Shown in pieces: positions 1 through 64,000 of a stretch of DNA of 64,000 nucleotides. Positions within the stretch are counted from its first letter, which is position 1; every line of letters starts with the position of its first letter. Source of the stretch: an uncultured Pseudomonadota bacterium (GTDB taxonomy: Bacteria; Babelota; Babeliae; Babelales; CAIQNR01); NCBI GenBank assembly GCA_964433415.1, contig CAYSQM010000007.1:4291-68290 (forward strand). The letters run 5' to 3'. The position numbers were made by a program, and so were the translations under genes. The notes beneath the pieces were generated by a model. The model saw nothing but the letters and a program-made list of their open reading frames with translations, searched no databases and was not told the origin of the DNA.

Positions 1-2
1 GT

Positions 3-1529
3 GCAGCGATTCCCGCAGCTCCTGCTCCGGTTGGGTTAGCTGTTCCTGTAGGGCAAAAAAATTTATTTTTAGATGATAATCAGTTATATAAATTTTCTGA
101 ACCAGGATTTTCTGAATTAATAGATCTTTTAAAACAACAAGAATTTAATAGTACTCATGCACCAGGTGAATTTGATGGAATTTTTAATGAGTTGGCTAAG
201 GTAGTTGATGTAAATGGCTCTAAGCTTTATAAAGAAGTATTTTTGTATAAAAATGTAGTGGACCCTCTGTTGGTAGACATTTTTTTGATAGAAGATAAGA
301 ATGCTAGGACAGGTAATCCTAAAACGTTAAATAAACAAAATTCCTATAATTTATGTACCATATTAGAAGTAGAAAAAGATAATCCAGTGTCAGCTTCTAT
401 GTCAGTGATAGCTGGTGGGAAAGTAGCTCCTGTTCATGTAAGAATAGAAGAGATACCAAAGATTTCACTTTTTAATTTTTATAAAAAAGTGAAAAAGTTA
501 GCAAAAGAAGAGTTTGATAATTACGATGGTATTTATCCTATGCCACAACCTGAATTTGACAAACTTATTGGAATTATAAAATCTAGAAAATTTTTGGCTG
601 TTTTTTTTAAAGAAAATGCAGCTAACCCAAAGCTGTTAGAGGTTGTTTTAAAAGAAAAGCTTGATGGCTCAGCTCCTTTTATAACTATTTTATTATCCAA
701 AGAAGCTTCAGATAAATTACGTGTTCTCCTAGAAGAAGAACAAGAGAAACAAGAAATGAAAAAAGATAAAAATCGTAGTACCGTTCGAGTTCCTCATAAA
801 AATAGTTTAGGATTGTCAGATAGTACAAGTGGTCGAACAGCTAACTCCAAAAGGGGGGAAATTGCGACAGGTTCTGGTGATTTTGAAAATAGAAGAGCTG
901 ATGATAAAGGTTTAGCTAAAAAACCAAGACAAGGGTATGTTGGTGGGGGTAATCGTGGTTCAAAGGGTTATGATGGTGGAGGATATAGCGGTGGACGTGG
1001 GAACTATGGTAATTACGGTAGCGGCGGTAATTATGGCTCAACTCCTAAATCTGGCTATGCTGGTAGCGCTGGCTCCAATTATGGTAATCGGGGAACTGCG
1101 TATACGGGTAGTGGACCGGCGCCAGTATCATCTTCTGTTGGGGTTAAATCATTATCACCTCTTTCAATAAATAGAGGTGAAGTAATTCGTATTGATTCTG
1201 GTTCATATAAAAGAAAAAAAAGAAATAATCAGGAAATTCATAAGTTAGAAGATTATTTCTTTGGAATTCAGAATGAATCTTCTGGGGTAATTAAAAAGGA
1301 AAAACAACCAAATAGATATGCACAAGCAGTTCAACGATCTATTGAATTAGATGAACGTAAAAAAAGAATTCAACATGATTTATTATCAAATAATGAACAG
1401 TTGTTAGACTCGACAAATGAGCAAAAAGGCAGTATTGTCGCTGCTATAGGTGGTGTGATAAGTACTTGCATTATCGGTATAAAAGTTTTTTTTAACTGGT
1501 TGTACGAAAGCGCAGCAGCGTACTTTTGA
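3..1529 (+). CDS. Hypothetical protein, 5'-truncated by the window edge, with a Gly/Tyr/Asn/Arg-rich low-complexity block and a C-terminal hydrophobic anchor
   Basis: The frame of track ORF 192..1529 stays open back to nt 3 (AAIPAAPAPVGLAVPVGQKNLFLDDNQLYKF...), so the TTG at 192 is probably internal. It contains the block GGGNRGSKGYDGGGYSGGRGNYGNYGSGGNYGS and the C-terminal helix IVAAIGGVISTCIIGIKVFF. I recognise no family. Confidence 0.6.
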   Translation, partial: AAIPAAPAPVGLAVPVGQKNLFLDDNQLYKFSEPGFSELIDLLKQQEFNSTHAPGEFDGIFNELAKVVDVNGSKLYKEVFLYKNVVDPLLVDIFLIEDKNARTGNPKTLNKQNSYNLCTILEVEKDNPVSASMSVIAGGKVAPVHVRIEEIPKISLFNFYKKVKKLAKEEFDNYDGIYPMPQPEFDKLIGIIKSRKFLAVFFKENAANPKLLEVVLKEKLDGSAPFITILLSKEASDKLRVLLEEEQEKQEMKKDKNRSTVRVPHKNSLGLSDSTSGRTANSKRGEIATGSGDFENRRADDKGLAKKPRQGYVGGGNRGSKGYDGGGYSGGRGNYGNYGSGGNYGSTPKSGYAGSAGSNYGNRGTAYTGSGPAPVSSSVGVKSLSPLSINRGEVIRIDSGSYKRKKRNNQEIHKLEDYFFGIQNESSGVIKKEKQPNRYAQAVQRSIELDERKKRIQHDLLSNNEQLLDSTNEQKGSIVAAIGGVISTCIIGIKVFFNWLYESAAAYF

Positions 1530-1543
1530 AGTAAAATAAGGAA

Positions 1544-2641
1544 ATGAGTATGTCAATGCAAGATGAAAATACTAAATTAGTAGATGAACAAGTTTTTACT
1601 GGGTCGATTTATCAGTTTTATGCCTTTGATATTGGTGATGATGTTCATTTAGAAAAAATAAAAAATTCAAAAAATGTTACTATTAAACAGCGCCCACTTT
1701 CTGATTATCTGAAAACATATCATAAACCTTTGACTATAGATATTAAATCGGTTTCAGATAAAGCTGAATGTATTTATGCAAACATTCACCATTTTGGCGT
1801 AATTTCATTTGTATATCATGTCCCTTTTAAAGGGACCTTAACTGAGCTGCGTGATAAGCTTAATAATATGTATGAAGAACTTCAAAGAGACAGCGTACAA
1901 GATGCTAAAGTAATTTTTGAAGTAATTAAACATGCAGTGACTCAGCCAGTTTTTTATCATTTACGAAATAAGTATTTTGTAGCACAAATTAATCCTGAAC
2001 CAACAATGATTGATACTGCGGTATTAAGAGATAAATTTGGAGGAACTATTGCTTCAGCTCTTCGTTTTGAAAAAACAAACATTTCTACCTTTCAATTAGA
2101 AGATATTTTAGAATCAGCAACAGGTTATTATCGCAATGATTTGGTAATTATCGATACAGAAGCAGCTTTTGTATATGATAAAGACCCACAAGAACTTTTA
2201 GATTTTTTTGAAATTTCAATGGTTCAGCAGCTTGAATTACGTTATTTTGATAAATTATTGGATGGGAAATTAGATGCTATTTATAGTCGTACCTTAAAAA
2301 AGCCATCATTAATTGCCTATATGCCTTTTATTGGGACAACCTATGATCCAATTAGTGAACTTTCAAAATTAAGAGTTGATATTTCAGTGATTACTGAACG
2401 TCTTGAAAATTCTATAAAAACTGTTGGTGAAGCTTATTATTCAGAAATTTATAATCTTTTAGTTGAAAAATTAGAAATTGAATTATGGAAAAAATCAATT
2501 GAAAAAAAACTTTCTATTGTTCATGAAGTACGAACTATTTATCAAACACAGGTGAGTTCTATTCGGCATGATATGATGAATGTATTAATTATTATTCTTA
2601 TTTTTATCGAAACGGTCGTTGCTCTTATAGAGTTAAGGTGA
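1544..2641 (+). CDS. Tentative DUF155/RMD1-like protein with a C-terminal membrane helix
   Basis: An AAGGAAA Shine-Dalgarno sits just upstream, and the gap to the preceding ORF is 14 nt. The coiled C-terminal part ends in NVLIIILIFIETVVALIEL, and the early motif HHFGVISFVYHV matches the layout I recall for DUF155. This is a memory-based assignment. Confidence 0.45.
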   Translation: MSMSMQDENTKLVDEQVFTGSIYQFYAFDIGDDVHLEKIKNSKNVTIKQRPLSDYLKTYHKPLTIDIKSVSDKAECIYANIHHFGVISFVYHVPFKGTLTELRDKLNNMYEELQRDSVQDAKVIFEVIKHAVTQPVFYHLRNKYFVAQINPEPTMIDTAVLRDKFGGTIASALRFEKTNISTFQLEDILESATGYYRNDLVIIDTEAAFVYDKDPQELLDFFEISMVQQLELRYFDKLLDGKLDAIYSRTLKKPSLIAYMPFIGTTYDPISELSKLRVDISVITERLENSIKTVGEAYYSEIYNLLVEKLEIELWKKSIEKKLSIVHEVRTIYQTQVSSIRHDMMNVLIIILIFIETVVALIELR

Positions 2642-2682
2642 CATTTAAGACCACTTATGCTAATTTTATCGCATTGTTTTAA

Positions 2683-2723
2683 ATAATATATTGAAAGCAT
2701 AAATTATGCTTTCAATATATTAT
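2683..2723 (+). terminator. Near-perfect 19-bp-stem palindrome or hairpin downstream of ORF 1544..2641
   Basis: The arms aataatatattgaaagcata and tatgctttcaatatattat flank a 3-nt loop. No T-run follows, so it may be a protein-binding palindrome rather than an intrinsic terminator. Confidence 0.4.
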
Positions 2724-2815
2724 CCTGAGGTAAAAAACAATCTATGTTTTGTGGGAAGCAATTAAAAATTTTTTTTATAATTTATTCGATTGAATCAAAT
2801 AAATAAGGTATTTTC

Positions 2816-4528
2816 ATGAACAAAAATAATGACCTTCAGGTCTTGCGCCATTCGGCTGCGCATTTGCTTAATCATGCAGTTTTAGAACTTTTTCCTGATG
2901 CAAAATTAACCTTAGCGCCAGCAACAGAAACTGGTTTTTTTTCTGATATTTTACCAACTCATAATTTTAAAGAAGAAGATTTAGTAATTCTTGAACAAAA
3001 AATGCATGATCTTGCAATGCGTAATTTGCCATTAAGACATAAAGAAATTACCAAACAAGAAGCACGTGAATTATATAAAAATAATCAATTCAAGCTTGAA
3101 CTTATTGATGGGTTAGAAGGCGATATGGTTGGGCTTTCTGAGCAAGGTGATTTTTTTGATTTGTGTCGTGGGGGGCATGTTTCATCAACTGGCGATATTA
3201 AATATTTTAAGCTTACAACTATTTCAGGTTCTTATTGGCGTGCCGATAGAACGGGTACAGCTTTACAACGAATTACTGGTATAGCATTTTCTACTCAAGC
3301 TGATATGGATGCTTATTTGCAGCATCAAGAAGATATGATTAAATATGACCATCGTCGTTTAGGCAAGCAATTAGATTTATTTTCTTTTCAAGAAGAAGGT
3401 GTTGGGTTTCCTTTCTTTCATCCAAAAGGAAAGATTGTTTTAAATCAGTTGGTTGCTTATATGCGTAAAGTATTGGCTAATGCTAATTATTTAGAAATTG
3501 AAACTCCAATTATGCTCAGTGACGAGTTATGGAAACGTTCTGGCCATTATGAATTCTACAAAAATAATATGTACTTTTCAGTAATTGATGAAAAAAATTA
3601 TGCAGTTAGACCAATGAATTGTCCTGGTTCTATTTTAATTTTTAAAGATCGTCCACGTTCATATCGTGAACTACCAATGCGTCTTTATGAATTTGGAAAG
3701 GTTCATAGGCATGAACTTTCTGGTGTGTTGCATGGATTATTTAGAGTGCGTACTTTTACTATTGACGATACTCATATGTATTGTACCCATGAACAGATTG
3801 AAGAAGTTATTTTAGTAAGTATTCAAAATCTTATGATGGTTTTAAATACCTTTGGTTTTGAGAATGTAAAAGTTGGTCTTTCTACTAGGCCAGACAATGC
3901 AATGGGGACTGATGAGTTTTGGGTACAGGCAATAAATGGGCTTAAAAGTGGCTTAGAAAAGGCTGGAGTTGCTTATGTTATTCAAGAGGGTGAAGGTGCT
4001 TTTTATGGACCAAAAATAGAATTTAAAATTAAAGATTCTATGAACCGTGAATGGCAATGTGGAACTATTCAGTTAGACTTGTTGCAGCCTGAGAACTTTG
4101 ATCTGAACTATGTATCAGCTGGGGGGACATTAAAGCGTCCGGTGATTATTCATCAAGCAATTTTTGGTTCATTAGAAAGATTTTTTGCAGTATTACTTGA
4201 ACATCATAAAGGTCATTTACCATTTTGGTTAGCTCCTGTACAAGCGGTTTTACTCACTATTACTGATGATCAGAAAGATTATGCGCGAGGGATTGCTCAG
4301 AATTTAAAACATGCTGGCATTAGAATTGAAATTGATGAAACATCAGACACTATTTCTGGAAAAATTAAAACTGCACAACTTCAAAAGACCCCATGGATGA
4401 TTGTTGTGGGTAAAAAAGAAGTTGAAAATAATACAGTGACTTTGCGTTATGCAGATGGATCTCAGAAATTTGGAATCACACAAGAAGAATTAATTTCTTT
4501 GGCAAAAACATTAATACCTTCTATCTGA
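2816..4528 (+). CDS. thrS: Threonyl-tRNA synthetase, short form without an N-terminal TGS domain
   Basis: It has RHSAAHLL near the N-terminus, class II motif 2 (HRHELSGVLHGLFRVRTFTIDDTHMYC), and a C-terminal anticodon-binding region. At 570 aa the protein starts directly in the second additional domain. Confidence 0.93.
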   Translation: MNKNNDLQVLRHSAAHLLNHAVLELFPDAKLTLAPATETGFFSDILPTHNFKEEDLVILEQKMHDLAMRNLPLRHKEITKQEARELYKNNQFKLELIDGLEGDMVGLSEQGDFFDLCRGGHVSSTGDIKYFKLTTISGSYWRADRTGTALQRITGIAFSTQADMDAYLQHQEDMIKYDHRRLGKQLDLFSFQEEGVGFPFFHPKGKIVLNQLVAYMRKVLANANYLEIETPIMLSDELWKRSGHYEFYKNNMYFSVIDEKNYAVRPMNCPGSILIFKDRPRSYRELPMRLYEFGKVHRHELSGVLHGLFRVRTFTIDDTHMYCTHEQIEEVILVSIQNLMMVLNTFGFENVKVGLSTRPDNAMGTDEFWVQAINGLKSGLEKAGVAYVIQEGEGAFYGPKIEFKIKDSMNREWQCGTIQLDLLQPENFDLNYVSAGGTLKRPVIIHQAIFGSLERFFAVLLEHHKGHLPFWLAPVQAVLLTITDDQKDYARGIAQNLKHAGIRIEIDETSDTISGKIKTAQLQKTPWMIVVGKKEVENNTVTLRYADGSQKFGITQEELISLAKTLIPSI

Positions 4529-4605
4529 AAATAATTAATTGATCAAGTTATTCGATAAATTAGTTTTTTTCTTGTTTTTATTTTTTACAAAATAGGAATT
4601 AAATA

Positions 4606-4635
4606 TTGACTTTTTGAATGCTGAATCTGTAATCT
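4606..4635 (+). promoter_or_regulatory. Candidate sigma-70-type promoter for the K/A-rich protein gene
   Basis: TTGACT, an 18-nt spacer and TAATCT lie about 80 nt upstream of the ATG at 4714. This is a pattern match only. Confidence 0.3.
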
Positions 4636-4713
4636 GAACATTAGAATACAACTTAGTTGTAAGCAACAGTTGGAAGGTAGATGAAAAACCCTGACTAAAA
4701 TAAAGGAGAGGGT

Positions 4714-5013
4714 ATGTCAGAATTAAAAGTAGAAGTGGCTCAAGAAGCTCCAAAGAAAAAAGCTAAAAAAAGAGTCGCTAAGAAAGCTGTAGCTAAGAAG
4801 AGAGTAGTTAAAAAAGCTGCTCCTAAAAAAGCTACAAAAAAAGCTGTAGCTAAGAAGGCTGTAGCTAAGAAGAGAGTAGTTAAAAAAGCTGCTCCTAAAA
4901 AAAGAGTAGCTAAGAAAGCTGTAGCTAAGAAGAGAGTGGTTAAAAAAGCTGCTCCTAAAAGAGTAGCTAAGAAACGCGTTGTAAAACGTAGAGCTGCTCC
5001 TAAAAAGCGCTAA
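4714..5013 (+). CDS. Histone H1-like / Hc-like lysine-alanine-rich basic protein (99 aa)
   Basis: A GGAGAGGG Shine-Dalgarno precedes the ATG. The protein is almost entirely K/A/V/R/P with reiterated AKKAVAKKRVVKKAAPKK units, and a strong terminator follows immediately. Confidence 0.75.
   Translation: MSELKVEVAQEAPKKKAKKRVAKKAVAKKRVVKKAAPKKATKKAVAKKAVAKKRVVKKAAPKKRVAKKAVAKKRVVKKAAPKRVAKKRVVKRRAAPKKR
4786..4960 (+). repeat. Three near-identical 43-45-bp copies inside the K/A-rich gene
   Basis: The unit gctgtagctaagaagagagt(a/g)gttaaaaaagctgctcctaaaa occurs at about 4786, 4858 and 4918, an in-frame spacing of 72 and 60 nt. Confidence 0.8.
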
Positions 5014-5033
5014 TTTTAATCTAATATAAAAAA

Positions 5034-5069
5034 GAGTCATATGCCGTTCTGGTATATGACTCTTTTTTA
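5034..5069 (+). terminator. Rho-independent terminator
   Basis: The stem gagtcatat/atatgactc encloses an 11-nt loop and is followed by a TTTTTT run, 21 nt after the stop codon. Confidence 0.8.
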
Positions 5070-5462
5070 TTGAATACGAATTTTAGGATATAATCGCGAT
5101 AATGAGCATGAAACTCAACGAGGAAATCGCAATAAATAAATATTTTGCCTTCACATAACCAAAAATTTATTTTTGAAAATCCAAGCAATCTTAAAATGCA
5201 ACTAATTAAATTAAGAAAAGGGTTATGACCATACCCTTCAACTATTTATAAAGTTTCTAGTATAATCAAACCCTTTATATTTTTTTAAAAATCCAATAAT
5301 AAGCTTAAATTGAGCTTTTCTATCAGAATCTTTTTCCATAATTAGCAATCTAAAAAATTAGCTAATAGGAGGGAAAGTCGAAGCAATAAAACTCACTACT
5401 AAAAATGCTATATATTTAATATTCATAAGTTACCTCATATTGTTAATAGTTCAATTTATTCA

Positions 5463-5491
5463 TTGAAGCCAAGTATAAAGAAGCTTATAAT
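5463..5491 (+). promoter_or_regulatory. Candidate sigma-70-type promoter for ORF 5664..8426
   Basis: TTGAAG, a 17-nt spacer and a consensus TATAAT would give a 5'UTR of about 165 nt that contains a small gcagct/agctgc hairpin at about 5550-5574. Confidence 0.4.
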
Positions 5492-5663
5492 AAAGGTCAA
5501 TATACTTTGGAGGTTAAATAATAGAAAATAGACTTGGATGATATCTTTGGCAGCTGATTTTAAAATTAAGCTGCAACATAAATGATTCTTTACAAAAAAC
5601 CGTGGCGTGTTAAATTTTGTGGATATATTTGATCAGATTAATTAAGGAATAAAGAGTTTTTTT

Positions 5664-8426
5664 ATGGAAGTACAGGTTGGTTCTTTTAATACTATTATAG
5701 CAGCATTAAGTACGATTTTTTATGAGATCAACAACTTATTTTCCAGCATGCAGTTTTTGCTTTATTTACAAATATTTGCAGTAACTTTCAAATTTGTTTT
5801 ATTAAGTTTCTTTATTAAGCATACTATTTCAAATAAAAACATTCCACCATCATGGATTTATTTCTTTTTAGTTTTGGTGGGGTCTTGTTTTGAAGATATT
5901 GCGTGGATTGTTTCATTAATACGTTGTATAGGTTCTTTTGATAAGAATAATATTTTTGTTCTTACGATAATTCGTTTTTCATGGGCATTTGTTATCATTA
6001 TGTATCAGGCACTTGCGTTATTTATAGAAAGTTTTACTCAGCGACATATTAGACCATCAAATCATCAGCTCTTTTTTTCAGTGATAAGTATTAGTTTTGT
6101 ATTTTACGAAGTATCGCTTTTATTTTTTTCTGGGGGAACACGTACTTCTTTTGAATTTTTGGTTCAGCGCTATCTATCTAGCTATGTTTTATTTTTTTTA
6201 ATGCCAGCAACACTTTTATATGTTTTTATAAAATTACAAAAAGTATATCTTCCAAAAATATTAAAGAGTCAGCTTGTTGTTTTTATGAAATATTATATTT
6301 TACCATTAGTAATTGCCAATATTGTTCAAATGTTCCCCTTTGCTTCAGATAGCACTAAGCAAGCAGCCAGTAGTTTGAGTATTGTAGCATGTTCTTCTAT
6401 TGTATTGACCTTAGCATTGTTTTATTGTTTTAAAAGAATTATGGGGTTGCGATTTTTAAATTATCATGATCATGTTCATTCATCTGATGGTTTTAATTTT
6501 ACTGATGATTTTAAATTGATTTTAGAATCTTTAGCTTCTGCAACTAATCTTCTTGAAATAAAAATGCTCACTCAACGATTTTTTAAACAAAATTTTCATT
6601 TGAATAATTCTAATGTCGCGCTTCACGTTCGAATTTTAACTAGTACTGTTTATTCAGATCATACAAAAGTAGTTTTACAAGAAAAAGAGGTATTAATTGA
6701 ACATTTTCTTGAAATTAAGACCGATGATGAATCAATGCATAAGGCGATTTTAGAGTATTTAAAAAAATATAGAATTCTTATTTATGATGAAATTGAATAC
6801 AATGATTTTTATCAACATCATGAGATTCGTGGAATTATGCTTAATTTTTTAAAAGAAATAGATGCGGATATATTTTTACCTATTTATGAGCAAGATACAG
6901 TTATCGCTTATATTATCGTAGATCGTTCTATGCATTCAAAAAAACTTTATAGCAATGTTCAACGTGATGAAATGCTAGTTTTCTCTCGCTATCTTTCTAA
7001 TGTTATTAATTTATTACAAAATAGAAACCTTAAAGAGCTCTTAAAAGAACGTAAAGATATTTTGGAAGAACTTTATATTAAACATCAGGAAATTAATCAA
7101 TACAAAGAAAGTATTCGTTCATTTTTACGTAATAATGAAAATAGTTCTGGAATTATTTTTTATAAAAATCATAAATTTGTTTTTGGTAATGAAATAGCAC
7201 AAAAGTTAATTGGAATTAATCCTAATGCTCAGGAAGGCCATGTTTTTACACGTGCATTAAAATATTTGGTAAAACAGGCTCAGTTATATAAAACAACACA
7301 AACACAGTTTGTAAAAGATGATAATGGGCGCCAATTGGTTTTAACGGGTATTGCTCATGTTGATAATAATTTTATTACAATCATGATTCATTACCCTGAA
7401 ATTTCTGATATTATAAAACAACAAATCGATATGATTAAAGATTCTTCAGATTGGGATTATTTATTATATCTTGAAACAACAGAGTCTGGTAAATTAGTAA
7501 ATGAGCTCATTCCTGGTACAGGTGAAGTGCTGCTTAATTTTAAGATTAATCTATTAAAGCTTGCTCTTAGTAAAAAAGCATTAGTTCTTGATATTCAAGA
7601 TGATGATTTAATGGCTATAGTTGAATTGTTGCATCATGTGAGTTTGCGCGAGACACTTTATACTTTAGATTTACAAAATCAGATTAAAAATTCAGACATT
7701 GCGATAAAACTTTTTGGTATTAATCCTTTGTTTGGTGAAAGTACTACGCAGCCACTGCTCGAAAAATTAAATAAAAAGGGTACTTTATTTATAAAAAATA
7801 TTCATTTACTTGATCGTGAGTCTCAGGATAATTTGGCTCAGTTTATTCGTTATGGGTTTTATGCTATTTATAAAAGCGATAAACGTGTTCAAAGTGATGT
7901 TCGTATTATTTTTTCTACTCATCAGAATTTAGAAAAATTGGTAGAAAATAATTTATTTTCAGCTGCTTTATTTTCAGAGATTCGTACTGCTTCATTGAAT
8001 ATGCCGCGTTTGTTCTCTTTACCAATGGAAGAGGTGGGAGGGCTGGTAGATGGATTTACTCAACAGGCAGTGGAGTCTCATGATTTAGATAATCTATTAT
8101 CATTAAATGATAAAGAGCGTACTAAAATTTCTATTCAACGCCCAGTAAGCTTTGCGGGTCTTAAACAACAAGTTAAACAAGTTGTTTTGAATAAATCATC
8201 AAAAATTAATAACAATTATTATGAAGCACATCTTGATTCTAGTAATAAAATTATTGATTCTGAACTTATTGGTGTAGCACAACTTGGGAAAAAAGCATTA
8301 CGTGACCAAAAAATGTTAATGCTTTTATGGGATAAATTTCGCAATCAAAATAAGATTGCTATATTCTTGGGAGTTAATCGCTCATCAGTTTCTCGGCGAT
8401 GTAAAGAATTTGGTTTAGTTGATTAA
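5664..8426 (+). CDS. Polytopic membrane protein fused to a degenerate sigma-54-activator (bEBP) AAA+ module and a Fis-type HTH
   Basis: The N-terminal ~260 aa contain about 7-8 hydrophobic helices. The C-terminal part reads GTLFIKNIHLL...VQSDVRIIFSTHQNLEKLVENNLF...LNMPRL, which aligns with the NtrC central domain, and it ends in the HTH NKIAIFLGVNRSSVSRRCKEFGL. The Walker A, Walker B and GAFTGA positions are all substituted. Confidence 0.7.
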   Translation: MEVQVGSFNTIIAALSTIFYEINNLFSSMQFLLYLQIFAVTFKFVLLSFFIKHTISNKNIPPSWIYFFLVLVGSCFEDIAWIVSLIRCIGSFDKNNIFVLTIIRFSWAFVIIMYQALALFIESFTQRHIRPSNHQLFFSVISISFVFYEVSLLFFSGGTRTSFEFLVQRYLSSYVLFFLMPATLLYVFIKLQKVYLPKILKSQLVVFMKYYILPLVIANIVQMFPFASDSTKQAASSLSIVACSSIVLTLALFYCFKRIMGLRFLNYHDHVHSSDGFNFTDDFKLILESLASATNLLEIKMLTQRFFKQNFHLNNSNVALHVRILTSTVYSDHTKVVLQEKEVLIEHFLEIKTDDESMHKAILEYLKKYRILIYDEIEYNDFYQHHEIRGIMLNFLKEIDADIFLPIYEQDTVIAYIIVDRSMHSKKLYSNVQRDEMLVFSRYLSNVINLLQNRNLKELLKERKDILEELYIKHQEINQYKESIRSFLRNNENSSGIIFYKNHKFVFGNEIAQKLIGINPNAQEGHVFTRALKYLVKQAQLYKTTQTQFVKDDNGRQLVLTGIAHVDNNFITIMIHYPEISDIIKQQIDMIKDSSDWDYLLYLETTESGKLVNELIPGTGEVLLNFKINLLKLALSKKALVLDIQDDDLMAIVELLHHVSLRETLYTLDLQNQIKNSDIAIKLFGINPLFGESTTQPLLEKLNKKGTLFIKNIHLLDRESQDNLAQFIRYGFYAIYKSDKRVQSDVRIIFSTHQNLEKLVENNLFSAALFSEIRTASLNMPRLFSLPMEEVGGLVDGFTQQAVESHDLDNLLSLNDKERTKISIQRPVSFAGLKQQVKQVVLNKSSKINNNYYEAHLDSSNKIIDSELIGVAQLGKKALRDQKMLMLLWDKFRNQNKIAIFLGVNRSSVSRRCKEFGLVD

Positions 8427-8525
8427 TTAATTAGAAATGATCCAGGCTTATTTATTGCCTAATAAGCTTAAATACGTTACTATGCTTCCACAAGAAGTGA
8501 TTAACTATTTGAGGAGAATTTTCTG

Positions 8526-9452
8526 GTGGATTACAAAGATTTTATTAAGTATGTTGCAGATTTTTTGACCTATGGTGAAGTTGAAAAAAATTTAACTAAT
8601 AATACGTTGCGTTCTTATAAAAGTGATCTTTCACGATTTATTAGTTTTTGGAAACGCATTAATGAAACTGAAGGTAATGAAGTTTTTATTAAACGGGCAT
8701 TTGAACGTTACTTTTTATCATTGTTTCATGAAGAATTTGATAAAAGCTCTGTTGCTAGGAAAGTGTCTTGTTTTACGTCGTTTGAAGAGTTTGTTCATAC
8801 GCTTGGAATTCCTTTAGCATTGAATTTAAAACGACCTCATATTGATAAAAAATTGCCAGTTTATTTAAGTGTTGATGAGATTTTTTATTTGCTTGATACG
8901 GTTAAAAATGATCAATTACCAAGTAAAAGACCTTATCGTGATAAAGCAGTTTTTGAGTTGCTATATGCTACAGGTATGCGTTGTTCAGAATTGTGTTCTA
9001 TTGAAATGCAGGATATTGACTTAGAAAATAAAGTTATTAAGGTCTATGGTAAAGGACGTAAAGAACGTTTGGCTCTTTTTGGTACAAAGGCAAAAGAACG
9101 GTTAGAGCAGTATTTTAAGCATGAGAGACCGCGTGTTTTTGATTATAAAGAAAAATTGTTTATAAATACGCAAGGTGAGCCTTTGACGCCACGCACTATT
9201 CAGCGTATTATTCTTATGTTTAGAAGATTTCTTAAAGGAAATAAATTAGTAACTCCTCATAAAATTAGACATTCCTTTGCTACTCATTTATTAAATGGTG
9301 GGGCAGATTTGCGTGTTGTACAGGAGTTGCTTGGCCATCAAACATTGGCAAGTACCGAAAAATATACGCATGTAACAGGAACTCGTTTAGCTGAAATTTA
9401 TGACACAATGCATCCTTTAACTGTTATGAAGAAACTGAAAAAAGAAGCATGA
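8526..9452 (+). CDS. Tyrosine recombinase of the XerC/XerD family
   Basis: It has a GTG start, the ATGMRCSEL motif, and HKIRHSFATHLLNGGADLRVVQELLGHQTLASTEKYTHV, which carries the R-H-R-Y catalytic signature. Confidence 0.9.
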   Translation: MDYKDFIKYVADFLTYGEVEKNLTNNTLRSYKSDLSRFISFWKRINETEGNEVFIKRAFERYFLSLFHEEFDKSSVARKVSCFTSFEEFVHTLGIPLALNLKRPHIDKKLPVYLSVDEIFYLLDTVKNDQLPSKRPYRDKAVFELLYATGMRCSELCSIEMQDIDLENKVIKVYGKGRKERLALFGTKAKERLEQYFKHERPRVFDYKEKLFINTQGEPLTPRTIQRIILMFRRFLKGNKLVTPHKIRHSFATHLLNGGADLRVVQELLGHQTLASTEKYTHVTGTRLAEIYDTMHPLTVMKKLKKEA

Positions 9453-11263
9453 TTACTTCAAAAAAAGATTTTACACGACGCTTATTTTTATTAGGTATTT
9501 TTTTTATTGCAGGCTTATCTATTATTATAAGTCGTTTATTACATTTACAGATTCATCTTTCTGAAGATTTATTTAATAAAAGTAAAAGAAATTATACTCG
9601 TAAAGAACCTATTGTATCATTACGTGGTAATATTTTTGATATGCATGGAAAATTGCTTGCAACTAATAGGCCTGTCATTACGGTTTATTGGCAAGGCACT
9701 GGTAAACATGGATTAACCCAAGAACAAAAAGATACGCTTGAACAAATAAAAAAAATTCTTAACGAACCTGAAACTCAAGAGATTGCTGAAGATGCTTTAA
9801 TTAAAGCAGAACGATTATCTCAGCGATTTTTATTAGCAAAAGATGTTTCATTTAAGTATTTAAGTAAAATTAGAGAATTTTTTCCTGAAAATGAAAATAT
9901 TATCATTGAAACAGAATCTTCTCGCTTTTATCCTCATCAATCATTGGCAAGTCATTTGTTGGGGTATCTTGGTTATTTAGATGTTGATTTTGAGGGTAAG
10001 TCTGGACTTGAAAAAATGTATGAAGATATGTTAAAAGGTACTCATGGAAAAAGTTTACGCTTCATTAATTCATTTGGTAAAAATTTAGGAAAACAAGAAG
10101 TAGAGAAAGCTTCATCAGGGTCTGATATTTACACAACGTTAGATTTATCATTACAACAAATTGCAGAAGAAATTTTTCCTAAAGATATCCCTGGAGTTAT
10201 GTTGTTAATGGACCCACAAGATGGTGCTATTCGTGTTTTTCTTTCGCATCCTCACTTTGATCCTAATATTTTTTTAAAGCACCTTGATAAAGAGACATGG
10301 GAATCGTTACAGAGTAGTTCTCGTCCTTTTTTAAATAGAATCTTTCATGCGTGTTATCCTCCAGGATCTTTATTTAAATTAGTTACTTTAAGTGCCGCTT
10401 TAGAACGGGGATATATTGGTCAGAGGCATGAAGTTTATTGCCGTGGTTTTATGAATGTAGGAAGACGTACATGGTGTCATAAGCATGAAGGGCATGGTAA
10501 AATTACTGCAGCACAGGCTATTGCTTTTTCATGTAATGTCATGTTTTATGAATTAAGTAAAATAATGGACGTGGATGTTATAGCGCATTATGCATTTTTA
10601 TATGGTCTAGGTAAACAAACTAATGAGCTGTTTAAAGATGCAAAAGGATTAGTGCCAACACGTGCCTGGAAAAAGCAGGCTAAGGGTGAAAATTGGTGGT
10701 TAGGAGAAACTCTTTCTGTGAGTATTGGACAAAGTTTTTTATTAGTAACTCCTATACAAATAGCACGTATGCTTGCGAGTATTGAAACCGGTTATTTAGT
10801 AACCCCACGTGTAGTAGAACATGTGCCAGCAACGTGTGAAGTTTTGCCTATTCGTTATGAAACTCGTCAATTTTTAAAAGATGCTATGAAGACAGTAGCC
10901 GAAGTTGGTACTGCTCGAATACTTAATAATATGAAAGATTTCACTATTTGGGCAAAAACAAGTACTGCGCAAACAAGTATGCTTGAAAATCGTGATCTTG
11001 GGGCTGAGCATTTAGAACATGGATGGCTTGGATTAAATTTTAGATATAAAAATCATAAGCCAATGACTATGGTTATTTTAACAGAAAAAACTGGTACTGC
11101 TTCGTTAGCGCGAATGATTGCTAAAACGTTTTTTAATTATTATCGTAAAATAATGGTTGCGCGTGAAAAACGTGCAACTGGTCTTTGCTCTGAAGAGCTT
11201 TTAAATAGTACAATTAATGTTGAAGAAAATGTACAACAAAAAAACGAGCCTTCTTGCGAATAA
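9449..11263 (+). CDS. Class B penicillin-binding protein (PBP2/FtsI-type transpeptidase)
   Basis: It has an N-terminal TM anchor, SxxK (GSLFK), SxN (SCN) and KTS in place of KTG (AKTSTAQ). It overlaps the xer stop codon by 4 nt (ATGA). Confidence 0.88.
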   Translation: MITSKKDFTRRLFLLGIFFIAGLSIIISRLLHLQIHLSEDLFNKSKRNYTRKEPIVSLRGNIFDMHGKLLATNRPVITVYWQGTGKHGLTQEQKDTLEQIKKILNEPETQEIAEDALIKAERLSQRFLLAKDVSFKYLSKIREFFPENENIIIETESSRFYPHQSLASHLLGYLGYLDVDFEGKSGLEKMYEDMLKGTHGKSLRFINSFGKNLGKQEVEKASSGSDIYTTLDLSLQQIAEEIFPKDIPGVMLLMDPQDGAIRVFLSHPHFDPNIFLKHLDKETWESLQSSSRPFLNRIFHACYPPGSLFKLVTLSAALERGYIGQRHEVYCRGFMNVGRRTWCHKHEGHGKITAAQAIAFSCNVMFYELSKIMDVDVIAHYAFLYGLGKQTNELFKDAKGLVPTRAWKKQAKGENWWLGETLSVSIGQSFLLVTPIQIARMLASIETGYLVTPRVVEHVPATCEVLPIRYETRQFLKDAMKTVAEVGTARILNNMKDFTIWAKTSTAQTSMLENRDLGAEHLEHGWLGLNFRYKNHKPMTMVILTEKTGTASLARMIAKTFFNYYRKIMVAREKRATGLCSEELLNSTINVEENVQQKNEPSCE

Positions 11264-11297
11264 GCCCGTTTTAAATTTTTTGTCTAAAAAAAGTAAA

Positions 11298-11573
11298 TTA
11301 CTCAGCTGATCTTTTAGCTGCAGCAACTTTTTTAGCAAGACGACCAACTTTGCGAGAAGCGGTGTTTTTATCTAAAACTCTTTTTCCAGCAGCACGTGAA
11401 ATTTGTGCTTCTGCATCTTTAAGCAATAATTGTGCTGAAGTTACATCGCCTTTTTCTAATGCAACGATAACTTTTTTAACTGCAGTTTTAATTGCAGACT
11501 TTCTTGCTAAATTTCTTTGTCGTTTAACGACATCTTGCGTCGCTCTTTTTTTTGCGGATGCAATATTTGCCAT
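11298..11573 (-). CDS. rpsT: 30S ribosomal protein S20
   Basis: The N-terminus MANIASAKKRATQDVVKRQRNLARKS... is typical of S20, and the length of 91 aa fits. Confidence 0.93.
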   Translation of the reverse strand: MANIASAKKRATQDVVKRQRNLARKSAIKTAVKKVIVALEKGDVTSAQLLLKDAEAQISRAAGKRVLDKNTASRKVGRLAKKVAAAKRSAE

Positions 11574-11591
11574 AGAATTATACCTTTATTT

Positions 11592-11795
11592 CTATAAGAC
11601 TTTTTGTACTTTATCTGCTTTCACACACTTTGTGCATACGTTACCGCTATAGACCTTATTCTTTTGGTCTTGTGTAACAGTGAAACGCATTCTGTGAACG
11701 TTCGGATACACCCAACGTTTAACTTTATTATTTGCCTTACTCACAAGATTTGCTACTTGTGGTCTTTTGCCGCATACCAAACATATTCTGGCCAT
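11592..11795 (-). CDS. rpmB: 50S ribosomal protein L28 (Cys-containing form)
   Basis: MARICLVCGKRPQVANLVSKANNKVKRW... matches the L28 N-terminus. The protein carries CxxC at both ends (C5/C8 and C54/C57). Confidence 0.9.
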   Translation of the reverse strand: MARICLVCGKRPQVANLVSKANNKVKRWVYPNVHRMRFTVTQDQKNKVYSGNVCTKCVKADKVQKVL

Positions 11796-11898
11796 TAAAA
11801 ACCTTTCTTCATGCCTAAGAACTATAACTTTTTAAATACTGATTTAAGAAGGTAGAGCAATCATTATACTATAACCGAGCTGTTTTTCAAATTTGGGT

Positions 11899-12669
11899 TT
11901 AGTGAGTTTTGACTAAAAGCATTAATTCATCATAAATTGGATTAGTTGAGGCTAAAAATGTCTTATATTCTGGAGTAATTTCTTCCCCTTCAAAGTCAGT
12001 TACGGTACCGCCAGCTTCTTTTATTATTAAAATTCCTGCTGCTACATCCCACCAAGAAAGGCCTTGCATTAATAAGGCATCTGCTTTTCCTGCTGCAAAA
12101 TAAGCTTGGTCAAGCGCGGCTGCTCCAAAGGTTCTGACCGTATATGCTTTATGAGCTACTTCGTGCATGTTATTAAAGAACTGTGCATTTTTTTTATAAG
12201 GCACTGCAAAAAGAATAACCGAAGCATTTAACTCTTTTTTTTGAGAAATCTTTAATCGGTTATTATTTAAATATGAACCATTGCCTTTAATAGCATAAAA
12301 AAATTCTTTAAGGAGTGGATTATAAATAGCACCAACTACGGGTAAATTATTTTTTGTGAGCGCTACTGAAATGCAAAAATAGGGTAGTCCTTGAGCAAAA
12401 TTGGTGGTGCCATCGAGCGGATCTATAACCCATTGGTGTTCTTTTTCGCTATCTTGGCTACCAGATTCTTCTGCAAAAAAACCAGCCTCTGGTAAAAGTG
12501 CATGCAACTTTTCGATTAAGAATTTTTCACTTGCTAGATCTGCTTGCGTAGCAAAGCTTCCGTCAGTTTTATTAAAACGCTCTAAATTATTATTAAAATA
12601 GGTTAATAATAATTCTCCTGCTTCTTTTATAATCTCTTCTAGAGGTTTTATAAGTTTTTCATAGTTCAT
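11899..12669 (-). CDS. Inositol monophosphatase family protein (SuhB-like)
   Basis: It carries the motifs WVIDPLDGTTNF and WWDVAAG, and its length of 256 aa fits the family. Confidence 0.88.
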   Translation of the reverse strand: MNYEKLIKPLEEIIKEAGELLLTYFNNNLERFNKTDGSFATQADLASEKFLIEKLHALLPEAGFFAEESGSQDSEKEHQWVIDPLDGTTNFAQGLPYFCISVALTKNNLPVVGAIYNPLLKEFFYAIKGNGSYLNNNRLKISQKKELNASVILFAVPYKKNAQFFNNMHEVAHKAYTVRTFGAAALDQAYFAAGKADALLMQGLSWWDVAAGILIIKEAGGTVTDFEGEEITPEYKTFLASTNPIYDELMLLVKTH

Positions 12670-12694
12670 AACTTTATTCTTTTTTTAATGATAA

Positions 12695-12730
12695 AAAGGT
12701 GTTATTAAACTTACGCAAAATAACACCTTT
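12695..12730 (-). terminator. Probable terminator of ftsH
   Basis: The stem aaaggtgttat/ataacaccttt encloses a 14-nt loop and runs into T residues on the minus strand, 29 nt after the ftsH stop. Confidence 0.5.
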
Positions 12731-12758
12731 AATTTTTATAGATTACTATTTATTTAGA

Positions 12759-14747
12759 TTAAGCTTCAGTAAATTTATGATCTTCGCGTGAAGTGATTCC
12801 TAATAATTCGTAAATTTCACTCGCAAACATGGTTTCTTTTTCTAGCAATGCAAATGAAAGTTTATCAAGCTTATCGCGATTAGTAGTTAAAAGTTCCTTT
12901 GCATCTTTGTAGCATGCATCAATAATTGCACGTACTTCAGCATCAATAGTTTCAGCAGTATGTTGTGAATAAACAAATTCGCCTTCACGTTGTGAATAAA
13001 CAACAGGCCCAAGCTTGTCTGACATTCCATAACGGCATACCATATCGCGTGCAATAGCAGTAGCAGCCTGGAAATCACTATAAGCACCAGTTGAAAGTTT
13101 ATTGAATACTAATTCTTCTGCAACACGCCCACCTAAAGCAGCTTTAATAGAAGCGATCATTTCATCTTTATCGCGAGAATATTTTTCACGTTCTGGTAAA
13201 AAATGAGTAACCCCTAAAGCACGACCTCTTGGGATAATAGTCATTTTATGTAAAGGATCAGTTGATTCTGGCATTAAAAGACGAATTAATGCATGACCAG
13301 ATTCATGGAAAGCAGTCATCTTACGTTCATCTTCAGAAAGCACTATAGTTTTAACTTCTTTACCTAATAAAATTTTATCACGAGCTTCTTCAAAATCTTT
13401 AATGGTAATATTTTCTGAATTGCTTTTTGATGCAATAATTGCAGCTTCGTTAATTAAATTAGCAAGATCTGCACCAGAAAACCCTGGGGTTCCGCGAGCA
13501 ATTTTTTTAAGATCAACTTCAGGGTCCATAGTGACTCCTTTAGCATGCACTATAAGAATCTGTTCACGGCTTAATAAATCAGGGTAAGGTACTTCAACGC
13601 GTCTATCAAAGCGGCCAGGGCGTAATAATGCTTTATCAAGAACATCGGGTCTATTTGAAGCGGCTAATACAATGACTGGATCTTTTGATGTTTCAAATCC
13701 ATCCATCTCTGTTAAAAGTTGGTTTAATGTTTGTTCGCGTTCATCATGACCACCACCTAAACCGCTGCCACGGTGACGTCCAACTGCGTCAATTTCGTCA
13801 ATAAAAATAATAGAAGGAGCATGTTTGCGAGCTTGTGCAAAAAGGTCGCGTACACGCGCTGCTCCAACACCAACAAATACTTCGATAAAGTCTGAACCGC
13901 TGATGCTAAAGAAAGGACAATTTGCTTCACCAGCAACAGCACGGGCTAATAAAGTTTTACCATTTCCTGGTTCTCCAACTAATAAAACACCACGGGTGAT
14001 TTTTGCACCAAGACGTTTATATTTTTCAGGATTTTTTAGGAAATCAACCACATCTTGGAGTTCTTCTTTTGCTTCAGCTGCACCAGCAACAGAAGAGAAC
14101 TTTTCTTTGATGGTTGAAGGCATAAACATTTTTGCTTTGCTTTTACCCATGGAAAAGAGGTTGCTTCCACCGTTTTGACGAGAAGGTCTAAAGATAAAGT
14201 AAACGGCTATTAAAATAGCAACTAATCCAAGAATAAGTAAAATCATCCAGCTACTTAAAGGAGAAGTAGTATTAAGAACTGCAAATTCTACCCCATGTTT
14301 TTTAAGTAAATCCCATTGTGAAGGCATATTAGTAATAGTCGTTTCAAATGAACGGAGTCCATTAAGTGAATCAACTATTTTTCTGGTTGCAGTGAGTTCA
14401 TTTTGTACTCTGTTGAGTTCTTCTTGAATGAGTTCCAGCTCTAGTGGGCTTGTTTTTCCTTCAGAAAGTGCTTGCACTTTAGCAACAGCTGCTTGTTTTT
14501 GAGAAAGAACTTGTGCAAGTTCATCTGGTGTTTTTATAAGCCCATATACTTGCGTGTCTTCTACACGAACTTCTTTGATTATGTCATGCTCAATCAGATT
14601 AATATAATGTGAGAAAGTAACTTCTCCACGATCTCTAATTGAATCAGTAACACGTGTTAACATAAATAGACAGCCCACTAATAATATAACCACAATGATC
14701 AGATTAGTAGGACCGCCATTTCCTTTGAAAAAACTCTTTTTTTTCAT
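12759..14747 (-). CDS. ftsH: ATP-dependent zinc metalloprotease FtsH
   Basis: It has Walker A GEPGNGKT, Walker [31 protein letters not shown] and the zinc site HESGHA. Two TM segments flank a long, coiled-coil-like extracytoplasmic region. Confidence 0.95.
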
Positions 14748-14822
14748 GAGAACTCCATAGTAATTTAGAAGAATATTTATAATAAAGAGTACTAAAAAAC
14801 TCTCTTCCTGTCGACTATATCA

Positions 14823-16124
14823 CTAGCTTATTTTAGAAAACAATGAGTGGGTCGACCAGGCAGGATAAGTGATTGATGAAGTTCCATCAGTAATAGAGCT
14901 TTGTTTGCCGGTTAACATACTGTGTACTACTAATTGTTTTTTATTTTTTTCTTCTGTTGCAAATAAAATATAATTCCCACAAGGAGACCAAGAGCATTCT
15001 TCTTTATGAATTGAATCAGTAGTGATCTGTTTTGTTGAATTGGTTTTAAAGTCATAGCACATTACTTGGCCACGACCTTCAATAAGTTTAATAAATGCAA
15101 CTTTATTATTGGTTGAATTATAAACAGGTGATGTGCAAAATCCGCCATCAGAAAGACAGGCTAAATTTTTTCCTTCTTTGTCCATAATATAAATTTGAGG
15201 AGTTTTTGTTTTGTAATCTGAGCAAAAAACAATGCGCCCATCAGTTAGAATGGTGGGGGAGATATTGGTACCTTTGTTGCGAGTTAAAGAGACATATTCT
15301 CTACGCTTAGTTTTTTTATTGATAATAGAGCGATAAAGTTGGCTATTTCCTTCTGCTGAAAGGCAGACTACGACTTCTTTTCCATCAGGTGAAAAAGCTG
15401 GTAGCATATTAAGCCCATCAAAATTGGTAGCAATACTTTTATTACCTTTTAAGTCGGTTATCATTAAGCGTAAATTAGTAGCAGTATATTCAGAATATAA
15501 AATAAGTGGATTAAGTGGATCGTTGTTCCATCGCGGAGCAATAGCAAGTGTATTGAGTGAGGTGATTACTTTGATATTAGATCCATCGTAATCTGCAATA
15601 CAGATATCGGTTTTATTCTTTTTTCGTTCACGACAAAAAACTATTTTACTTCCAAAGAGTGCTTCTTTGTTAGTTAAAATTTTTAAGAGTTCGTTGCTTA
15701 CCTTATGGCCTAGCTCTTCTTGGTTTTTTTCTAACTTACTGTGGATTTTTGTCACTTTTAATGAGCTGGTATCATAAAGTTTTGCTAAAAAATTATCTCC
15801 TTCAGAGCTAATTGAAACAAAAAATGGGTAAGTTTTTGACCATTCTTTCATTTGTTCTACTGTGAATTCATGATTTTTTTGTTTTGGATCTATTTTTTGT
15901 AGTTCTTCGGTATTGATAGATGGGTTAAATTGGCCGGTGAAAGACAGGTTGCGTTTTATTGTTTTACAACAATCGTTAAGTGGTACATTTTTATTGATAA
16001 GCTCTATTAATAAAATAGATATAGCTTTTGTTTTTTTTGCATTAATTGAAACAGTTTCCTCTGTAGTTAATGCTCTAAAAATTAATATATTTAAAATTAT
16101 GGAGATGCCTATTATTTGCTTCAT
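14823..16124 (-). CDS. tolB: TolB-like periplasmic beta-propeller protein
   Basis: It has a signal peptide and repeated PD40-type motifs (PAFSPDGKEVVV, SWSPCGNYILF). It lies near tolQRA. Confidence 0.8.
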   Translation of the reverse strand: MKQIIGISIILNILIFRALTTEETVSINAKKTKAISILLIELINKNVPLNDCCKTIKRNLSFTGQFNPSINTEELQKIDPKQKNHEFTVEQMKEWSKTYPFFVSISSEGDNFLAKLYDTSSLKVTKIHSKLEKNQEELGHKVSNELLKILTNKEALFGSKIVFCRERKKNKTDICIADYDGSNIKVITSLNTLAIAPRWNNDPLNPLILYSEYTATNLRLMITDLKGNKSIATNFDGLNMLPAFSPDGKEVVVCLSAEGNSQLYRSIINKKTKRREYVSLTRNKGTNISPTILTDGRIVFCSDYKTKTPQIYIMDKEGKNLACLSDGGFCTSPVYNSTNNKVAFIKLIEGRGQVMCYDFKTNSTKQITTDSIHKEECSWSPCGNYILFATEEKNKKQLVVHSMLTGKQSSITDGTSSITYPAWSTHSLFSKIS

Positions 16125-16291
16125 TTTCTTCCTTTTTTATTGGCTTTTTATTTGTGAGTATAATTAATAGTATTAGCATAAAATTTTTATTGAACTATAA
16201 CAAAAAAATAAGACACTATTTGTATCTATTATTTATAGATTATTTGTTTTAACAAATAAAAAGCCAATCTACTTAAGAAAAAATAAATCAT

Positions 16292-16603
16292 TTATTTCCG
16301 CTTTTTTGCTCTTGATTGGGAAGCTGAATAAGTAGGATTAGAGCTCATATTTTTTGCTTTTAATTGAGAAGCTGAATAAGCAGGATTAGAGCTCATATTT
16401 TTTTCTCTTGATTGAGAACCTGAAAAAGCAGGGTTAGAGCTGGTAGAGTCTGGCGTTGCATTTGCAAGAGCAAACGCGATTAAGCTAAAACTTGCTAGAT
16501 TTACTTGCCTTAAGTTTTCTCTTTTTTCTGAAAAAGAAGGCTTTTCAGAGCAAAAAATTGTTGATGAAAGGGATAAGGTTAAAAGTAATAGTAATTTTTT
16601 CAT
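16292..16603 (-). CDS. Small secreted protein with three 16-aa tandem repeats
   Basis: The signal peptide MKKLLLLLTLSLSSTIFC is followed by the repeats SSNPAFSGSQSREKNM / SSNPAYSASQLKAKNM / SSNPTYSASQSRAKKRK. Confidence 0.6.
   Translation of the reverse strand: MKKLLLLLTLSLSSTIFCSEKPSFSEKRENLRQVNLASFSLIAFALANATPDSTSSNPAFSGSQSREKNMSSNPAYSASQLKAKNMSSNPTYSASQSRAKKRK
16308..16444 (-). repeat. 48-bp tandem repeat, about 3 copies, in frame
   Basis: Units related to gc(t)cttgattg(g)gaagctgaataag(t/c)aggattagagctcatattttt start at about 16308, 16356 and 16405. Confidence 0.8.
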
Positions 16604-16897
16604 ATTTTTACTTTCTTATATTAAGAATCCTATAAATTGTTTCCATCAAGATATTGTATATTATATTATTATTTTTAATAGAGAATCTTAATTTTTATTT
16701 TATTTAAATCTGGTGATAGCTTTAAATAAAATGATAGCTTTTTATAGTTAGATTCTATATATCTAGCTTTCTTAAATAATTATAGTTTTGTTGGTATTTC
16801 CTTGCTATGTTTGCAATAAATTTTAATAAAGATGTAATTATGTATATTTCAAATGTGAAATATTGAAATAATTGAAAGTTGGGTTTTTATAAAAATA

Positions 16898-17689
16898 ATG
16901 AGGTCTGTTATGAATAAAAAAGAAATGAAAAAAATGATAAAATTAGGCTTACTTTTAGCTTTAACTATTTTTAAGATTAATCTGGTTAGTGCAGCAGAAC
17001 AAGAAGTAAGAAAAATAGATTTTAGCTCAAGACAAGAAAGACTCTTGCAGGTTACTAGTTTGCAAATGTTAGCGCTTAAATATATTGAAAAGGGAATGTC
17101 TGAAAATAATGAAAGGTTAATGGATTCTTTTAAAATAAGCTTAAAAGAAAATAGCATTATTAAAATTATTTTTGAAAAAAATATGAGTCGCAGGTTGTTG
17201 CAATTGGCTTTAATTGAATGTAATAAGAGCACAGAAGATAGAAAATCTCCATTAGAAGTATATGAAAAAATGTCGCCAATTCTATCTTTTTTAATAAGCA
17301 AAAGAGAATTAGATTATTCTTTATCATTTAGAGATTTGATTGAATCAGGTGTTGATATTCGTAAGTGCATTAAAGAGTACTCTTATGAAAAATATGTTCT
17401 TTATCTGAATAATTTATCATTGACATCTTTGGATGGGTTGCAAGATGTATTATTCGATTCTAGGATTAAAGTTTTACATTTGCAAAATAATAATTTTAAA
17501 GTGCTTACAAGAGGAATTTTTGCAACATTGGGTTCCTTGGAAAGATTAGATCTTTATAATGCTGGATTAGAAAGAATAGAGGTGGGAGTATTCGCGGATT
17601 TACCATACTTGAAAATGATAGATGCTTTAAGTAACAAGTTTACTTTAGAAGCAAGAAGTGAATTGTTAAGTCTAACAGCCCGAAATTAA
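16898..17689 (+). CDS. Secreted protein with C-terminal leucine-rich repeats of the typical (eukaryote-like) type
   Basis: It has a signal peptide (KLGLLLALTIFKINLVSA). The LRR units are LNNLSLTSLDGLQDV.., IKVLHLQNNNFKVLTRGIFATLGSLERLDLYNAGLERIEVGVFADLPYLKMIDALSNKF. Confidence 0.7.
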   Translation: MRSVMNKKEMKKMIKLGLLLALTIFKINLVSAAEQEVRKIDFSSRQERLLQVTSLQMLALKYIEKGMSENNERLMDSFKISLKENSIIKIIFEKNMSRRLLQLALIECNKSTEDRKSPLEVYEKMSPILSFLISKRELDYSLSFRDLIESGVDIRKCIKEYSYEKYVLYLNNLSLTSLDGLQDVLFDSRIKVLHLQNNNFKVLTRGIFATLGSLERLDLYNAGLERIEVGVFADLPYLKMIDALSNKFTLEARSELLSLTARN

Positions 17690-17752
17690 CTAGGCATATT
17701 AAAAATATATCTAGTTGGCCTGATTAATTGTTGCGAAAGTTAAACTTAATAG

Positions 17753-18697
17753 TTAAGATTTAAAGCACAAGGTAAAGCTTTTGTTCCATAATTGATGTGG
17801 GAATTTAATTTCAGGTAGTGCGCGTTCAACAGTAGCATCATAAATGCGTACTCCAGAGATTTCTTCATAGATAGTTTCAATTAACTTGCCATCACGATTT
17901 AAAGTAATTCTAACTTTGCATTCTATATCTTGTCCCATGCCAGCAGGCGGGTTCCAAGCACTCGTTACTGCTTCTTGTAATGCTCCGCCAAGCTGTAATG
18001 CTTCCAGTTCTTTATAATCAACGTATAAAATATCTTCTTCTGAATCAGACAATTGATCAGAAGTTTGTGTAGCTTCTAGATTTAATATTTGCTCGTTTAA
18101 AGTAAGTTCTGGTTGAACGGCTTCTGGCTTTATTTTTTCTTGTTCTGTAGGCATTTTTGTTGTTTCGGGTACTACTTGAGCATGCTCTGGTTTTTTTATT
18201 AAACTAAGGTGAGGCATAATCGGTTTAGGTAATGTTTTTGCTGAAAATTCTTTTTTTAAAACACCTTCTTTTTGAATCTTTTTTTTTGATTTTTTTTTAG
18301 CGCTTTTTATCTGTTGAAGTTTGATTTTTTTTAGAGGTTCGCTTTTAATTACTGTTGATGGTTTTTTTTGCGAAGCTAGAAGAGGTTCTTTAGAGGGAGT
18401 ATTGGTCTGAACTTCTAGTTTTTTGGTAGTACGTAAAGCAGAGCGTGAATTTGATTTTTTTGAAGGGTTAGATCTTTTAATTTTTTTTGAACCTCGATGT
18501 AGTCCTTTTATGCTTGATCCAAAAGGGACCAAGCGCACTTTTACATTTTGCGCATTGGCACGAACTTGTAAACTGGTTAAATCAGGTTGATGGTTTGTAG
18601 AAAAAACAAATAAAAAGAGACCTAAACAAACATGGATAACGCATGATGTGGCTATAAATAGATTTAAATTGCCAGCACTATTATGAGAGGTTGCCAT
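17753..18697 (-). CDS. tolA: TolA/TonB-like envelope-spanning protein
   Basis: I prefer the ATG at 18697 (MATSHNS...) over the track start at 18775, which overlaps tolR by 47 nt. The protein has a TM helix, a K/P/S-rich linker and a C-terminal TonB_C/TolA-III-like domain (KVRITLNRDGKLIETIYEEISGVRIYDATVERAL). Confidence 0.7.
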   Translation of the reverse strand: MATSHNSAGNLNLFIATSCVIHVCLGLFLFVFSTNHQPDLTSLQVRANAQNVKVRLVPFGSSIKGLHRGSKKIKRSNPSKKSNSRSALRTTKKLEVQTNTPSKEPLLASQKKPSTVIKSEPLKKIKLQQIKSAKKKSKKKIQKEGVLKKEFSAKTLPKPIMPHLSLIKKPEHAQVVPETTKMPTEQEKIKPEAVQPELTLNEQILNLEATQTSDQLSDSEEDILYVDYKELEALQLGGALQEAVTSAWNPPAGMGQDIECKVRITLNRDGKLIETIYEEISGVRIYDATVERALPEIKFPHQLWNKSFTLCFKS

Positions 18698-18728
18698 TTG
18701 TTTATTACTTATTTTACTTATTAAATTA

Positions 18729-19175
18729 TTAAGCCAGGGAAGATTTTTTAGGTTCTTGAGTTGCCAATGCAACATAACCGATTCCCCCTACTTGTTTTAT
18801 ATCATTAACCAGTTCTAGTACAAATCCATAGTTAATAGCCGTATCTGCTTTTACAAAAACTGTTTTTTTGTTTTTGGCAGTAGTTTGTTTTGTTAGTTCT
18901 TGAATAAGTTGTTTTCGTTCAATAATACGATCATTAAATGAAATTTTACCTGTTTTATCAATTGATACTACTAGTTCTTCTTCTAACGTGTCGCTTGTCT
19001 CTTTGATATTACCTTTTGGCAGTTCAATTTCTAAGGCATTTTCTTTTTTTAGCATTGGTGTTGCTACCATGAAAATAATCAATAAGGTAAGAGCTGTATC
19101 AATAAGGGGTGTAAGAACAATTTCAGGATTGCGTCTTGCCATTAAACGTTTAAGGCGATTATAACGAGTTTTCAT
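18729..19175 (-). CDS. tolR: ExbD/TolR-family biopolymer transport protein
   Basis: It contains LTPLIDTALTLLIIFMV. The start is uncertain (ATG at 19175 or 19142), and the track start at 19205 lies well inside tolQ. Confidence 0.85.
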   Translation of the reverse strand: MKTRYNRLKRLMARRNPEIVLTPLIDTALTLLIIFMVATPMLKKENALEIELPKGNIKETSDTLEEELVVSIDKTGKISFNDRIIERKQLIQELTKQTTAKNKKTVFVKADTAINYGFVLELVNDIKQVGGIGYVALATQEPKKSSLA

Positions 19176-19842
19176 CTGAGAACCCTTGTGCAAGAAAATG
19201 AACATGTTCTGAAATTTTAGTTAATTGATATGCCAAAAGATCAATTTTATTTTGTAAATAATTATAAAAAATTAAGGCTGGAATAGCTACTATTAAGCCA
19301 GCAAGGGTGGTGATTAATGCTTCTGCAATACCAGGAGCAACTGTGGCAATATCAGCACCTTGTTTTTCACTGATACTTAAGAATGCATGAGTAAGCCCCC
19401 ACACGGTACCAAAAAGACCAATAAGCGGTGCTACTGCAGCAGTCACCGAGAGTAATGATAAATGTTTTTGTTCTTCTTGTATCATGTCATCGATTAATGA
19501 AAAACGGATTTCATCAAGAAGTGCTATTTGACGTTCAGTAAGATCAGTATTTGTGTCAGCATATTTTTTTACACCCATAAGTTGATGTGCTAGTAAATAG
19601 CCTGTATAACTGTTTCTGATAGTCTGTACAAAACTGTGTACGTTTTCAAGTGAGTGCAAAGTGCGTAGTTTTTTCCAGACTGTGTTAACCTGTGAAAACT
19701 TTGCACGTAATGCAGTTATTTTATAAAAAACAATAGTCCAACAAATTATAGATACAATTAATAGCCCAACCATAATTAATTGAGTTACAGAGTCTGAATG
19801 GCTTACTAATTGCCACAAAGAATTACCAAAAAATAGTTTCAT
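19159..19842 (-). CDS. tolQ: MotA/TolQ/ExbB-family proton channel
   Basis: It has three TM helices and the motif GLFGTVWGLTHAF, and it lies directly upstream of tolR. Confidence 0.88.
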   Translation of the reverse strand: MKLFFGNSLWQLVSHSDSVTQLIMVGLLIVSIICWTIVFYKITALRAKFSQVNTVWKKLRTLHSLENVHSFVQTIRNSYTGYLLAHQLMGVKKYADTNTDLTERQIALLDEIRFSLIDDMIQEEQKHLSLLSVTAAVAPLIGLFGTVWGLTHAFLSISEKQGADIATVAPGIAEALITTLAGLIVAIPALIFYNYLQNKIDLLAYQLTKISEHVHFLAQGFSDENSL

Positions 19843-19916
19843 TACGTTCCTTTCAAAAAATACTTTGATAGTGTAATATACTCGCCTATAAAATGAAATT
19901 AAAATTATATTTATAA

Positions 19917-21011
19917 TTATACGTTAAAGCGAATATTTAAGAGATCACCATCTTGTACGGTGTAATCTTGGCCTTCGGTTTTTATTTTGCCAGAAGTTTT
20001 AAGCGCAGCTTCAGAACCGGCTGCAATAATGTCTTTGGCGTTAAATACTTCTGCGCAAATAAAACCACGTTCTAAATCGGAATGAATTTCACCAGCAGCT
20101 TTACGTACAGATAATCCTTTTTTGATAGGCCATGCATGAGCTTCTTTTGGTCCAACGGTAAAGAAAGTGATCAATCCAAGCATATCGTAACTCTTTTTGA
20201 TGATAGTTTCTAAACCACTTAAAGTAACACCCAGCATTTCTTTCATTTCTATTTGTTCAGCTTCATCAAGCAGTGTAAGTTCGTATTCAGTACGTGCACA
20301 CACAGGTATAACACGTTCTTGTCCAAAACGGGCAATAAGTGCTTGTAGATATTGATTGTTTTTGTAGTTTTCGTTGACAAAATCGTCTTCATTTAAGTTT
20401 GCAGCGATTAAGAATTTTTTTGCAGCAAATAGATCAACTGTGTTTAAACCTGCAGCAGCTGCCTTTTTTTGTACTGATTCAATATCTTGTTTGCCAAGTA
20501 ATACAATAATTTCTTCAAGTAAAATTGATTCAAGTTCTAGGGCTTTTTTTTCAGCAGGTTTATTCTGTGCAGCTTTTAAAAGAGACCCAATTTTAACTTT
20601 ACGTTTATCAATAGAATCAAAATCTTTTAAGATAAGTTCCAAAATAATGGTATCAAAATCATCTAGTGGTGTTACTGGATCTAAAGCTTCAAAGCATCTG
20701 ATAACATGCAAAATTAAATCAACTTCTCTGATATGAGTTAAAAATTGGTTACCTAATCCTTCACCTTGAGAAGCTCCTTTAACAAGGCCTGCAATATCAA
20801 CAAATGAGATAGTTGAAGGAATCAATTTTTGTGAGCCAAAAATCTTAGCTAATTGTTGAAGTCTTATGTCTGGAACTTCGGTGATTGCAAGATGTGGATC
20901 AATGGTGCAAAATGGGTAATTTTCTGCTGGTACTGATGATTTAGTAAGTGCATTGAAGAGTGTTGATTTTCCGACATTTGGTAGACCAACTAATCCAGCT
21001 TTGATACCCAT
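19917..21011 (-). CDS. ychF: Ribosome-binding ATPase YchF (Obg-like)
   Basis: It has MGIKAGLVGLPNVGKSTLFNALT (G1 motif) and a TGS-like C-terminus (GDLLNIRFNV). Its length is 364 aa. Confidence 0.93.
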   Translation of the reverse strand: MGIKAGLVGLPNVGKSTLFNALTKSSVPAENYPFCTIDPHLAITEVPDIRLQQLAKIFGSQKLIPSTISFVDIAGLVKGASQGEGLGNQFLTHIREVDLILHVIRCFEALDPVTPLDDFDTIILELILKDFDSIDKRKVKIGSLLKAAQNKPAEKKALELESILLEEIIVLLGKQDIESVQKKAAAAGLNTVDLFAAKKFLIAANLNEDDFVNENYKNNQYLQALIARFGQERVIPVCARTEYELTLLDEAEQIEMKEMLGVTLSGLETIIKKSYDMLGLITFFTVGPKEAHAWPIKKGLSVRKAAGEIHSDLERGFICAEVFNAKDIIAAGSEAALKTSGKIKTEGQDYTVQDGDLLNIRFNV

Positions 21012-21115
21012 ATAAGTTCCTTAATTTTTCTGTATTTTATTTAATGTTCTCTATTTATATTTAATAGATATTTCTAGGGTAACAAAGCTGTCAAACTCTG
21101 TAAATTAATCATGCA

Positions 21116-22522
21116 TTAATTATTAAGAAAACTATAATCACGCATCATTGCTTTAACCGTTTCGTATTTTTGATCAAAAGAAAGTGCAGGGTTTTTGAGG
21201 TCTTCAAGATCATTCATAAAGCGTAATTGCCATGTAGAGCTAATTTTTGAGCTTGATTCATTTAATTTTTCAATAAAATATAAAAGCATGCCAGTATAGT
21301 AGGTCGAAGAACCTTCTGTGCGCGCATGGTTTAATAACCGTTCACAATAGAGAAGATTTTTTTTGAGTTCAGTTAACGATGGTTTTCTGTTAGCAATACC
21401 ATGGGCAAAATTAAAACTTGATTTCAGAGTGCTTTTAAGAAGACCGGTCATTTTATAAATGATATACCCAGTAATTAATGTTTTACCGGCAGCGTTGCAA
21501 GCTTCGGTATAATAATTTGCTTGGGCAACTATTGAATTAAGATATGCTTGATCCTCTTGAGAAAGAGGCTCTTGGTCGTTGCATACATAGTGTCCGCCAC
21601 GGAAATTTTCCCACCATTTTGGTGTAAATCCTTTACGCACAGATTTAGCTAAGGTATAGCCTAATTTACCTTCAATTGCGTCAAAAAAATTAAACATATT
21701 ATCACGAATTTTTTGAAGTTCGCTTATAGTTTTCCCTTGAAGGTCATTTGGAGTGATATCTGAAGTTGTTAGTATAGTGTCAAAAAGAGCTTCTTCGTAG
21801 TTGTTTCTTGCACTAATATACTGTTTTTTTGAATTTTTATAGTACTCAGTGAGTGAAGTTTTTAGTTCTTGAAAAGTAGGTATTCTTTCAAAAGAAGAAG
21901 GTTGCGTATTATTACTATAAAATTCTTGAATGTTTTTAATAATTTTTTTTGAATTGTCTTTTATGACGGTACATGCAGAAACGATAGTTTCATTTTTTGA
22001 TGCACCATAGGTAGCTGCAGAAAGTGCAAGAATTGTTGCCCAGTTACGTATGATAAAAGATGACTTACTGTTCTGAGTAAGCACCTCTTCTATTTGTTTG
22101 AAAAAGAAAGTTTCTTCTTCTGGAGATAATGAGTGATTGCTTTCATAGTAGGATAAAGCAAGAGCAAGTAAAATTTGTACTTCTTTTAACGTTTTAACAG
22201 AAGTTTTTATTGTATCTTCATTATTCTTTGATGGGCTAAATAATTTTTTGATAGTTTGTACTGGGTTAGTGGTGAAAAATTTTTTTAATGGATTATATTC
22301 TAATTGTTTCCAGTATCCTTGTGTTTCTAAAGTTTCATCAAGAAGTCTGATGATATAATCTTTTTTTTCTTTTGAAGAATCTTGAGAAGTCTTAGTGGAT
22401 TGATTTATAGAGCTTTTATTCTGTAAGGCTTTATATAAAGGGGTAGCCCAGTTTTGGGTGCTTGATAGTTTTGTTGAAATACTTATAAGAAGTATCAAAA
22501 AAATATTTTTTAATTGGAGCAT
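21116..22522 (-). CDS. Hypothetical secreted protein (468 aa)
   Basis: It is a long ORF with an N-terminal signal-like segment (IFLILLISISTKLSS). I recognise no motif. Confidence 0.55.
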   Translation of the reverse strand: MLQLKNIFLILLISISTKLSSTQNWATPLYKALQNKSSINQSTKTSQDSSKEKKDYIIRLLDETLETQGYWKQLEYNPLKKFFTTNPVQTIKKLFSPSKNNEDTIKTSVKTLKEVQILLALALSYYESNHSLSPEEETFFFKQIEEVLTQNSKSSFIIRNWATILALSAATYGASKNETIVSACTVIKDNSKKIIKNIQEFYSNNTQPSSFERIPTFQELKTSLTEYYKNSKKQYISARNNYEEALFDTILTTSDITPNDLQGKTISELQKIRDNMFNFFDAIEGKLGYTLAKSVRKGFTPKWWENFRGGHYVCNDQEPLSQEDQAYLNSIVAQANYYTEACNAAGKTLITGYIIYKMTGLLKSTLKSSFNFAHGIANRKPSLTELKKNLLYCERLLNHARTEGSSTYYTGMLLYFIEKLNESSSKISSTWQLRFMNDLEDLKNPALSFDQKYETVKAMMRDYSFLNN

Positions 22523-22697
22523 TATTTACACTTTCTTTTGAGCTTATTTTTTCTAGAATTAATACCTAGCCTAACAAAACTGTATAATTTTGAAAGATTT
22601 TGAAAGACAGGACGAAAAAAATCTGGTAAAGTTGTTTTTTCATTAAGAGAAAGATTTTAGAGGCTTTCGTGCTTATTATCACGCAAGGATGATCAAT

Positions 22698-23030
22698 ATG
22701 ATAAATGCAGTAGAATTTAATCGCTATGCTATTTTTAAAAATGGCGGCAAACAATATCAAGCAATCGAGGGTAAAACCGTAGAACTTGAAAAAATTGATG
22801 GCGAAGTTGGGGAACGTTTAGAACTTGACGGGATTTTGTTCCGTAAGCTTGAAGACGGAAAATTTGAAGTGGGTAAGCCAGAATTGCCTGGTACCATTAA
22901 GATTTCAATTGTTAAACATATGCTTGGTGACAAGATTACGATCTTTAAATTTAAAAGACGTAAAAAGTCCCGTGTTAAAAAAGGGCATAGACAACAGCAT
23001 ACCGTTGTTCGTATTGAATCGATTGTATAA
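22698..23030 (+). CDS. rplU: 50S ribosomal protein L21
   Basis: YAIFKNGGKQYQAIEGK...FKFKRRKKSRVKKGHRQQHT is typical of L21. I prefer the ATG at 22698, 9 nt after AAGG, over the track start at 22689. No rpmA follows. Confidence 0.9.
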   Translation: MINAVEFNRYAIFKNGGKQYQAIEGKTVELEKIDGEVGERLELDGILFRKLEDGKFEVGKPELPGTIKISIVKHMLGDKITIFKFKRRKKSRVKKGHRQQHTVVRIESIV

Positions 23031-23063
23031 TCGACCTTCAATAATGATTTAATAAAAAAAATA

Positions 23064-23092
23064 GGCACATTTCATTATGTGCCATTTTTTTT
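23064..23092. terminator. Bidirectional terminator between convergent rplU and trkA
   Basis: The stem ggcacat/atgtgcc encloses a 6-nt loop, with an A-run upstream and a T-run downstream. Confidence 0.7.
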
Positions 23093-23110
23093 GTCTATTT
23101 TTGTAAAATA

Positions 23111-23752
23111 TTATAATCGTGCGATTTTAATTAAATCATCTTCGTTGCCAGAAAATAATAAAATATCATTTTCTTGAATAATATAATTAGGGGCAATAGA
23201 AATAAATTTATTATCAGATTTTCTGCCAACACAGGTGACTAAATAATTGTCATATAAGTGTAAAGCATCAGTAGTTTTGCCTACAAAGCGATGAGGAACT
23301 GCAATTTGGCTCATAGAAAATTCACCGGTAATTCTAAAAAATTGTTGAAACGGAGAACTTAGTCTTTCTGCAAGTTGAATACCAACATTGAGTTCAGGGA
23401 TTATGGTTTCATCAGCGCCAGTAAGAGACACAATTTCATGATGAATAGTATTAATACAGCGGGTAATGACTCGTTTAACTTTGAGTCGTTTTTTTAAGAG
23501 TGTAGTAATTAAAATTGATTGTGCAAAATTTTCACCCATGGCAACAATTACCACATCCATATCTTCCACTCCGATAGAAAGAAGTGAATTTTCGTCCGTA
23601 ATATTTATACAAATTGCTTGAGTAACGGCATCCTTAATAGAGCCAATTATAGATTCATTATTATCAACAGCTAAAACTTCAATATTGTGTTGGGCTAAAG
23701 TTGTTGCTACGTTGTAGCCAAAACTACCTAATCCAATTACACATACTTTCAT
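23111..23752 (-). CDS. trkA: K+ uptake system NAD-binding subunit (TrkA/KtrA-like)
   Basis: It has the Rossmann motif MKVCVIGLGSFGYNVA and a TrkA-C-like C-terminus, and it lies downstream of trkH. Confidence 0.85.
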   Translation of the reverse strand: MKVCVIGLGSFGYNVATTLAQHNIEVLAVDNNESIIGSIKDAVTQAICINITDENSLLSIGVEDMDVVIVAMGENFAQSILITTLLKKRLKVKRVITRCINTIHHEIVSLTGADETIIPELNVGIQLAERLSSPFQQFFRITGEFSMSQIAVPHRFVGKTTDALHLYDNYLVTCVGRKSDNKFISIAPNYIIQENDILLFSGNEDDLIKIARL

Positions 23753-23790
23753 AGAGTTTATTCCTTTTATAATGGTCTTTTTTTATTGGA

Positions 23791-25122
23791 TTATGAAATC
23801 ATAACTCGTTCTTCAGGGAAAAGGAATTCATTTTTTTCTTCACGTTTTCTTAAAGCAATCATAAGAGTAAGTGAACCGATACGTCCGGTAAACATGGTAA
23901 GCATAATTAAAAATTTACCTAAAGAAGAAAGATAAGGAGTTACTCCTAATGTTGCACCTAAATTGGTAAAGGCATTAGTTGCTTCAAAAAGTATATCAAT
24001 AAATTGCCAACCTTGTTCTGTGATAAGCAAGAAGAAAGTAATCATTAAAATCCATCCGATACCTAAAGAAACAACTGCCAATGCTTTATAAACTTGATCT
24101 TTCATAATGCGGCGTCCTTTAATATTAACGGCTGTCTTTCCTTGAATTGCAGTATGTATTGCCGCTATTAAAAGTGCAGCTGTAGTAATTTTTATACCAG
24201 AACCAGTTGAAGCTGGCGCAGCACCTATAAATGAGTTAATCATAATAAGAAAGAGTGAAGCTTGCTGCATTGCAATCACTGGAATAGTAAAAAACCCAGC
24301 GCTTCTTGTGCTAATAGAAGTAAATAAAGAGGTCAATAATTGATGTGGCAAGGTCAATGATTCAAGGCAATGATACCGTTCAACCAGCCAAAAAACTAAT
24401 GCCGACCCTAAAGAAATTATGAAAGAATAAGAAAGTATAATACGTGTTTGTAAACTTAAAGTAACACGCCTTTTATAATTTGATGAGTAGATATAGGTTC
24501 GATACAGTTCTTTTAACGTAATAAAACCGATACCCCCAAAAATTGTTAAAATGCTGCTGGTGATAAGCATAGAGTAACTATGTGCGCAAATATTCATTAG
24601 TTCTTCTAAAGGATAAATTCCTGCATTGCAAAATGCAGATACTGCATGAAATAATGAATAAAATAAAGCATGAGTAGGGTTGGCAATATGGAGTTTTAAT
24701 GTTTGATAAATAAAGTAGGTGCCGGTCAGTTCGCATATTCCTGTTACTACTATAATAAAAATCAAGAGTTGTTTGGTGCCATTCCATGATTCTAAATCAA
24801 ACATTTCACCAGTCATAACTTGAGCGGCAAGTCCTAAATTGGTAAATAAAGAAAATAAAAATAAGGTTAAAGTAATAAGTCCAAGTCCGCCAATTTGCAT
24901 AAGAATTAGAAGAATCATGTGGCCAAATGTGGTAAAACTTTCAAATGGTACAGTAGAGAGTCCTGTAACGCATACGCAAGAAGTTGAAGTAAATAAAAGA
25001 TCAATAAAAGGAATTACTTCAGATGTTGCTTGTGGGAGCATTAAAAGTGCAGTGCCTACCACAATAGCAAATGCCATTGAAAGTAAGACCATACGGCTTG
25101 GTGAAAAAAAATAGGTTTTCAT
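23791..25122 (-). CDS. trkH: K+ transporter membrane subunit (TrkH/KtrB family)
   Basis: It is polytopic with repeated pore-loop-like motifs (CVTGLST, CNAGI, TRSAGF, TNLGAT). A GGAAAGG Shine-Dalgarno lies upstream. Confidence 0.85.
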   Translation of the reverse strand: MKTYFFSPSRMVLLSMAFAIVVGTALLMLPQATSEVIPFIDLLFTSTSCVCVTGLSTVPFESFTTFGHMILLILMQIGGLGLITLTLFLFSLFTNLGLAAQVMTGEMFDLESWNGTKQLLIFIIVVTGICELTGTYFIYQTLKLHIANPTHALFYSLFHAVSAFCNAGIYPLEELMNICAHSYSMLITSSILTIFGGIGFITLKELYRTYIYSSNYKRRVTLSLQTRIILSYSFIISLGSALVFWLVERYHCLESLTLPHQLLTSLFTSISTRSAGFFTIPVIAMQQASLFLIMINSFIGAAPASTGSGIKITTAALLIAAIHTAIQGKTAVNIKGRRIMKDQVYKALAVVSLGIGWILMITFFLLITEQGWQFIDILFEATNAFTNLGATLGVTPYLSSLGKFLIMLTMFTGRIGSLTLMIALRKREEKNEFLFPEERVMIS

Positions 25123-25219
25123 ACCTTTCCTTTAAATAAACATTTGTTATAAATGACCATAAAGCAGGTAACAACATTATTAATCTAAAAAATTACTGTG
25201 TGTAAAATAAAAATGTCTT

Positions 25220-25270
25220 ACACTCGTCATTCAGAGCCGAAACAAAGTGTAGGCGTGGGATGACGAGTGT
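25220..25270. repeat. GC-rich 11-bp perfect inverted repeat with a 29-nt loop in the glyQS-trkH spacer
   Basis: The arms acactcgtcat and atgacgagtgt stand out in otherwise AT-rich intergenic DNA, and the loop tcagagccgaaacaaagtgtaggcgtggg is also GC-rich. Confidence 0.6.
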
Positions 25271-25368
25271 GTGTCTCTTTTTTTAAGTTACCATTGTTAT
25301 TATATAAATTAGAGAATGACATATATTGATTTTCACTCTATGCATAAGATAAAAATGAGGTCAATATA

Positions 25369-26676
25369 TTAAATTTTTCCTTTAAAATATTCAGGAAGTT
25401 TATCAAGAGCTATTCGTTCTTGTAGTGTAGTATCACGATGACGTACAGTTACTGCCCCATCTTCTTGGCTTTCAAAGTCATAGGTTACACAGTAAGGAGT
25501 TCCTATTTCATCTTGGCGTCTGTAACGTTTGCCAATAGAACCTGAAGTATCAAATTCAACACTAATGCCAGCGCGTGCAAATTCTTTATAAAGTTTTTCT
25601 GTAGGTTCGTTAAGTTGTTTTGAAAGTGGCAAGAATGCTATTTTTAAAGGAGCAATTGAAGGATGTAGTTTAAGTACTACGCGCGTTTCACCTTCAACAA
25701 TATCTTCGTGATATGCATTAAATAAAAGTGTTAAAAAGAGTCTGTCAACACCTACAGAACATTCAACTACATGAGGGGTATACGATTCTTTTGTTTCTTC
25801 ATCAAAGACTGCAAGTTCTTTACCAGAATGTGTGGTGTGTTGAGTAAGGTCAAAGTTGCCGCGATGAGCAATTCCTTCAAGTTCTTTCCATCCAAAAGGA
25901 AACTCATATTCAACATCAAAACACTGAGTAGAATAGTGGGCTCGTTCATCTGGGGTCTGTTCGCGTGCTCTGATGCGCTTCATGTTAATACCAATAGATT
26001 CGTAAAAAGCTAAACGTTGGGCTACCCAATTAGAAAGTTCTACAGGAGCAAGCGCGCCTTTACAGAACCATTGCATTTCCATTTGTTCAAATTCACGCAT
26101 TCTAAATAAGAACTGTTTTGGGGTTATTTCATTTCTAAATGCTTTACCAATTTGTGCAATTCCAAAAGGAATTTTGGTGCGTGAGGTAGTCATTACATTC
26201 TTAAAATTTACATAAATAGCTTGTGCCGTTTCTGGGCGCAAATAAGCAACAGTTGACGCTTCTTCAAGCGCACCAAGATTAGTTTTGAACATCATGTTGA
26301 AATTACGAACGTCTGTCCATTCTTTATTGCCGCAGTGAGTGCATGGTTTTTCTAGATTGATATCGTCTGCCCTAAAGCGATGTTTACATTTTTTACAATC
26401 AACTAAAGGATCATGAAACCCTTCAACATGTCCTGAAGCTTTCCACATTGCTTCTGGACCAATTAAAGCACCTTCAAGGCGAACAATTTCTCCACGTTCA
26501 TTTTCTAGAGATTTAAGCCATGCATGACGAATATTTTCTTTCATCAGTGTACCTAAGTGGCCAAAGTCGTACATTCCATTTACGCCTCCATAAATTTCTG
26601 CTGAAGGGTATACAAAACCTCTTCTTTTGCAAAGGGCTACAATAGTTTCTAAAGACGTTGGTAGATGGTTTTCCAT
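25369..26676 (-). CDS. glyQS: Glycyl-tRNA synthetase, single-chain (alpha2) type
   Basis: It has class II motif 2 (FRNEITPKQFLFRMREFEQMEMQWF) and the N-terminus TIVALCKRRGFVYPSAEIYGG. I prefer the ATG at 26676 over the TTG at 26715. Confidence 0.92.
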   Translation of the reverse strand: MENHLPTSLETIVALCKRRGFVYPSAEIYGGVNGMYDFGHLGTLMKENIRHAWLKSLENERGEIVRLEGALIGPEAMWKASGHVEGFHDPLVDCKKCKHRFRADDINLEKPCTHCGNKEWTDVRNFNMMFKTNLGALEEASTVAYLRPETAQAIYVNFKNVMTTSRTKIPFGIAQIGKAFRNEITPKQFLFRMREFEQMEMQWFCKGALAPVELSNWVAQRLAFYESIGINMKRIRAREQTPDERAHYSTQCFDVEYEFPFGWKELEGIAHRGNFDLTQHTTHSGKELAVFDEETKESYTPHVVECSVGVDRLFLTLLFNAYHEDIVEGETRVVLKLHPSIAPLKIAFLPLSKQLNEPTEKLYKEFARAGISVEFDTSGSIGKRYRRQDEIGTPYCVTYDFESQEDGAVTVRHRDTTLQERIALDKLPEYFKGKI

Positions 26677-26915
26677 AATTAAAGCCTTTTTGGTAAAAGT
26701 CACTTGAATAGACAAATTTAAATTTAGTTACATTCTTTAAGTTAATAAATCTTATAACAGTTTAATAAATTTTTCACTTGTTTCTTATTTTGCTTATTAT
26801 TTTTTTTGATTTAGCCTTTTCAAAAATTGATAATTAAAATTTTTCAATGATTAATTAAGTTTAAATAATTAGATTTTATTGATAGATAAGTATCAAATAA
26901 TAAAAAAGGAAAAAT

Positions 26916-27422
26916 ATGAAGCGATATTTTTTAAAATTAGGTTTTTTTTTATTAATGGTTTTTTTTGTTCATTGCGTTAATACAGTCCATCAATCAAGAT
27001 TTTTACGTGGAATAATGCTACATGATAGAATTCATGTAGCAGGGTACGATTTGTATGTACCATTTGGAACATCTTTAGATCATTGGAATAATGTATTGGG
27101 TATAGGCATAGGAGATTATGCTTTTGGAACATTTATTGATGTTTATAAAAATAGATTTTATTGGGTTTCTATGAAAAATAATCTTTCAGAAGTTTATTTA
27201 ACTCCTGATATTTGTCTTTCTGGTGGATATCGTATTGCCATGATTCATGGCAGTAATAAACGGAATATTTTTTTAGAAGATCAAAATGCATTATATATTC
27301 CGTTTCTTGCATTTTATACAAAACTTGCATGTAATCAGTATGAAAAAAATCCTTTTTTTGTAGAACTTTATGGAACTCCATTTAATGCAAAGTTGCATGG
27401 ATCATTAGTTGTTTATTTTTAA
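26916..27422 (+). CDS. Small outer-membrane beta-barrel candidate, possibly a PagL-like lipid A deacylase
   Basis: It has a signal peptide and a C-terminal ...LVVYF. The IHGSN motif resembles the H-x-S-N of PagL as I recall it. This is a weak call. Confidence 0.3.
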   Translation: MKRYFLKLGFFLLMVFFVHCVNTVHQSRFLRGIMLHDRIHVAGYDLYVPFGTSLDHWNNVLGIGIGDYAFGTFIDVYKNRFYWVSMKNNLSEVYLTPDICLSGGYRIAMIHGSNKRNIFLEDQNALYIPFLAFYTKLACNQYEKNPFFVELYGTPFNAKLHGSLVVYF

Positions 27423-27429
27423 TAAAAAA

Positions 27430-27466
27430 AGAGAGCTGAATACGAATATTCAGCTCTCTTTTTTTA
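27430..27466. terminator. Strong bidirectional terminator
   Basis: A 13-bp stem (agagagctgaata/tattcagctctct) encloses a 4-nt loop, flanked by an A-run and a T-run, between convergent genes. Confidence 0.85.
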
Positions 27467-27486
27467 TATTTTATAATCTGTTTTTT

Positions 27487-29031
27487 TTAAAATGAAGCAC
27501 CTGTTTGTATGAAAAAGTGCCATTGATTAAGACTATTATTGGTTCCACCAAATTCATAGCCACTACCAATACCAACAAAAGGACTTATGAAGTCTTGTTT
27601 TTGTGCATATTCAAAATTGTAAAAGAAATGATGCGAAACTTCAGCAGGATGTAATCCACTTGCAATGTTTAAGTCTGCAAGAGTAATGGTTGCTGCAGCA
27701 GTAGAAAACGCAACTTTATTAGGTGCTCCCAATGCGCCATTAGAACCATCAATGCGGATATCGGTAGAAACATTGTCAATATCTGCACCGCCAAAGTTTG
27801 TGGCAGAAATAGTTTTCATTCCAATGACTGCTTCTATGTTGTCAGCCCACCCTTTATGATTTTCTTTAGTATTTCCAGAAAGTTGGTAACCAAGGTCTAA
27901 TTTAAAGTTACCATTAGTGTATTGAAACATGGTGGTGACATTAAAAAGAAGATCGATATTAATTTTAGCATTCAAGGTAGTGTAATTAATTGCAGGTACT
28001 AAGTTGTCTGTTGCAGTAAAAGCGGTAGCAAGAGCCGGTTTCTTTTTTGCTAATAAATAGCGGCTTCCAACGCCATGTCTTGTTACATCGTAAGAACGTT
28101 TAGAAGTACGGCTAAAAAGATGAGTTAATTGTGCATCTGCATAAAAATCAATACTATAATCGGTGGTTTCTTTGCCAGAGCGTGTTGGAGTTTTTCTTTC
28201 AAAACAAGTTTGATGAGTGTTAAACCCAATACCAAGTCCATGTCTTCCTGCTGTGCCTACTACTGGTTCAAACCAGGTAGTTGAGGTAGTTGCACCATTA
28301 CCATTTAAAAGAGCATGTCCTTCAATAGCAACACTGCAATTGTCGTGATTGATAATGTTCCATCCAGCTTTTATAACAGAATCACCAATTTTACTGTGCT
28401 TTGTATTTTCATTAAGGCGACCGTACGCAAGTGGTTCATTTATTTGCCCACCAGTACGTGTTCCTGTAAAATATTCACTCGCAAACCCATTGAAAAATCC
28501 AAGCCTTGCATTGTTTATATCACCAGCTTCAAATGCAATCTGAGTTTGGAAATTGCTGACTATTTCGTTTAAGCGAATGTTCCAATGAGTATGAACTAAT
28601 GGAATGTTCCAAGATACATAAAGACCTTCTGCAATCATATCTAAGCTAGATTGTAGAGTGAAATGGGTGGTTACCGTGGTTATTTTTGGTTTTATTTTAA
28701 AAGTTGAATTATAAGGAAGACCAACAAAGAAGTTATAACCATACACATCCGTATTTTGACCAGCAGCTTTTGGTAAATAACTTATATTCATACTATCTGT
28801 GCCATTAAAAAAAAGTAATTTGCCAATGCCAGCGTGGTTACTGCTGAATGATTGCATATTTTGCATACTTAAAGTGAATGTTTCTTTTTGGCGTCCGGAA
28901 ATTAAAAGACCATTGGCTGGATTATTACCAGTATGTCCTAGAGGGCCGCGGCCACCAAAAGTTGTAGCAAAATTATTTATTGGTAAAAAAAGTAATGCTA
29001 TAAATAAATTTTTTTTATAATTTAAAAACAT
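27487..29031 (-). CDS. Outer-membrane beta-barrel protein (porin-like), family unassigned
   Basis: It has a signal peptide, a C-terminal ...FFIQTGASF ending in Phe, and alternating hydrophobic/aromatic, Gly-rich strands throughout. Confidence 0.65.
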   Translation of the reverse strand: MFLNYKKNLFIALLFLPINNFATTFGGRGPLGHTGNNPANGLLISGRQKETFTLSMQNMQSFSSNHAGIGKLLFFNGTDSMNISYLPKAAGQNTDVYGYNFFVGLPYNSTFKIKPKITTVTTHFTLQSSLDMIAEGLYVSWNIPLVHTHWNIRLNEIVSNFQTQIAFEAGDINNARLGFFNGFASEYFTGTRTGGQINEPLAYGRLNENTKHSKIGDSVIKAGWNIINHDNCSVAIEGHALLNGNGATTSTTWFEPVVGTAGRHGLGIGFNTHQTCFERKTPTRSGKETTDYSIDFYADAQLTHLFSRTSKRSYDVTRHGVGSRYLLAKKKPALATAFTATDNLVPAINYTTLNAKINIDLLFNVTTMFQYTNGNFKLDLGYQLSGNTKENHKGWADNIEAVIGMKTISATNFGGADIDNVSTDIRIDGSNGALGAPNKVAFSTAAATITLADLNIASGLHPAEVSHHFFYNFEYAQKQDFISPFVGIGSGYEFGGTNNSLNQWHFFIQTGASF

Positions 29032-29129
29032 TTTTATAATTCCTCATTTTAATTAATTTTTTTAAGTTGAAATATTGTCAATGTTAAATTGTTTTTTAAA
29101 AATAGAATGTCTAAAAAATTTTAATTTAT

Positions 29130-30110
29130 TTAGACATTTTCCCATCCTGTTAGATAAGCTAAACCATTTAATGCATTGCCAGTAAAAGTTATTTGAACAG
29201 TGTTGCCACCATCTAGATCAGTTGCAAAATAATCGTATTTATCGCTTGAATTTTTAGTTCTGTAATAAATGCCTTCAGTATCAGTATTTTTTTGCTCAGC
29301 TTTGCTTGGATTAAACTCTGCATTTGGAGTGTAGGTAATTGTTGTTTCTCCTGTAACAGAACCAGCTACTATAAAAACTCCAGCTGCTAATGCAGTTGCG
29401 GTAGAAATTATGCCAATGGATTCAAATGCTGTTCCTGTATCATCAGTTATTTTTTCTGCTGATTCTGCTGCTTTCACAGTTGAAAAATCTTCTTCAGCAT
29501 CAGCATCAGCATCAGCATCAGCAGTAAGACGATCAGCATCAGCATCAGCATCAGCATCAGCATCAGCAGAAGTAGTAGCAATTATCTGTTCTACAAGCGA
29601 ATTTATCTGAGCAGGAAGCTCAGCAGCAGCAGTAGTAGTAGCAGTAGTAGCAGGAGTAGTAGTAGCATCAGCTGCCTTAGTAATAGGTACACCGGTTACA
29701 GGATCGAAGACAGCAGTAGGTGTGGAACCAGCAGGAAGACCAGGTGTAGCCGGCATCATCTCATTAACTACCGCGCGTGTTTTTGGTCCAAAAAACCCAT
29801 CAACTGGTTTGATACCCTTATCTTTTTGGAATTCTATTAGAGCCGCTTGAGTTTGTACTCCAAAATATCCCTTAGACCGCACAGCATAGGCGGCAAGATA
29901 ACCTTGTTCAATTAAAAAATTCTGTAATGCTGTAACGTCGGCTCCTTGACTCTTCTCTTTAAGATCGTTTGTAAAGTTGTAACGAGTGGTAGAAGTATTA
30001 CCAGTTGTACCTTGAAGCTCAGCAGCATGTGTTTTTGGAAAATTAAACAAACCTATTCCTATTATGCTTATCATTAAAAAACTTTTAAAGATGTATTTTT
30101 TGCTTTTCAT
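29130..30110 (-). CDS. Secreted protein with a peptidoglycan-binding (PG_binding_1-like) domain, a T/A-rich linker and (DA)n repeats
   Basis: It has a signal peptide and GADVTALQNFLIEQGYL...GYFGVQTQAALIEFQKDKGIKPVDGFFGPKTRAVV, followed by TTTPATTATTTAAA and DADADADADADRLTADADADADAEE. Confidence 0.7.
   Translation of the reverse strand: MKSKKYIFKSFLMISIIGIGLFNFPKTHAAELQGTTGNTSTTRYNFTNDLKEKSQGADVTALQNFLIEQGYLAAYAVRSKGYFGVQTQAALIEFQKDKGIKPVDGFFGPKTRAVVNEMMPATPGLPAGSTPTAVFDPVTGVPITKAADATTTPATTATTTAAAELPAQINSLVEQIIATTSADADADADADADRLTADADADADAEEDFSTVKAAESAEKITDDTGTAFESIGIISTATALAAGVFIVAGSVTGETTITYTPNAEFNPSKAEQKNTDTEGIYYRTKNSSDKYDYFATDLDGGNTVQITFTGNALNGLAYLTGWENV
29495..29570 (-). repeat. Hexanucleotide microsatellite (GCATCA)n in two blocks, coding (Asp-Ala)n
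   Basis: Four to five GCATCA units, a 9-nt spacer and then about six more units are read directly from the sequence. Confidence 0.85.
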
Positions 30111-30519
30111 ACATTTTTTCCTTTTTTATAAAAATTAATAGTAAAACTCTCTTTTTTATTAAAATTTTTAATTAGTTCTATCACTCCTTTTTTTATAAAT
30201 AAGCTTAATCATCTTGTAAGTTCTAGTCATTAAAAAATAAAAAAGCAAATTTAATAAATAAAAAGAAAATTATTGTAATAACGAGTAGAGGGATTTCTAG
30301 AGTTTTTGGAGTTAAGATTTTTTAAATGAGTTTTTAAATAGTCGATAAAGTTCCTTATTTTCCATTTGCAATAGTATTAATTCTATTTGAGCCTGTTTTT
30401 ATGTTGTTGTTAGTCCGGTTGCAGCAACTATTTGGGGTTGTTATACTAATTGCATATTTGAATTGACCGTCAAAATGGGGCGGTTTTTGGAGTTATAATT
30501 ATATTAATGTGAGGTTATT

Positions 30520-31470
30520 ATGAAAAAATACAGTTTATTATTAATGCTTGGTTTAAGCTTAAACTTTTTAAGTTTTGCATCAGATGAAGGAGCAGGAAAG
30601 AGTGGTGTTTCTTCAATACATCTTAGGCTTGCAAAATATGTTATGGAGTCTATTTTACCAAAAAATAAAGTAGCTAGATCCGCTGTAAAAGTTATGTGGA
30701 AATATAAAAAGCCTTTAGCAGCAACAGCAGGCTGGAATATTATGTTAAGTACTGGTCTTTATGGAGTAAGTTGGGTACCTTTTTCTGAAACTGCTTTTAA
30801 TGCTATAAAAAGTAAAATTCCTGGATTAAATAAATTTTCTAATAAACAGATTCGTATTTTTATAAGAGTATTGCCTTTAATTATCTATATTATTATTGAA
30901 GCAAAAAATAAGATTCAATCAGTGATAGCAGTTAAACCAGTTTTGCCTGCTGAAAATACTACTCATATTACTACTACCACTACAAGTAGAGCTGAAGGTG
31001 ACCTAGTACAAGGTAGTAAACAAGAAATGACGGTTAATGGTGATCATATAGTAGGCAATCAGCATACATCATATCAACAAGTGATATTTGCGCCACTACA
31101 TGGTCTGACTGTAGATACTTTGAAATTCATGATTAAATACCCTGATTCAGAAGTTGTAAAAATACTTTTAGCAGGAATGACTACAATTCCTTCTGCGTCA
31201 ATAAATTCTAATGCAAGACAAGGGCTTACTTTTGGATCTTCTATAACTGAAATACAAAGTGAAATTTTAGCAATCCCATTATCAGAAGACTCTAAAGAAA
31301 AATCTGTTATTCAAGAAGATGCAAATCCTGAAGGAACATCACTATTTGTAGTAGCACAACAGCTCAGTACAGCCACTAAAGAATCATTCTTCGGTAAAGC
31401 TAGAAAGTTTTTAAATGGTATTATTGCTACTACTGAAACTAAAGAAAATCAAGAAGATGATGATTGTTAA
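30520..31470 (+). CDS. Hypothetical membrane or secreted protein (316 aa)
   Basis: It has a GAGG Shine-Dalgarno, a signal peptide (LLLMLGLSLNFLSFA), internal hydrophobic segments and an acidic C-terminus. Confidence 0.55.
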   Translation: MKKYSLLLMLGLSLNFLSFASDEGAGKSGVSSIHLRLAKYVMESILPKNKVARSAVKVMWKYKKPLAATAGWNIMLSTGLYGVSWVPFSETAFNAIKSKIPGLNKFSNKQIRIFIRVLPLIIYIIIEAKNKIQSVIAVKPVLPAENTTHITTTTTSRAEGDLVQGSKQEMTVNGDHIVGNQHTSYQQVIFAPLHGLTVDTLKFMIKYPDSEVVKILLAGMTTIPSASINSNARQGLTFGSSITEIQSEILAIPLSEDSKEKSVIQEDANPEGTSLFVVAQQLSTATKESFFGKARKFLNGIIATTETKENQEDDDC

Positions 31471-31581
31471 AGCGATGATGAATAAAGTATCTATAACTAA
31501 GCATTATTGTTGTAAACTTTATGGCCAATAACGTATAATTACACTTTTATAGAACATGATAGTTTTAGGGAAAGGGGTGTT

Positions 31582-32247
31582 ATGCGTGTGTGGTCATTAA
31601 TAAAAAATAATTTTATACACAACTTGGTATGGACAGAAGGTAGAAATATTTTGATAGTAATCTTTGGGTTAGGGCTTTTTGGTTATTTTTTAGCGCCGTG
31701 GTTAATTTACCTGGCGCTCTTTTTCTTTCTATTTTCTTTTTATTTTTTTAGAAATCCAGAAAGGATTTGTACGCAAGCATTAGCTGATAGTTCTTTTTTA
31801 ATCTGTCCAGCAGATGGAAAAGTGGTTGCTATTGAACAGGTTGATGATCCGGTATTTACTCAAAAAATTGCTATTTTTCTATCACCATTTGATGTTCATG
31901 TGCAGTGGGCACCTGCTGCTGGTCAAATTACTGAAGTTCTTTATCATAAAGGGCAATTTGCAATGGCTTTTTTGCCAAAGAGTTCTGAACTTAATGAACG
32001 TAACGATGTAATCATAAAAATGAATAATGGGACTCTTTTAAAAGTACGTCAAATTTCTGGGACCATTGCTCGTGTTATTGTTTGTTGGGTTAAAAAAAAT
32101 GAGCTTATTAAAGCTGGATTTAAATATGGTATGATTAAATTTGGGTCACGTGTGGAGCTTTTTGTTCCTCCTTCTGTTACTATAGAATTGCATGTTGGAC
32201 AAAGAGTCCATGGAGGACAGACTATAATTGGAAGGGTTAGGGCATGA
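31582..32247 (+). CDS. psd: Phosphatidylserine decarboxylase, short (Asd-type) form
   Basis: It has an N-terminal TM, the self-cleavage-site-like FGSRVELFVP, and a length of about 220 aa. It is translationally coupled to pssA. Confidence 0.85.
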   Translation: MRVWSLIKNNFIHNLVWTEGRNILIVIFGLGLFGYFLAPWLIYLALFFFLFSFYFFRNPERICTQALADSSFLICPADGKVVAIEQVDDPVFTQKIAIFLSPFDVHVQWAPAAGQITEVLYHKGQFAMAFLPKSSELNERNDVIIKMNNGTLLKVRQISGTIARVIVCWVKKNELIKAGFKYGMIKFGSRVELFVPPSVTIELHVGQRVHGGQTIIGRVRA

Positions 32248-33062
32248 TGTTTTTAAAAAAAGGACTTTTGGCTAAAGATTTTAAGAAGAACTTTAAAGAA
32301 AAGCATTTAAAAAAGACTGTCATTAGCCGCCGTGTAAAAACTGGTATTCCTTTTATATTTACTTTTTCTAATGCGCTTTTTGGATTTCTTTCTATTATTA
32401 AAACTATCGAAGGCAATTTTATGGCTGCAGCCTTATGTATTGTTGCTGCGGTGATAATGGATGGATGTGATGGCCGTTTGGCTCGTTATTTTAATACGAC
32501 CGGTGAACTTGGTTCTGAACTTGATTCATTATGTGATGCTATTTCCTTTTGTCTTGCACCTTCGGTGTTACTTTATAGCTGGTATTTACATAATTTTAAT
32601 CATGTTGGGTTGTTTAGCATTGCGCTTGGGTTGTACTTGTGTGCAGGCCTTTTGCGTTTAGCCCGATTCAATACTTTAACGCATGACCATTCAATAGATC
32701 AATCGGTATTTTATGTTGGACTACCATCTACTATTGCAGCATTTTTTTTAGCAGCTTTAATAGCGTATGACATGGTTCTTTCTAATTCTGCATTTCATAC
32801 ATTGTTAACAGCAAGAGTGATGGGTGGATTAACTGCCTTTTTAGCCTTATTAATGATTTCCACTATTCGGTTTCCGGTCTTTAAAAAGATGATCTTTAAA
32901 GGTTTTTCTTTGTTATTTATTGCGCGGGTACTGTTACTCGGGTTTTTAGTTTCTTGGTGCATTTATCATGGGTATCCGGTAGTTCTGTTAATTATTGGCG
33001 GTTATATAATTGGTGCAGCAGTAAAAAGTGTATTCACTCTTTTAAAGAGACTCTTTATTTAG
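32244..33062 (+). CDS. pssA: CDP-diacylglycerol--serine O-phosphatidyltransferase
   Basis: It carries the CDP-alcohol phosphatidyltransferase motif DGCDGRLARYFNTTGELGSELDSLCD, is polytopic, and overlaps psd through ATGA. Confidence 0.9.
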   Translation: MMFLKKGLLAKDFKKNFKEKHLKKTVISRRVKTGIPFIFTFSNALFGFLSIIKTIEGNFMAAALCIVAAVIMDGCDGRLARYFNTTGELGSELDSLCDAISFCLAPSVLLYSWYLHNFNHVGLFSIALGLYLCAGLLRLARFNTLTHDHSIDQSVFYVGLPSTIAAFFLAALIAYDMVLSNSAFHTLLTARVMGGLTAFLALLMISTIRFPVFKKMIFKGFSLLFIARVLLLGFLVSWCIYHGYPVVLLIIGGYIIGAAVKSVFTLLKRLFI

Positions 33063-33096
33063 TTTTTATTATTAAATCTTATTATTTATTTCGTAA

Positions 33097-33342
33097 TTAT
33101 TTTTTTGATTCTTGTAAAGCTTTAATTTTAGCTTTTAAAGCTGGTTCTTTTTTTAATTGTTCTATTATTTCTTGAATTTTTGATGCAACAATGATCGTAT
33201 TGATTTTACCGTCGTTAGTTGTTCCTGGTATTAATACTACGTTATTATAAATAGATTTTTGCGATTCTTGTTCAGCTTTAAGACTTTGAGCAATAATATT
33301 GGCAAGCAAAATAAAAGTAACTATAAGACTTCTTTTCATCAT
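33097..33342 (-). CDS. Small secreted hypothetical protein (81 aa)
   Basis: It has a signal peptide (LIVTFILLANIIAQSLKA) and a lysine-rich C-terminus. Confidence 0.45.
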   Translation of the reverse strand: MMKRSLIVTFILLANIIAQSLKAEQESQKSIYNNVVLIPGTTNDGKINTIIVASKIQEIIEQLKKEPALKAKIKALQESKK

Positions 33343-33461
33343 AATTCTCCATTTTTTAAAGTAGTATACACCTCTTTATCTACTTTAAATATATGCTAAA
33401 AAGAGTTGTATTATCTATAGTTTTTTAGAAATAAGTTTAAGAGTAAATCTTATTATTGATC

Positions 33462-34694
33462 TTAAATAAGCTTATAAATTTTTATAGAATCAATAATTTC
33501 TTTAACTTTTCCCGTCTTTGCTAATATAGGAACTTTTTTCTTTTGGATATAGACCATTTTAAGGTCATCCATTGTTTTAATATCTTTAAAACGTTCTTTT
33601 AGGTGGATTTCATGAACTATGCCATAATCGCTCGGTTCATACCCACGTGCTTCAATAATCAAATTGTCTTTAATTGAACTGATAATAATAGTATGTCCTT
33701 TCCAGACTATTATATCACCATTTTCTAGTTCATCATTATAACCAAGAGGGCGTAATTCGTGAGTAATAGTAGAGGTATTACCTGCATAGTAAGGGATTCC
33801 TGCAATTTGCGCAGCACGGGTAATAAGTTGTGAACAATCGATACCAGTTTGGATTTTATGGTCATAGCCAGGACGAATAAAGAAGAGTGTTTGAGTTGGG
33901 CCTATTTTTTCTAGCTTGAAATTGTTGGGGTATACTTCATCAACAAGGCTTGACCCTCCAAGTGCGTAAGGAAATGCTTTATTGTAAGGTCTATGCGCCC
34001 AATTATTAATTATATCAACAAATAATCGTCTTTTTTCTTTATGAGATTGGTCTTTATTTTCTTCAAGGCAAAAGTCTACTGGTATTGCTTGAATTTCAAA
34101 TCTTTTTTTGAATGGATTAAAAATATAAACAATATAATGGTCTGGATCATTGTTATAAAAAGGGACCTTTAAAAAACGAGTACCTGCTGAATAACTTGTT
34201 GACCTTGAAGAAAAAACAGATTTTTTTGTAGAGGTCCAGGGTTCTTTTAAAACAATCGTATTTTGCCCGTATCCTGAATTACCTTTATAAGAAATTGGAG
34301 CCGGTATCTTTGCTCGTTCGTTTTCAGAAAGTGGATCTAATAGTTGTAAATTATTGCTAAGCATCCAAAACCCTTCAAGGACAGCTTTCTTTCCAATTTG
34401 TGCATAATAGCGGTTAGAAATTTTAACTCGACATTCTTCACCTTTTTTTTCAATAATTTCTACCAGTTCATGTAATAATAATTGGCCTAAACGAGGGATT
34501 CCTGTTTTTTTACTAAAACTTAAACAGGGTAAATTTTCATATGAATTAAAAAGAGAAGCGTGGTTATTTAAAAGTGGAAATGAAACTAAATCTGCAACAG
34601 GTACTTTACAAAAGGCATTGGGGTTAAATTGACCAGCAAAGAGTAATGATCGCAAAAATATGATAATGGTAAAAATGAGATAATGTTTCTTCAT
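33462..34694 (-). CDS. NlpC/P60-family cell-wall hydrolase with an N-terminal extension
   Basis: It has a signal peptide, the catalytic Cys context GIDCSQLITRAAQIAG, and the downstream GDIIVWKGHTIIIS (His). Confidence 0.7.
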   Translation of the reverse strand: MKKHYLIFTIIIFLRSLLFAGQFNPNAFCKVPVADLVSFPLLNNHASLFNSYENLPCLSFSKKTGIPRLGQLLLHELVEIIEKKGEECRVKISNRYYAQIGKKAVLEGFWMLSNNLQLLDPLSENERAKIPAPISYKGNSGYGQNTIVLKEPWTSTKKSVFSSRSTSYSAGTRFLKVPFYNNDPDHYIVYIFNPFKKRFEIQAIPVDFCLEENKDQSHKEKRRLFVDIINNWAHRPYNKAFPYALGGSSLVDEVYPNNFKLEKIGPTQTLFFIRPGYDHKIQTGIDCSQLITRAAQIAGIPYYAGNTSTITHELRPLGYNDELENGDIIVWKGHTIIISSIKDNLIIEARGYEPSDYGIVHEIHLKERFKDIKTMDDLKMVYIQKKKVPILAKTGKVKEIIDSIKIYKLI

Positions 34695-34810
34695 ACTACA
34701 CTTTCTTAAATTTAAGACTATTTTATGATTTATAGCTTAGCGATAGATTAAGTAGATATACAATTGTTTATTTTTGAATAACATAAAAAGCAGAATGTAA
34801 TTCATTATTA

Positions 34811-34838
34811 TTGACAAACTGAAACAAAAAGATTTAAT
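34811..34838 (+). promoter_or_regulatory. Candidate promoter of the amidase gene
   Basis: TTGACA, a 16-nt spacer and TTTAAT lie about 60 nt upstream of the ATG at 34897. Confidence 0.35.
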
Positions 34839-34896
34839 CTGCTAAGTAGATGAGTACTCTGTTTGTTCCAGTAACATCGACTAATAATGGGGAGTT

Positions 34897-35493
34897 ATGA
34901 TGAATAGTTTTAAAATTTTAGTAGTATGGTCTAGTTTAATAGTTATGAGTTCAGTGCAAGGAGGTATAGTTCATCCTCCTTTAAAAATTGCTCAAAAAGA
35001 ATCAAAGAATCATCAGGGTAAAATTAACGTAAAAAAAGTATACGTTCATGATGGTAATTTTAGTAGAAAAGTTATTTTACATTTTTCTAAAGAACCTGTA
35101 GTGACTTACACTCCAGAATCGGTTAATGAAAAAGAGCGTGATGCGCAAGGTCTTTTAAAAATGCATTTTTTTATTCCTCTTGCATGTATAAACGAAACAG
35201 TTAATAAAGAGGCACTTGAAGCACTCAGCGGTATGCATAGTTCTGATTATGGGCTCTCTTTTTCTGAAGTTTCAAAGCCTATGCAGGGGATAAAATGTTT
35301 AATAGCTTTTAATCCAGATAAGATAGGATTTGAGTATAAAACATTTCAATCAATCACTGGAGATAGTGGAATAATATTTCAATTTTACCATCAGAATGTT
35401 TTACGTAAGATGTCAGAAAATAATAATATTAGAATGCATGCATCTGCAAATATTTTTAAAAAATCTAAAATTGGAGATTTAAAAAAAAAATAG
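34897..35493 (+). CDS. N-terminal (signal peptide plus AMIN-like) fragment of an AmiC-type amidase
   Basis: It has a signal peptide (ILVVWSSLIVMSSVQG) and a beta-rich AMIN-like region (SRKVILHFSKEPVVTY...LKMHFFIPLA). It ends in LKKK* inside an A10 tract. Confidence 0.6.
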   Translation: MMNSFKILVVWSSLIVMSSVQGGIVHPPLKIAQKESKNHQGKINVKKVYVHDGNFSRKVILHFSKEPVVTYTPESVNEKERDAQGLLKMHFFIPLACINETVNKEALEALSGMHSSDYGLSFSEVSKPMQGIKCLIAFNPDKIGFEYKTFQSITGDSGIIFQFYHQNVLRKMSENNNIRMHASANIFKKSKIGDLKKK

Positions 35494-35495
35494 TT

Positions 35496-36116
35496 TTGGA
35501 TTATGGTCATGGTGGGCGTGATTCGGGTTATAATGCAGGTGATATAAAAGAAAAGGACCTTAATTTACAAATAGGTCAAAAAGTTAAAAAAATTCTTACG
35601 GCTCATGGCATTGAAGTTTGTACAGTAAGGAATGATGACGAATATGTTCCTTTGGATGAACGCACAGCCCGTGTAAGAAAGTGCCATGGAGCTTCTCTTT
35701 TAGTTTCTATTCATACTAATGCTTCAGTGTCTAAAAATGTACAAGGTATAGAAACTTTTCATAATCATCATACGCTTTTTGATAATAAATTGAGTATGGG
35801 AAATGATAAAATAAAATCTTTTATTCTTAATTTTAATAGAGAATTAAATGATAAAAGTAAAAATCTTGCAGAATTGATTCATCAAAATATCCTTAAATAT
35901 AGTTCAAAAAAAAATCCTAAAGTGATTGATAGAGGCATTAAAAATAGTGCAGTTCAATTACTATTTGGGGTAGAAGTACCAGCAGTTTTAATAGAATGCG
36001 GTTTTTTATCACATCCTGTTGAAGGAGCGCTTTTAAAAGACAATAAGTATCAAGAAAATCTAGCTACTGGTATTGCAAAAGCTATAGAAATTTTTTTTAA
36101 TGGTCAGTTTACCTAG
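35496..36116 (+). CDS. amiC: Catalytic (Amidase_3) fragment of N-acetylmuramoyl-L-alanine amidase
   Basis: DYGHGGRDSGYNAG, LLVSIHTNA and VLIECGFLSHP are the Amidase_3 zinc-ligand contexts. It has no ATG and no own signal peptide, and the track start is a TTG. Confidence 0.8.
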   Translation: MDYGHGGRDSGYNAGDIKEKDLNLQIGQKVKKILTAHGIEVCTVRNDDEYVPLDERTARVRKCHGASLLVSIHTNASVSKNVQGIETFHNHHTLFDNKLSMGNDKIKSFILNFNRELNDKSKNLAELIHQNILKYSSKKNPKVIDRGIKNSAVQLLFGVEVPAVLIECGFLSHPVEGALLKDNKYQENLATGIAKAIEIFFNGQFT

Positions 36117-36209
36117 CTCTTGGTATCATGTATTCTAAATAAGAATTCAAAATAAATGTTCATTAAAAAATTAATTTTTTTAAAATTATCGGTATATAGG
36201 TGTTTTTAG

Positions 36210-37592
36210 GTGTTAGTCTTAATTTGGCAAGATTTTTTAACTATAGCAAAAGATGAAGCAGGGAGCCGTGTTGTTGAAACATGGCTTAAGGCTGTATCTT
36301 TGTATCGTTGGGACCAAGATACTCAAACAGTGTATGTAGAAGCTCCTAATGCATTTGTAAAAGAATGGATTCAGTTGCGTTATCAACAATTATTTGAAGT
36401 GCATCTGGGGCGATTATTACATGCCGATAATTTAAAAGTCATATTTTTTGCTAAATCTGAACAAAAAAATAATAAACCAGTTGATCTTCTTCCTACTATG
36501 CGCAAACAGATAGTTCCTGCTTTAGTTAAAAATTCATTAGTACGACGAGCGGCAAATTATACTAATGGTGGTTTGAACCCAATTTATTGTTTTGATAATT
36601 TTGTAGTTGGTTCAAGTAATTCATTATCATATGCAGCAGCGGTTGCCGTTGCACAAGATCCTGGTAAATTATATAATCCATTATTTATTTATGGAGGATC
36701 TGGTCTTGGTAAAACGCATCTGATGCATGCTATTGGTAATGAAATTCATAAGAAAAATCCAAGTGCTCATATTTTATATCAGACAACTGATTGTTTTGTA
36801 AATGAGTTTATTAATGCGATTCGCTTTAATAAAATGCATGCTTTTCAGCAAAAATATAGAGCTTTAGATCTTTTACTCTTAGATGATATTCAATTTATTT
36901 CAAACAAAGAGCAGACTCAAGAGGCATTTTTTCATATTTTTAATGTTCTTCATGATGCTCAAAAACAGATTGTTTTTACCAGTGATCTTTTTCCAAGGCA
37001 AATTCAAGGTCTTGCAGAACGTTTGCGTTCTCGTCTTGAGTGGGGATTGTCTACTGATATTCAAAAGCCTCAGTTAGAAACAAAAATTGCTATTCTTAAA
37101 AAGAAAGCTGCACAGCATGGTGAAACATTAGATGATGATATTGCAGAATATATTGCGCATTATGTGCATTCCAATGTGCGTGAGCTGGAAGGCTCATTAG
37201 TTCGTATTTTTGCATTTTCTTCACTTACTCGGCAATTAATGTCATTAGAACTTGCAAAATCTGTTTTGGGAGATAGTTGTGTTCCTGATAAAATAGTAGA
37301 AAAAGTTGATTTTAATAAAATCACTATGCAGGTCTGTAAGCTCTATTCATACACTTTATCTGAACTTCGCTCTACCAACAGAGCAAAAGAATTGTCTTTC
37401 GTACGTCAAATTGCTATGTATTTAATGAAAAAGATGACAAACAGATCTCTGCGCGAAATTGGATCCTATTTGAGGAGAAAAGATCATTCAACTGTAATTC
37501 ATGCATTTGAGAGAGTAAAAGAAACCATTCAAAGTGATGAGGTATTGCGGTTGAGAATCAAATCATTAGAGGAAAATATTTTGCGGCAGTAG
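36210..37592 (+). CDS. dnaA: Chromosomal replication initiator protein DnaA
   Basis: It has a GTG start, Walker A GGSGLGKTHLMHAIGN, Walker B LLLDDIQF and the C-terminal DnaA signature VRQIAMYLMKKMTNRSLREIGSYLRRKDHSTVIHAFERV. Confidence 0.95.
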   Translation: MLVLIWQDFLTIAKDEAGSRVVETWLKAVSLYRWDQDTQTVYVEAPNAFVKEWIQLRYQQLFEVHLGRLLHADNLKVIFFAKSEQKNNKPVDLLPTMRKQIVPALVKNSLVRRAANYTNGGLNPIYCFDNFVVGSSNSLSYAAAVAVAQDPGKLYNPLFIYGGSGLGKTHLMHAIGNEIHKKNPSAHILYQTTDCFVNEFINAIRFNKMHAFQQKYRALDLLLLDDIQFISNKEQTQEAFFHIFNVLHDAQKQIVFTSDLFPRQIQGLAERLRSRLEWGLSTDIQKPQLETKIAILKKKAAQHGETLDDDIAEYIAHYVHSNVRELEGSLVRIFAFSSLTRQLMSLELAKSVLGDSCVPDKIVEKVDFNKITMQVCKLYSYTLSELRSTNRAKELSFVRQIAMYLMKKMTNRSLREIGSYLRRKDHSTVIHAFERVKETIQSDEVLRLRIKSLEENILRQ

Positions 37593-37614
37593 TTAAGAAA
37601 GATAAGGAATTGAG

Positions 37615-38169
37615 ATGAAAAAAAAGTCTTTACTTATTGCCTTATGCATTGCCTTTGTAGCATGCAGCGAAAGCAAAATTTCTTTACCCAAAAATTTTAA
37701 AAATACCAACTCTAAACTTACTAATCAATCTATTAAAAATAGTGTAAATAATTTAATTTTTGATGATAATCTTGAAAATTTTCTTTTGGCAATGGTCTCA
37801 GATCAAGATGAAAAAGTTGAATTCAGAGGGTATTATAGTAAGTTTTTAAGGAAGCAAAATCGTCGTCATAGAGTAAGAAAGCGTAGATGTTTACAATCGT
37901 TGCGAGCTAAAGCTTTAAATGATATTGAAGTAAGAACTCCTGAACTTTATACTCAACTAGAGCCATATTTAATCGACCTTGATGAGTCTCCAAGTTGTCG
38001 TACTCAACGTTTATTTTTAACTCGTTATGCATTATTTGAAGAATTTAAAGAAAAACAAGCTATGAAGCAACTTAGTGTATGGGGAAAAACAAAACGATAT
38101 GCTAAAAATGCAGTGTCACGTGTTGGCCGCTTTGGAAAGCGTGTGGCAGATAGATTTATTGAAGGGTAG
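37615..38169 (+). CDS. Hypothetical lipoprotein with a basic RKQNRRHRVRKRR patch
   Basis: It has a GGAA-type Shine-Dalgarno and a lipobox (IAFVAC). It lies 22 nt after dnaA, where dnaN usually sits. Confidence 0.6.
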   Translation: MKKKSLLIALCIAFVACSESKISLPKNFKNTNSKLTNQSIKNSVNNLIFDDNLENFLLAMVSDQDEKVEFRGYYSKFLRKQNRRHRVRKRRCLQSLRAKALNDIEVRTPELYTQLEPYLIDLDESPSCRTQRLFLTRYALFEEFKEKQAMKQLSVWGKTKRYAKNAVSRVGRFGKRVADRFIEG

Positions 38170-38175
38170 TAAATA

Positions 38176-38203
38176 ATAAAGGACATTAAATAATGTCCTT
38201 TAT
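38176..38203. terminator. Bidirectional terminator hairpin
   Basis: The stem ataaaggacatt/aatgtcctttat encloses a 4-nt loop between convergent genes. Confidence 0.7.
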
Positions 38204-38241
38204 TATTACACCTTTTTAGAGAGAGGTAGTTATTTTTTAAC

Positions 38242-40596
38242 TTAGAGTTCGCGAGTTGTATCACCTTTAGCTTCATTTTCTTTATTGAATTCAGCTATTT
38301 CTTTGTCTTTTTGTATTTTATCTTGTTCTTTTTGGTATTCTTCTTCGCGTGCTTTTTCAAGATCTGAATCTTTTTCGTAACGCTCAGTTGGAATATTTTC
38401 TGCAGGAATTACTGTAGAAGTAGCATCACCAGTAGTTGGATCTATTTCAGTATGAATAGTTTCAGCTTGACCAGTTTCTGAATTAATAATTAATGGATCA
38501 ATAGTTATAGATCCACCAGTTGATCCTGCATTAGGAATAGAGGGGGCATGCTCAGCTATACGTCTATTTTCTGCTATTTCAAACTTTTCTTTTGCGTCAG
38601 TAAGATCAAGTTGAATAGTAGTAGATATTTCTAATTCAGCAGCTTTTATATCTTCTTCAATTCCATTAATATCTTCAGATGTTCGAGCTGCGGTAATTCT
38701 TTCTGTTAATAAATAATTTTGATATACACTAAGTTGATCTTGCGCTCCTTCTAGTTGAGATAATTTAGTACTAATATCTTTTTGCATTTTAAATGATAAA
38801 GTTTTAAATATTTCTGAATAAATATTATCTGATACGGTACTTAGTAAGGTAACTTGATCTTCCAATCCAATATTTTTAAATTTAGCAGAAACTTCATCAA
38901 GAATATTTGTTATAAATTCATTAATATTAGTTATAATAATTTGGCTATCTTGAATTATTAATCCATATTCTTTTGCTTTTTTAATAATTAAATCTTGATC
39001 TGTTTTTGGTAATGATAAAAATTCTTCTAATTGTTCTTTATATTCAATTAATTCAGCAATATTAAAAGTATCATTAGTTGGATTTTGGCTAAGTGCTTTA
39101 CTAAGTAATCTGCTTCTTATTATTAATTCACCAAACGAAGAAAGCCCACCAATATTTTCTGCTTGTAGTGCTAAATCAATAAGTATATCGTCTGCAATAA
39201 ATTCTTCTTGTTCTTGTTGTGCAATTTTTGCAGCTCTTTCTTCTAATGCTTTTTCTAATTTTAATTTTGTAATTGTTGCATCTTCTGATTTTTTGGTAAT
39301 ATTTTCTAGTTTTTTTTGTAAATCAGCAATTTGTGTTGGTAATGTTGCCAAACTTATAGTTTCTAGTATATATTCTTTTAAAATTTCCCGTTCAGATTCG
39401 GTAAGTGTTTCAGGATCTTTAGCAAATAAAGTTCCATCATCTAATGCTTCATAAAGATCAAATTTAATCATGATCTGTTCATTGGGAGAAAGTGTTGTAT
39501 ACCAATCAACTACTGATATTCCAGACCCATTATCATTTTTTTTATCATATTCTGAAAGTAGTGCTAATTTTTCTTGTAATGTTCTGCGGATTTCTTCATT
39601 TTTTACCATAGTTAGAGTAGGAAAAAAATCTATAGTTGAACTAGTCAACTTATATTTATTAATTGCATTATAAAGTGCGCTTAATTCTTTACTTGATAAA
39701 TCTAAAATAAAAAGGGGTGATAATGTTGAACCATTATTAGACTCTATATATTTTTTTACTGCATTAAAAAGTGTTAAACTATCTTCATTGTTTAATTCTC
39801 TTATTAATTTAGCCCCTTTAAGTCGATCAATTTGATTTAATGCTTCAAGTTTTGATTGGCTTAACGAACTAACATAATTCATTTGATCGCGTTCAGCGGC
39901 TTCTTTTAGTGATTTTAGTTGCCCATCACGTAATGTATTAGTAAAGCCAGATGAAACAGTTTTATAGGTGAATCCTAAAGAGTCAGATGCTTTAAGCTTA
40001 TTAGAGTTTATAGTGTAATTGTAAAATTTTCCTTTTTCATCTTTGTAAATTATATATTTACCTTTTATCATTACACTAAAAGTGTTGTCTTTTGTAATTA
40101 ATTTATCAATTACAATAGTTGATCTAGATATATCATCCTTCATTTTTGATGGGCTTAAGATCATTCTTGTTAAAAAATCTCCCAAAGATTCGGTTAGTTC
40201 TTTTTTATTAGCTATTTTAGAAGAGTCAAAATTAGGAATACTAATACTTGAAAAGAAATACATGTTACTATCATTTTTAACTTGTATACCACCCATCTTA
40301 GTAGCACTATTCAAATTAGGTATATCAAATACAATTGGATTTAATATTGTATGACCTATAACCTTGAAGCCAAAAGGTTCTTGATTCATTTTTATTGTAT
40401 CCTTTGAACTACGAGTAGCTAAAGGAGTTCCTCCTAATTCTGCTAATGTTACATCATCAATTGGATTTTTTGGAAAAAAAATTTGTTGGGCAGGATTTAA
40501 TTGTGAACCTGTACTAGGATTAACTGGTGGTGCAAAAATGATTGAGCTTAAAAAAAATAATGGAATAGCCCCTAAAATTATTTTTAGTATTTTCAT
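38242..40596 (-). CDS. Large secreted coiled-coil-rich hypothetical protein (784 aa)
   Basis: It has a signal peptide (ILGAIPLFFLSSIIFA), long heptad-like E/K/L/I/Q-rich stretches and an acidic/lysine-rich C-terminus. Confidence 0.6.
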   Translation of the reverse strand: MKILKIILGAIPLFFLSSIIFAPPVNPSTGSQLNPAQQIFFPKNPIDDVTLAELGGTPLATRSSKDTIKMNQEPFGFKVIGHTILNPIVFDIPNLNSATKMGGIQVKNDSNMYFFSSISIPNFDSSKIANKKELTESLGDFLTRMILSPSKMKDDISRSTIVIDKLITKDNTFSVMIKGKYIIYKDEKGKFYNYTINSNKLKASDSLGFTYKTVSSGFTNTLRDGQLKSLKEAAERDQMNYVSSLSQSKLEALNQIDRLKGAKLIRELNNEDSLTLFNAVKKYIESNNGSTLSPLFILDLSSKELSALYNAINKYKLTSSTIDFFPTLTMVKNEEIRRTLQEKLALLSEYDKKNDNGSGISVVDWYTTLSPNEQIMIKFDLYEALDDGTLFAKDPETLTESEREILKEYILETISLATLPTQIADLQKKLENITKKSEDATITKLKLEKALEERAAKIAQQEQEEFIADDILIDLALQAENIGGLSSFGELIIRSRLLSKALSQNPTNDTFNIAELIEYKEQLEEFLSLPKTDQDLIIKKAKEYGLIIQDSQIIITNINEFITNILDEVSAKFKNIGLEDQVTLLSTVSDNIYSEIFKTLSFKMQKDISTKLSQLEGAQDQLSVYQNYLLTERITAARTSEDINGIEEDIKAAELEISTTIQLDLTDAKEKFEIAENRRIAEHAPSIPNAGSTGGSITIDPLIINSETGQAETIHTEIDPTTGDATSTVIPAENIPTERYEKDSDLEKAREEEYQKEQDKIQKDKEIAEFNKENEAKGDTTREL

Positions 40597-40748
40597 TAGT
40601 ATAACCTCTCATTTTTGTTTTAAATTAATACTATTAATTAGCAATTGATTTATTTCTTACTTTTCATACTAACAATAAATATTTCTATTTTGCTATAATT
40701 TTAAATAATTAAGCTTAAAACTTAACTTAATAGGTTTAAGAGATTAGA

Positions 40749-41801
40749 TTATGGTAAAGAAAATGGTGGTTTAGGGTTTGTTTGTAATGCTATCCTCTCT
40801 GACTTTGTTCTAAAAAAACTATCTTTTAAATACTTGAATACAAGATGGAGATACCATGAAGTATAAGTGGTAATGCGTGGTCGTTCTTTAAAGCCGACCA
40901 AAGAGGGAAAATGTTCAGTATCAATAATGATAATTTTCCCGGTTTCTTTTTCTACCATAAAATTATTAATATGTGGATCAATACGGCATAAGAGAAAGTT
41001 ACTTAAGTCCATTGCAGTATGTCGATCTTCTGAATTGAAAAACTCAAATGTACGTTCTTCATCAATTGCTTGTGCAACTATTGCATAAATACTTGGCATT
41101 TGGAGGGTTATTTTTTTATGTCCGCCAATGTTATAGCCGGTTAATTGAATTGTTTTTTGTTTTTTTGGAAGCCAAAACCATTTCTCTGGAACATCAACAC
41201 GATCAGCCCAATGATAATTTTTCAAAAGACGCTTTTTAATTGCCTTAGCATTTTTTATGCGAGTAAAGCCAACAAGATGTCTTGTAGATCCACCACCTAT
41301 TACAAAAAAACAGGCAGGTTCAAAACCTTTATTATAAGGTCTAATAAAACTACGGGGTGTTTCCATAAAAAGCTTTACTACAAAAGGGTATTTTTTACTT
41401 TTAACAATTAAAAGACCAGCCTTCTTTTTGGTATTTAAATCACGATTTTTTAATATTATAAAATCTTTATAAATTGTTTTTCCTTCTAAAACTTCTTTTA
41501 AAAGATTTTCTATAAGGTTGCTTAAGACTTTAGTATCAACTGATTTTTTAGGGTTATTACGGTATGCAATAGGAGTTAAAGGAAGTAAATTATTTTGGAT
41601 ATGTTCTTTATCATAGAGCTTGAAAAGTGGAAATAATTCAAGGTGAGAGTCTCTAAAAGTATATAGTTTTGCATCGTCAGTCCATTGTGTTGTTATGTAT
41701 GGAACTGTTGGGTCGATCTTTCTTAAAGCGCTTCTTGTATAAATAGAATCTGAAATAAAAACTATTATTAAAAATATAATAAACTGATTTCGATTTTGCA
41801 T
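40749..41801 (-). CDS. Protein-kinase-like-fold protein (APH/LPS-kinase-like motifs) with an N-terminal signal or anchor
   Basis: The N-terminal hydrophobic segment is FIIFLIIVFISDSIY. YPFVVKLFME is a candidate VxK lysine, and CRIDPHINNFMVEKETGKIIIIDTEHF resembles the D-x-H-x-x-N catalytic loop plus the IDxE metal-binding motif. Confidence 0.4.
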   Translation of the reverse strand: MQNRNQFIIFLIIVFISDSIYTRSALRKIDPTVPYITTQWTDDAKLYTFRDSHLELFPLFKLYDKEHIQNNLLPLTPIAYRNNPKKSVDTKVLSNLIENLLKEVLEGKTIYKDFIILKNRDLNTKKKAGLLIVKSKKYPFVVKLFMETPRSFIRPYNKGFEPACFFVIGGGSTRHLVGFTRIKNAKAIKKRLLKNYHWADRVDVPEKWFWLPKKQKTIQLTGYNIGGHKKITLQMPSIYAIVAQAIDEERTFEFFNSEDRHTAMDLSNFLLCRIDPHINNFMVEKETGKIIIIDTEHFPSLVGFKERPRITTYTSWYLHLVFKYLKDSFFRTKSERIALQTNPKPPFSLP

Positions 41802-41957
41802 GATATGTCCTTGATTATAAATAATAGCTTCAAATGTTTTTAGCGTATAAAGAAGATAAAATAAAGTAAATAATCAAAAATATTGATTTTATTAAGAATA
41901 AATACGTATTTTTAAAGCTTGATAACCATTGTGTAATTCATTAGAAAAGAGGTAATT

Positions 41958-42485
41958 ATGGAAGATTATGAAAAGCAAGAGCGAGCATTATTACAATGTT
42001 TAATTACTATACCTAAAAAAATGATGTTTGTGCATGGCATAGAAAACAGTGCTGAATTTCTTTTGCATTCATTATGTGCATCAGGATGTTTGAATTTCTC
42101 TAAGGCTGCGTTTTTAGTTGATAATGCTGATTTTGATCAATTAAAAGGTATTGCAGGGTTTGTTTATAATGAAGCATATCAAGGGGATAAAGATCATTGG
42201 TATGAACCAGAAAATTTTACTAAACATATGGGGTCATCACTTTTTAATCAAAAGGTTCGTTCACTGAATCACAAAAGCGTAAAAAAAGCAGGGCAAGGTC
42301 ATACTGAGTCAGTAAAGGCGCTTGCACAAGAATTATCGTTTTCAAATCCTCTTCATGCATCATGGCCTATGAAGTATGATAATCATGGCTTATTGCTTTT
42401 TGAAGTGGATGAAAGTTCAAAGCATTTTTATCAAGACTATCTAGAAAACATTATTCATCTTTTTGGATTTTGTCCTGTTTTTTAA
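41958..42485 (+). CDS. Hypothetical cytoplasmic protein (175 aa), possibly GAF-like
   Basis: It has an AGAGG Shine-Dalgarno and no signal peptide. The fold guess rests only on length and pattern. Confidence 0.4.
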   Translation: MEDYEKQERALLQCLITIPKKMMFVHGIENSAEFLLHSLCASGCLNFSKAAFLVDNADFDQLKGIAGFVYNEAYQGDKDHWYEPENFTKHMGSSLFNQKVRSLNHKSVKKAGQGHTESVKALAQELSFSNPLHASWPMKYDNHGLLLFEVDESSKHFYQDYLENIIHLFGFCPVF

Positions 42486-42583
42486 ATAAATAATAATTTT
42501 TATTAAATAATGTTGCAAACAGTAATTTTTGTTTGTTATTATTCGGATAAGAGAGATTAACGAACAGTCTATGGGGGTGGGTT

Positions 42584-42748
42584 ATGAAAAAACTATTGAT
42601 TTTGGTGGTTATATTTATAGTATGTGATCGATTTATTAATTATAAAATAGATCAAATACGCACTCACATGCATGTCTGCAGAAATGAAAAACAAAAAACA
42701 TTAGAAAAATCTTTTAGTAAAGATCGAAATTTAGTTAAAATAAGTTAA
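42584..42748 (+). CDS. Unlisted 54-codon ORF, a putative small lipoprotein
   Basis: A GGGGGTGGG Shine-Dalgarno-like run lies 3 nt upstream of the ATG. The ORF reads MKKLLILVVIFIVC|DRF... (lipobox-like). It falls below the track's size cut-off and overlaps the pgk 3' end by 18 nt, convergently. Confidence 0.35.
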   Translation: MKKLLILVVIFIVCDRFINYKIDQIRTHMHVCRNEKQKTLEKSFSKDRNLVKIS

Positions 42749-43939
42749 TCCAATTAATTTTTTTCCTGCTAAATATTCAAGAGTTGCTCCACCACCTGTT
42801 GAAAAGCATTCAGGATGGTTAAGCACAAAATTATTTAATCCAAGTTTTATAAAAGATGCACGTGAATCGCTTCCTGCAAAGAGTTTTATTGCGGGACTTG
42901 CTATTAAGAGTTTGTAGAGTTCTTGTAGTTCTTGCGTGGTATCAGCATAATTGATATTACCAAAGGGCCCATTGAAAAATATCATTTCAGAGCGAGAAAT
43001 AATTGTGGTTAAGGCATCAATAGTTGCCGGGCCTACAGATATTCCAGTTAGTTTATCCATATTTTTTGATTCAAAATCTTTAATAATGTGTGTAGCAATT
43101 GGATCATTAAAAGTACCTTTTGTTACGCGATAATCTAAAGGCATAATAAGTTTTGTAGTTGATTTTTGCGCAAGATTTATAATTTCTTTTGCCATAGTTA
43201 CTAATGATTCTTCAACTAATGAGTTGCCAATCTTTTTATCTAATGCTTTTAAAAAAGTAAATACAAGAGCAGGTAATATAATTATATTATCTGCCTTGCC
43301 TAATAAATTTTTAATTAAAGGGAGTTTTGTTTTTAGTTTGTTTCCACCAAGAATGAAGGTGAGAGGATGCTTAATGGTAGCTGTGAATTTTGCTAAAACA
43401 TGAAGTTCTTGTTCAACTAGAAAGCCAATAGTGCGTTTTGTTATTTCAAAAAGTGCAGGGAGAGTGGTCATGGAAGTATCTGCGCGATGTAATGTGCCAA
43501 AAGCATCTTGAACAAAATAATCTCCAAGGGTTGCTAGTGATTTTGCAAATACAGCATCTTGTGTTTTTTCTTGAGAAAAAAATCTTATATTTTCAATAAT
43601 AATTATATCATGAATGGTGTCATGTTTTTTGATAGAAAGTGCTTCTTCTGGAGTATATGCAAAGCGTGGGCTAAAACCTTTATTAAAAAGCCAAGGTAAG
43701 AAATGTTCTGTTGAATAAATAGTTTCATTGTTTTTTGGTTCTCCCCAATGAGTAATTACTACTATTTTTGCACCTTGTTCTTGAATATATTTTAATGTAG
43801 GTAGTGATACAGTAAGTTTAGTGTCATCTAAAATCTGATGGGTAGAGCCTTCGGTTAACTTTATAGGTACGTTCCAATCTGTACGCACCAAAACAGTTTT
43901 TCCTTTAAGGTTATATTCTTTCAAATTTGATTTTAACAT
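42731..43939 (-). CDS. pgk: Phosphoglycerate kinase
   Basis: It has VLVRTDWNVPI...ILDDTKLTVSLPTLKYI and the C-terminus STGGGATLEYLAGKKL. Its length is 402 aa. Confidence 0.93.
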   Translation of the reverse strand: MLKSNLKEYNLKGKTVLVRTDWNVPIKLTEGSTHQILDDTKLTVSLPTLKYIQEQGAKIVVITHWGEPKNNETIYSTEHFLPWLFNKGFSPRFAYTPEEALSIKKHDTIHDIIIIENIRFFSQEKTQDAVFAKSLATLGDYFVQDAFGTLHRADTSMTTLPALFEITKRTIGFLVEQELHVLAKFTATIKHPLTFILGGNKLKTKLPLIKNLLGKADNIIILPALVFTFLKALDKKIGNSLVEESLVTMAKEIINLAQKSTTKLIMPLDYRVTKGTFNDPIATHIIKDFESKNMDKLTGISVGPATIDALTTIISRSEMIFFNGPFGNINYADTTQELQELYKLLIASPAIKLFAGSDSRASFIKLGLNNFVLNHPECFSTGGGATLEYLAGKKLIGLTYFN

Positions 43940-43963
43940 GTTCTTCTTTCTTGCTCTTCCTAA

Positions 43964-45193
43964 TTATCCATCAAAACGTAAAGTATTAGTTATAGAGATA
44001 CTTTGTGCTGTGCGTGCAGTCAAGAAGGTGATTATTAAACTAATTGATAGGGTGATAATAAGTACTATTCCTATGGTGACATAATTCATGCATATAGGGA
44101 GCGTAGATACGTAGTAAGAATCTGGAAGATGAATAAAAGGATAAGTTTGGAGAACCCATCCTATGGCATAGGCGCCAATAAGTCCGCATAAAGTAGCGAA
44201 TAAAGTAATAAAAAATCCCATAAAAACAAAGATATTAATGATAGATTTTTTTGACATTCCTAGTGTTTGAAGAAGTGCTATATCAGTACGTTTATGGGTA
44301 ATTTGTATAAAGAGCAGTGCAATAAGATTGGTGGTAGCAATAAGAACAATAAGAGCTAATAAAAAAAACATTACATATTTTTCAAGCTTTGCAGCCGATA
44401 CTAATGCCGGGTATAAAGTTTTCCATGAATTAACTTCTGTTTTAAAATCCTTTTCAAGCGTTTGTGCAAATTCTGTTTCATTAATATGAGGGGATAGTCG
44501 TATCCCAATTTCAGTAACCAAGTCTTCACCGGTTATTGTTTTCATTAAGTCATGTGAACCAATTAAGAGATATTTGTCATATTGAATGATGCCGGTTTTT
44601 AAAATTTCTCCAACTGTAACTGTCATAGACTTAAAATTAAGATTTTTTGTGTCAAATTCATCTTCAGCGCTAAATAAAATTGTTATAGTGTCACCAATGC
44701 GTACGTCTAAGAAATCTGCAAGTGTTGTGCCAATAATCACCTTATTTTTTTCAAGTGCTGTAATAAGTGAATGAGAATAGAGTAATTTTTCTTGAAGACT
44801 AGAGACATTGTTTTCTTGTAGTGGATCAATTGCTTTAAAATAGACAGCCGATGCGGTGCTTGATCCACTTGATTGAATAACAATTCGTTTAGTATGGACA
44901 GGTGCGCAAGCTTGAATGGCGCCGGGATAGTTTTTGTTCAATAGATTTTTAATTGCATTAAATTCAAAAGAATTTTCTTGCGGTGCTTCAAGCATTAGTT
45001 GAGGATAAATACTTTGCATTTTTTGAGTTAATGCTTTATCAAAACCATCCATAATAAAAAGTTCAATAGTTAGACTGAGAGTGCTTATTGTTATGCCAAG
45101 AAAACAGACTTTTGTAAGAGTGCTAATGCTTGTATTGTTATATGATCCACGTATGTATCTCCATGCTAGGTATTGCGCAATTTTCAGACTCAT
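43964..45193 (-). CDS. Lipoprotein-releasing system permease (LolC/LolE, FtsX-like)
   Basis: It starts MSLKIAQYLAWRYIRG and has a large periplasmic loop between TM1 and TM2, followed by three C-terminal TMs. Confidence 0.85.
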   Translation of the reverse strand: MSLKIAQYLAWRYIRGSYNNTSISTLTKVCFLGITISTLSLTIELFIMDGFDKALTQKMQSIYPQLMLEAPQENSFEFNAIKNLLNKNYPGAIQACAPVHTKRIVIQSSGSSTASAVYFKAIDPLQENNVSSLQEKLLYSHSLITALEKNKVIIGTTLADFLDVRIGDTITILFSAEDEFDTKNLNFKSMTVTVGEILKTGIIQYDKYLLIGSHDLMKTITGEDLVTEIGIRLSPHINETEFAQTLEKDFKTEVNSWKTLYPALVSAAKLEKYVMFFLLALIVLIATTNLIALLFIQITHKRTDIALLQTLGMSKKSIINIFVFMGFFITLFATLCGLIGAYAIGWVLQTYPFIHLPDSYYVSTLPICMNYVTIGIVLIITLSISLIITFLTARTAQSISITNTLRFDG

Positions 45194-45267
45194 AGTATTA
45201 CCTTATAGATAGAGTTTTTTTGTAAGCTAAGAAATTTTATATAAGTTTATAGTAAAGAGGTACGAGT

Positions 45268-45969
45268 ATGAAGAAATTACGTAATTTAGTATTGTTTATT
45301 GGCCTTTCTATTCTTCCTGGTTGTGATGGTGGGGTGACAAATTGGGTTAATGATATTTTTGAACAAGGTAAGACGCATCAATTTGATAAAAAACTTGTTA
45401 ATAAATACTTAAAATCAGTCCGCGTGTATGATGAATTTAATACAGTAGCGCTTTTTGATGTTTTATGGCTCTCTAATGATATTCGTACTATTTATTCATT
45501 ATTGCATAGTGATATGAATGGGTCAGGCAGAGAAGCTTCTAATGCATTTTTGCGACGACAACTTAAAGCAAATGACCATTTTTTAACGTTTTATGTTTTG
45601 AGTGCTCATGATATTCCTTTAAATGCAACGCCAGCATTGTGGAATACTTATCTTAAAATAGGTGAAAAAACTTACACACCTTTAGAAATTAAAATAGTTG
45701 AAATAACGCCAGAATATAGAGCGATCTTTGGATCAGTTTTAACTAATCATAAACGTCCTTATGAAGTTAAGTTTGATAGGAAAGATGCCGATGGTAATGA
45801 AATTCTTTTTTCTGGAACTAAAATGATAAGTTTTAATCTTAGTTCCCCAACGCATTACGCTAAGGTTGAATTTTTAGTAGAAGGTGAATCGACGCGAGTT
45901 AAAGAGCTTGCAATAGAATTGGATGATAAAGTTCAAGGGGCTAGTCTTCAGGAAAAAAAGGGGGAATAA
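45268..45969 (+). CDS. Hypothetical lipoprotein (233 aa)
   Basis: It has a GAGG Shine-Dalgarno and a lipobox (SILPGC). Its stop overlaps the rpiB start (TAATG). Confidence 0.6.
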   Translation: MKKLRNLVLFIGLSILPGCDGGVTNWVNDIFEQGKTHQFDKKLVNKYLKSVRVYDEFNTVALFDVLWLSNDIRTIYSLLHSDMNGSGREASNAFLRRQLKANDHFLTFYVLSAHDIPLNATPALWNTYLKIGEKTYTPLEIKIVEITPEYRAIFGSVLTNHKRPYEVKFDRKDADGNEILFSGTKMISFNLSSPTHYAKVEFLVEGESTRVKELAIELDDKVQGASLQEKKGE

Positions 45970-46394
45970 TGGTTATTGCTATAGGGTCTGATCATCGTGG
46001 TTTTCTATTAAAACAAGCCTTAATTAAACAAAATAAAATGATTGAATGGTCTGATCTAGGGACTTATTCTAGTGCTCGTTGTGATTATCCAGATTATGCA
46101 AAAAAGGTAGTTAAAGAAGTGTTAACTGGTAAAGCTGAATATGGAATTTTATTGTGTGGCAATGGTGTGGGAATGTCTATTGCTGCTAATCGTTATAAAA
46201 AAATTTATGCTGCTTTAGCTTGGAATATTGATGTTGCACGCTTAGCAAAAGAACACAATAATGCAAATATTTTGATTATACCGGCTGATTTTGTTTCGTT
46301 GGAAACGGCGCGGGATATGATTAAAATATTGATTGAATCTAAATACATAGGCGCTCATCACGAAGAAAGAATATTAAAAATAGACATTGAGTAA
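45969..46394 (+). CDS. rpiB: Ribose-5-phosphate isomerase B
   Basis: It has IAIGSDHRGFLLKQ and CGNGVGMSIAANR. Its length is 141 aa. Confidence 0.92.
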   Translation: MVIAIGSDHRGFLLKQALIKQNKMIEWSDLGTYSSARCDYPDYAKKVVKEVLTGKAEYGILLCGNGVGMSIAANRYKKIYAALAWNIDVARLAKEHNNANILIIPADFVSLETARDMIKILIESKYIGAHHEERILKIDIE

Positions 46395-46455
46395 GCGTTT
46401 TTATTATGATTGCATCATGAATACAGATTTAAATTAAAGATTGAAGGATTTAATA

Positions 46456-49197
46456 ATGAAATATATAAGAAAAATATTTGTACTTTTTCTTTTTTTAAAT
46501 TTTAATTTTTCTATTTTTTCATCTGACGCAAAAAAATTTAATGCAGAAATTTCTTTTGTTACTATTATGAAGAAAGAAAGAAAAGATGCAGAATTGTTTG
46601 ATAATGGATTAACTAGAGCATCTCTTAATAAGATTTCTCCTTATATAGAACAATATATTCTTAAAGGAGAAAATTTATGCAGGATACCGATTTCTAGAGT
46701 TTATATAAAATTAATTTATTTAATAACTCAACACTCTCATGATATTCCAACTATTGAAAAAATTTTTATTAAAGATGGTTTACAGAAATTAAAAAATAAT
46801 AAAGAAAAAATTAAGTTCTTATTTGAATTGATCAAGTCTATTAGTTTTTTAGAATCGAATATCAATGAAGAAGTAATTGATTTGTTTTTTAGAAAAATTT
46901 TTGAATTAAGAGATGAAACAAAATTTGATGCCATTGAATTATTTAAAGAATTTGACACAGAAGAATATCTTTTAAAATATAAAGATCAATTTAAAAAATA
47001 TTTGTTAGAAAAAATAAAATTTCAATATAAACCAGTGCCAATTGCTAGGGTTAATCTACCTATTTATAATGAAATATCTATTTTATTATTTTCTCCAGAT
47101 TCATCATTATTATTAATTGATGGTGATGATAAATTTAATACTGTTATGTATGATGTTAATTCTTTTAAAAAATTATTTATTTTAACTATATATGATAAAT
47201 TGCATATTATGACTAATCCTTATTTAACAAAATTTTCATATGATAGTAGATGGTTTGTGAGGGTATCGCCAAATGCTGTTACTCTTTATAATGCCAAGAA
47301 TGGAAAAGAAGAGATTTTTTTATTAGAATCTGATGTGCAAAATGTTATTTTTTCTCCTGATTCTACTAAATTACTTCTGCAAAAATCTGATAATTTTTTA
47401 ATCTATGATATAAGTAAGAAGAAAAAAGATGAAATTCTTTTTCAAATAAGCGCACAAGATAAACTATTTAATAAAATTAAAAAAATAATGTTTTCTCCTT
47501 CAGGTAATCTATTATTTATAGAATCTTTGAGTAAAAAAATTATTTATAGACCTAATAGCAAATTATGGTCTGAGTCTAAAGAGTCTATTAATAAAATAAT
47601 TGTTATTAATATTAATACAGGTGAAAATCTCTTTTCTATAGAAAAAGAAGAACCTTTTTTCCCTGGATCATGTTTTTTAAGTGATACGCAATTATTGATA
47701 AATCATGGTCAAGAACTTATTAAATATGACATTCAAAATAGAGATGAATCACCTATAAAAATTAGTCAAGAACATACTAATATTAATACTGTTTTTATAG
47801 TGCCTAATAATAAGCTATTAATTAAATTATTAGATAATTGTATACTGTATGATCTTAATACAAAAAAATATTCATATATATTTAAAGAAAATTATTTTAA
47901 TTTAGAAAATAAAATTCAAGAAGTTAAGGTCTCTCCTTGTGGTAGAGAATTATTAGTTCGATCTGAAAATAAAGTTATTGTGTATGATTTTGAAAAAAAA
48001 GAACCTATTCTTTTAATAGAAAAAGGTGAAGCTGATGAGCAACATAATAGAAATATTTTTGCTGCTACATTTTCACCTACTGGTGCACAATTAATTACTC
48101 AGTCTGTGGATAAAACAATAATTCATACTATTTCTGATCATCATGATATCTTTAATTATTTTATAAGAAATCAAGGATATTGTTATTCTTTATCTCTATC
48201 TAGTAAAGAAATAGAATTAAAGCGTTATGAAATTTCAACAATAGAACATCAAATTTCTTCTTTTGAAGAAGAGGTAGTAAAATTTAAAAGAAGATTGTTA
48301 AAGGAATTTAGCGTAGAAGATATTTACAATATTTTAAAATTTTTATTTTCTGAAAAAATGCCTTCTTATTTTAATTTACAATTAAATAAAGAGGAATTAA
48401 AAAAGTATGAAATACAATTAAATGAAGAAATTTTTGAAGAGAAAAAAGAAAAAAAGAAAAAAGAAAAAAATGAAAAAGAAATTAAGGAAAATATTGTTGC
48501 AGGCTCTTTTACTCCTGAAGAAAGAGATGAATTCTTTGCTTCAAAGTATGAATTGTTTAGGGGTGAAGTTTCTGAAGAGGCAAGAAAATACTCAGAACAA
48601 AAAGTTGTCTATGAACCAAGGGTTGAACTTTGGTATTCTGATCCTGATAAGCGAATTGAGCAAGATTATAATAGTCCTAATGCAGAACAATTTAAAAAAA
48701 ACTTATTAAAAAAATATGGGAAAGATTCAATTGTTTTTAATCACCAATTTCCTAAAATATTGGATTATTTTCTTATTGGTGGATATGAACAATTTAAAGC
48801 CTTTTTTCATAAAAAAACTAATAAGTATTCTTTACAAGTGCCAGGCTATTATAATTCATTAATTAATCCTGAAAAACCTAGGCGTTTTGGTTTTTTTGAA
48901 ATTACTTATGAATTAGATGGTAATATTAAAAAAGTTTATCATAGATTTTTTAGAGAAGTTGAAACATTTGATGATCTATTAAAAGCTAGGCAATCAACAA
49001 TTACAGAAGAAATTATAATTAATAAAGAAGCTGATATACTTACTAAAGACTTTAATGGTTGGAAAATTGATAGAAAAGGTGAGGATGATTGGAAAGCCTA
49101 TTTGATGAAAGAAGATGAAGGTATTCTTCTTTTTAAAAATCCTGTTATTGAAAATCCTTTTTATGTATTATTGCCATGTTTATTAGAAAAAGAATGA
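46456..49197 (+). CDS. Large secreted protein with PD40/WD40-like propeller repeats, a K/E-rich segment and an unassigned C-terminal domain
   Basis: I prefer the ATG at 46456 (MKYIRKIFVLFLFLNFNFSIFS signal) over the TTG at 46441. The repeats include FSPDSSLLLI, FSPDSTKLLL, FSPSGNLLFI, VSPCGRELLV and FSPTGAQLIT, followed by EEKKEKKKKEKNEKE. Confidence 0.6.
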   Translation: MKYIRKIFVLFLFLNFNFSIFSSDAKKFNAEISFVTIMKKERKDAELFDNGLTRASLNKISPYIEQYILKGENLCRIPISRVYIKLIYLITQHSHDIPTIEKIFIKDGLQKLKNNKEKIKFLFELIKSISFLESNINEEVIDLFFRKIFELRDETKFDAIELFKEFDTEEYLLKYKDQFKKYLLEKIKFQYKPVPIARVNLPIYNEISILLFSPDSSLLLIDGDDKFNTVMYDVNSFKKLFILTIYDKLHIMTNPYLTKFSYDSRWFVRVSPNAVTLYNAKNGKEEIFLLESDVQNVIFSPDSTKLLLQKSDNFLIYDISKKKKDEILFQISAQDKLFNKIKKIMFSPSGNLLFIESLSKKIIYRPNSKLWSESKESINKIIVININTGENLFSIEKEEPFFPGSCFLSDTQLLINHGQELIKYDIQNRDESPIKISQEHTNINTVFIVPNNKLLIKLLDNCILYDLNTKKYSYIFKENYFNLENKIQEVKVSPCGRELLVRSENKVIVYDFEKKEPILLIEKGEADEQHNRNIFAATFSPTGAQLITQSVDKTIIHTISDHHDIFNYFIRNQGYCYSLSLSSKEIELKRYEISTIEHQISSFEEEVVKFKRRLLKEFSVEDIYNILKFLFSEKMPSYFNLQLNKEELKKYEIQLNEEIFEEKKEKKKKEKNEKEIKENIVAGSFTPEERDEFFASKYELFRGEVSEEARKYSEQKVVYEPRVELWYSDPDKRIEQDYNSPNAEQFKKNLLKKYGKDSIVFNHQFPKILDYFLIGGYEQFKAFFHKKTNKYSLQVPGYYNSLINPEKPRRFGFFEITYELDGNIKKVYHRFFREVETFDDLLKARQSTITEEIIINKEADILTKDFNGWKIDRKGEDDWKAYLMKEDEGILLFKNPVIENPFYVLLPCLLEKE

Positions 49198-49216
49198 AAA
49201 ACATCTTTTAAATGAG

Positions 49217-49855
49217 CTATTTAATTGATGTTGTTAGGGGAGTAGTTATTGAGTTGGTAGTAGTAGAATTTGTACCAATTTTTTGATAATAAACATTTTG
49301 TAAATAAGCAGAAATGAAATCTGTAAGAACTAATAATAAATCAGCCTCTATTTCCTTTAATGGTAATATAATTTTAGTATATATATTTACAGTTTCATCC
49401 ATTTTAGTTTTTCGTAAAATTATCAATAATTTATCAAAAGTAAAATCTGGCGTATTAAGTTTTGGCACAAATTCTTTTGAAAAATTATCAAATTGATTTC
49501 TCCAAGCCCAGTAAGGATCATTAATGATATCACGAATTTGAGAATGTATTACATAAATTGCATCAAGATAGTTAGTTTTTGTAGCTTCTAAATTTGCAGT
49601 GATGCTCATGGGGTTAATGATATCATTTTTATATTTATTAAAATCTTTAATATATTTTTCTATTATATTTATCCTAATATCTTTAATTAATAATTCAGCT
49701 TTATCAAGATTTTTTGTAGCAATCTCTTGTTTTAAATCATTAAGTTTTTGTTGTTCTTCAGGCTTTAGTTGATAAGTTTGATTTGTAAGTAGGGTTGTAT
49801 GAGTTGCGCTAAATTGTCCAAGAAAAAAACATAAATAATATAAAAATTTTTTCAT
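49217..49855 (-). CDS. Hypothetical secreted protein (212 aa)
   Basis: It has a signal peptide (FLYYLCFFLGQFSA) and a T/S/N-rich C-terminus. It is convergent with the upstream gene, with a 19-nt gap. Confidence 0.5.
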   Translation of the reverse strand: MKKFLYYLCFFLGQFSATHTTLLTNQTYQLKPEEQQKLNDLKQEIATKNLDKAELLIKDIRINIIEKYIKDFNKYKNDIINPMSITANLEATKTNYLDAIYVIHSQIRDIINDPYWAWRNQFDNFSKEFVPKLNTPDFTFDKLLIILRKTKMDETVNIYTKIILPLKEIEADLLLVLTDFISAYLQNVYYQKIGTNSTTTNSITTPLTTSIK

Positions 49856-49959
49856 ATTTAACCCTCCTTTTAAAGACCTATAACCTAATATTACTTTAAA
49901 TCAACTTATGAGGCTTAATCAATAGATTCTGCTTGGCGAGCTTATTTTTATCAAAAAAA

Positions 49960-49980
49960 GAGGTAGCAGAAAGCTACCCC
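49960..49980 (-). terminator. Probable terminator of the FtsH-like gene
   Basis: On the minus strand a ggtagc/gctacc stem is followed by TCTTTTTTT, about 30 nt after the stop at 50013. Confidence 0.5.
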
Positions 49981-50012
49981 TTGGTTCTTTTTATTCTTTT
50001 ATTAAACAATAA

Positions 50013-52751
50013 TTAAGCAGCATTAATTGATTGGCTATCATTGCTATAAAGATCAATTTTTGGCGTAAACAATAATGCTTTGCAAATAAGTTCTTTGCTA
50101 GTATCTTGAACTGGTTCAATTTCTTCAATTTCAAGAATTTCTTCAGTAGACAAAGAAGAACATTTCATAAGTGCTTCAATAATAGTAATTAATGTTTCTT
50201 TGTGGCTAGACAATAAGGAAAAGAGTTCTTTTTCACATTCTTCAACAAGTTTATACGATTGTCCAAGCTTAAGTTCACGTTCATATCGAGATACAGTTGT
50301 TTGGTTCTGTCCACGGAAGATAATCTTTTTTGCTAACTCAAGTGCAATAGTTAAATCTTCTGCATGACTTACGTAGTCCATCTCTAATACTTGCTGTCCA
50401 ATATTGCCAGAAAGAGCAATTTTACATTGTTTAAGTTGTTCATTAGTTGAAATCATATCAAGCATATCTTGAGTGTAATAAGAAAATATCCCACCATAAT
50501 TGATAGGATTTTGTTTCCCGTTTTCTTCATTCCACAGACGATGCGAAACATGAGTTTCACCAACATCTTTAATAACTTGTTCAATAGTAACAGAACAGAG
50601 CTTTTGATCAGGATTTAATAATAATGAAATTAATGCTTTTGAAGCAAAGCGTGTTGCAATAATACGTTTAGTTTTTTCTGAAATTTCTTGATCATATTTT
50701 ACAATTTGTTTAATAGCATCATTTACGGCTTGAACAATATGTTTTTGACCAACAGGTTCATGCGATTCTTTTGCATATGTTAATACTTTATTTGCAGCAA
50801 CTTGCATTACCCCATAAGAACAACCTTCGGTAGATCTGACAAGCATATCAATATTTAAATTAGTAGTATCCATTGCACGTTTTTTAAAGTAATGATTAAA
50901 ATATATTTCTCTATCCTTTTTTAAAGGGAAAGGGAAATATATAATTTCACCAAAACGTCCAGGTTGACGTAATGCGTAATCGATATTTTCTGGCCTATTA
51001 GTAGCAGCAATTACAAAGACTGGTGAACGTTCATCTGATAAAATACTTTCATGTAATATTTGTAAACATTCAGCGAGCAATGTTGCATTTGAATCACGTT
51101 GAGCGCGTAAGTTATCAAATTCGTCAATAAAAATAATACAAGGAGCTTTTTCACGAGCTAATGCTACCCAATAAGCAACGCCAGCAATTTTACCAGATTT
51201 TGGATCAACTTCTAAAATATCGTGAACTGAAACGTGGTAAACGCGAAGCTTGTCAGTTCTACCCATTTCTTCAAGTTGACGAGCAATTTCGCCTGTTAAA
51301 CAATCGATCAAAAAAGTTTTACCAGTTTGAGGTGGCCCTGCAAGAAGATAGCCACAAGGAATTTTTATACCAGCGCGAGTATAACGCTCTTGATGAACAA
51401 TGTAATCAATTAGAGGGGCAAAGCGTTTTTTGATATGATCACGTCCCAACATGCTATCAAAATTAGTATCAGATTTTGCAGTGTAAGATTTTTTGGTGCT
51501 TTTACGTGCTTCAAGGGTATCACGCAGGTCGCTTATTAATTGTCCAGCTTTTCCTTTAAGGTAGAGGAAATCATTATAAACATATTTAGCAAAAAATGCT
51601 GCAATACCAATTTCTGCATATTTTCCATAATTAATACTAATAAGAGGATCGATAAGGTCAGTTAAATTAGTAATATAGGCTTTATTTTCAGTGCGATAGA
51701 GTGCATGGGTAGTATTACTTTCTATGCCGGTTGCACGTGCTAGATCTGCATAATTTTCAGAGAAAATAGAGGCATTTTCAGGAATTAAATGAGCTGGTAT
51801 TTTTTCTCCTGTTTGACTATTTACAAATGTTGGGAGCGTTGCTTTTACGTCGAGATACTTACCATCTTGATTAAAAAGAGGGGTTCCGTTCTCATCGCAT
51901 GGAATATCAACAGGTATTGTACGTCGTTTAATTTGTTCCTTTTCTTCACCTTGAGCGCCTCCAATCCATTTAGATTTCTTAAGGTTAATTAAAAAATTAG
52001 AAACTCGGTCAGGTAAGAAATCATTTTTAAGTCGTTCTTCTGGGAAAATAAAAAGTGTAAAAAGAGCCATGCCGGTGTACACTGCAATATGTTCTGTAAT
52101 AGGTCCTAGTTTGTATCTTTTCCAAAAGCTAGTTACCGCTCTGGTTGTGTGGTTATACCAGGCAAGAGGAGCATTTATAGTGAGTTTTTCTAGAATATTG
52201 AGCATTACTTGATTGCTTTTTAAAAGTTCTTGCATGCTTTCAAGGGATACAAGGCCATCACGTTTTAAAATATTAGTTGGGTTAACAGCAGGGATAGCAA
52301 CAAGTTTATTTTTTAATGCTTCAATAAGGACACTAGTAAATTCTTTTACTAAGCGTCCAAGCATAACTAATTGAAATTTATCAACATGCATACTTGAATG
52401 TGCTCTAAATTCTTCGAGGCTCTTTTGTAAAGCCATAAGTTCTACTCTGACTTTTTCAGGATTGGTTACTTTTTTGAAAAGATTGTTCTGTAACGCTTGT
52501 CCAATTGAGTTAAATATTGAAAGAAGCTGGTCAATTTGAGCGTGAGAAATGTCTTGAAATGCAGTAATTACTTCTTGTGGAAAAACTAATTGTTGAGCAA
52601 TGCTATTTTGTGGAGCCCCTATTTTAGGGGCAGGAAAATCTTCTGAAGTTTGAAGAGTCTGTTCTTGCGAATAAGAAAAAAATGTGCTGGTTAATAATAA
52701 GCTGAGTAAAAACTTTTTTAAGAATGAAAATGATCCATTTATCACTTGCAT
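50013..52751 (-). CDS. FtsH-family AAA+ protein with a degenerate (HEXXH-less) M41 domain and a long N-terminal extension
   Basis: It has Walker A GPPQTGKT, Walker B CIIFIDEFD and SRH ATNRPENIDYALRQPGRFG. The position of FtsH HESGH reads TRFASK. It also has an N-terminal signal/TM and a second hydrophobic segment. Confidence 0.75.
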   Translation of the reverse strand: MQVINGSFSFLKKFLLSLLLTSTFFSYSQEQTLQTSEDFPAPKIGAPQNSIAQQLVFPQEVITAFQDISHAQIDQLLSIFNSIGQALQNNLFKKVTNPEKVRVELMALQKSLEEFRAHSSMHVDKFQLVMLGRLVKEFTSVLIEALKNKLVAIPAVNPTNILKRDGLVSLESMQELLKSNQVMLNILEKLTINAPLAWYNHTTRAVTSFWKRYKLGPITEHIAVYTGMALFTLFIFPEERLKNDFLPDRVSNFLINLKKSKWIGGAQGEEKEQIKRRTIPVDIPCDENGTPLFNQDGKYLDVKATLPTFVNSQTGEKIPAHLIPENASIFSENYADLARATGIESNTTHALYRTENKAYITNLTDLIDPLISINYGKYAEIGIAAFFAKYVYNDFLYLKGKAGQLISDLRDTLEARKSTKKSYTAKSDTNFDSMLGRDHIKKRFAPLIDYIVHQERYTRAGIKIPCGYLLAGPPQTGKTFLIDCLTGEIARQLEEMGRTDKLRVYHVSVHDILEVDPKSGKIAGVAYWVALAREKAPCIIFIDEFDNLRAQRDSNATLLAECLQILHESILSDERSPVFVIAATNRPENIDYALRQPGRFGEIIYFPFPLKKDREIYFNHYFKKRAMDTTNLNIDMLVRSTEGCSYGVMQVAANKVLTYAKESHEPVGQKHIVQAVNDAIKQIVKYDQEISEKTKRIIATRFASKALISLLLNPDQKLCSVTIEQVIKDVGETHVSHRLWNEENGKQNPINYGGIFSYYTQDMLDMISTNEQLKQCKIALSGNIGQQVLEMDYVSHAEDLTIALELAKKIIFRGQNQTTVSRYERELKLGQSYKLVEECEKELFSLLSSHKETLITIIEALMKCSSLSTEEILEIEEIEPVQDTSKELICKALLFTPKIDLYSNDSQSINAA

Positions 52752-52958
52752 CTCCTTTAGATCTTGAATGATTAATATAAAAACCCGAATTCCATTTGAT
52801 TTAATCCTCCAATTTTTATTATGTTACTTGACGATAACCCTTTTGTCAAAATGGTTTTTGTACTTTTTTTTTATTCAGATCTTTTTTATTAAAGGTTTTT
52901 GGTATACTGCCTTAAAATTTATTAGACTAGAGAAAATTAGTATTATCAATCGAGGAGT

Positions 52959-54440
52959 ATGCATATGTTTTGCCTAAAAAAGAAAAGCGTTTTGATTCTT
53001 GTGCTAATTTTTATGGCAGCAGGAGGAATTTTTTTCAGTTATAAATTTTTATTGAGAGATTCTGAAGATCTTTTAATCAAGAATTCTTATGATATTAATT
53101 TTGATTTAGTTTTTAAAAAGAAAAATGTAGTACCATTTTTAGTTTTAGGTTCTGGCCCCGCTTCATTGGCGGCAGCTCTTTATGGTGCGCGAACTAAAGT
53201 GTATACGGTAGTGCTCAAAGGGAATCAGCCTGGTGGAGCGTTAACGGGGACCTCTTATATTGAAAATTGGCCAGCAATTCGTAAAATTCGCGGTACAGAG
53301 GTTGTACAAGATTTTGAAGATCAAGCTGCACAATTTGGGGCAGTTATGATTGGAGATGTAGCTAAATCAGTTGATTTTTCTCAATGGCCTTTTAAGGTAG
53401 AGACTGAAGAAGGGTTGGAACTTTATGCTATGTCATTGTTCATTGGAACCGGCGCAACTCCTCGTCGGCTTAATATTCCTGGGGAAAATGAGTATTGGGG
53501 TAAAGGAGTAACGACTTGTGCTATTTGTGATGCGCCTTACCATAAAGGTAATGAGGTGGTAGTGGTAGGTGGAGGGGATTCGGCTGTAGAAGAGGCGCTT
53601 GAACTTTCTCCTTATGTAAAAAAAGTATTTGTTTTGGTGCGAACAGACAAAATGCGTGCTTCTCCTACTATGTTAGAAAAAATGAAGCAATGTACTAATA
53701 TTGAAGTGGTGTATAATACCACCGTTTCTCAAGTCTATGGTGACGGGGCGCATGTTACTGCAATTGATATTCAAGATACTCAAACTCATAAAGTGGTAAA
53801 ATGGGATACTATTAAAGGTCTTTTCTTGGCTATTGGTCATAGTCCAAATACTGCTTTATTTGATAAAAATCGTTTGGCCATTGATAATTATGGATATGTT
53901 AAGCTTATTGGCCGTACACAGGCTACTACAATTCCTGGAGTCTTTTGCGCAGGGGATGTTTCTGATCCTCGTTATCGTCAAGCGGGTGTTGCTGCAGGCG
54001 ATGGTATTAAAGCTGGCCTTGACGCAGTGTGGTGGTTAATGGAACAAGGCTATAATAAGAATTTTGCGGACAAGCTTGATCCTTATATGTTTGACAAAAA
54101 AGCAAGTAAACATGTAAGTATTACACAAATTAATTCAATTTCAGAGTATGAAGCATTTATGAAAAAAGTTAAAAATAAACTAGTAGTTCTTGATTTTTAT
54201 TCACCTTATTGTCCAGCATGTATGCATATGCTACCAGCAGTTGAGTGGGTTGGTGCTAAATTTTCTGATTCAGTTGCTTTTGCAAAGGTTGATACTTCAA
54301 TAGCCTTTGATTTGGTTAAAAAGTTTGAAGTCCCGCAGATCCCATATCTTATTATGTTAAAAAAAGGTGCAAAAATTTCTTCATCATCTCAGGAACTTGA
54401 TAGAGCTGGACTCTCTGCGTTTATTAAAAAAGAGCTTTAA
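52959..54440 (+). CDS. trxB: Thioredoxin reductase fused to a C-terminal thioredoxin domain, with an N-terminal hydrophobic anchor
   Basis: It has VLGSGPASLAAALYGAR (FAD), the CAICDA redox centre, VVVVGGGDSAVEEA (NADPH) and a C-terminal Trx fold with YCPAC. The N-terminus reads KKKSVLILVLIFMAAGGIFFSY. The start may be the ATG at 52965, which has better Shine-Dalgarno spacing. Confidence 0.85.
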   Translation: MHMFCLKKKSVLILVLIFMAAGGIFFSYKFLLRDSEDLLIKNSYDINFDLVFKKKNVVPFLVLGSGPASLAAALYGARTKVYTVVLKGNQPGGALTGTSYIENWPAIRKIRGTEVVQDFEDQAAQFGAVMIGDVAKSVDFSQWPFKVETEEGLELYAMSLFIGTGATPRRLNIPGENEYWGKGVTTCAICDAPYHKGNEVVVVGGGDSAVEEALELSPYVKKVFVLVRTDKMRASPTMLEKMKQCTNIEVVYNTTVSQVYGDGAHVTAIDIQDTQTHKVVKWDTIKGLFLAIGHSPNTALFDKNRLAIDNYGYVKLIGRTQATTIPGVFCAGDVSDPRYRQAGVAAGDGIKAGLDAVWWLMEQGYNKNFADKLDPYMFDKKASKHVSITQINSISEYEAFMKKVKNKLVVLDFYSPYCPACMHMLPAVEWVGAKFSDSVAFAKVDTSIAFDLVKKFEVPQIPYLIMLKKGAKISSSSQELDRAGLSAFIKKEL

Positions 54441-54561
54441 TTCTTAGAAATGGCTTTAAAAAAAAATGAAGTAAAAAAATTGTTGTATTTTAAGTAGTCC
54501 TTTTCCTAAACTTTACTTTAAAGGTTAAAAAACTATTAGTAATTTTTTGGAGAGTGATTTT

Positions 54562-57500
54562 ATGAAAAATTTAAAAAATACAAAATTGGGACTCATTTTT
54601 TTTGCAGTCAGTCTCTTTTCTTTTATTGCCATTAATAATATCTCAGTTGCAATGGAAGGTGAACTAGGAGAAGCCTTTGGTGGGATGGATGTTGAAGCGC
54701 TGGGCAAAGAATTTAGTGAAGCTGCAGCAAATGCTGAAGAATTTGTTGATAAAGCTGCACAAGAAGGTAACGAATTTACTAGTAATAAAAACGTTGAACA
54801 GGAATTAGCGAACGCGCAAGAAGGTTTGCAGAGCCAGTCAGCTGTTAGCCCAGAAGATTCAGTTTCGTTTTCAAGTGGCGGTGACAGTGTTATGAGTAGA
54901 AGTATTAGTAAAGATAGTTTTTCTGACTTTCCACCACCGTCACCTCATATGACTGAGTCAGCAGGGTTGGTTCAAGAACAAACACCTATGCAAACAAAAG
55001 CTATTAATCAAACTACAGTAGAAACAAACACCCCACGATTAAATAACATGTCAGATCCAGTTGAGCCTGTTGCTAAAACAACAGATGCAGTAGGTGATGC
55101 TTTATTAAAAAAGGGACAAGCAGCTTTAGACGTTAAATCTACTACAGCTGATCTTGAAACGGCAAATGCGCAATTAAAAGATGCAAGTAATGCCCTAAAA
55201 GAAGCAAAAAGTAGTGGGGATCCTGATGCTATTTCTACTGCAAATAAAAATTATCAAGATGCCCTTGAGCAACAAGGTAAAGCTTTAGATGCGCAAGCTT
55301 CTGCTAAAGCCGCATTAAAAGATGCTGGCGCACAAGCGAGTTCTGCAAATGCTCATAATACAGACAGTTTGGCAAAGCAAGCATCAGAACTTAAGTCTCA
55401 AATGGGATCTAAATTAGAAAATGCTAAAAGTAGTCTTGAAGCAGCTCAATCTGATTTAGAGGCTTTTGAACAAACAAAACCAAATGAAGCTGATTATGAA
55501 AAAAATGATGATAATAATGCTTGGATTAAAGCTAATGATGAGTATGAAGAAGGTTTGCAATCAAAGCAAGCTGCCGTTGAAAAGGCTCAAGGAGAAGTTG
55601 AGTCAGCTCAGAAAAATTATGATGCAGCGTCTAAGGCAGCAGAAGGTAAATCATTTGCTGCTAAAGCATGGGATTTTGCAAAAGGAAAACTTGAATTTAT
55701 TGCAGAACAACTTGTACAAAGTGTTTTATTTTCTATAGTTCCAGAAATTTTTCAACAATTAAGTCAAACTTTACAAAATAAAGCTTTATATGCAGATATC
55801 ACAAGTGTCAAAACATTTGCGGGTATTAATATGAAAATACCTTCTGGTTTAGTGCCAAGTGAAAATCCTTTAGGTGGATTATTTATTTATTATGATGTGC
55901 AGCCAGGAAGTAAAATTACCAATGCCTACTTACGTGACCCAAATCGCCGTTGGTTTGTTTCTTATGATCCAACAGGATTTGCTGAACCTGGAACTTATTA
56001 TATAGGTGCAAGTAATTTTCCAGACTCTATGTTGGAATTGAGTACAGGCCTTATCTTTGATGCGTCTGGTTCTGTAGTCTATCCTTCATATAGCCCAAGT
56101 CAATCAATGCCATTTACTATGCCAACATCATTACTTTTTAATGATACGAGTACTGTTTCCAATACTGCATTATGGAGTTCTTCACCTAAAATGTCTATTG
56201 AAGCTGCTTTAAATGGGCTTACTACAAGTGTTAATGGTTCTTCTAAGAGCTCTAGTTATGGTAGTCTTGATCCTGTTAACATTTTCTTTGGTGGAGCAGG
56301 TTCTTATGATACAGGCCCAGATTCTAATAGTAATCTTAAGTATTTATTTACTACCCCGTCTTATTATTCAGCTAATCTTTCTTATCCTCCAATAATGCAT
56401 TCTACTCTTTTACAATATGTAACTCCTACAGAAAATGCATTAACTAATTTTGGACAACCTGCTGTGGGGCAAGTCCAAGGGGTGGCAATTTCTTTACAAG
56501 AATTAGCTGGGTTAGGAGATTTAGCAGAAATTTTTGGGGCAGCTTATTTTAATATATTTATTAACCAATCATCTTCTTTAAGTCCAGCAGATTCAGCTGC
56601 TTATTCTGCTAAATTAAAGAATTTTTATGAAGGTCTTGCGGCATTAAGATATGTTGATCCAGCAAAAGTTACCGATCCAAATGCACAGTTAGTAGGTACC
56701 ACTTTAGAATTAACAAATAGTGCATCTTTGGATCATTTAATTTCTTCTTTAACAACTGCTACTGCTCAGAATACTAATGGTTTTGATCCGCGAGATCATT
56801 TGATTGCTCACGGTCTTCCAATTTATCAAACGGATAGCACTCCAACTGCACAATTTTTAAAAGATTTTGTATCAGCTACTTCAAGTTCTGTTTTGGCAAA
56901 ATATGTACATGATATAGTAGTTCCTCTTGATACTAATAAAATGCCTACTTTAGCAATGATTCCTACTGTTACTAATGGGTCAGTCAGTTTTCAAGCAAAT
57001 CCAGCTGTCCAATACATTACGAGTTTGGTTTCTGGTTTAACTTATCAGCAAAATAGTGGTTATAATATGCCGGTTCAAAGTCCTAATGGTGGTGCAGATA
57101 ACACAATAGCATCGTCTATTCTTAGTTATATAAGTACACCTTCAAAATGGCCAGTATCCATTTTGATTTCTCAACAAATTTCACAAATTCGTAGCTTGTT
57201 TAATACTGCAATTACAGAAGGCCCTTTTAATTTAAGTGGTGGACTTCAAGCGTATCGCGTTTCTCTACCTGCAATGTTAAATGCAGTAGTAGATGGAGTT
57301 ACTAATCAATCTTTAGTTAATAATTGGATTGGTAATGTAGCTGAACAGATACCAAATACAGCATCCTTTCCTGATTTTAATCAAAAAATGGCCTTGTTAG
57401 CAGATGCGTTTGTATATACTATTCCTAATGCATTGCAAGGTATTGCTTCTGATGGGGTGACTGTTATTTCTTTACCTGATTATGTGGTACCTATTATGCA

Positions 57501-60500
57501 AGATTTAGTGAATAAAGATTGTTATTTGATGGTGCCATTAGGTTGTCAGGCTTCCACTAATAGTATCGGTTTTGGAATGCCTAGTCAGCAAATATTTGGT
57601 TTGATAAGTTTGGTTACTTCTAAATTTTATAATCCTGATTATACATTAAAAAATGATCCAGTAGCTGATTCTTTAAAAATTGGAAATCCTCCTTCATTGC
57701 CTACAGTTTTAGGAACAGCATTTGTAGAAACTGATTTTAATCCATTAAACTTTACCAATACAGGTACTAAATCTAGCCCTGTATATACTCCTCTTAGCCC
57801 CTATATTGTTACTATTCCATCATTGTATTTCTTAAATCTGAATGCTTTTTCATTTTCTTTTGGATTGCTTCCTGTTCAATCAACAAGTTCAGAAGCAGGT
57901 ACATCATCTGCTGGGGCTACTTTTATTACCATTGGAGGAGGAAAGCCAGCTCCTTTAGGTATTCCTTTAAATATGTTGCTTCCTCAAGGGTTTACTGGTA
58001 TTGCTCCTAATTCAAATTCTCTTAATAGTACTATTCCTGGGTCTTCTACTCCTTCTACGGGGGTGACATCTTATACTAATGCACAATTGGTTTCTGCAGA
58101 AAGTGGAAATTTACCAAGTGTGAGTGCAGTACACGCTTCATGGTTTACTTATATGAATAGTATAAGTGCAGGTTCAATTATGTTAGAACTTGATCCTCAG
58201 TATATTTGTAATAATAATGGGTATTCAGATTGGACAATTACTGCTACTAATATTGCCGATGTTAAGAATGGTAATTATTTCTATACCACTAATCAAACTT
58301 CAGGACTATACGTATTAGCTACTTATGGAAATGGTGGTACTACTACTTCAGTAAATATTTCTGGAAAATCTGTGTCATTAAGTGATTTTTCTGGAATTGG
58401 TGCAAATTTTAGTGAAGCAGCAAGTAGTAATGCTTTAATTGATGTAGGAACAGGTTCGGTATTAGTTATAGTTCCTGGATCAAGTTCTTCTACTACCACT
58501 ATGGCTCCTTTAATGCGTTATTCTGTAGCTAGTGGTACTAATTCTCCAGCATTATTAGCTCCTATTTTATTAGATCCACAAGCAGTTACTGCACTTGCTT
58601 TAAAAAATCAACAAACAAATGCTGAAAGTAAAGCTCCTTCTGCTCAATTATTGTCACGTATAGCTTCTTCTCAAGGAAATAGCACGAATACTACAGTAAT
58701 GGGTCCTTATTCTTATGCTGGATATTCTTTGACTGTTGATAGACAGTTGTATAATGATGGAAATTATATTTACACAGCTAAAGATTCAACTGGTGCCATT
58801 AAAGACTACCTCATAACTTATGATTCTTCATCAACTCAAGTATATAATAAACCATTTTCTATCAATTCAAAAATGGTAAGTATGTTGAATGGAAGATTGT
58901 TTAGTGCGTCAGGAGTAAATAGTAGCACTAATGGTGGGATATTCTTTGGAATAAATAATTTTGATCTTTCAAAAGCTCCTGAAACGTGTGAAGGTTTAGT
59001 TGTAGGAGTAAGTGGTGTTCAAATTAATTCAATAACAGAACCAACTATTATAAATGATATTGCAACTCTTGCAGCAACGGTAAATAATGAGGTTATTAAT
59101 CAAAGTAATATTATAGATGATTCTGAAGCTATTGAAGATAAAGTTTTTGCTCTAGCGCAAAAATTACATATTCCTTATGCTGCTCTTAATTCTACACAAC
59201 CTATTGCGAGCATTATTGGTCAATCTGTCCAATTTAATGAAGAAAATGGTATTCTTACGGGGCAATTAGTTCAAGATACTAATGGGCAATTTTATTTACG
59301 TTCAGCAATTCCTACTGGTACGTCTTCAGTTAATGGCGCAACCTTAGCTTATTCATATTATCAATTTGATATTTCACAGTTGCCATCTGCAAAAACTTTA
59401 GATAAAAATAAAATTTTGCAAATGCCAACCGGTGTTTTTTATGATCAAAATGGTAAAGCAACTTCTGTATTAGTTGGTAATGCTGCTTTAAAAATGCTAT
59501 CAGCATATGGTCTTGTTATTGCGCCTTCTAATCAGTTAACGCTTGGTCTTCCACTAGTCAGACAATCGTTGCCAATGACCGTAAGTGACTATAATGTTGA
59601 AAGTAATAGTTCTGCTTTATTAAATGGGGGAAATGGATTATTAATGCAAAGACTTCCAGGAACTTCTGTTATTAGTGGTTCTTCAGCTGATTATTATTTT
59701 TATAAAAATATTTTCCATGCAGGAGCATCAGCAGCACAGTTGGAAGCAGCTGAAAATAATGCGTATGGGGCTTATAACGATCCTTATTCTCCTTATGATC
59801 TTCTATTGCAAGTTAATCCAAAAGTTAATCCTCAAGCACCTTCAATTCCTGCAGGGGATCCTTATTTTGCAAGTCTTTTAACAGGAATTACTTATGGAAT
59901 GGATGGAACGCAACTTTATGAAAATTGTGAACTATATTTCCAAAATATAGGAAATTCTTCATCTGCTCCTGCTTCAAACTTGCCATTAATAGTCTGGGGT
60001 GATGGAATTGCTAATACTCAAGCGATATTAGGTTCAAGTGATATTTCAATGGTAGATGGTATTCAAGTAGAAGGTACTGATTTTGTTAATTTTAATACTT
60101 ATCAAATCGATCCTTTTGGATGGTCTTTTGAATATGTTTCTCCATCTGATGCTTCTAATAATCCAGTAATTTATACGCTTACTTATCAAGATCCAAGTTA
60201 TTATTTAAGCGCGGGTAATCCAGGTTTTTCATTCCAAGCATACCCTCCAACTGCCGTACCTAATAGTGAAGGCGAGTATATTTCTCAACTTACGGATTCA
60301 AAAGGGAATGTCACTTATGTTATAGAAAATAGTGATGGTGAAAATACACCATTAATTCCAGGGCAAATCTTTAAAGTTGACTCTAATGGGGCACTTATTG
60401 CAACCTATGGAGAAACTGCAGTTATTCCTTCTGTAAGCTCAGCATTGTCTCTTGCTGATAATAATACAGCAGTGCTTTCTGCAATATGTAATGCTGTAGC

Positions 60501-62835
60501 AGAAAGTATGTATGAAGCATTAACTACTGGTCGTGGAGCTAATAATCCATTACCTACTCTTGGAACAGTCTATAAAATTTCAACAGGTCCTAATCCTACA
60601 GTACTTAAATCATATTATTTAAATGGCACACCAAATGCACCGGTATTTGATAAAAGTAGTTTTTCTGCTGGAGATATTGATGTAAGTACTGATGGTTCTT
60701 TTGCTACAACTATTATTAATCAAGGATATATTAATCTTGTTTTAGCCAATATGCAGGCTGCTCAGGCTGAAAATTCTACCACTGGCACAGTGTTTGTTGT
60801 ACCAAGTGTAGCAGGTTCAGCTTTACCATCTCCGCTTAAAGCGTCTTATAGCATGCAATTAACAACTCCAGCTGGTTCAAGCGCTCCAACTTTAACGCAA
60901 ATTGCAGGAGCTGCTGCTCAAAACATGATAAATGCTTTAAATGATGCAAATAGTGCAAAATTAGCTCAGTCACGTAAATTGATGAATATGACTAGTGTAA
61001 TTAAGTATGGATCTACTCTTGAAAAAATTTTATTAGCTCAAGATAGTTTAGGGGTATACAGTATGTATCAATCTAATCTTCTTACTAATAATGGATCTGC
61101 CTTAGCTACCTATAGTTTACAACCTTCTGAGTTATGGAAAGCAAATATTTTAAGCTTTGTCGGAACGCGTCCTAGCTCAGCAGCAGTAGGTACATTGCCA
61201 GTTTATGATCAAACTAATGTTTATAATAATACTGTCTTAATAGAAAATGTATTAACAAAAACTTATGATACAATTATTTATGATAATTCAGTCTATCGCC
61301 CTGTAAAACCGGGTGGTGCTTTAGGAGTAGGATTAACTTCTGTTAATACCTTTAATATATTAGGTGCTTCAGCTCAACCTATACCAGAATCAACTCCAGT
61401 AACATATGCACCATTAGATTTTAGTAATACTGCAAGTGGTCTTTCTACTAATGCATCCGATTATATTACCTTAAATATAAAAAACTATGGTGATTTATTA
61501 AATCCTGGGAAGCTTCCTCCAATACAGTATACTGATTCAAATGGTAATTTAGTTAATATTTGGCCACAAAGTATGCCTGGGTTATTGTTAAATGATGCAA
61601 AATACGTAAGTATTAATGCTCCGTTTAATGCAACTGGGCCTCAATATAGCAATGGTAAATTTGTACCAAATCCAACTGAATGGATTTTCCAATATGTGTA
61701 TCCATTAGTTGATCAGAACGCTATACCTGATTTATTAGGCTCGCTTAATATTGCATTGGTAGGTTCAACAAGCGGTATAATAACTCCCGTTATGACTCTT
61801 CCTGTTAATAATGGAGCTATTGCTTTAAATAGTATTGCAGCATCTCCTAGTGATGGTGGTCAAGCGCTTGCATTGGCTGCAATAAATAGTTCTTATAGTA
61901 CGGCAACAACAAATACAACAACTGCTCAAAATAATTTAAATGCTTTAATTGCAGAAGTTAATGCTGATGCTACAAGTGCAGTTCAATCAGCTATTCCACA
62001 AATTCAAACGGGTGGAACATGTCCAGCAGGAACAATGCCAGTTTCTATTGCAGGTGCAAGAGGTCCAGCACAAACATATTGTGTTCCTGCAACGGCATTA
62101 TCTTTAGTTGGGGGTACTACCAATGCTAATAAAAACACGAATAGCAATACTAGTGGAATTAGTTTAAATCAAAATAAAACTGTTTCACAACTTCAATCTG
62201 GTGTAGCGAATGCACAAAAAACGTTAGCTAATTTACAGTCGAACTTAACTGCAGTAACAACTCCATCTACCGGTCTTCTTGCTTCTCGTTCTGCCAGTCG
62301 TATGGCATTTTTAAATAATCTTTATTATAGAACGGTAACATCAGTTAATGAAAGTGGTAATTCTCCTTCTACTGTAGCTATTTTATATTATAAAGTGGAT
62401 GCAAACACATTAAGTCAGTTATCTGCTACTACTAATGCAACTATTGGGTGTTATATTGAATATCCAATAGGTACGCAAGAAGCTGGGTATATTTATAATG
62501 GTATTGCTCCAACAGCTGATCAACTTGATTTGGCAGGAAAACCTATACCACCAGCAATTGCTTTAGGTGAGCCAACAGGTGCATCATTGTCTTCAGCTGA
62601 TATGATAACATTAAAGAGTCTTGTGGGGACAACGCTTCTTTTAAACTCATCAGGAGTTCCTGTTTCTGCATTAATACCAGATCCTTCTCAAAATAGTATT
62701 ATTACTTTGACTGCTGGTAATAGTCTTTTCAATAATTATTTCTACTTTGGTGATTTATTACCTGGTGGGTCTGCTTTTGTTGCTCCATCGGTATCGGCTC
62801 CATTATTAGGGGGTTTGAGTAGTCCTTCAAAGTAA
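54562..62835 (+). CDS. Giant (about 2,757 aa) secreted or surface protein with no recognised domains
   Basis: A GGAGAG Shine-Dalgarno lies 8-9 nt before the ATG at 54562 (the track starts at the TTG at 54547). The protein has a signal/anchor (LGLIFFAVSLFSFIAINNISVA), an A/K/Q/E coiled-coil-like region of about 220 aa, then more than 2,000 aa rich in S/T/N/G/P/Y. A terminator follows. Confidence 0.7.
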   Translation: MKNLKNTKLGLIFFAVSLFSFIAINNISVAMEGELGEAFGGMDVEALGKEFSEAAANAEEFVDKAAQEGNEFTSNKNVEQELANAQEGLQSQSAVSPEDSVSFSSGGDSVMSRSISKDSFSDFPPPSPHMTESAGLVQEQTPMQTKAINQTTVETNTPRLNNMSDPVEPVAKTTDAVGDALLKKGQAALDVKSTTADLETANAQLKDASNALKEAKSSGDPDAISTANKNYQDALEQQGKALDAQASAKAALKDAGAQASSANAHNTDSLAKQASELKSQMGSKLENAKSSLEAAQSDLEAFEQTKPNEADYEKNDDNNAWIKANDEYEEGLQSKQAAVEKAQGEVESAQKNYDAASKAAEGKSFAAKAWDFAKGKLEFIAEQLVQSVLFSIVPEIFQQLSQTLQNKALYADITSVKTFAGINMKIPSGLVPSENPLGGLFIYYDVQPGSKITNAYLRDPNRRWFVSYDPTGFAEPGTYYIGASNFPDSMLELSTGLIFDASGSVVYPSYSPSQSMPFTMPTSLLFNDTSTVSNTALWSSSPKMSIEAALNGLTTSVNGSSKSSSYGSLDPVNIFFGGAGSYDTGPDSNSNLKYLFTTPSYYSANLSYPPIMHSTLLQYVTPTENALTNFGQPAVGQVQGVAISLQELAGLGDLAEIFGAAYFNIFINQSSSLSPADSAAYSAKLKNFYEGLAALRYVDPAKVTDPNAQLVGTTLELTNSASLDHLISSLTTATAQNTNGFDPRDHLIAHGLPIYQTDSTPTAQFLKDFVSATSSSVLAKYVHDIVVPLDTNKMPTLAMIPTVTNGSVSFQANPAVQYITSLVSGLTYQQNSGYNMPVQSPNGGADNTIASSILSYISTPSKWPVSILISQQISQIRSLFNTAITEGPFNLSGGLQAYRVSLPAMLNAVVDGVTNQSLVNNWIGNVAEQIPNTASFPDFNQKMALLADAFVYTIPNALQGIASDGVTVISLPDYVVPIMQDLVNKDCYLMVPLGCQASTNSIGFGMPSQQIFGLISLVTSKFYNPDYTLKNDPVADSLKIGNPPSLPTVLGTAFVETDFNPLNFTNTGTKSSPVYTPLSPYIVTIPSLYFLNLNAFSFSFGLLPVQSTSSEAGTSSAGATFITIGGGKPAPLGIPLNMLLPQGFTGIAPNSNSLNSTIPGSSTPSTGVTSYTNAQLVSAESGNLPSVSAVHASWFTYMNSISAGSIMLELDPQYICNNNGYSDWTITATNIADVKNGNYFYTTNQTSGLYVLATYGNGGTTTSVNISGKSVSLSDFSGIGANFSEAASSNALIDVGTGSVLVIVPGSSSSTTTMAPLMRYSVASGTNSPALLAPILLDPQAVTALALKNQQTNAESKAPSAQLLSRIASSQGNSTNTTVMGPYSYAGYSLTVDRQLYNDGNYIYTAKDSTGAIKDYLITYDSSSTQVYNKPFSINSKMVSMLNGRLFSASGVNSSTNGGIFFGINNFDLSKAPETCEGLVVGVSGVQINSITEPTIINDIATLAATVNNEVINQSNIIDDSEAIEDKVFALAQKLHIPYAALNSTQPIASIIGQSVQFNEENGILTGQLVQDTNGQFYLRSAIPTGTSSVNGATLAYSYYQFDISQLPSAKTLDKNKILQMPTGVFYDQNGKATSVLVGNAALKMLSAYGLVIAPSNQLTLGLPLVRQSLPMTVSDYNVESNSSALLNGGNGLLMQRLPGTSVISGSSADYYFYKNIFHAGASAAQLEAAENNAYGAYNDPYSPYDLLLQVNPKVNPQAPSIPAGDPYFASLLTGITYGMDGTQLYENCELYFQNIGNSSSAPASNLPLIVWGDGIANTQAILGSSDISMVDGIQVEGTDFVNFNTYQIDPFGWSFEYVSPSDASNNPVIYTLTYQDPSYYLSAGNPGFSFQAYPPTAVPNSEGEYISQLTDSKGNVTYVIENSDGENTPLIPGQIFKVDSNGALIATYGETAVIPSVSSALSLADNNTAVLSAICNAVAESMYEALTTGRGANNPLPTLGTVYKISTGPNPTVLKSYYLNGTPNAPVFDKSSFSAGDIDVSTDGSFATTIINQGYINLVLANMQAAQAENSTTGTVFVVPSVAGSALPSPLKASYSMQLTTPAGSSAPTLTQIAGAAAQNMINALNDANSAKLAQSRKLMNMTSVIKYGSTLEKILLAQDSLGVYSMYQSNLLTNNGSALATYSLQPSELWKANILSFVGTRPSSAAVGTLPVYDQTNVYNNTVLIENVLTKTYDTIIYDNSVYRPVKPGGALGVGLTSVNTFNILGASAQPIPESTPVTYAPLDFSNTASGLSTNASDYITLNIKNYGDLLNPGKLPPIQYTDSNGNLVNIWPQSMPGLLLNDAKYVSINAPFNATGPQYSNGKFVPNPTEWIFQYVYPLVDQNAIPDLLGSLNIALVGSTSGIITPVMTLPVNNGAIALNSIAASPSDGGQALALAAINSSYSTATTNTTTAQNNLNALIAEVNADATSAVQSAIPQIQTGGTCPAGTMPVSIAGARGPAQTYCVPATALSLVGGTTNANKNTNSNTSGISLNQNKTVSQLQSGVANAQKTLANLQSNLTAVTTPSTGLLASRSASRMAFLNNLYYRTVTSVNESGNSPSTVAILYYKVDANTLSQLSATTNATIGCYIEYPIGTQEAGYIYNGIAPTADQLDLAGKPIPPAIALGEPTGASLSSADMITLKSLVGTTLLLNSSGVPVSALIPDPSQNSIITLTAGNSLFNNYFYFGDLLPGGSAFVAPSVSAPLLGGLSSPSK

Positions 62836-62861
62836 TTTTTTAGAAACTTTTTAAGGTGAAA

Positions 62862-62888
62862 AAAGGCATGAGAAATCGTGCCTTTTTT
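62862..62888 (+). terminator. Rho-independent terminator of the giant gene
   Basis: The stem aaggcatga/tcgtgcctt (one G-U pair) encloses a short loop and is followed by TTTTTT. Confidence 0.65.
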
Positions 62889-62988
62889 ACTTCTTACTAG
62901 CTTTATGTTAAGGTGCATTAATATAATAATTTTTAAAATAGTGTGGTTAATGTCATGTACATAATAGTTAGAAGGTAAGGGCTTTTCT

Positions 62989-64000
62989 ATGGTTAAATGT
63001 ACCGTAAACAGTAAACCAATGTTAACACAAAAAGCGGATGCGTTTTTGTTTTTTGTAAAAGAAGGTTTTAAGTTCGATAAAGAATATGAAGCATTAGCAA
63101 AAGAATTTTTTCTACCATTAAAACAACAGATGGTAACAGGAAAATTTGAAGGTAAAAAAGGACAAAAGTTATCTATTCAAGGTGCTAATAAAGATGGCGT
63201 TAAATATCTTTTTTTTGTTGGTATAGGTGGTGGTAAAAAAGAAAAAGAATCTTATTTTAGTAGTATTGAGCAGTATCGACGTACTTTGGCAACTGCAGTA
63301 CGTATGGCAGAAGCTCAAAAGATAACATCAATTGCTTTTGAAGCACCAGATGCAGCGCTTTTTAAAACAACACTTGATGAACTTGCTCAAGCAACAGCTG
63401 TTAGTAGTTTAATGGCGTCTTATTGTTTTAATGAATTCATTACAAATAAAGATGATCAGTTAATTACTTTAAAAGAGTTGTTAATTACTGTTGATACAAA
63501 AAATGCAAAAGCATTTAAAGATGGTCTTGCAACTGGTATTATTATTGGTGAAGCAATTAACAAGACACGTCATTGGATAGATCTTCCTGCAAATCTTATG
63601 ACACCATACACTTTAGTAAAACATGCTAAAGAACTTGCAAAACAACATGGTCTAAAAGCAACTATTTTTGATGAAGCTAAGATAGAAGAGCTTGGCATGG
63701 GTGGTTTAAAAGCAGTTGGTATGGGTTCTCAGCATGATTCACATTTAATTATTCTTGAATACTCATGCAAGAAAAAGAATGCACCAACTATTGCTTTAGT
63801 TGGTAAAGGCATAACTTTTGATTCAGGTGGGCTTAATTTAAAACCAACTGGTTATATCGAAACTATGAAAGAAGATATGGCTGGTGCGGCAACAGTTATG
63901 AATGCAATTTCAGTACTTGCTCAACTTGAAGTGCCGGTAAATGTGGTAGCTCTTGCAGCTATTGCGGAAAATATGGTTAGTGGTGGTGCAAATCATCCTG
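62989..64000 (+). CDS. pepA: Leucyl aminopeptidase (M17), 3'-truncated by the window edge
   Basis: It is not in the ORF track because there is no stop within the window. My translation from the ATG at 62989 gives MVKCTVNSKPMLTQKADAFLFF...VGKGITFDSGGLNLKPTGYIETMKEDMAGAA, which contains the M17 signature. Confidence 0.88.
   Translation, partial: MVKCTVNSKPMLTQKADAFLFFVKEGFKFDKEYEALAKEFFLPLKQQMVTGKFEGKKGQKLSIQGANKDGVKYLFFVGIGGGKKEKESYFSSIEQYRRTLATAVRMAEAQKITSIAFEAPDAALFKTTLDELAQATAVSSLMASYCFNEFITNKDDQLITLKELLITVDTKNAKAFKDGLATGIIIGEAINKTRHWIDLPANLMTPYTLVKHAKELAKQHGLKATIFDEAKIEELGMGGLKAVGMGSQHDSHLIILEYSCKKKNAPTIALVGKGITFDSGGLNLKPTGYIETMKEDMAGAATVMNAISVLAQLEVPVNVVALAAIAENMVSGGANHP

Follow-up and report, generated by a model that had tools for sequence, protein, structure and literature searches.

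A putative membrane-embedded regulator of Dependentiae built on an ATPase-dead sigma-54-activator scaffold and paired with a small hydrophobic-peptide gene

What can the AAA+ module of a sigma-54 activator do once it stands behind a membrane domain and has lost the motifs for ATP and for sigma-54 contact? The question is raised by a gene at 5664..8426 of the stretch of DNA analysed here (64,000 nucleotides; the window), the product of which was read in an earlier note as a polytopic membrane protein ending in an inactivated enhancer-binding protein (EBP) module, an 'unusual one-component design'. EBP homologues that lack GAFTGA and depend on sigma-70 are known as a class, the 'atypical EBPs': TyrR, DhaR, HupR, PhhR, HsfA, NtrX and VpsR work at sigma-70 promoters, where each is known or believed to activate or repress together with sigma-70 RNA polymerase (PMC6158489, PMC3162934). 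In VpsR only the Walker B motif is altered, and 'some' atypical EBPs have a non-consensus Walker A or B (PMC6158489). In principle, then, the design has precedents, of which it is an extreme form. Here we describe the domains of the protein, its family and its gene neighbourhood, which together suggest a membrane-embedded DNA-binding regulator on a sigma-54-activator ATPase scaffold.

Architecture of the 920-residue product

The open reading frame begins with ATG and encodes 920 residues, as first described. The gene and its regions are as follows.

5664..8426, plus strand: regulator gene (920 aa), comprising seven transmembrane (7TM) helices, a GAF-like domain, a long helix, a PAS-like domain, a pseudo-AAA+ domain of the bEBP type and a helix-turn-helix (HTH) (ORF, AF2 models)
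5748..6455, plus strand: seven-helix membrane domain, aa 29-264, predicted N-out/C-in (hydropathy, AF2, positive-inside counts, invariant columns)
6498..6938, plus strand: GAF-like cytoplasmic domain, aa 279-425, assigned with low confidence (AF2 helix/strand topology, weak Foldseek, GAF_2)
6954..7133, plus strand: continuous helix of 60 residues, aa 431-490 (AF2, column conservation)
7149..7391, plus strand: PAS-like domain, aa 496-576 (AF2 topology of five strands plus helices)
7392..7523, plus strand: linker leading to the AAA+ domain, aa 577-620, with the invariant motif WDYLLYLETT.SGKL (column conservation)
7524..8213, plus strand: bEBP-clade pseudo-ATPase AAA+ domain, aa 621-850, alpha/beta subdomain plus lid (Pfam, profile, Foldseek)
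8259..8423, plus strand: four-helix HTH, aa 866-920 (AF2, conservation, HTH-family matches)

A Kyte-Doolittle scan (19-aa window, threshold >=1.6) yields seven hydrophobic segments (aa 29-52, 64-86, 95-121, 135-158, 170-192, 203-223 and 234-259), and beyond residue 280 the hydropathy never rises above 1.17. Helices in the AF2 models coincide with these segments, with an extra, weakly hydrophobic N-terminal helix at aa 2-26. Across 23 family members, lysine plus arginine amounts to 2.7, 2.65, 2.74 and 1.7 in loops 1, 3 and 5 and the segment after TM7, compared with 0.2-1.2 in the N terminus and loops 2, 4 and 6, a distribution that fits an N-out/C-in topology. Hydropathy, models and charge pattern thus agree on seven TM helices, within the seven to eight originally proposed, and because of these helices and the positive-inside pattern the HTH is placed in the cytoplasm. 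Polar residues are conserved within the TM helices as invariant columns (K43, D78, W81, R104, W107, Q115 and E122). No Pfam family matched the membrane domain, and Foldseek detects only weak similarity to 7TM bundles (TM-score about 0.5).

The middle of the protein, previously left unassigned, is divided by structure prediction into a GAF-like domain, the 60-residue helix and a PAS-like domain, the GAF and PAS assignments coming from AF2 models of medium confidence (pLDDT about 71-73). Foldseek matches of the GAF-like region (phytochrome GAF-PHY and DhaR(N) 4lrz) are weak, at E 1e-3 to 1e-2, and GAF_2 is detected at E 0.05 in 2 of 13 family members. For the PAS-like region a sequence-family search gave nothing significant; JGI annotators call homologues 'regulator with PAS, ATPase and Fis domain'. 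The long helix, with 18 of its 60 columns invariant and the near-invariant motif EELY.KHQEINQYKESIRSF, is probably a dimerising signalling helix.

At the C terminus, AF2 predicts four helices at aa 866-915, the NCBIfam models DhaR, NtrX, TyrR and PrpR align as far as aa 915-918, and the recognition helix, IAxFLGVNRSSVxRR, is nearly invariant. A C-terminal HTH is present, and its position, too, agrees with the Fis type proposed; the HTH_8 match to the last 60 residues is below threshold (E 0.0026-0.15, 12-18 bits, gathering cut-off 22), and several further HTH families match the same residues.

An EBP-type AAA+ domain that has lost its motifs

The resemblance to the bEBP central domain is significant. 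PF00158 matches at E 2.5e-9 (37.5 bits, above a cut-off of 20.2), covering only profile positions 89-167 of 168, and PF14532 matches at E 4.2e-10. A phmmer search of the PDB finds NtrX (5m7n, E 3.7e-7), and a profile of the family aligns with the entire AAA+ domain of NtrC4 (3dzd), lid included, at E 2.2e-15, as well as with NtrC1 and PspF. By Foldseek, the model matches NtrX (E 9e-11), ZraR, DmpR and PspF, the last with a TM-score of 0.70 and an rmsd of 4 Å. PF00158, the family profile against NtrC4 and Foldseek agree that the domain is homologous to the sigma-54 interaction domain. Its motif positions are the following.

7593..7613, plus strand: Walker A equivalent IQDDDLM, aa 644-650 (HMMER register against 'ITGESGTGKEIV' of 3dzd)
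7722..7745, plus strand: GAFTGA equivalent NPLFGEST, aa 687-694 (alignments)
7794..7799, plus strand: Walker B-equivalent pair K711 N712 in GTLFIKNI, canonically GTLFLDEI (alignments)
7956..7982, plus strand: arginine-finger region FSAALFSEI, aa 765-773 (alignment to FRADLLDRL of PspF 2bjw)

In the HMMER register, the losses at Walker A, Walker B and GAFTGA that were read from this one sequence are confirmed, and they extend through the family. Where Walker A should read GESGTGK, the family consensus is PEEDLxP, without a glycine-rich loop or lysine. The L1 loop reads GINP--LFGES in the GAFTGA register, with two residues deleted. The Walker B pair is QN (36), KN (31), EN (8), HN (1) or RN (1) and never DE, N712 being invariant. 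Both arginine fingers of PspF are replaced (R162 by S, R168 by E), the 'PPLRER' register reads 'PrLfsL', and the register of sensor II (PspF R227, in NIRELKN) is a stretch without Arg. Neither GxxGxGK nor GAFTGA occurs in any of 82 family ORFs from 84 related loci, and GAF[TS]GA is absent from the family members. The losses are fixed throughout the family and do not reflect decay. With Walker A/B and GAFTGA not restored by alignment, seven TM helices and a significant PF00158 match, the original reading of a membrane protein with an ATPase-dead EBP module stands; to judge from its sequence, the protein should be unable to bind or hydrolyse ATP, or to contact sigma-54, through any known element.

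A phylum-wide family and its relation to known regulators

More than 800 full-length homologues share 44-77% identity. Hundreds have about 900 residues, and every named one comes from Dependentiae/Babeliales; likewise, the family occupies 138 places in species-representative genomes, and wherever a record title is informative it names Dependentiae, Babeliales, TM6 or Babelota. The N-terminal 590 residues are matched by 387 cluster representatives, the best 150 of which are nearly all about 900 residues long. The family is specific to Dependentiae, a parasitic phylum, and distributed throughout it.

The closest characterised relatives are atypical EBPs. NtrX is the best PDB match in both sequence and fold and DhaR the best NCBIfam match; orthology to DhaR, NtrX or TyrR is not supported, their NCBIfam equivalogs scoring 30-43 bits against cut-offs of 551-600. 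Like TyrR and DhaR of E. coli, NtrX of Brucella, VpsR of V. cholerae, HupR of R. capsulatus and PhhR of P. putida, the Dependentiae regulator has a homologous AAA+ domain and a C-terminal HTH and has lost or altered GAFTGA, and it shares with DhaR and TyrR the placing of GAF/PAS-type sensor domains ahead of the AAA+ core. Known atypical EBPs mostly retain nucleotide binding. In the Dependentiae protein, by contrast, neither Walker motif is left, nor either arginine finger, nor sensor II, whereas those described so far retain the nucleotide site at least in part; it carries an N-terminal 7TM fusion whereas they are soluble, and its family is restricted to one phylum and paired with a small peptide gene. 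With canonical bEBPs (NtrC, NtrC1, PspF, ZraR and DmpR; PF00158) it shares the fold and the sensor-AAA+-HTH order, and in the lid and the C-terminal two thirds of the AAA+ domain the sequences are clearly homologous, but it is membrane-embedded and has no known ATP or sigma-54-contact elements.

On balance, we favour a Dependentiae-specific, membrane-anchored one-component transcription regulator, independent of ATP and of sigma-54, that arose from a GAF-PAS-AAA+-HTH EBP and a 7TM sensor. What we infer of DNA binding, signal flow, target promoters and the role of the peptide is the following. The ancestor would have been an enhancer-binding protein of the DhaR/TyrR type of layout, which gained a seven-helix membrane sensor at its N terminus and the AAA+ module of which turned into a pseudo-ATPase. 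The 7TM bundle would sense a signal in or at the membrane and pass it on through the juxtamembrane GAF-like domain, the long dimeric helix and the PAS-like domain; the catalytically dead scaffold and its HTH would be rearranged, and the HTH would thereupon bind or release DNA at sigma-70-type promoters without ATP hydrolysis or sigma-54 contact. The regulator would in this way couple a membrane signal to DNA, and its first target would most likely be the short control region common to the regulator and the divergent peptide gene. What the scaffold contributes, perhaps oligomerisation, is a guess, because we know of no characterised EBP version without any P-loop.

A direct route from envelope to DNA is also taken by ToxR-like proteins (ToxR, CadC and TcpP), which join a membrane span and a cytoplasmic DNA-binding domain in a single polypeptide, as predicted here; ToxR and TcpP have the small membrane partners ToxS and TcpH. 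ToxR-like proteins combine an OmpR-type winged HTH at the N terminus with a single TM helix and a sensor domain in the periplasm, whereas the Dependentiae regulator has seven N-terminal TM helices, three predicted relay domains in the cytoplasm and, at the C terminus, an HTH of putative Fis type, and the two have no sequence relationship. The seven N-terminal helices, the C-terminal HTH and the lack of a Trans_reg_C match set the 920-residue product apart from the ToxR-like layout.

A divergent gene for a small Pro-Pro peptide

Upstream of the regulator lie the following features.

5061..5311, minus strand: internally deleted remnant of an HhH-GPD (endonuclease III-like) gene (tblastn with the intact L086 orthologue)
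5358..5426, minus strand: small ORF of 22 aa, MNIKYIAFLVVSFIASTFPPIS, divergent from the regulator (sequence, conservation, motif statistics)
5472..5500, minus strand: promoter-like TTGACC-17-TATACT upstream of the small ORF (scan and conservation)
5589..5616, plus strand: TTTACA-16-TG-t-TAAATT with extended -10, about 45 nt before the ATG (scan and conservation)

The small ORF has a GAGGT Shine-Dalgarno sequence 7 nt upstream and is conserved in the related loci L085 and L086, with four synonymous and five conservative codon changes and its frame and stop intact. A divergent ORF with a PP tail is present at 62 of 77 loci, compared with none of 77 on the plus strand and 62 of 1,540 random windows (4%), at a median of about 86 nt from the regulator start. 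The peptides match no known family and share one design: a basic N terminus, one hydrophobic helix and x-P-P-x(1-3)-stop. Tandem paralogues (L019, L020, L037, L046 and L056) own separate, diverged copies with different tails. The regulator is thus almost always paired with a previously unnoticed hydrophobic-peptide gene. The best reading is that regulator and Pro-Pro peptide are functionally coupled; the peptide would serve the regulator as a membrane partner or ligand, or else be what it chiefly regulates.

One sub-case of the favoured regulator, which we entertain only tentatively, is a peptide-signalling cassette, pheromone-like or autocrine, in which the small ORF would encode a pre-peptide and the 7TM domain of a receptor that itself binds DNA would recognise its C-terminal tail, [D/E]-x-P-P-x-x, once exposed or released. 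In its favour, besides the tight pairing and the private peptide of each paralogue, are the K/R near the N terminus of 62 of 63 peptides (N-in, tail out), the exactly two residues after PP in 44 of 63 and the E or D at position -2 in 24 of 63, and the conserved charged and polar residues inside the receptor's TM helices. Production, processing and export of the peptide are, however, hypothetical, and the neighbourhood contains no conserved peptidase or exporter gene; the peptide could instead remain a membrane subunit, like MgrB or ToxS, or simply be a regulated product, and quorum signals are not an obvious need of obligate intracellular bacteria. In agrD/agrC and shp/rgg, too, a very short hydrophobic peptide gene adjoins, and is often divergent from, a regulator gene; peptide-pheromone systems form paralogous cassettes with diverged peptides, and AgrC-type receptors sense peptides through a 6-7 TM domain. 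The likeness observed here is one of gene arrangement only (62/77 loci, paralogue-specific peptides): a histidine kinase, a TPR-type (RRNPP) receptor and AgrB-like or PptAB-like genes are all absent from the vicinity, and the motif x-P-P-x-x-COOH is unlike known pheromones; peptide signalling is putative.

Candidate promoter elements between the two genes

Regulator and peptide genes have sigma-70-like -35/-10 elements, and no -24/-12 element stands upstream of the regulator. The promoter-like TTGAAG-17-TATAAT first proposed does exist at 5463-5491 (plus strand), but promoter-like matches in the upstream region are not enriched (22, compared with 26.9 +/- 4.9 in shuffled sequence), and relatives at 77% and 62% identity do not share the element. 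What is conserved in those relatives is the overlapping minus-strand TTGACC-17-TATACT, as the block TTAAAGGTCAATA, the reverse complement of its -35, plus the -10; these blocks fit a promoter for the divergent small ORF. The best candidate promoter of the regulator is TTTACA-16-TG-t-TAAATT, of which the CTTTACAAAAAA block and TGnTAnATT are conserved in L085 and L086; a similar TTTACAAA...TG.TA is present in L006, L012 and L013, and more distant loci have AGTATAAT 30-45 nt 5' of the regulator start. Neither the promoter nor the long 5' untranslated region once proposed is supported. The analysis found no DNA target and no operator, and across 77 loci the sequence upstream of the regulator shows no enriched palindrome.

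Much of the 650-bp spacer 5' of the regulator is filled by the decayed HhH-GPD gene, an intact copy of which stands at the equivalent position in L001, L003 and L086. In tblastn, residues 3-45 of the L086 protein match 5311-5186 (E 5e-6) and residues 174-217 match 5192-5061 (E 9e-6).

Gene neighbourhood and a possible tether

Downstream, and in the orientation of the regulator, 66 of 84 loci carry a xerC/D-like gene and 47 carry PBP2 (mrdA), often within 15-100 bp; this conserved synteny could point to a non-transcriptional role. In the window, dnaA is at 36210-37592, about 28 kb from the regulator. A membrane-DNA tether, in which the HTH anchors a chromosomal site to the envelope and, for example, coordinates resolution or segregation with wall growth, would explain both the linkage and the position, and a membrane-anchored HTH necessarily draws bound DNA to the membrane. 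We judge it improbable. Gene order is conserved over the whole region (thrS ... S20, L28, FtsH), so the linkage may be mere inherited synteny in reduced genomes, and an elaborate 7TM-GAF-PAS input suits a signal-responsive switch better than a static tether, just as tight pairing with a peptide gene suits regulation.

The sigma-54 question and selection on the dead domain

A genuine sigma-54 activator, working through a non-canonical nucleotide site or a partner's ATPase, is a very remote prospect, close to refuted by the sequence. The significant PF00158 and PF14532 matches speak for it, as do NCBI/JGI names such as 'sigma 54-interacting transcriptional regulator' and the one perfect TGGCAC-N5-TTGCA in the window (44717-44732, minus strand). 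That site, however, is intragenic: it falls within an FtsX-like coding sequence, and the next start is about 780 nt away. The elements for ATP binding, hydrolysis and sigma-54 contact are all missing in register, family-wide. The scan of window ORFs (64 kb) revealed no RpoN. In 974 kb of Dependentiae DNA there is likewise no RpoN box, no GAFTGA and no bEBP P-loop, which is weak evidence because that DNA is mostly the same syntenic region. A literature search found no paper connecting Dependentiae with sigma-54; small-genome endosymbionts usually lack it (PMC3162934).

That the protein is a decaying relic, a pseudogenised EBP domain carried by a membrane protein functional in its N-terminal half, would account for the loss of every catalytic motif but is flatly contradicted by conservation: the C-terminal half is the best conserved (28 of 165 columns invariant in the alpha/beta core, 20 of 55 in the HTH), hundreds of lineages keep the full-length architecture, even where the sensor half has only about 26-30% identity left, and no truncated AAA-less versions occur among the top matches. 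Mean majority frequency is 0.74 in the pseudo-ATPase core, 0.80 in the linker, 0.79 in the long helix and 0.81 in the HTH, compared with 0.50-0.53 in the sensor domains; the dead domain is therefore under selection and not decaying, and purifying selection is strong. In the linker, 15 of 44 columns are invariant, and its motif by itself sufficed to retrieve the family in a search of genome contigs.

Architecture of the regulator

Re-reading the open reading frame at 5664–8426 (+) returned the 920-aa product exactly as quoted in the earlier note, and hydropathy analysis resolved the hydrophobic N-terminal helices described there into seven strong segments between aa 29 and 259, with no comparable hydrophobicity beyond aa 280. 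These segments coincide with helices in two AlphaFold2 models (full length, pLDDT 70.9; N-terminal 592 aa, pLDDT 72.9), both of which contain an extra N-terminal helix that is weakly hydrophobic and poorly conserved. Over 23 family members, Lys+Arg averages 1.7–2.7 in the loops after TM1, TM3, TM5 and TM7, as against 0.2–1.2 in the N terminus and even-numbered loops; this positive-inside pattern places the N terminus outside and everything past TM7 in the cytoplasm. Polar residues conserved within the helices (K43, D78, W81, R104, W107, Q115 and E122) are of the kind that a site for a ligand or ion would have. In Foldseek searches of the PDB, the membrane part gave weak matches to GPCR-type seven-helix bundles (TM ~0.5), and the domain is an unclassified 7TM bundle. 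Directly after TM7, at aa 265–272 (window ~6456–6479), lies a conserved juxtamembrane motif, RFLNxHxHV, in which H270 and V271 are near-invariant and which may face a metal or lipid.

The cytoplasmic middle region is predicted to comprise two folded domains joined by a long helix.

Middle region of the regulator as modelled by AlphaFold2
aa 279–425, mixed α/β domain (GAF-like)
aa 431–490, single continuous helix
aa 496–576, five-stranded α/β domain (PAS-like)

The sensor halves (7TM plus middle domains) of 13 family members matched no significant Pfam family, and Foldseek against the PDB returned no more than weak, generic matches for the 7TM and middle domains (E ≥ 1e-3); those of the middle part were to phytochrome GAF–PHY modules and the GAF–PAS N terminus of DhaR (4lrz). 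The names GAF-like and PAS-like are therefore held at low confidence.

An enhancer-binding module without its catalytic motifs

Homology of the C-terminal part to bacterial enhancer-binding proteins (bEBPs), proposed earlier from sequence alone, is upheld by Pfam matches over the curated cut-offs (Sigma54_activ_2, E = 4.2e-10; Sigma54_activat, E = 2.5e-9), the alignments spanning the C-terminal half of each profile only. Full-length NCBIfam models of DhaR, NtrX, TyrR and PrpR align from aa ~650–700 to aa 915–918, with scores far under their equivalog cut-offs. With a family profile, the whole AAA+ domain including the lid could be aligned to NtrC4 (3dzd, E = 2.2e-15), NtrC1 and PspF, and Foldseek superposed NtrX, ZraR, DmpR and PspF on the predicted structure (best E = 9e-11), with TM 0.70 and an r.m.s.d. 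of 4 Å for PspF.

Read in HMMER's own alignment register, each of the following positions is replaced or lost.

Motif replacements in the AAA+ module
Walker A, GESGTGK: IQDDDLM
GAFTGA: NP--LFGES, two residues shorter
Walker B, DE: KN
PspF R162 and R168: S and E
'PPLRER': 'PrLfsL'
Sensor II arginine: absent

The earlier comparison with NtrC was thus correct in reporting the loss of Walker A, Walker B and GAFTGA; the losses at the PspF R162/R168 positions, 'PPLRER' and the sensor II arginine extend it. The regulator is a bEBP homologue, yet of the catalytic and sigma-54-contact features that would qualify it as a sigma-54 activator it retains none. Databases call it a 'sigma 54-interacting transcriptional regulator', a name that is consequently probably wrong and would falsely imply sigma-54-dependent regulation in Dependentiae genomes.

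Conservation across Dependentiae

A word-indexed search returned >800 homologues, of which the best 120 are all ~890–935 aa and align over their full length at 44–77% identity; the only names on these 120 are 'Candidatus Babeliales/Dependentiae bacterium'. In species-representative genomes, the family motifs WDYLLYLE and LW[ND]KFx[NS]QN match at 138 places, where all informative record titles read Dependentiae, Babeliales, TM6 or Babelota. Many family-bearing metagenome-assembled genomes (MAGs) are titled 'Proteobacteria' or 'uncultured Pseudomonadota' (related loci L006, L007, L008, L010, L022 and others); these labels are probably wrong because the Dependentiae synteny (thrS, regulator, xerC/D, PBP2) is found in these MAGs as well. 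Searched alone, the N-terminal 590 aa matched 387 cluster representatives; almost every one of the top 150 is ~900 aa long, so the sensor half was not seen shuffled onto other outputs.

All 82 family ORFs compared lack both the P-loop and GAFTGA, and their Walker B pair reads QN, KN or EN; the recognition helix of the helix–turn–helix (HTH), IAxFLGVNRSSVNRR, is near-invariant across the same set. Scored by domain, conservation peaks in the HTH (0.81), followed by the WDYLLYLETT linker (0.80), long helix (0.79) and pseudo-ATPase core (0.74); the 7TM (0.50) and GAF-like (0.53) domains score lowest. The dead domain and HTH thus outscore the sensor domains, the reverse of what a decaying relic would show. 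The dead AAA+ domain and the HTH are under strong constraint. Several Dependentiae genomes carry second copies, tandem or dispersed, and all copies are devoid of the catalytic motifs.

Loci with duplicated regulators
L003, 12947–15664 (+)
L023 and L059, in one genome (OY969622.1)
L019, L020, L037, L041, L046, L056 and L071

A divergent micro-ORF accompanies the regulator

The strongest functional clue found is the pairing of the regulator with a very small gene on the opposite strand.

The micro-ORF and its counterparts
Window, 5358–5426 (−), 22 codons, product MNIKYIAFLVVSFIASTFPPIS
L085 (77% protein identity to the regulator), 134–202 (−)
L086 (62% protein identity), 5693–5770 (−)
60 other loci

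In the window, the micro-ORF has a GAGGT Shine–Dalgarno sequence and lies downstream of a minus-strand promoter-like element; relative to its counterpart in the 77%-identity relative, four codon changes are synonymous and five conservative, and neither frame nor stop is disturbed. A divergent upstream ORF whose product has a hydrophobic stretch and then PP among its last seven residues was present in 62 of 77 non-redundant loci, compared with 0/77 when the + strand was searched over identical regions and 62 of 1,540 random windows (4%).

The peptides (20–67 aa, median 32; for example MKKQLFSLITALVVIGSILLDTPPFS and MKLLNHHILSILVLFTTVFADIFPPAG) share a layout of basic N terminus, one hydrophobic helix and an x-P-P-x(1-3)-stop tail. 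Among 63 peptides, 62 have Lys/Arg near the N terminus, 44 have exactly two residues after PP, and Glu or Asp often stands two positions ahead of it. Their predicted topology is N-in, with one helix and a tail of 5–7 residues outside, which would put the PP tail on the side of the outer face of the 7TM domain. In most loci, ~60–110 nt separate the peptide start from the regulator start, and duplicated regulators are each accompanied by a peptide gene of their own, the tails differing between copies (L019, L020, L037, L046 and L056). Neither Pfam nor NCBIfam holds a family for the peptides, and the gene calls of homologous contigs have nothing annotated at this position.

The small ORF could be read as a leader of the HhH-GPD (endonuclease III-like) gene in the same spacer; this is unlikely because it persists where that gene has decayed, as in the window, or is absent. 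A PEP-CTERM-type sorting signal was rejected, as motif, helix and basic residues come in reversed order, and a leader peptide of the regulator is ruled out because the ORF lies on the opposite strand.

Gene neighbourhood and upstream region

The gene order thrS ... regulator, xerC/D-like, PBP2, S20, L28, (IMPase), FtsH is kept in distant relatives; of 84 loci, 66 have the xerC/D-like gene downstream of the regulator in the same orientation and 47 have PBP2 there. Between regulator and xerC/D, a terminator search found a hairpin at 8444–8470 that has no T-run.

The 'long 5′ UTR' of the earlier note did not hold up, in that the 650-bp spacer contains the remnant of the HhH-GPD gene at 5061–5311 (−), in which 45 residues at the N terminus and 44 at the C terminus are recognizable and ~130 middle codons are deleted; an intact copy occupies the corresponding position in the related loci L001, L003 and L086. 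The proposed promoter, TTGAAG-17-TATAAT, is present on the + strand, but alignment with the 77%- and 62%-identity relatives gave no sign of its conservation there, and the conserved blocks at the site fit a minus-strand TTGACC-17-TATA(C/A)T. In the same alignment, a sigma-70-like + strand element, TTTACA-16-TGtTAAATT (5589–5616), is conserved ~45 nt upstream of the regulator ATG. In this AT-rich region, promoter-like matches are no commoner than in shuffles.

An operator search covered the 250 bp that precede each of 77 non-redundant family genes, with gapped palindromes (half-sites of 4–6 nt, gaps of 0–14) plus 7–9-mers; no enriched palindrome stood out, and the only enriched words were a −10-like AGTATAAT, 30–45 nt upstream of the regulator start in 16–28 of the 77 loci, the more distant ones, and (A)GATCAATA just ahead of the start codon. 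The latter, or TAGCAATA, is conserved 2–8 nt upstream of the regulator start (for example in L003, L019, L022 and L046), in the place expected of a Shine–Dalgarno sequence; the peptide ORF, in contrast, carries a strong GGAG(G/T). The element could serve translation, act as a binding half-site or point to a mis-called start.

Sigma-54

Upstream of the regulator, no −24/−12-like promoter was found among the loci compared. Pfam detected no RpoN among ten suitably sized window ORFs, and a motif scan found none in 974 kb of Dependentiae DNA, which says little as this is mostly the regulator locus itself. We found no paper on rpoN in Dependentiae; small-genome endosymbionts are usually without sigma-54 (Francke et al., PMC3162934). 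The window holds 42 sigma-54 promoter matches at ≤2 mismatches against 28 ± 6 expected, which we judged uninformative, and a GG-N10-GC scan was too unspecific. A single perfect consensus, TGGCACAACACTTGCA at 44717–44732 (−) (~0.02 expected from base composition), sits within an FtsX/MacB-like permease gene (43964–45193, minus), ~780 nt upstream of pgk, and reads in frame as G-T-T-L-A.

A model for the regulator and its peptide

Several atypical EBPs without GAFTGA (TyrR, DhaR, HupR, PhhR, HsfA, NtrX and VpsR) work with sigma-70 polymerase (PMC6158489, PMC3162934). The regulator fits this loose class; it differs in the complete loss of its nucleotide site, in its 7TM anchor and in its partner micro-ORF. 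Its likeness to ToxR/CadC-type membrane-bound one-component regulators is functional, the proteins being unrelated, and the gene arrangement resembles that of the agr and shp/rgg peptide cassettes. Following the precedent of the atypical EBPs, we lean towards a model in which it would act as a membrane-tethered, ATP- and sigma-54-independent DNA-binding regulator. The AAA+ shell would be no more than a scaffold for oligomerization and signal relay; the control region common to regulator and peptide gene would be the first target, and the peptide would be the regulator's partner or ligand, or its product. All functional claims made here for regulator and peptide have an in silico basis only.

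A more specific version, which we consider rather doubtful, has the micro-ORF tail [D/E]-x-P-P-x-x read by a 7TM receptor that is the transcription factor itself, the 20–40-aa 'signal-peptide-only' product presenting or releasing that tail. If true, the circuit would run directly from peptide to DNA, needing neither kinase, ATP nor import step: a new kind of signalling cassette conserved over a whole phylum of obligate intracellular parasites and possibly governing a developmental or host-sensing programme of Dependentiae.

Under the favoured, membrane-tethered model, an AAA+ activator could be stripped of P-loop, DE, Arg fingers and GAFTGA yet stay selected as a scaffold, and a polytopic, C-terminal-HTH type would join the short list of membrane-bound one-component regulators; the conserved micro-ORF gives an immediate hypothesis on its input signal. 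Dependentiae parasitize protists and are widespread, but the phylum has hardly been studied and its regulatory repertoires are tiny; merR, yebC and fmdB are the only regulators listed in the Chromulinavorax genome paper (PMC6561590). We found no publications on the present family; as a large, phylum-wide, strongly conserved sensor-regulator, it is probably central to Dependentiae biology.

Other features of the window

Just upstream, at 4714–5013 (+), lies a gene for a 99-aa Lys/Ala-rich repetitive protein (KKAVAKKRVVKKAAPKK...), which resembles chlamydial Hc1 and other histone H1-like nucleoid proteins; the 62%-identity relative has a 116-aa counterpart at the same position (L086, 4574–4924 (+)). 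The window contains dnaA at 36210–37592 (+) (Bac_DnaA, E = 7.5e-67), ~28 kb from the regulator, and is thus close to the replication origin. Two very large ORFs with TTG starts are also present, one of 918 aa at 46441–49197 (+) in a region of unusually low G+C (0.24–0.26 at 46–50 kb) and one of 2,762 aa at 54547–62835 (+).

Follow-up and report, generated by a model that had tools for sequence, protein, structure and literature searches.

The window analysed here, a stretch of 64,000 nucleotides, contains two genes related to ftsH, and the question it raises is what the second of them does beside the first. The first is a canonical ftsH with all motifs intact, found with its HESGH signature just as the first-pass annotation of this DNA had claimed. 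For the second, an ORF that was likewise present as claimed and lies on the minus strand, this annotation had proposed a membrane-bound FtsH relative that kept its ATPase motifs, lost the HEXXH zinc site, and could act as an unfoldase or translocation motor. The two genes lie 35 kb apart and are not co-transcribed (Table 1). When the product of the second gene, hereafter called the pseudo-protease, was compared with the FtsH of the window by BLASTP, the two matched with E = 2e-28 over residues 431-883, which comprise the AAA module and the C-terminus; their identity is about 24-26%.

Table 1. Features of the pseudo-protease gene, its surroundings and the canonical ftsH, in window coordinates (res, residues)
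Feature	Position	Strand	Basis
Canonical ftsH, motifs all intact	12759..14747	minus	PF01434 E=2e-63; FVGVGA, DGF, HESGH present
Terminator-like hairpin just past the stop codon	49958..49982	minus	10-bp stem and T run; consensus match only
Whole ORF, FtsH-derived pseudo-protease, 912 aa	50013..52751	minus	ORF list and homology
M41-like pseudo-protease domain, res 681-880	50112..50711	minus	Profile, Pfam, Foldseek; dN/dS 0.16
Asp799, aligned to the third zinc-ligand Asp of FtsH, retained	50355..50357	minus	Asp in 113/150 members
RFASK in HEXXH position, res 701-705	50637..50651	minus	Alignment
AAA+ module, res 426-680	50712..51476	minus	PF00004 E=1e-20
Sensor 1 and second region of homology (SRH) AATNRPENIDYALRQPGRFGE	50946..51008	minus	Asn585 in 146/150, Arg599 in 150/150
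Shortened pore-2 loop NLRAQRDSNATLL	51075..51113	minus	FtsH loop longer by about 8 residues
Walker B IIFIDEFD, res 539-546	51114..51137	minus	Glu in 150/150, Asp in 144/150 members
Degenerate pore-1 loop segment VHDILEVDPKSGKIAGVA	51174..51227	minus	Replaces FtsH pore-1 segment
Walker A GPPQTGKT, res 472-479	51315..51338	minus	Lys in 149/150 family members
Long variable linker, res 238-425	51477..52040	minus	Ends in long helix, res 377-413
Second hydrophobic helix, putative TM2, res 215-237	52041..52109	minus	Kyte-Doolittle 1.5
Putative periplasmic four-helix bundle, res 59-212	52116..52577	minus	AF2 pLDDT about 95
Juxtamembrane motif APLAWYNHTTR	52140..52172	minus	Family consensus GLxWYNxxYR
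Sec-type signal or anchor at the N-terminus, res 1-28	52668..52751	minus	Hydropathy; predicted helix 9-27
Promoter-like site TTGACA-17-TAACAT	52821..52849	minus	10/12 consensus matches; consensus match only
Thioredoxin reductase-thioredoxin fusion gene, divergently transcribed	52959..54440	plus	Adjacent in every locus examined

The gene is not an isolated case. A representative search, on which the family census rests, recovered at least 150 sequence clusters (50% identity) with E < 1e-107, and searches with a family profile and an N-terminal profile gave no new members. A scan of the contigs of a genome collection returned unrelated AAA genes only, and a scan of metagenome contigs with the family alignment, keyed on a Walker B pattern, returned ordinary FtsH genes only. 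One family member is labelled 'cell division protease FtsH' in JGI. In all ten loci examined the gene adjoins the divergent thioredoxin-reductase gene (TrxB / AAA), and rpiB, a LolC/E-like gene, PGK and DnaA are usually nearby. Because the neighbourhood is the same in every one of these loci, the gene looks like a single-copy orthologue. The earlier description of the gene as surrounded by orphan secreted proteins does not hold for every immediate neighbour, since one flank is the thioredoxin-reductase/thioredoxin fusion gene. The window gene is a well-conserved representative of a large family, so far undescribed, that extends across a whole lineage of uncultured bacteria, putatively Dependentiae/TM6; the first-pass annotation had overlooked this lineage-wide orthologous family.

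The loss of the zinc site was assessed with three aligners, and with each of them RFASK falls on HESGH. Both His residues and the Glu are therefore replaced (H to R, E to F, H to K), and no intact HEXXH appears, in agreement with the original reading. The register of the alignment is confirmed by family members that have HQAGH or HFAGH in the same columns. Across the 150 members the Glu column is never E (Q in 65, F in 48, L in 13, Y in 11, others in the rest), the first His is kept in 113 and the second in 60. The 54/150 members in which all three metal ligands are present may still bind metal or peptide. A family-wide replacement metal site was considered and rejected: C776 and C839 are present in roughly two of every three members, H796 is present in 85/150, and none of them is universal. 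In the survey of conserved Cys and His residues, the SCxxSCH pattern of other members was missing from the window protein. In engineered FtsH 'trap' variants the HEXXH Glu is changed to Gln, but the pore loops are functional and translocation of substrate continues. The members with a natural Gln at this position and those with a complete ligand set resemble such traps, but the window protein is without both His ligands.

Is the C-terminal region M41-like at all? For the window protein alone, the Pfam M41 match was marginal (E = 0.0087 over the last 43 residues; 16.4 bits against a cut-off of 29.9). The same model matched in 6/6 family members tested (best E = 4e-10), and the C-terminal family profile matched solved FtsH protease domains with E = 3e-8. 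An AF2 monomer model (pLDDT 84.4, pTM 0.77) had only FtsH-type proteins as top Foldseek matches (FtsH, AFG3L2, YME1, and FtsHi), with target-normalised TM-scores (TMt) of up to 0.78 over about 470 columns. Judged by profiles and by the predicted structure, the C-terminal domain is a divergent yet genuine M41 fold, as had been proposed from alignment by eye. Within this domain, E732, G753 and F756 are invariant in the family. The model is that of a monomer; pore geometry and the residues that fill the former zinc site were judged from alignments.

The AAA+ module was readily recognized by Pfam, and its best single-domain match in the PDB is the AAA domain of FtsH (175 bits; Cdc48 D2, 149 bits). 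[quoted passage not shown] With Walker A, Walker B, the sensor-1 Asn and one Arg finger, the module has the features of a classic-clade AAA+ domain (PF00004). The nucleotide-binding and hydrolysis motifs are intact and near-invariant throughout the family, which predicts a live ATPase. In the window protein, as in 95/150 members, Gln replaces the first of the two SRH arginines (the first Arg finger), and for this reason hydrolysis could be slow or partner-dependent.

Catalytic and pore residues are gone, as would be expected of a functionless ftsH duplicate in decay. However, intact full-length ORFs are found in more than 150 clusters, the ATPase motifs are near-invariant, and the position of the gene is conserved in 10/10 loci. 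In addition, dN/dS values were calculated for an unsaturated pair (P0002/P0015). The overall value was 0.13, with 0.05 for the AAA domain, 0.05 for the four-helix bundle described below, 0.16 for the M41-like domain and 0.13-0.44 for the linker. The folded domains are all under purifying selection, the dead protease domain included, and the gene is not decaying. Together, the selection and conservation data refute the pseudogene reading.

A further departure from FtsH concerns the pore. None of the 150 members carries a pore-1 motif of the form [FYW][VILMC]G. In 125/150 the pore-1 segment comprises 10 residues, about 7 fewer than in FtsH. The window protein has VDPKSGK as its loop, a sequence that differs even between close orthologues. 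Its pore-2 loop is shorter than that of FtsH, and the DGF inter-subunit signalling motif of FtsH has been replaced, as the alignment shows. The first-pass annotation had overlooked all three changes. The loss of the canonical pore loops speaks against threading without excluding it, as some AAA+ machines use other loops. Classic AAA domains without a pore-loop aromatic residue are also known from p97 D1 and NSF D2, where nucleotide serves oligomerisation or regulation and not threading. The pseudo-protease resembles them in this respect, but each of them is one ring of two, the other of which threads, whereas the pseudo-protease has a single AAA ring.

These findings bear directly on the proposal that the protein threads polypeptides as an unfoldase or translocation motor with no proteolytic activity, which would make it the bacterial equivalent of the Ycf2-FtsHi import motor of plastids. 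Plastid FtsHi proteins of the Ycf2/Orf2971-FtsHi motor are FtsH-derived, HEXXH-less, ATPase-competent and membrane-anchored, with enlarged non-cytosolic parts (PMC8197885). The pseudo-protease shares with them its FtsH ancestry, a dead protease site combined with conserved ATPase motifs, and a membrane anchor with a sizeable ectodomain, and chains of Ycf2-FtsHi are among the top structural matches (e.g., 8xku_E, TMt 0.73). However, the plastid motor has preserved the aromatic residue of the pore loop, which lines its central pore, and acts by threading preproteins, whereas most members of the bacterial family have a deletion in the pore-1 loop, and the shorter pore-2 loop and the absence of DGF add to the contrast. 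Moreover, the plastid subunits form a heterohexamer with FtsH12/Ycf2 that is associated with the TIC translocon and has numerous accessory subunits, all within a eukaryotic organelle, while the present family is bacterial and single-copy. By sequence the family is also nearer to bacterial FtsH: the C-terminal profile matches Chlamydomonas motor subunits with E = 0.1-0.2 only, compared to the value given above for FtsH. Thus, of the original claim, FtsH ancestry, kept ATPase motifs and a dead protease site stand, while the motor function is not borne out by a family without pore-1 motif and DGF, and we regard it as unlikely.

The N-terminal layout, with a hydrophobic N-terminus, about 190 aa and a second hydrophobic helix, is as first described. 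Residues 1-28 contain, in this order, KK, the h-region LLSLLLTSTFF, and SYS, and a comparable h-region occurs in 134 of 142 family members; the N-terminus is signal-peptide-like in 134-139 of the 142. By its sequence, this first segment resembles a signal peptide that would be cleaved off, although it may instead serve as an anchor. The region behind it was modelled as four helices (residues 59-88, 98-119, 125-147 and 170-212), for which no Pfam match, including FtsH_ext (PF06480), and no significant match among PDB folds (best E = 0.3) was found. According to the model, the ectodomain is a new four-helix bundle. Its juxtamembrane motif is the best-conserved feature besides the ATPase (L196 in 93%, N200 in 89% and R204 in 96% of 85 members). 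The last bundle helix is predicted to be continuous with the putative TM2, which is moderately hydrophobic: 124/142 members reach at least 1.0 on a 17-residue window, and the family median on the Kyte-Doolittle scale is 1.39. The flanks of TM2 violate the positive-inside rule, with a net charge of +1.0 before and 0 after the helix. The order of two hydrophobic segments around the ectodomain is FtsH-like, and the topology is a prediction. Within the linker that follows, residues 268-353 have low pLDDT, and the linker is mostly gaps and poorly conserved family-wide.

Such an N-terminus, together with a TM2 of moderate hydrophobicity, would also suit a Sec-exported effector that leaves the bacterium for the host cell, which could supply it with ATP, and is not an inner-membrane protein. 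A precedent comes from Babela massiliensis, for which AAA ATPases with signal peptides have been put forward as secreted effectors (PMC4378268). On the other hand, a single-copy gene that occupies a fixed housekeeping locus in 10/10 genomes, with dN/dS values of 0.05-0.16 in its folded domains, does not evolve like a typical effector. The FtsH-like order of segments and the predicted run of the bundle helix directly into the hydrophobic helix argue against release as well, and we consider an effector role highly improbable.

Compared to bacterial FtsH (MEROPS M41), the pseudo-protease has the same succession of hydrophobic segment, ectodomain, second hydrophobic helix, classic AAA+ and M41 fold, and it keeps Walker A and B, sensor 1, one Arg finger and the Asp column of the third zinc ligand. 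It differs in RFASK for HEXXH, in the loss of the FVG of pore-1, the long pore-2 loop and DGF, and in the Gln at the first Arg finger. Its ectodomain is a bundle of about 155 aa where FtsH has the small FtsH_ext, its linker comprises about 190 aa and is short in FtsH, and its M41 beta-hairpin region contains an additional helix.

These differences matter for the idea that the protein is a regulatory subunit, which forms mixed hexamers with canonical FtsH or docks on FtsH rings and thereby tunes or restricts proteolysis. Heteromeric FtsH-type rings are well known, as in FtsH12/FtsHi, the m-AAA protease and cyanobacterial FtsH2/3 (PMC9020784). Indeed, both genes reside in one genome, and the M41-like domain, the driver of hexamerisation in FtsH, is kept by purifying selection. 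Nevertheless, the low identity to the cognate FtsH, the unrelated ectodomain and the distance between the two genes, which are not co-transcribed, speak against such an assembly, and with linkers of such unequal length the ATPase rings would sit at different distances from the membrane. We therefore judge a regulatory subunit to be rather improbable.

As to the cellular function of the pseudo-protease, we infer that it is probably a single-copy, lineage-wide, FtsH-derived protein that works at the inner membrane as a switch or scaffold powered by ATP and not as a threading unfoldase or import motor. Its AAA and M41-like domains would mediate the assembly of a ring at that membrane, on the cytoplasmic side. 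This ring would bind and then hydrolyse ATP, and the cycle would serve as a conformational switch or scaffold, with no polypeptide being threaded or degraded. Through the transmembrane helix, the switch might be relayed to the bundle in the periplasm, which carries the conserved WYNxxYR motif. The pseudo-protease would therefore work beside canonical FtsH and not replace it. The most likely setting is envelope or membrane-protein homeostasis in a small-genome, probably host-dependent bacterium. A bolder version of this switch model is speculative and in our view doubtful. It would make the family a new functional class, in which proteolysis and threading have been abandoned and cytoplasmic ATP hydrolysis powers conformational work of a periplasmic four-helix bundle through mechanotransmission over the inner membrane, possibly in co-regulation with the adjacent thioredoxin reductase. 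If this were true, the protein would belong to the core of the envelope and would define an entire lineage of host-dependent bacteria.

Protease-dead relatives of FtsH are established and structurally understood in plastids only, as parts of the import motor; bacterial ones have been mentioned in passing. A presumed inactive FtsH in Prochlorococcus marinus SS120 and FtsH/FtsHi paralogues in Firmicutes (PMC8197885) are a precedent for prokaryotic HEXXH-less FtsH; these are isolated mentions, likened here by description, and not a described family. The present family drops both activities that define FtsH, cutting and threading, and retains the ATPase, which poses the question of what role such an AAA+ ring has. 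Its HQxxH, HFxxH and ligand-free members form a natural variant series for dissecting the roles of the M41 domain. Labels such as 'cell division protease FtsH' or 'ATP-dependent Zn protease' probably overstate the proteolytic capacity of these reduced genomes.

The ends of the gene were also inspected. A downstream ORF of 212 aa was rejected as an operon partner; it is conserved in the closest relatives only, and the terminator-like hairpin lies between the two genes. Promoter-like sites such as the one upstream are no more numerous than in shuffled sequence. At the 5' end of the gene, AAGGAG directly abuts the ATG at 52751, and a GTG two codons downstream, at 52745, has a better spacing to it. 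The true start is probably this GTG, giving a protein of 910 aa, the length of the identical protein in a public gene call.

The window encodes a canonical FtsH and a second, divergent protein, which the first-pass annotation had described as an FtsH relative aligning through the AAA+ module and ending in a C-terminus like that of M41, the FtsH-type peptidase family (features are listed in the table). The canonical FtsH carries GEPGNGKT, an FVGVGA pore loop and HESGH, and matches Pfam M41 at E=2e-63 and AAA at E=5e-45. Its Walker A is atypical compared to the usual GPPGTGKT, and the remaining motifs are standard. BLASTP aligned the second protein (hereafter the window protein) to this FtsH at E=2e-28 over residues 431-883, from the ATPase into the C-terminal domain, and Pfam AAA was matched at E=1e-20. 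On its own, the window protein matched Pfam M41 only marginally (E=0.0087, last 43 residues). M41 was, however, matched by all six family members tested (best E=4e-10), and solved FtsH protease domains were found with a profile built from the last 230 residues (E=3e-8). The AlphaFold2 model, built from an 85-sequence family alignment, was confident (pLDDT 84.4, pTM 0.77). Its top Foldseek PDB matches were exclusively FtsH, AFG3L2, YME1 or Ycf2-FtsHi chains, with target-normalised TM-scores of up to 0.78 across ~468 columns. For the AAA module alone, the best single-domain match was an FtsH AAA domain (175 bits vs 149 for Cdc48 D2). These results demonstrate the FtsH ancestry of the window protein, as annotated, and its coexistence with a normal FtsH in the same genome. 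A further ORF of 920 aa may be another unusual AAA+ protein.

Features in and around the locus (window positions, except for the last row)
Feature	Position	Strand	Remark
AAA gene (window protein)	50013..52751	-	912 aa counted from ATG
Canonical ftsH	12759..14747	-	
920-aa ORF	5664..8426	+	only Pfam signal: partial sigma-54-interaction (AAA+) domain, residues 696-783, E ~1e-9 to 1e-10
Promoter-like site	52849-52821	-	AAA gene; consensus match only
Terminator-like hairpin	49982-49958		just past AAA gene stop codon; consensus match only
Thioredoxin reductase with C-terminal thioredoxin domain (fusion)	52959..54440	+	divergent from AAA gene
Giant 2,762-aa ORF	54547..62835	+	no Pfam match
~220-aa lipoprotein	45268..45969	+	lipobox LPGC; no Pfam family
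918-aa WD40/beta-propeller protein	46441..49197	+	
212-aa helical ORF with signal peptide	49217..49855	-	downstream of AAA gene
Split leucyl-aminopeptidase (M17) gene	3475..4765 of locus L092		upstream; several short ORFs

A first homology search gave few matches, namely five close orthologues (52-67% identity) and a single relative at 29%. When 1.84 billion cluster representatives were searched exhaustively with a profile, >150 clusters (50% identity) were found at E<1e-107, making this a large family rather than a one-off oddity. Its proteins are mostly of 780-1,100 aa, and the match covers the AAA and C-terminal regions and often the N-terminus as well. One match, P0155, was left out as an ordinary FtsH. 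Residues were counted over 150 members. As claimed for the window protein, the ATPase motifs are kept, and the conservation extends across the family: Walker A Lys (149/150), Walker B Glu (150/150) and Asp (144/150), sensor-1 Asn (146/150) and the Arg finger, Arg599 (150/150). The first SRH arginine position is Gln in 95 members.

The catalytic and zinc site of the window protein has been lost. BLASTP, MAFFT and HMMER alike placed RFASK (residues 701-705) on HESGH/HEAGH, and the register was confirmed by relatives in which these same columns read HQAGH or HFAGH. Both His and the Glu are therefore gone, as first annotated (H to R, E to F, H to K), while D799, aligned to the third zinc-ligand Asp, is kept. 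None of the 150 members has Glu at the HEXXH Glu position (Q in 65, F in 48, L in 13, Y in 11, others), and therefore the catalytic base has been lost family-wide. The first His is kept in 113 members, the second in 60, the third-ligand Asp in 113, and all three ligands together in 54. The metal ligands are disappearing in one lineage after another, and the window protein falls in a subclade in which both His residues are gone. Elsewhere in the M41-like domain, C776 and C839 are each present in about two of three members (98/150 and 101/150), the window protein lacks the SCxxSCH pattern seen in many members, and a family-specific insertion in the beta-hairpin region includes Glu732 (135/150), Gly753 (150/150) and Phe756 (135/150).

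The N-terminal half had been annotated as a signal/TM segment, ~190 probably extracytoplasmic residues and a second hydrophobic segment. These segments were indeed seen. Residues 1-28 resemble a signal peptide (KK, an h-region of 10-14 residues, small residues), comparably in 134-139 of 142 members; a disordered, variable stretch follows. In the AlphaFold2 model, residues 59-212 form four long helices (pLDDT ~95), the last of which continues directly into hydrophobic helix 215-235 (TM2). The bundle matched no Pfam family and had no significant fold match in the PDB (best E=0.3). Conservation in the bundle is highest at a juxtamembrane GLxWYNxxYR motif (L196 93%, R204 96%). A variable linker of ~190 aa, in part of low confidence, separates TM2 from the ATPase. 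The putative FtsH-like topology is the parsimonious reading, although the hydrophobicity of TM2 is only moderate and the residues on either side break the positive-inside rule. Export of the protein as a host-directed effector is possible but less likely.

Selection was assessed in the unsaturated pair of relatives P0002/P0015 (dS 0.29). Overall dN/dS was 0.13, with 0.05 in both the AAA module and the four-helix bundle, 0.13 in the linker, 0.16 in the M41-like domain and 0.46 in the signal peptide plus disordered linker. Every folded domain is thus under purifying selection, which rules out a decaying gene; the dead protease domain, too, is maintained by selection.

Substrate gripping by AAA+ translocases requires the pore-1 aromatic residue, and its mutation in FtsH abolishes proteolysis. 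At this position the window protein reads HDILEVDPKSGKIAGVA, and in its close orthologues P0002, P0004 and P0005 the loop is altogether missing (HEILE-K-TIS...). An aromatic-hydrophobic-Gly motif was found there in 0/150 members, and the segment is ~7 residues shorter than that of FtsH in 125 of them. The pore-2 loop past Walker B is ~8 residues shorter, and in place of the DGF inter-subunit signalling motif the window protein has HES and the family consensus MSG. The pore loops are lost and the threading apparatus is gone, which the first-pass annotation overlooked. It had proposed an unfoldase or translocation motor by analogy to the plastid FtsHi/Ycf2 import machinery. The Orf2971/Ycf2-FtsHi motor, however, is reported to retain the pore-loop aromatic residue at the central pore (bioRxiv 10.1101/2024.09.02.610899), whereas the present family lacks the motif, which weakens this main rival. 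We propose instead that the window protein would assemble into a ring in which ATP-driven conformational switching or scaffolding replaces threading; the switching could be coupled to the putative periplasmic bundle. Co-assembly with the coexisting FtsH is possible but less likely than such a ring.

In our literature searches, FtsHi was found only in plastids; beyond these, an FtsH of Prochlorococcus SS120, presumed to be inactive, and paralogues in Firmicutes were mentioned briefly (PMC8197885). The searches turned up no description of the present family. We rate the protein as an FtsH-derived pseudo-protease, a kind already known, which is set apart by its lost pore loops, its new ectodomain and its conservation as a single copy on the scale of a phylum.

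Ten family-member loci were compared (100% to ~23% identity). In all ten, the AAA gene lies head-to-head with a thioredoxin-reductase gene (trxB), usually fused to thioredoxin. On its other side, nine loci have all or part of an rpiB/lipoprotein/LolC-E-like/PGK/DnaA block; L093 has a different right-hand block and a reductase without the thioredoxin domain, yet trxB is still adjacent. The shared trxB neighbourhood shows the family to be a single-copy orthologue of the entire lineage. Because the whole region is collinear, the adjacency is a lead for co-regulation, short of evidence.

The AAA gene is present on the minus strand. AAGGAG directly abuts its ATG; the spacing is more favourable for a GTG two codons further downstream. 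In the public gene call, the identical protein has 910 aa. The promoter-like and terminator-like consensus matches suggest a monocistronic unit. The hairpin stands between the AAA gene and the 212-aa ORF, which shares 57-60% identity with a 199-aa ORF of L003. At this position, a tandem pair of ORFs in L088 (205 and 202 aa) gave no BLAST match to it at E<=1e-3, and L004 and L087 have no counterpart.

The window, with ~32% GC, covers a housekeeping part of the chromosome (ThrRS, XerC/D, PBP2, SuhB, FtsH, TolB, a TolA/TonB-like gene, YchF, TrkAH, Psd, PssA, AmiC, DnaA, PGK, a LolC/E-like gene). It also encodes numerous orphan proteins as well as proteins with WD40 or LRR repeats, and in relatives, genes for ankyrin proteins and an ATP/ADP translocase lie nearby. 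These features fit Dependentiae (TM6) as the putative lineage. The WD40 gene is missing from the otherwise collinear L003 and apparently represents a eukaryote-like repeat protein gained by lineage-specific insertion. Beyond trxB, counterparts of the giant ORF (2,339-2,760 aa, two cut off at the end of the fetched locus) occur in L003, L085, L088 and L090, and are absent at that position in L004 and L087. The lipoprotein gene directly adjoins the LolC/E-like FtsX-domain gene, as it usually does in other loci, and has homologues in L003, L004, L085, L087 and L088. In L092, the split M17 gene suggests a pseudogene or assembly errors; the AAA gene there is intact.

What the first reader, a model, noticed from the sequence alone, without database searches (positions are those of the whole stretch)
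54547..62835. Uninterrupted 8.3-kb ORF encoding a ~2,760-aa protein with no recognisable domain or repeat architecture
One ORF occupies about 13% of the window. It has its own Shine-Dalgarno/ATG (54562) and its own terminator (62862-62888), so it looks monocistronic. Its layout is as follows:
- an N-terminal hydrophobic signal or anchor;
- an acidic stretch;
- about 220 aa of A/K/Q/E-rich, coiled-coil-like sequence (DLETANAQLKDASNALKEAK...);
- more than 2,000 aa rich in S/T/N/G/P/Y/A with very few Cys and no tandem repetition I can see, unlike RTX, Big, cadherin or YadA-type adhesins;
- a second short coiled segment and a Cys pair (GGTCPAGT...TYCVPA) near the C-terminus.
The protein ends ...LSSPSK, so it lacks an autotransporter/OMP terminal aromatic residue, and I see no sorting tag. 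Keeping such a long ORF open in an AT-rich genome, where stop codons arise easily, argues for selection. Two genes upstream lies a protease-dead FtsH-like AAA+ gene, and directly upstream a membrane-anchored TrxR-Trx fusion. Whether these three genes form a functional unit is speculation.
Basis: partly seen in the sequence, partly recalled or inferred. Interest (0 to 1): 0.72.

Follow-up and report, generated by a model that had tools for sequence, protein, structure and literature searches.

The report
Giant secreted protein family of Dependentiae
The 8.3-kb gene is real and encodes a giant exported protein found only in the parasitic bacterial phylum Dependentiae (TM6), always at the same genomic spot, built from hidden copies of a small domain with no known relative, and its function is still unknown.

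Summary
The ORF (54547-62835; likely ATG 54562; 2,757 aa) is real. It has 0 internal stops against 146-331 in the other five frames, and an independent assembly differs by 1 nt. Pfam, NCBIfam, PHROGs, PADLOC and PDB sequence searches recognise nothing.

The genome belongs to Dependentiae/TM6. An index-free profile search found 52 relatives at E<=1e-3. 44 are longer than 1,700 aa; several others are shorter proteins or gene fragments. In all ten orthologous loci examined, the gene lies directly upstream of pepA in a conserved housekeeping backbone. It evolves about twice as fast as most neighbours.

"No repeat architecture" holds only at BLAST level. Profile-profile comparison, with a clean reversed control, shows a cryptic ~90-aa module: 4 significant, 1 borderline and 1 marginal copy here, and 4-5 copies in nearly all full-length relatives. 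Pooled copies gave a confident AlphaFold model (pLDDT 87), with no significant Foldseek match in PDB or BFVD.

Best reading (0.5): a Sec-exported envelope or surface protein, with a helical N-terminal rod carrying an array of novel domains, that mediates host contact or forms a coat.

Most novel reading (about 0.1): the outer-membrane tether or scaffold that this phylum appears to lack.

The parts
54547..62835 (+). Giant ORF. The probable CDS is 54562-62835 (2,757 aa plus stop).
54549..54554 (+). Shine-Dalgarno-like GGAGAG, 7 nt upstream of the ATG at 54562.
   Evidence: read from the sequence
54562..54651 (+). Signal peptide, aa 1-30 (MKNLKNTKLGLIFFAVSLFSFIAINNISVA|MEGE). Nearly all full-length relatives share a hydrophobic core followed by a small residue and then M/G-E.
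   Evidence: The cleavage site is inferred by inspection; no SignalP was available.
54652..55128 (+). Acidic Gly/Ala/Glu-rich stretch followed by a P/S/T-rich low-complexity segment (aa 31-189).
   Evidence: Relatives have similar E/G/A-rich starts.
55129..55671 (+). A/E/K/Q/L-rich, Pro-poor helical rod (aa ~190-370). It is coiled-coil-like, but that is only modestly supported.
   Evidence: heptad test p=0.03. A family-profile search of PDB sequences hit only coiled-coil proteins, at E>0.1.
55735..56073 (+). Repeat-domain copy R1 (aa 392-504, including the leading helix). This is the most conserved block of the family.
   Evidence: i-Evalue 1e-14
56752..57060 (+). Repeat-domain copy R2 (aa 731-833).
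   Evidence: i-Evalue 4e-14
57328..57645 (+). Repeat-domain copy R3 (aa 923-1028).
   Evidence: i-Evalue 4e-8
58183..58470 (+). Repeat-domain copy R4 (aa 1208-1303), weaker.
   Evidence: hhalign 81% against R5; i-Evalue 1.3e-3
58630..58935 (+). Repeat-domain copy R5 (aa 1357-1458), the most compact copy and the one modelled.
   Evidence: i-Evalue 2e-12; AF2 pLDDT 87.3, pTM 0.71
59680..59910 (+). Possible repeat-domain copy R6 (aa 1707-1783), marginal.
   Evidence: 72% for aa 810-841 against 1749-1788; i-Evalue 0.04, no better than the best reversed-control hit
60355..60996 (+). A second, different internal duplication (aa 1932-2008 and 2073-2145). It overlaps a region (aa ~1950-2100) that few relatives align to.
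   Evidence: hhalign 89%; low occupancy over aa 1950-2100
62020..62082 (+). Cys pair C2487/C2507 (GGTCPAGT...TYCVPA). C2487-P2488-x-G2490 is invariant between W and P0002. It is no longer invariant in the 5-sequence alignment, where the consensus reads CPDG.
62311..62766 (+). Conserved C-terminal module (aa ~2584-2735: LNNLYYR...LYYKVD...GEPTGxxLSSADM...DLLPG), followed by a P/A/S-rich tail. Distant relatives end in a Lys/Arg-rich tail.
62859..62888 (+). Intrinsic terminator (13-bp stem, T-run).
52959..54440 (+). Upstream neighbour: TrxR-Trx fusion with an N-terminal hydrophobic anchor (CAIC and CPAC motifs intact).
50013..52751 (-). FtsH-like AAA+ paralog with no HExxH (protease-dead), transcribed divergently from TrxR-Trx.
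62989..64000 (+). Downstream neighbour pepA (M17 leucyl aminopeptidase, cut by the window end). It is the only invariant neighbour of the giant gene.

Best explanation
The gene encodes the local ortholog of a previously undescribed family of giant proteins (about 1,700-2,760 aa) restricted, as far as the evidence goes, to Dependentiae/TM6. It is inherited vertically at one fixed locus, directly upstream of pepA.

The protein carries a Sec-type signal peptide and is therefore exported across the inner membrane. That signal is shown; the rest of the route is inferred.

The mature protein has an acidic N-terminus and then a ~180-aa Pro-poor helical rod. A ~2,350-aa body follows, in which 4-6 copies of a novel ~90-aa alpha/beta domain are separated by long, fast-evolving insertions. 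It ends in a conserved C-terminal module.

I infer that it is a structural or adhesive protein of the cell envelope or cell surface. The rod would act as a stalk or oligomerisation element, and the domain array as the binding or coat-forming part. It would reach the surface or medium through the type II secretion channel that the literature reports as conserved in TM6. There it would mediate contact with the protist host or form a protective coat.

The AAA and TrxR-Trx neighbours belong to the same conserved backbone. They are not shown to work with it.
For: Real, selected gene:
- 0 internal stops against 146-331 in the other frames.
- An independent assembly differs by 1 nt.
- 44 of 53 family proteins exceed 1,700 aa, and one reading frame stays open over that length in each.

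Lineage and orthology:
- A TM6 MAG (L004) carries a syntenic 2,504-aa ORF that matches this protein at E=2e-70.
- The same slot was found in ten relative loci, including the most distant full-length hit, P0040.

Export:
- There is a single N-terminal hydrophobic segment with small residues before M/G-E, and nearly all full-length relatives share this pattern.
- No lipobox, LPXTG or RTX motif.

Domain array:
- hhalign gave 11 segment pairs above 50% probability, in register. The reversed-template control peaked at 6.8%.
- The iterated HMM found 224 copies in 53 proteins and none in the reversed control at the same threshold.
- AF2 on the pooled copies gave pLDDT 87.3.
- The domain also occurs alone, behind a signal peptide, in a complete 148-aa gene seen on three contigs.

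Surface-like properties:
- Acidic (207 D/E against 121 K/R), 0.3% Cys, 0.9% Arg, rich in S/T/N/A.
- 24-44% identity, against 40-85% for rpiB, TrxR-Trx and pepA in the same genome pairs.

Literature:
- TM6 genomes conserve Sec and a T2SS with two gspD copies (PMC4776705).
- In C. destructans, 44% of CDS have signal peptides, and these are enriched in ORFans (PMC6561590).
Against: - There is no direct evidence of localisation or binding.
- No anchoring domain was recognised (SLH, OmpA-like, LysM, barrel or lipobox), so how the protein would stay on the cell is unexplained.
- No ligand-binding fold was recognised.
- The repeat domain has no structural analog, so nothing supports 'adhesive' beyond architecture and composition.
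- Strict positional conservation among housekeeping and cell-wall genes, and near-universal presence, would also fit a core cellular role rather than host interaction.
- One related contig (L005) has TrxR-Trx and pepA but no giant gene, so the gene is dispensable in at least one lineage.
- The coiled-coil character of the rod is only weakly supported.
Confidence: 0.5

Rival explanations
1. Secreted effector or toxin. After Sec export the protein is released, through the T2SS or in outer-membrane vesicles, and acts on or inside the host cell (phagosome escape, mitochondrial recruitment) rather than staying on the bacterium.
For: - Signal peptide and no recognisable anchor.
- Faster evolution than most neighbours, as expected for host-interaction factors.
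- C. destructans sheds apparent OMVs in the food vacuole, and many ORFan secreted proteins are proposed effectors (PMC6561590).
- Eukaryote-like genes (C2H2 zinc fingers, ankyrins, WD40) are inserted around the locus in several genomes.
Against: - No catalytic, pore-forming or translocation domain was detected in any of the eight family members scanned (six of them full-length giants).
- Effectors are usually accessory and mobile. This gene is single at a fixed, ancient locus.
- Its size and modular domain array resemble structural proteins more than enzymes.
Confidence: 0.2
2. Periplasmic or envelope scaffold, possibly the missing outer-membrane tether of Dependentiae. The helical rod would span the periplasm and the domain array would bind the outer membrane or peptidoglycan, giving envelope stability in a phylum that lacks Lpp, Pal, OmpA and OmpM.
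For: - None of the four known OM-tethering systems was found in ten Dependentiae genomes (bioRxiv 10.1101/2021.05.31.446380).
- The gene is conserved across the family at one locus, a few genes from ftsW and murD.
- Sec export.
- If fully helical, the ~180-aa rod would be about 27 nm long, at 0.15 nm per residue. This is my own estimate.
- 'Dark-staining periplasmic material' is seen in C. destructans (PMC6561590).
Against: - No peptidoglycan-binding or membrane-inserting element was recognised.
- A 2,300-aa body is far larger than any known tether.
- The gene is absent from L005.
- The ftsW/murD linkage may be no more than backbone synteny.
Confidence: 0.12
3. A functional three-gene unit. 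The membrane-bound, protease-dead FtsH-like AAA+ would unfold or translocate the giant, and the membrane-anchored TrxR-Trx would control its few cysteines.
For: - AAA, TrxR-Trx and the giant are adjacent here and in L001, L004, L006, L008 and L009.
- All three also lie in the same locus in L012 and the P0040 contig, but there other genes sit between TrxR-Trx and the giant.
- L005 lacks both the AAA gene and the giant.
- The AAA protein keeps Walker A and B but has lost HExxH.
- The AAA protein also diverges fast in distant pairs (28-31% identity).
Against: - The same synteny extends to unrelated housekeeping genes.
- Other genes are inserted between TrxR-Trx and the giant in L010, L012 and the P0040 contig.
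- In L010 no AAA gene lies beside TrxR-Trx.
- The AAA gene is on the opposite strand.
- The giant has only 9 Cys.
Confidence: 0.1
4. Not a real gene: a chance ORF, an assembly chimera or a decaying pseudogene.
For: One ortholog (L007) is split by a frameshift.
Against: - P(no stop) is about 1e-88.
- GC by codon position is 0.46/0.45/0.15, typical of coding sequence.
- There are 52 relatives, 44 of them full-length proteins (>1,700 aa).
- An independent assembly is identical but for 1 nt.
- The L007 break is a single indel in a T7 run.
Confidence: 0.01

Closest known systems
Giant non-fimbrial surface adhesins of Gram-negative bacteria (RTX/T1SS adhesins such as LapA, SiiE and MpIBP; Big- or cadherin-repeat proteins)
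   Same: Multi-thousand-residue exported proteins. They are acidic, Cys-poor and built as arrays of small beta-rich domains, and they are used for attachment. They are often the largest gene of the genome.
   Different: - No Ig-like or cadherin repeats, no RTX nonapeptides and no C-terminal T1SS signal. Export here uses an N-terminal Sec signal.
- The repeats are few (4-6), extremely divergent (about 15-25% identity) and separated by 100-300-aa insertions, not tandem near-identical units.
- The domain has no detectable relative.
S-layer and outer-sheath proteins, and OM-tethering rod proteins (Deinococcus SlpA, Negativicutes OmpM, Thermotoga Ompalpha)
   Same: - Composition: acidic, almost no Cys, rich in S/T/N/A.
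- Fast sequence divergence at a conserved locus.
- An own strong terminator.
- An N-terminal region followed by a helical rod.
- Dependentiae lack all known tethers, according to the literature.
   Different: - No SLH or other peptidoglycan-binding domain.
- No C-terminal beta-barrel or TM anchor.
- The body is 3-5 times larger.
- Lattice formation and abundance are untested.
Mycoplasma cytadhesins (P1, P40/P90, P140/P110)
   Same: (From my own knowledge, not tested here.) Large lineage-specific adhesins of reduced-genome host-dependent bacteria. Sequence databases recognise nothing in them, and their conserved cores carry long variable insertions.
   Different: - Those proteins have a C-terminal TM anchor and a single beta-propeller N-domain.
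- Here there is no TM anchor.
- The single unit folds on its own as an alpha/beta domain (AF2) and occurs as a stand-alone protein.
Rhs/YD-repeat shells and beta-trefoil lectin domains (for example the N-terminal domain of BinA-like toxin 8bad)
   Same: The recurring hairpin motif phi-phi-S-L-phi-T-G-x-phi-Y-D-x-x-G looks superficially like YD or QxW-type motifs. The best PDB sequence-profile hit was 8bad residues 31-81, though it is not significant.
   Different: - That hit has E=1.1.
- No RHS or ricin Pfam hit.
- No Foldseek match (best E 1.9, TM<0.3).
- The motif recurs every 150-350 aa, not every 20-40 aa.

Membership tests
RTX / T1SS adhesins | GGxGxD nonapeptide repeats and a C-terminal T1SS secretion signal, with no N-terminal Sec signal | tested here: not met
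   No GGxGxD motif. No Pfam hit. A Sec-type N-terminus is present.
Type V autotransporters (classical, Pmp, trimeric YadA-like) | C-terminal beta-barrel translocator domain ending in an aromatic residue | tested here: not met
   No Autotransporter or YadA Pfam hit at E<=1. The C-terminus is ...LSSPSK. Relatives end in P/A-rich or Lys-rich tails.
Ig-like (Big), cadherin or FN3 repeat adhesins | Tandem Ig-like, cadherin or FN3 domains detectable by profile | tested here: not met
   0 Pfam and 0 NCBIfam families in W, P0002, L004g, P0013, P0024 and P0040, and only sub-threshold chance matches in P0028 and P0020. Self-BLASTP finds no tandem repeats.
S-layer proteins | Cell-wall anchoring module (SLH, CWB2 or similar) | tested here: not met
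   No Pfam hit.
S-layer proteins | Acidic, Cys-poor, S/T/A-rich composition, with fast divergence | tested here: met
S-layer proteins | Self-assembly into a 2-D lattice and very high abundance | not testable with these tools
   Needs EM or proteomics of a cultured Dependentiae.
Known OM tethers (Lpp, Pal, OmpA, OmpM) | Lipobox plus a peptidoglycan link, or an OmpA-like or SLH peptidoglycan-binding domain with OM insertion | tested here: not met
   No lipobox. No OmpA, SLH or Pal Pfam hit.
Rhs / YD-repeat proteins | Dense YD repeats (PF05593) forming a shell, with an Rhs core | tested here: not met
   No Pfam hit. The motif spacing is 150-350 aa.
Sortase-anchored surface proteins | C-terminal LPXTG, hydrophobic stretch and basic tail | tested here: not met
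   No LPxTG. No C-terminal hydrophobic segment.
New Dependentiae giant-protein family (defined here) | Signal peptide, acidic/helical N-terminal module, at least 4 copies of the ~90-aa domain, and a position directly upstream of pepA | tested here: met
FtsH (for the AAA neighbour at 50013-52751) | AAA+ module with Walker A and B, plus an M41 protease with HExxH | tested here: not met
   - The AAA module is present. Walker A is GPPQTGKT and Walker B is IIFIDE.
- Residues 425-874 align to FtsH 7zbh.
- There is no HExxH and no M41 Pfam hit.
- It is therefore an FtsH-like pseudo-protease, not FtsH.
- The canonical FtsH (HESGH) is at 12759-14747.

The most novel reading that the evidence does not exclude
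The giant protein is the missing envelope tether or scaffold of Dependentiae, a phylum reported to lack Lpp, Pal, OmpA and OmpM. It would be a Sec-exported protein whose helical rod spans the periplasm and whose array of a structurally new domain holds the outer membrane. That would explain its conservation at one locus near ftsW and murD. More broadly, its ~90-aa repeat would be a new protein fold specific to this phylum.
Probability: 0.1. Interest if true: 0.85.

Novelty: new variant of a known kind. Interest (0 to 1): 0.62.

Why it matters
Dependentiae (TM6/Babelota) are widespread obligate parasites of protists, and almost nothing is known about how they attach to, enter or survive in their hosts, or how they hold their envelope together.

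This gene is about 13% of the window. It is conserved at a fixed position across the family, exported, and invisible to every annotation library. That makes it a prime candidate for a lineage-defining envelope or host-contact structure.

The work also supplies tools for follow-up:
- a family definition (52 cluster representatives);
- a domain model (a ~90-aa alpha/beta unit with a confident AF2 model and no structural analog found);
- a synteny marker (directly upstream of pepA).

Together these make the protein findable in any Dependentiae genome and testable in the few cultured strains. If it turns out to be the outer-membrane tether or a coat, it would answer an open question raised in the OM-tethering literature.

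Tried and rejected
- **AF2 on aa 371-1570** with a 4-sequence MSA gave pLDDT 30.8, which is unusable. I ran no fold search on it.
- **First indexed homolog search** with the full protein found only itself and one relative. The candidate list was probably crowded out by low-complexity word matches. A 3-sequence profile without the N-terminus found two more.
- **Index-free profile search** was what opened up the family.
- **Genome-collection scan** with the giant itself found nothing, because only two peptide patterns were used. The TrxR-Trx scan gave the taxonomy and L004/L005.
- **Last indexed search** with the pooled-repeat profile returned nothing, not even family members. It says nothing about whether the domain occurs outside the family.
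- **dN/dS** was not possible. The only close variant differs by 1 nt, and the other orthologs are saturated.
- **Global heptad periodicity** over aa 190-370 was not significant. Only a local-window test gave modest support.
- **Phage and plasmid tblastn**: no match. PADLOC and PHROGs gave nothing meaningful.
- **Readings considered and rejected**: a beta-propeller with insertions, a YD shell and a beta-trefoil. The unit folds alone with high confidence, occurs as a stand-alone protein, and has no Foldseek or Pfam support for those folds.

Full report
**1. The observation**

- The ORF listing gives one ORF at 54547-62835 (+), 2,762 codons from a TTG. The likely start is the ATG at 54562, 7 nt after GGAGAG. 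That gives 2,757 aa ending ...LSSPSK.
- The frame has no internal stop. The other five frames carry 146-331 stops, and about 194 are expected from base composition.
- GC by codon position is 0.46/0.45/0.15, which is coding-like.
- A 13-bp hairpin with a T-run lies at 62859-62888. It folds at -19.7 kcal/mol, z = -4.35.
- No sigma-70-like site was reported in the 121-nt gap upstream. 'Its own terminator' therefore holds, but 'monocistronic' is unproven.
- An independent Logan assembly (L003) carries the same gene with 1 nt difference in 8,274. This excludes an assembly artefact.

**2. Layout of the protein**

- The only strongly hydrophobic, TM-like segment is N-terminal (aa 6-31).
- Residues 1-100 have 17 D/E against 6 K/R. 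Residues 200-400 are 55-60% A/E/K/Q/L. The remainder is rich in S/T/N/G.
- The whole protein has 9 Cys, 0.9% Arg, and 207 D/E against 121 K/R.
- There is no lipobox, LPxTG or GGxGxD motif.
- Pfam and NCBIfam at E<=1 return nothing. PHROGs and PADLOC return nothing for this protein, and only two sub-threshold PHROG matches for a relative's helical region.
- A family profile against all PDB sequences returns only coiled-coil noise, at E>0.1.
- Coiled-coil character is weakly supported. A global 3.5-residue periodicity test was negative. A local-window test gave p=0.03 here and 0.008-0.25 in relatives.

**3. Where it comes from, and its relatives**

- The window is about 32% GC and contains dnaA, a canonical ftsH, a PBP transpeptidase (FtsI/PBP2-like), thrS and pgk.
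- A genome scan with the upstream TrxR-Trx fusion hit a 'candidate division TM6' MAG at 56% identity (L004).
- L004 carries a 2,504-aa ORF in the syntenic position. It matches the giant at 24% identity over 2,110 aa, E=2e-70.
- Indexed searches found only four cluster representatives among 5.8 billion proteins.
- The index-free HMMER search of 1.84 billion representatives, using a profile of aa 371-1570, found 52 proteins at E<=1e-3 and 38 at E<=1e-10.
- 44 family proteins exceed 1,700 aa. The rest include shorter proteins and gene fragments.
- None carries a name other than 'hypothetical protein'.
- None of the eight family members scanned has a significant Pfam domain. That is six full-length giants (W, P0002, L004g, P0013, P0024, P0040), the N-terminally truncated P0028, and the short P0020. 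The stand-alone P0046 is also blank.
- tblastn found no match in phage or plasmid records.

**4. Synteny**

- I examined ten relative loci: L001, L004, L006, L007, L008, L009, L010/L011, L012/L013 and the P0040 contig, plus L003, which is the same genome as the window.
- In every locus whose contig reaches that far, the giant lies directly upstream of pepA. L008 ends at the giant.
- The surrounding backbone is pgk, MacB/FtsX, an unknown gene, rpiB, (unknown), FtsH-like AAA (-), TrxR-Trx (+), giant (+), pepA (+), ftsW, murD, ileS.
- This holds even for P0040, the most distant full-length hit (E=9e-10).
- The gene is therefore ancient and vertically inherited, not mobile.
- In distant relatives, other genes sit between TrxR-Trx and the giant: a hydrolase, C2H2 zinc-finger proteins and small ORFs. 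In L010 no AAA gene lies next to TrxR-Trx.
- One related contig (L005) has rpiB, TrxR-Trx and pepA but neither the AAA gene nor the giant.
- I conclude that the three genes share a backbone. A functional unit is possible but not supported.
- One ortholog (L007) is split. The break is a single frameshift within a T7 run, and both parts are otherwise open and homologous.

**5. Rate of evolution**

In seven genome pairs the giant is 24-44% identical. rpiB, TrxR-Trx and pepA are 40-85% identical in the same pairs. The giant therefore diverges roughly twice as fast. The AAA protein is the exception: it falls to 28-31% in the three most distant pairs. Variable stretches lie between conserved blocks.

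**6. A cryptic repeated domain**

- Self-BLASTP finds no repeats in three orthologs. By eye, however, a three-part motif recurs.
- I cut a 17-member MSA into 140-aa segments and compared all non-overlapping pairs with hhalign.
- 11 pairs scored above 50% probability (best 89%, E=2e-6), and all were in register. They link aa 392-508, 734-833, 932-1026, 1211-1303, 1359-1456 and 1749-1788.
- With column-reversed templates the maximum probability was 6.8%, and no pair exceeded 10%.
- An HMM iterated from the compact copy converged on 224 copies (i-Evalue<1e-3) in 53 proteins. Nearly all full-length proteins have 4-5 copies. The reversed-sequence control had none at that threshold.
- The copies in this protein:

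| Copy | aa | i-Evalue |
|---|---|---|
| R1 | 415-504 | 1e-14 |
| R2 | 731-833 | 4e-14 |
| R3 | 923-1028 | 4e-8 |
| R4 | 1208-1329 | 1.3e-3 |
| R5 | 1377-1452 | 2e-12 |
| R6 | 1707-1783 | 0.04 (marginal) |

- No other ORF in the window has the domain.
- Pooling 108 copies as an MSA, with this protein's R5 (aa 1357-1458) first, gave a confident AlphaFold2 model: pLDDT 87.3, pTM 0.71. It has an N-terminal helix followed by six short strands and a short helix.
- Foldseek found nothing significant in the PDB (best E 1.9, TM<0.3) or in BFVD (best E 0.39).
- A PDB sequence-profile search gave only E=1.1, to the N-terminal region of a BinA-like toxin.
- The domain also exists alone. P0046 is a complete 148-aa gene, a signal peptide plus one domain, seen on three contigs.
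- A second, unrelated internal duplication (aa 1932-2008 and 2073-2145, 89%) overlaps a region (aa ~1950-2100) that few relatives align to.

**7. What it most likely is**

Shown:
- a real gene under selection;
- a Sec-type N-terminus conserved across the family;
- no other membrane segment or known anchor;
- an acidic then helical N-terminal module;
- a body made of a divergent array of a novel autonomous domain;
- a conserved C-terminal module;
- a fixed locus across the lineage;
- fast divergence.

Inferred:
- The protein is exported to the envelope. It may reach the surface or medium through the T2SS, which is the OM channel reported as conserved in TM6 (PMC4776705).
- It acts as a structural or adhesive element in host contact or as a coat (confidence 0.5).

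Rivals:
- a released effector (0.2);
- a periplasmic scaffold or OM tether (0.12);
- a unit with the AAA and TrxR-Trx neighbours (0.1, not exclusive of the others);
- not a gene (0.01).

The tether idea has some appeal. Witwinowski et al. found none of the four known OM tethers in ten Dependentiae genomes. C. destructans also shows dark periplasmic material. But no peptidoglycan-binding or membrane-binding element is recognisable in the giant.

**8. Comparison with known families, and novelty**

- The protein works most like giant exported adhesins or coat proteins. It fails every membership test for RTX, autotransporter, Ig/cadherin, S-layer (SLH), Rhs/YD, sortase-anchored and OM-tether families.
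- It is best filed as a new protein family with a new domain. In kind, it is a new variant of the giant exported surface or envelope protein.
- I score interest at 0.62. The family, its cryptic domain and its locus conservation across the lineage are new and useful for an enigmatic phylum. But giant hypothetical proteins are common in uncultured lineages, and the function remains inferred.

Noticed in passing
window 46441-49197 (+): A 918-aa WD40/beta-propeller protein sits between rpiB and the 212-aa gene here and in the same-genome contig L003 (where only its 3' end is seen). It is absent from the relatives L001, L006, L008 and L009. It is extremely AT-rich (GC about 0.24; 0.35/0.23/0.11 by codon position). 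It looks like a recent, eukaryote-like insertion.
   Followed up: partly
window 52959-54440 (+): A thioredoxin reductase-thioredoxin fusion with an N-terminal hydrophobic anchor and intact CAIC and CPAC motifs. It is 44-78% identical across the Dependentiae loci compared. If the anchor places it outside the cytoplasm, its NADPH supply is unexplained.
   Followed up: partly
window 50013-52751 (-); canonical FtsH at 12759-14747 (-): A second, FtsH-like AAA+ protein keeps Walker A and B but has HExxH replaced (TRFASK). It has an N-terminal hydrophobic segment, a second TM near aa 220, and a ~200-aa insertion before the ATPase. The P0040 contig has two such AAA genes in tandem.
   Followed up: partly
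window 21116-22522 (-): A 467-aa protein matches Pfam NCA2, a eukaryotic mitochondrial ATP-synthase regulation protein, at E=6.6e-6 and 26 bits (cut-off 20.6). This is notable because C. destructans replicates nested in the host mitochondrion.
   Followed up: no
L004 19000-19584; L010 2343-6526; L009 19148-19765: Eukaryote-like genes (C2H2 zinc-finger proteins, an ankyrin-repeat protein) are inserted at different points around the giant gene in different genomes. The locus seems to tolerate effector-like insertions.
   Followed up: no
L007 ~1214-1220: The ortholog in ERR14822391 is split by one frameshift inside a T7 homopolymer. This could be a sequencing error, a recent pseudogene or slipped-strand phase variation.
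   Followed up: partly
L005 (CAZJVC010000023.1): This MAG contig is labelled 'uncultured Pseudomonadota' but has Dependentiae-like synteny (rpiB, TrxR-Trx ... pepA). It lacks both the giant and the FtsH-like AAA gene. It is either a lineage that lost both or a mislabelled relative.
   Followed up: partly
L014 388-834 (P0046): A stand-alone 148-aa secreted protein made of one copy of the repeat domain, seen on three short contigs. It would be a convenient target for expression and structure work.
   Followed up: partly
family C-termini: Many distant family members end in a Pro/Ala/Thr-rich linker followed by a Lys/Arg-rich tail (for example ...KPAAKMRRK...KRRGKK), while the N-termini are strongly acidic. 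Head-to-tail electrostatic assembly, or binding to an anionic surface, is conceivable.
   Followed up: no
window 1-64000: No tRNA gene and no Rfam family at gathering score in 64 kb. dnaA is at 36210-37592, and cumulative GC skew rises across almost the whole window, with no lasting sign change near dnaA.
   Followed up: no
window 5664-8426 (+): A 920-aa protein whose only recognisable part is a partial sigma-54-interaction AAA+ domain near the C-terminus (aa 696-783). Several other ORFs of 350-800 aa in the window (38242-40596, 27487-29031, 40749-41801, 33462-34694) have no Pfam hit at all.
   Followed up: no
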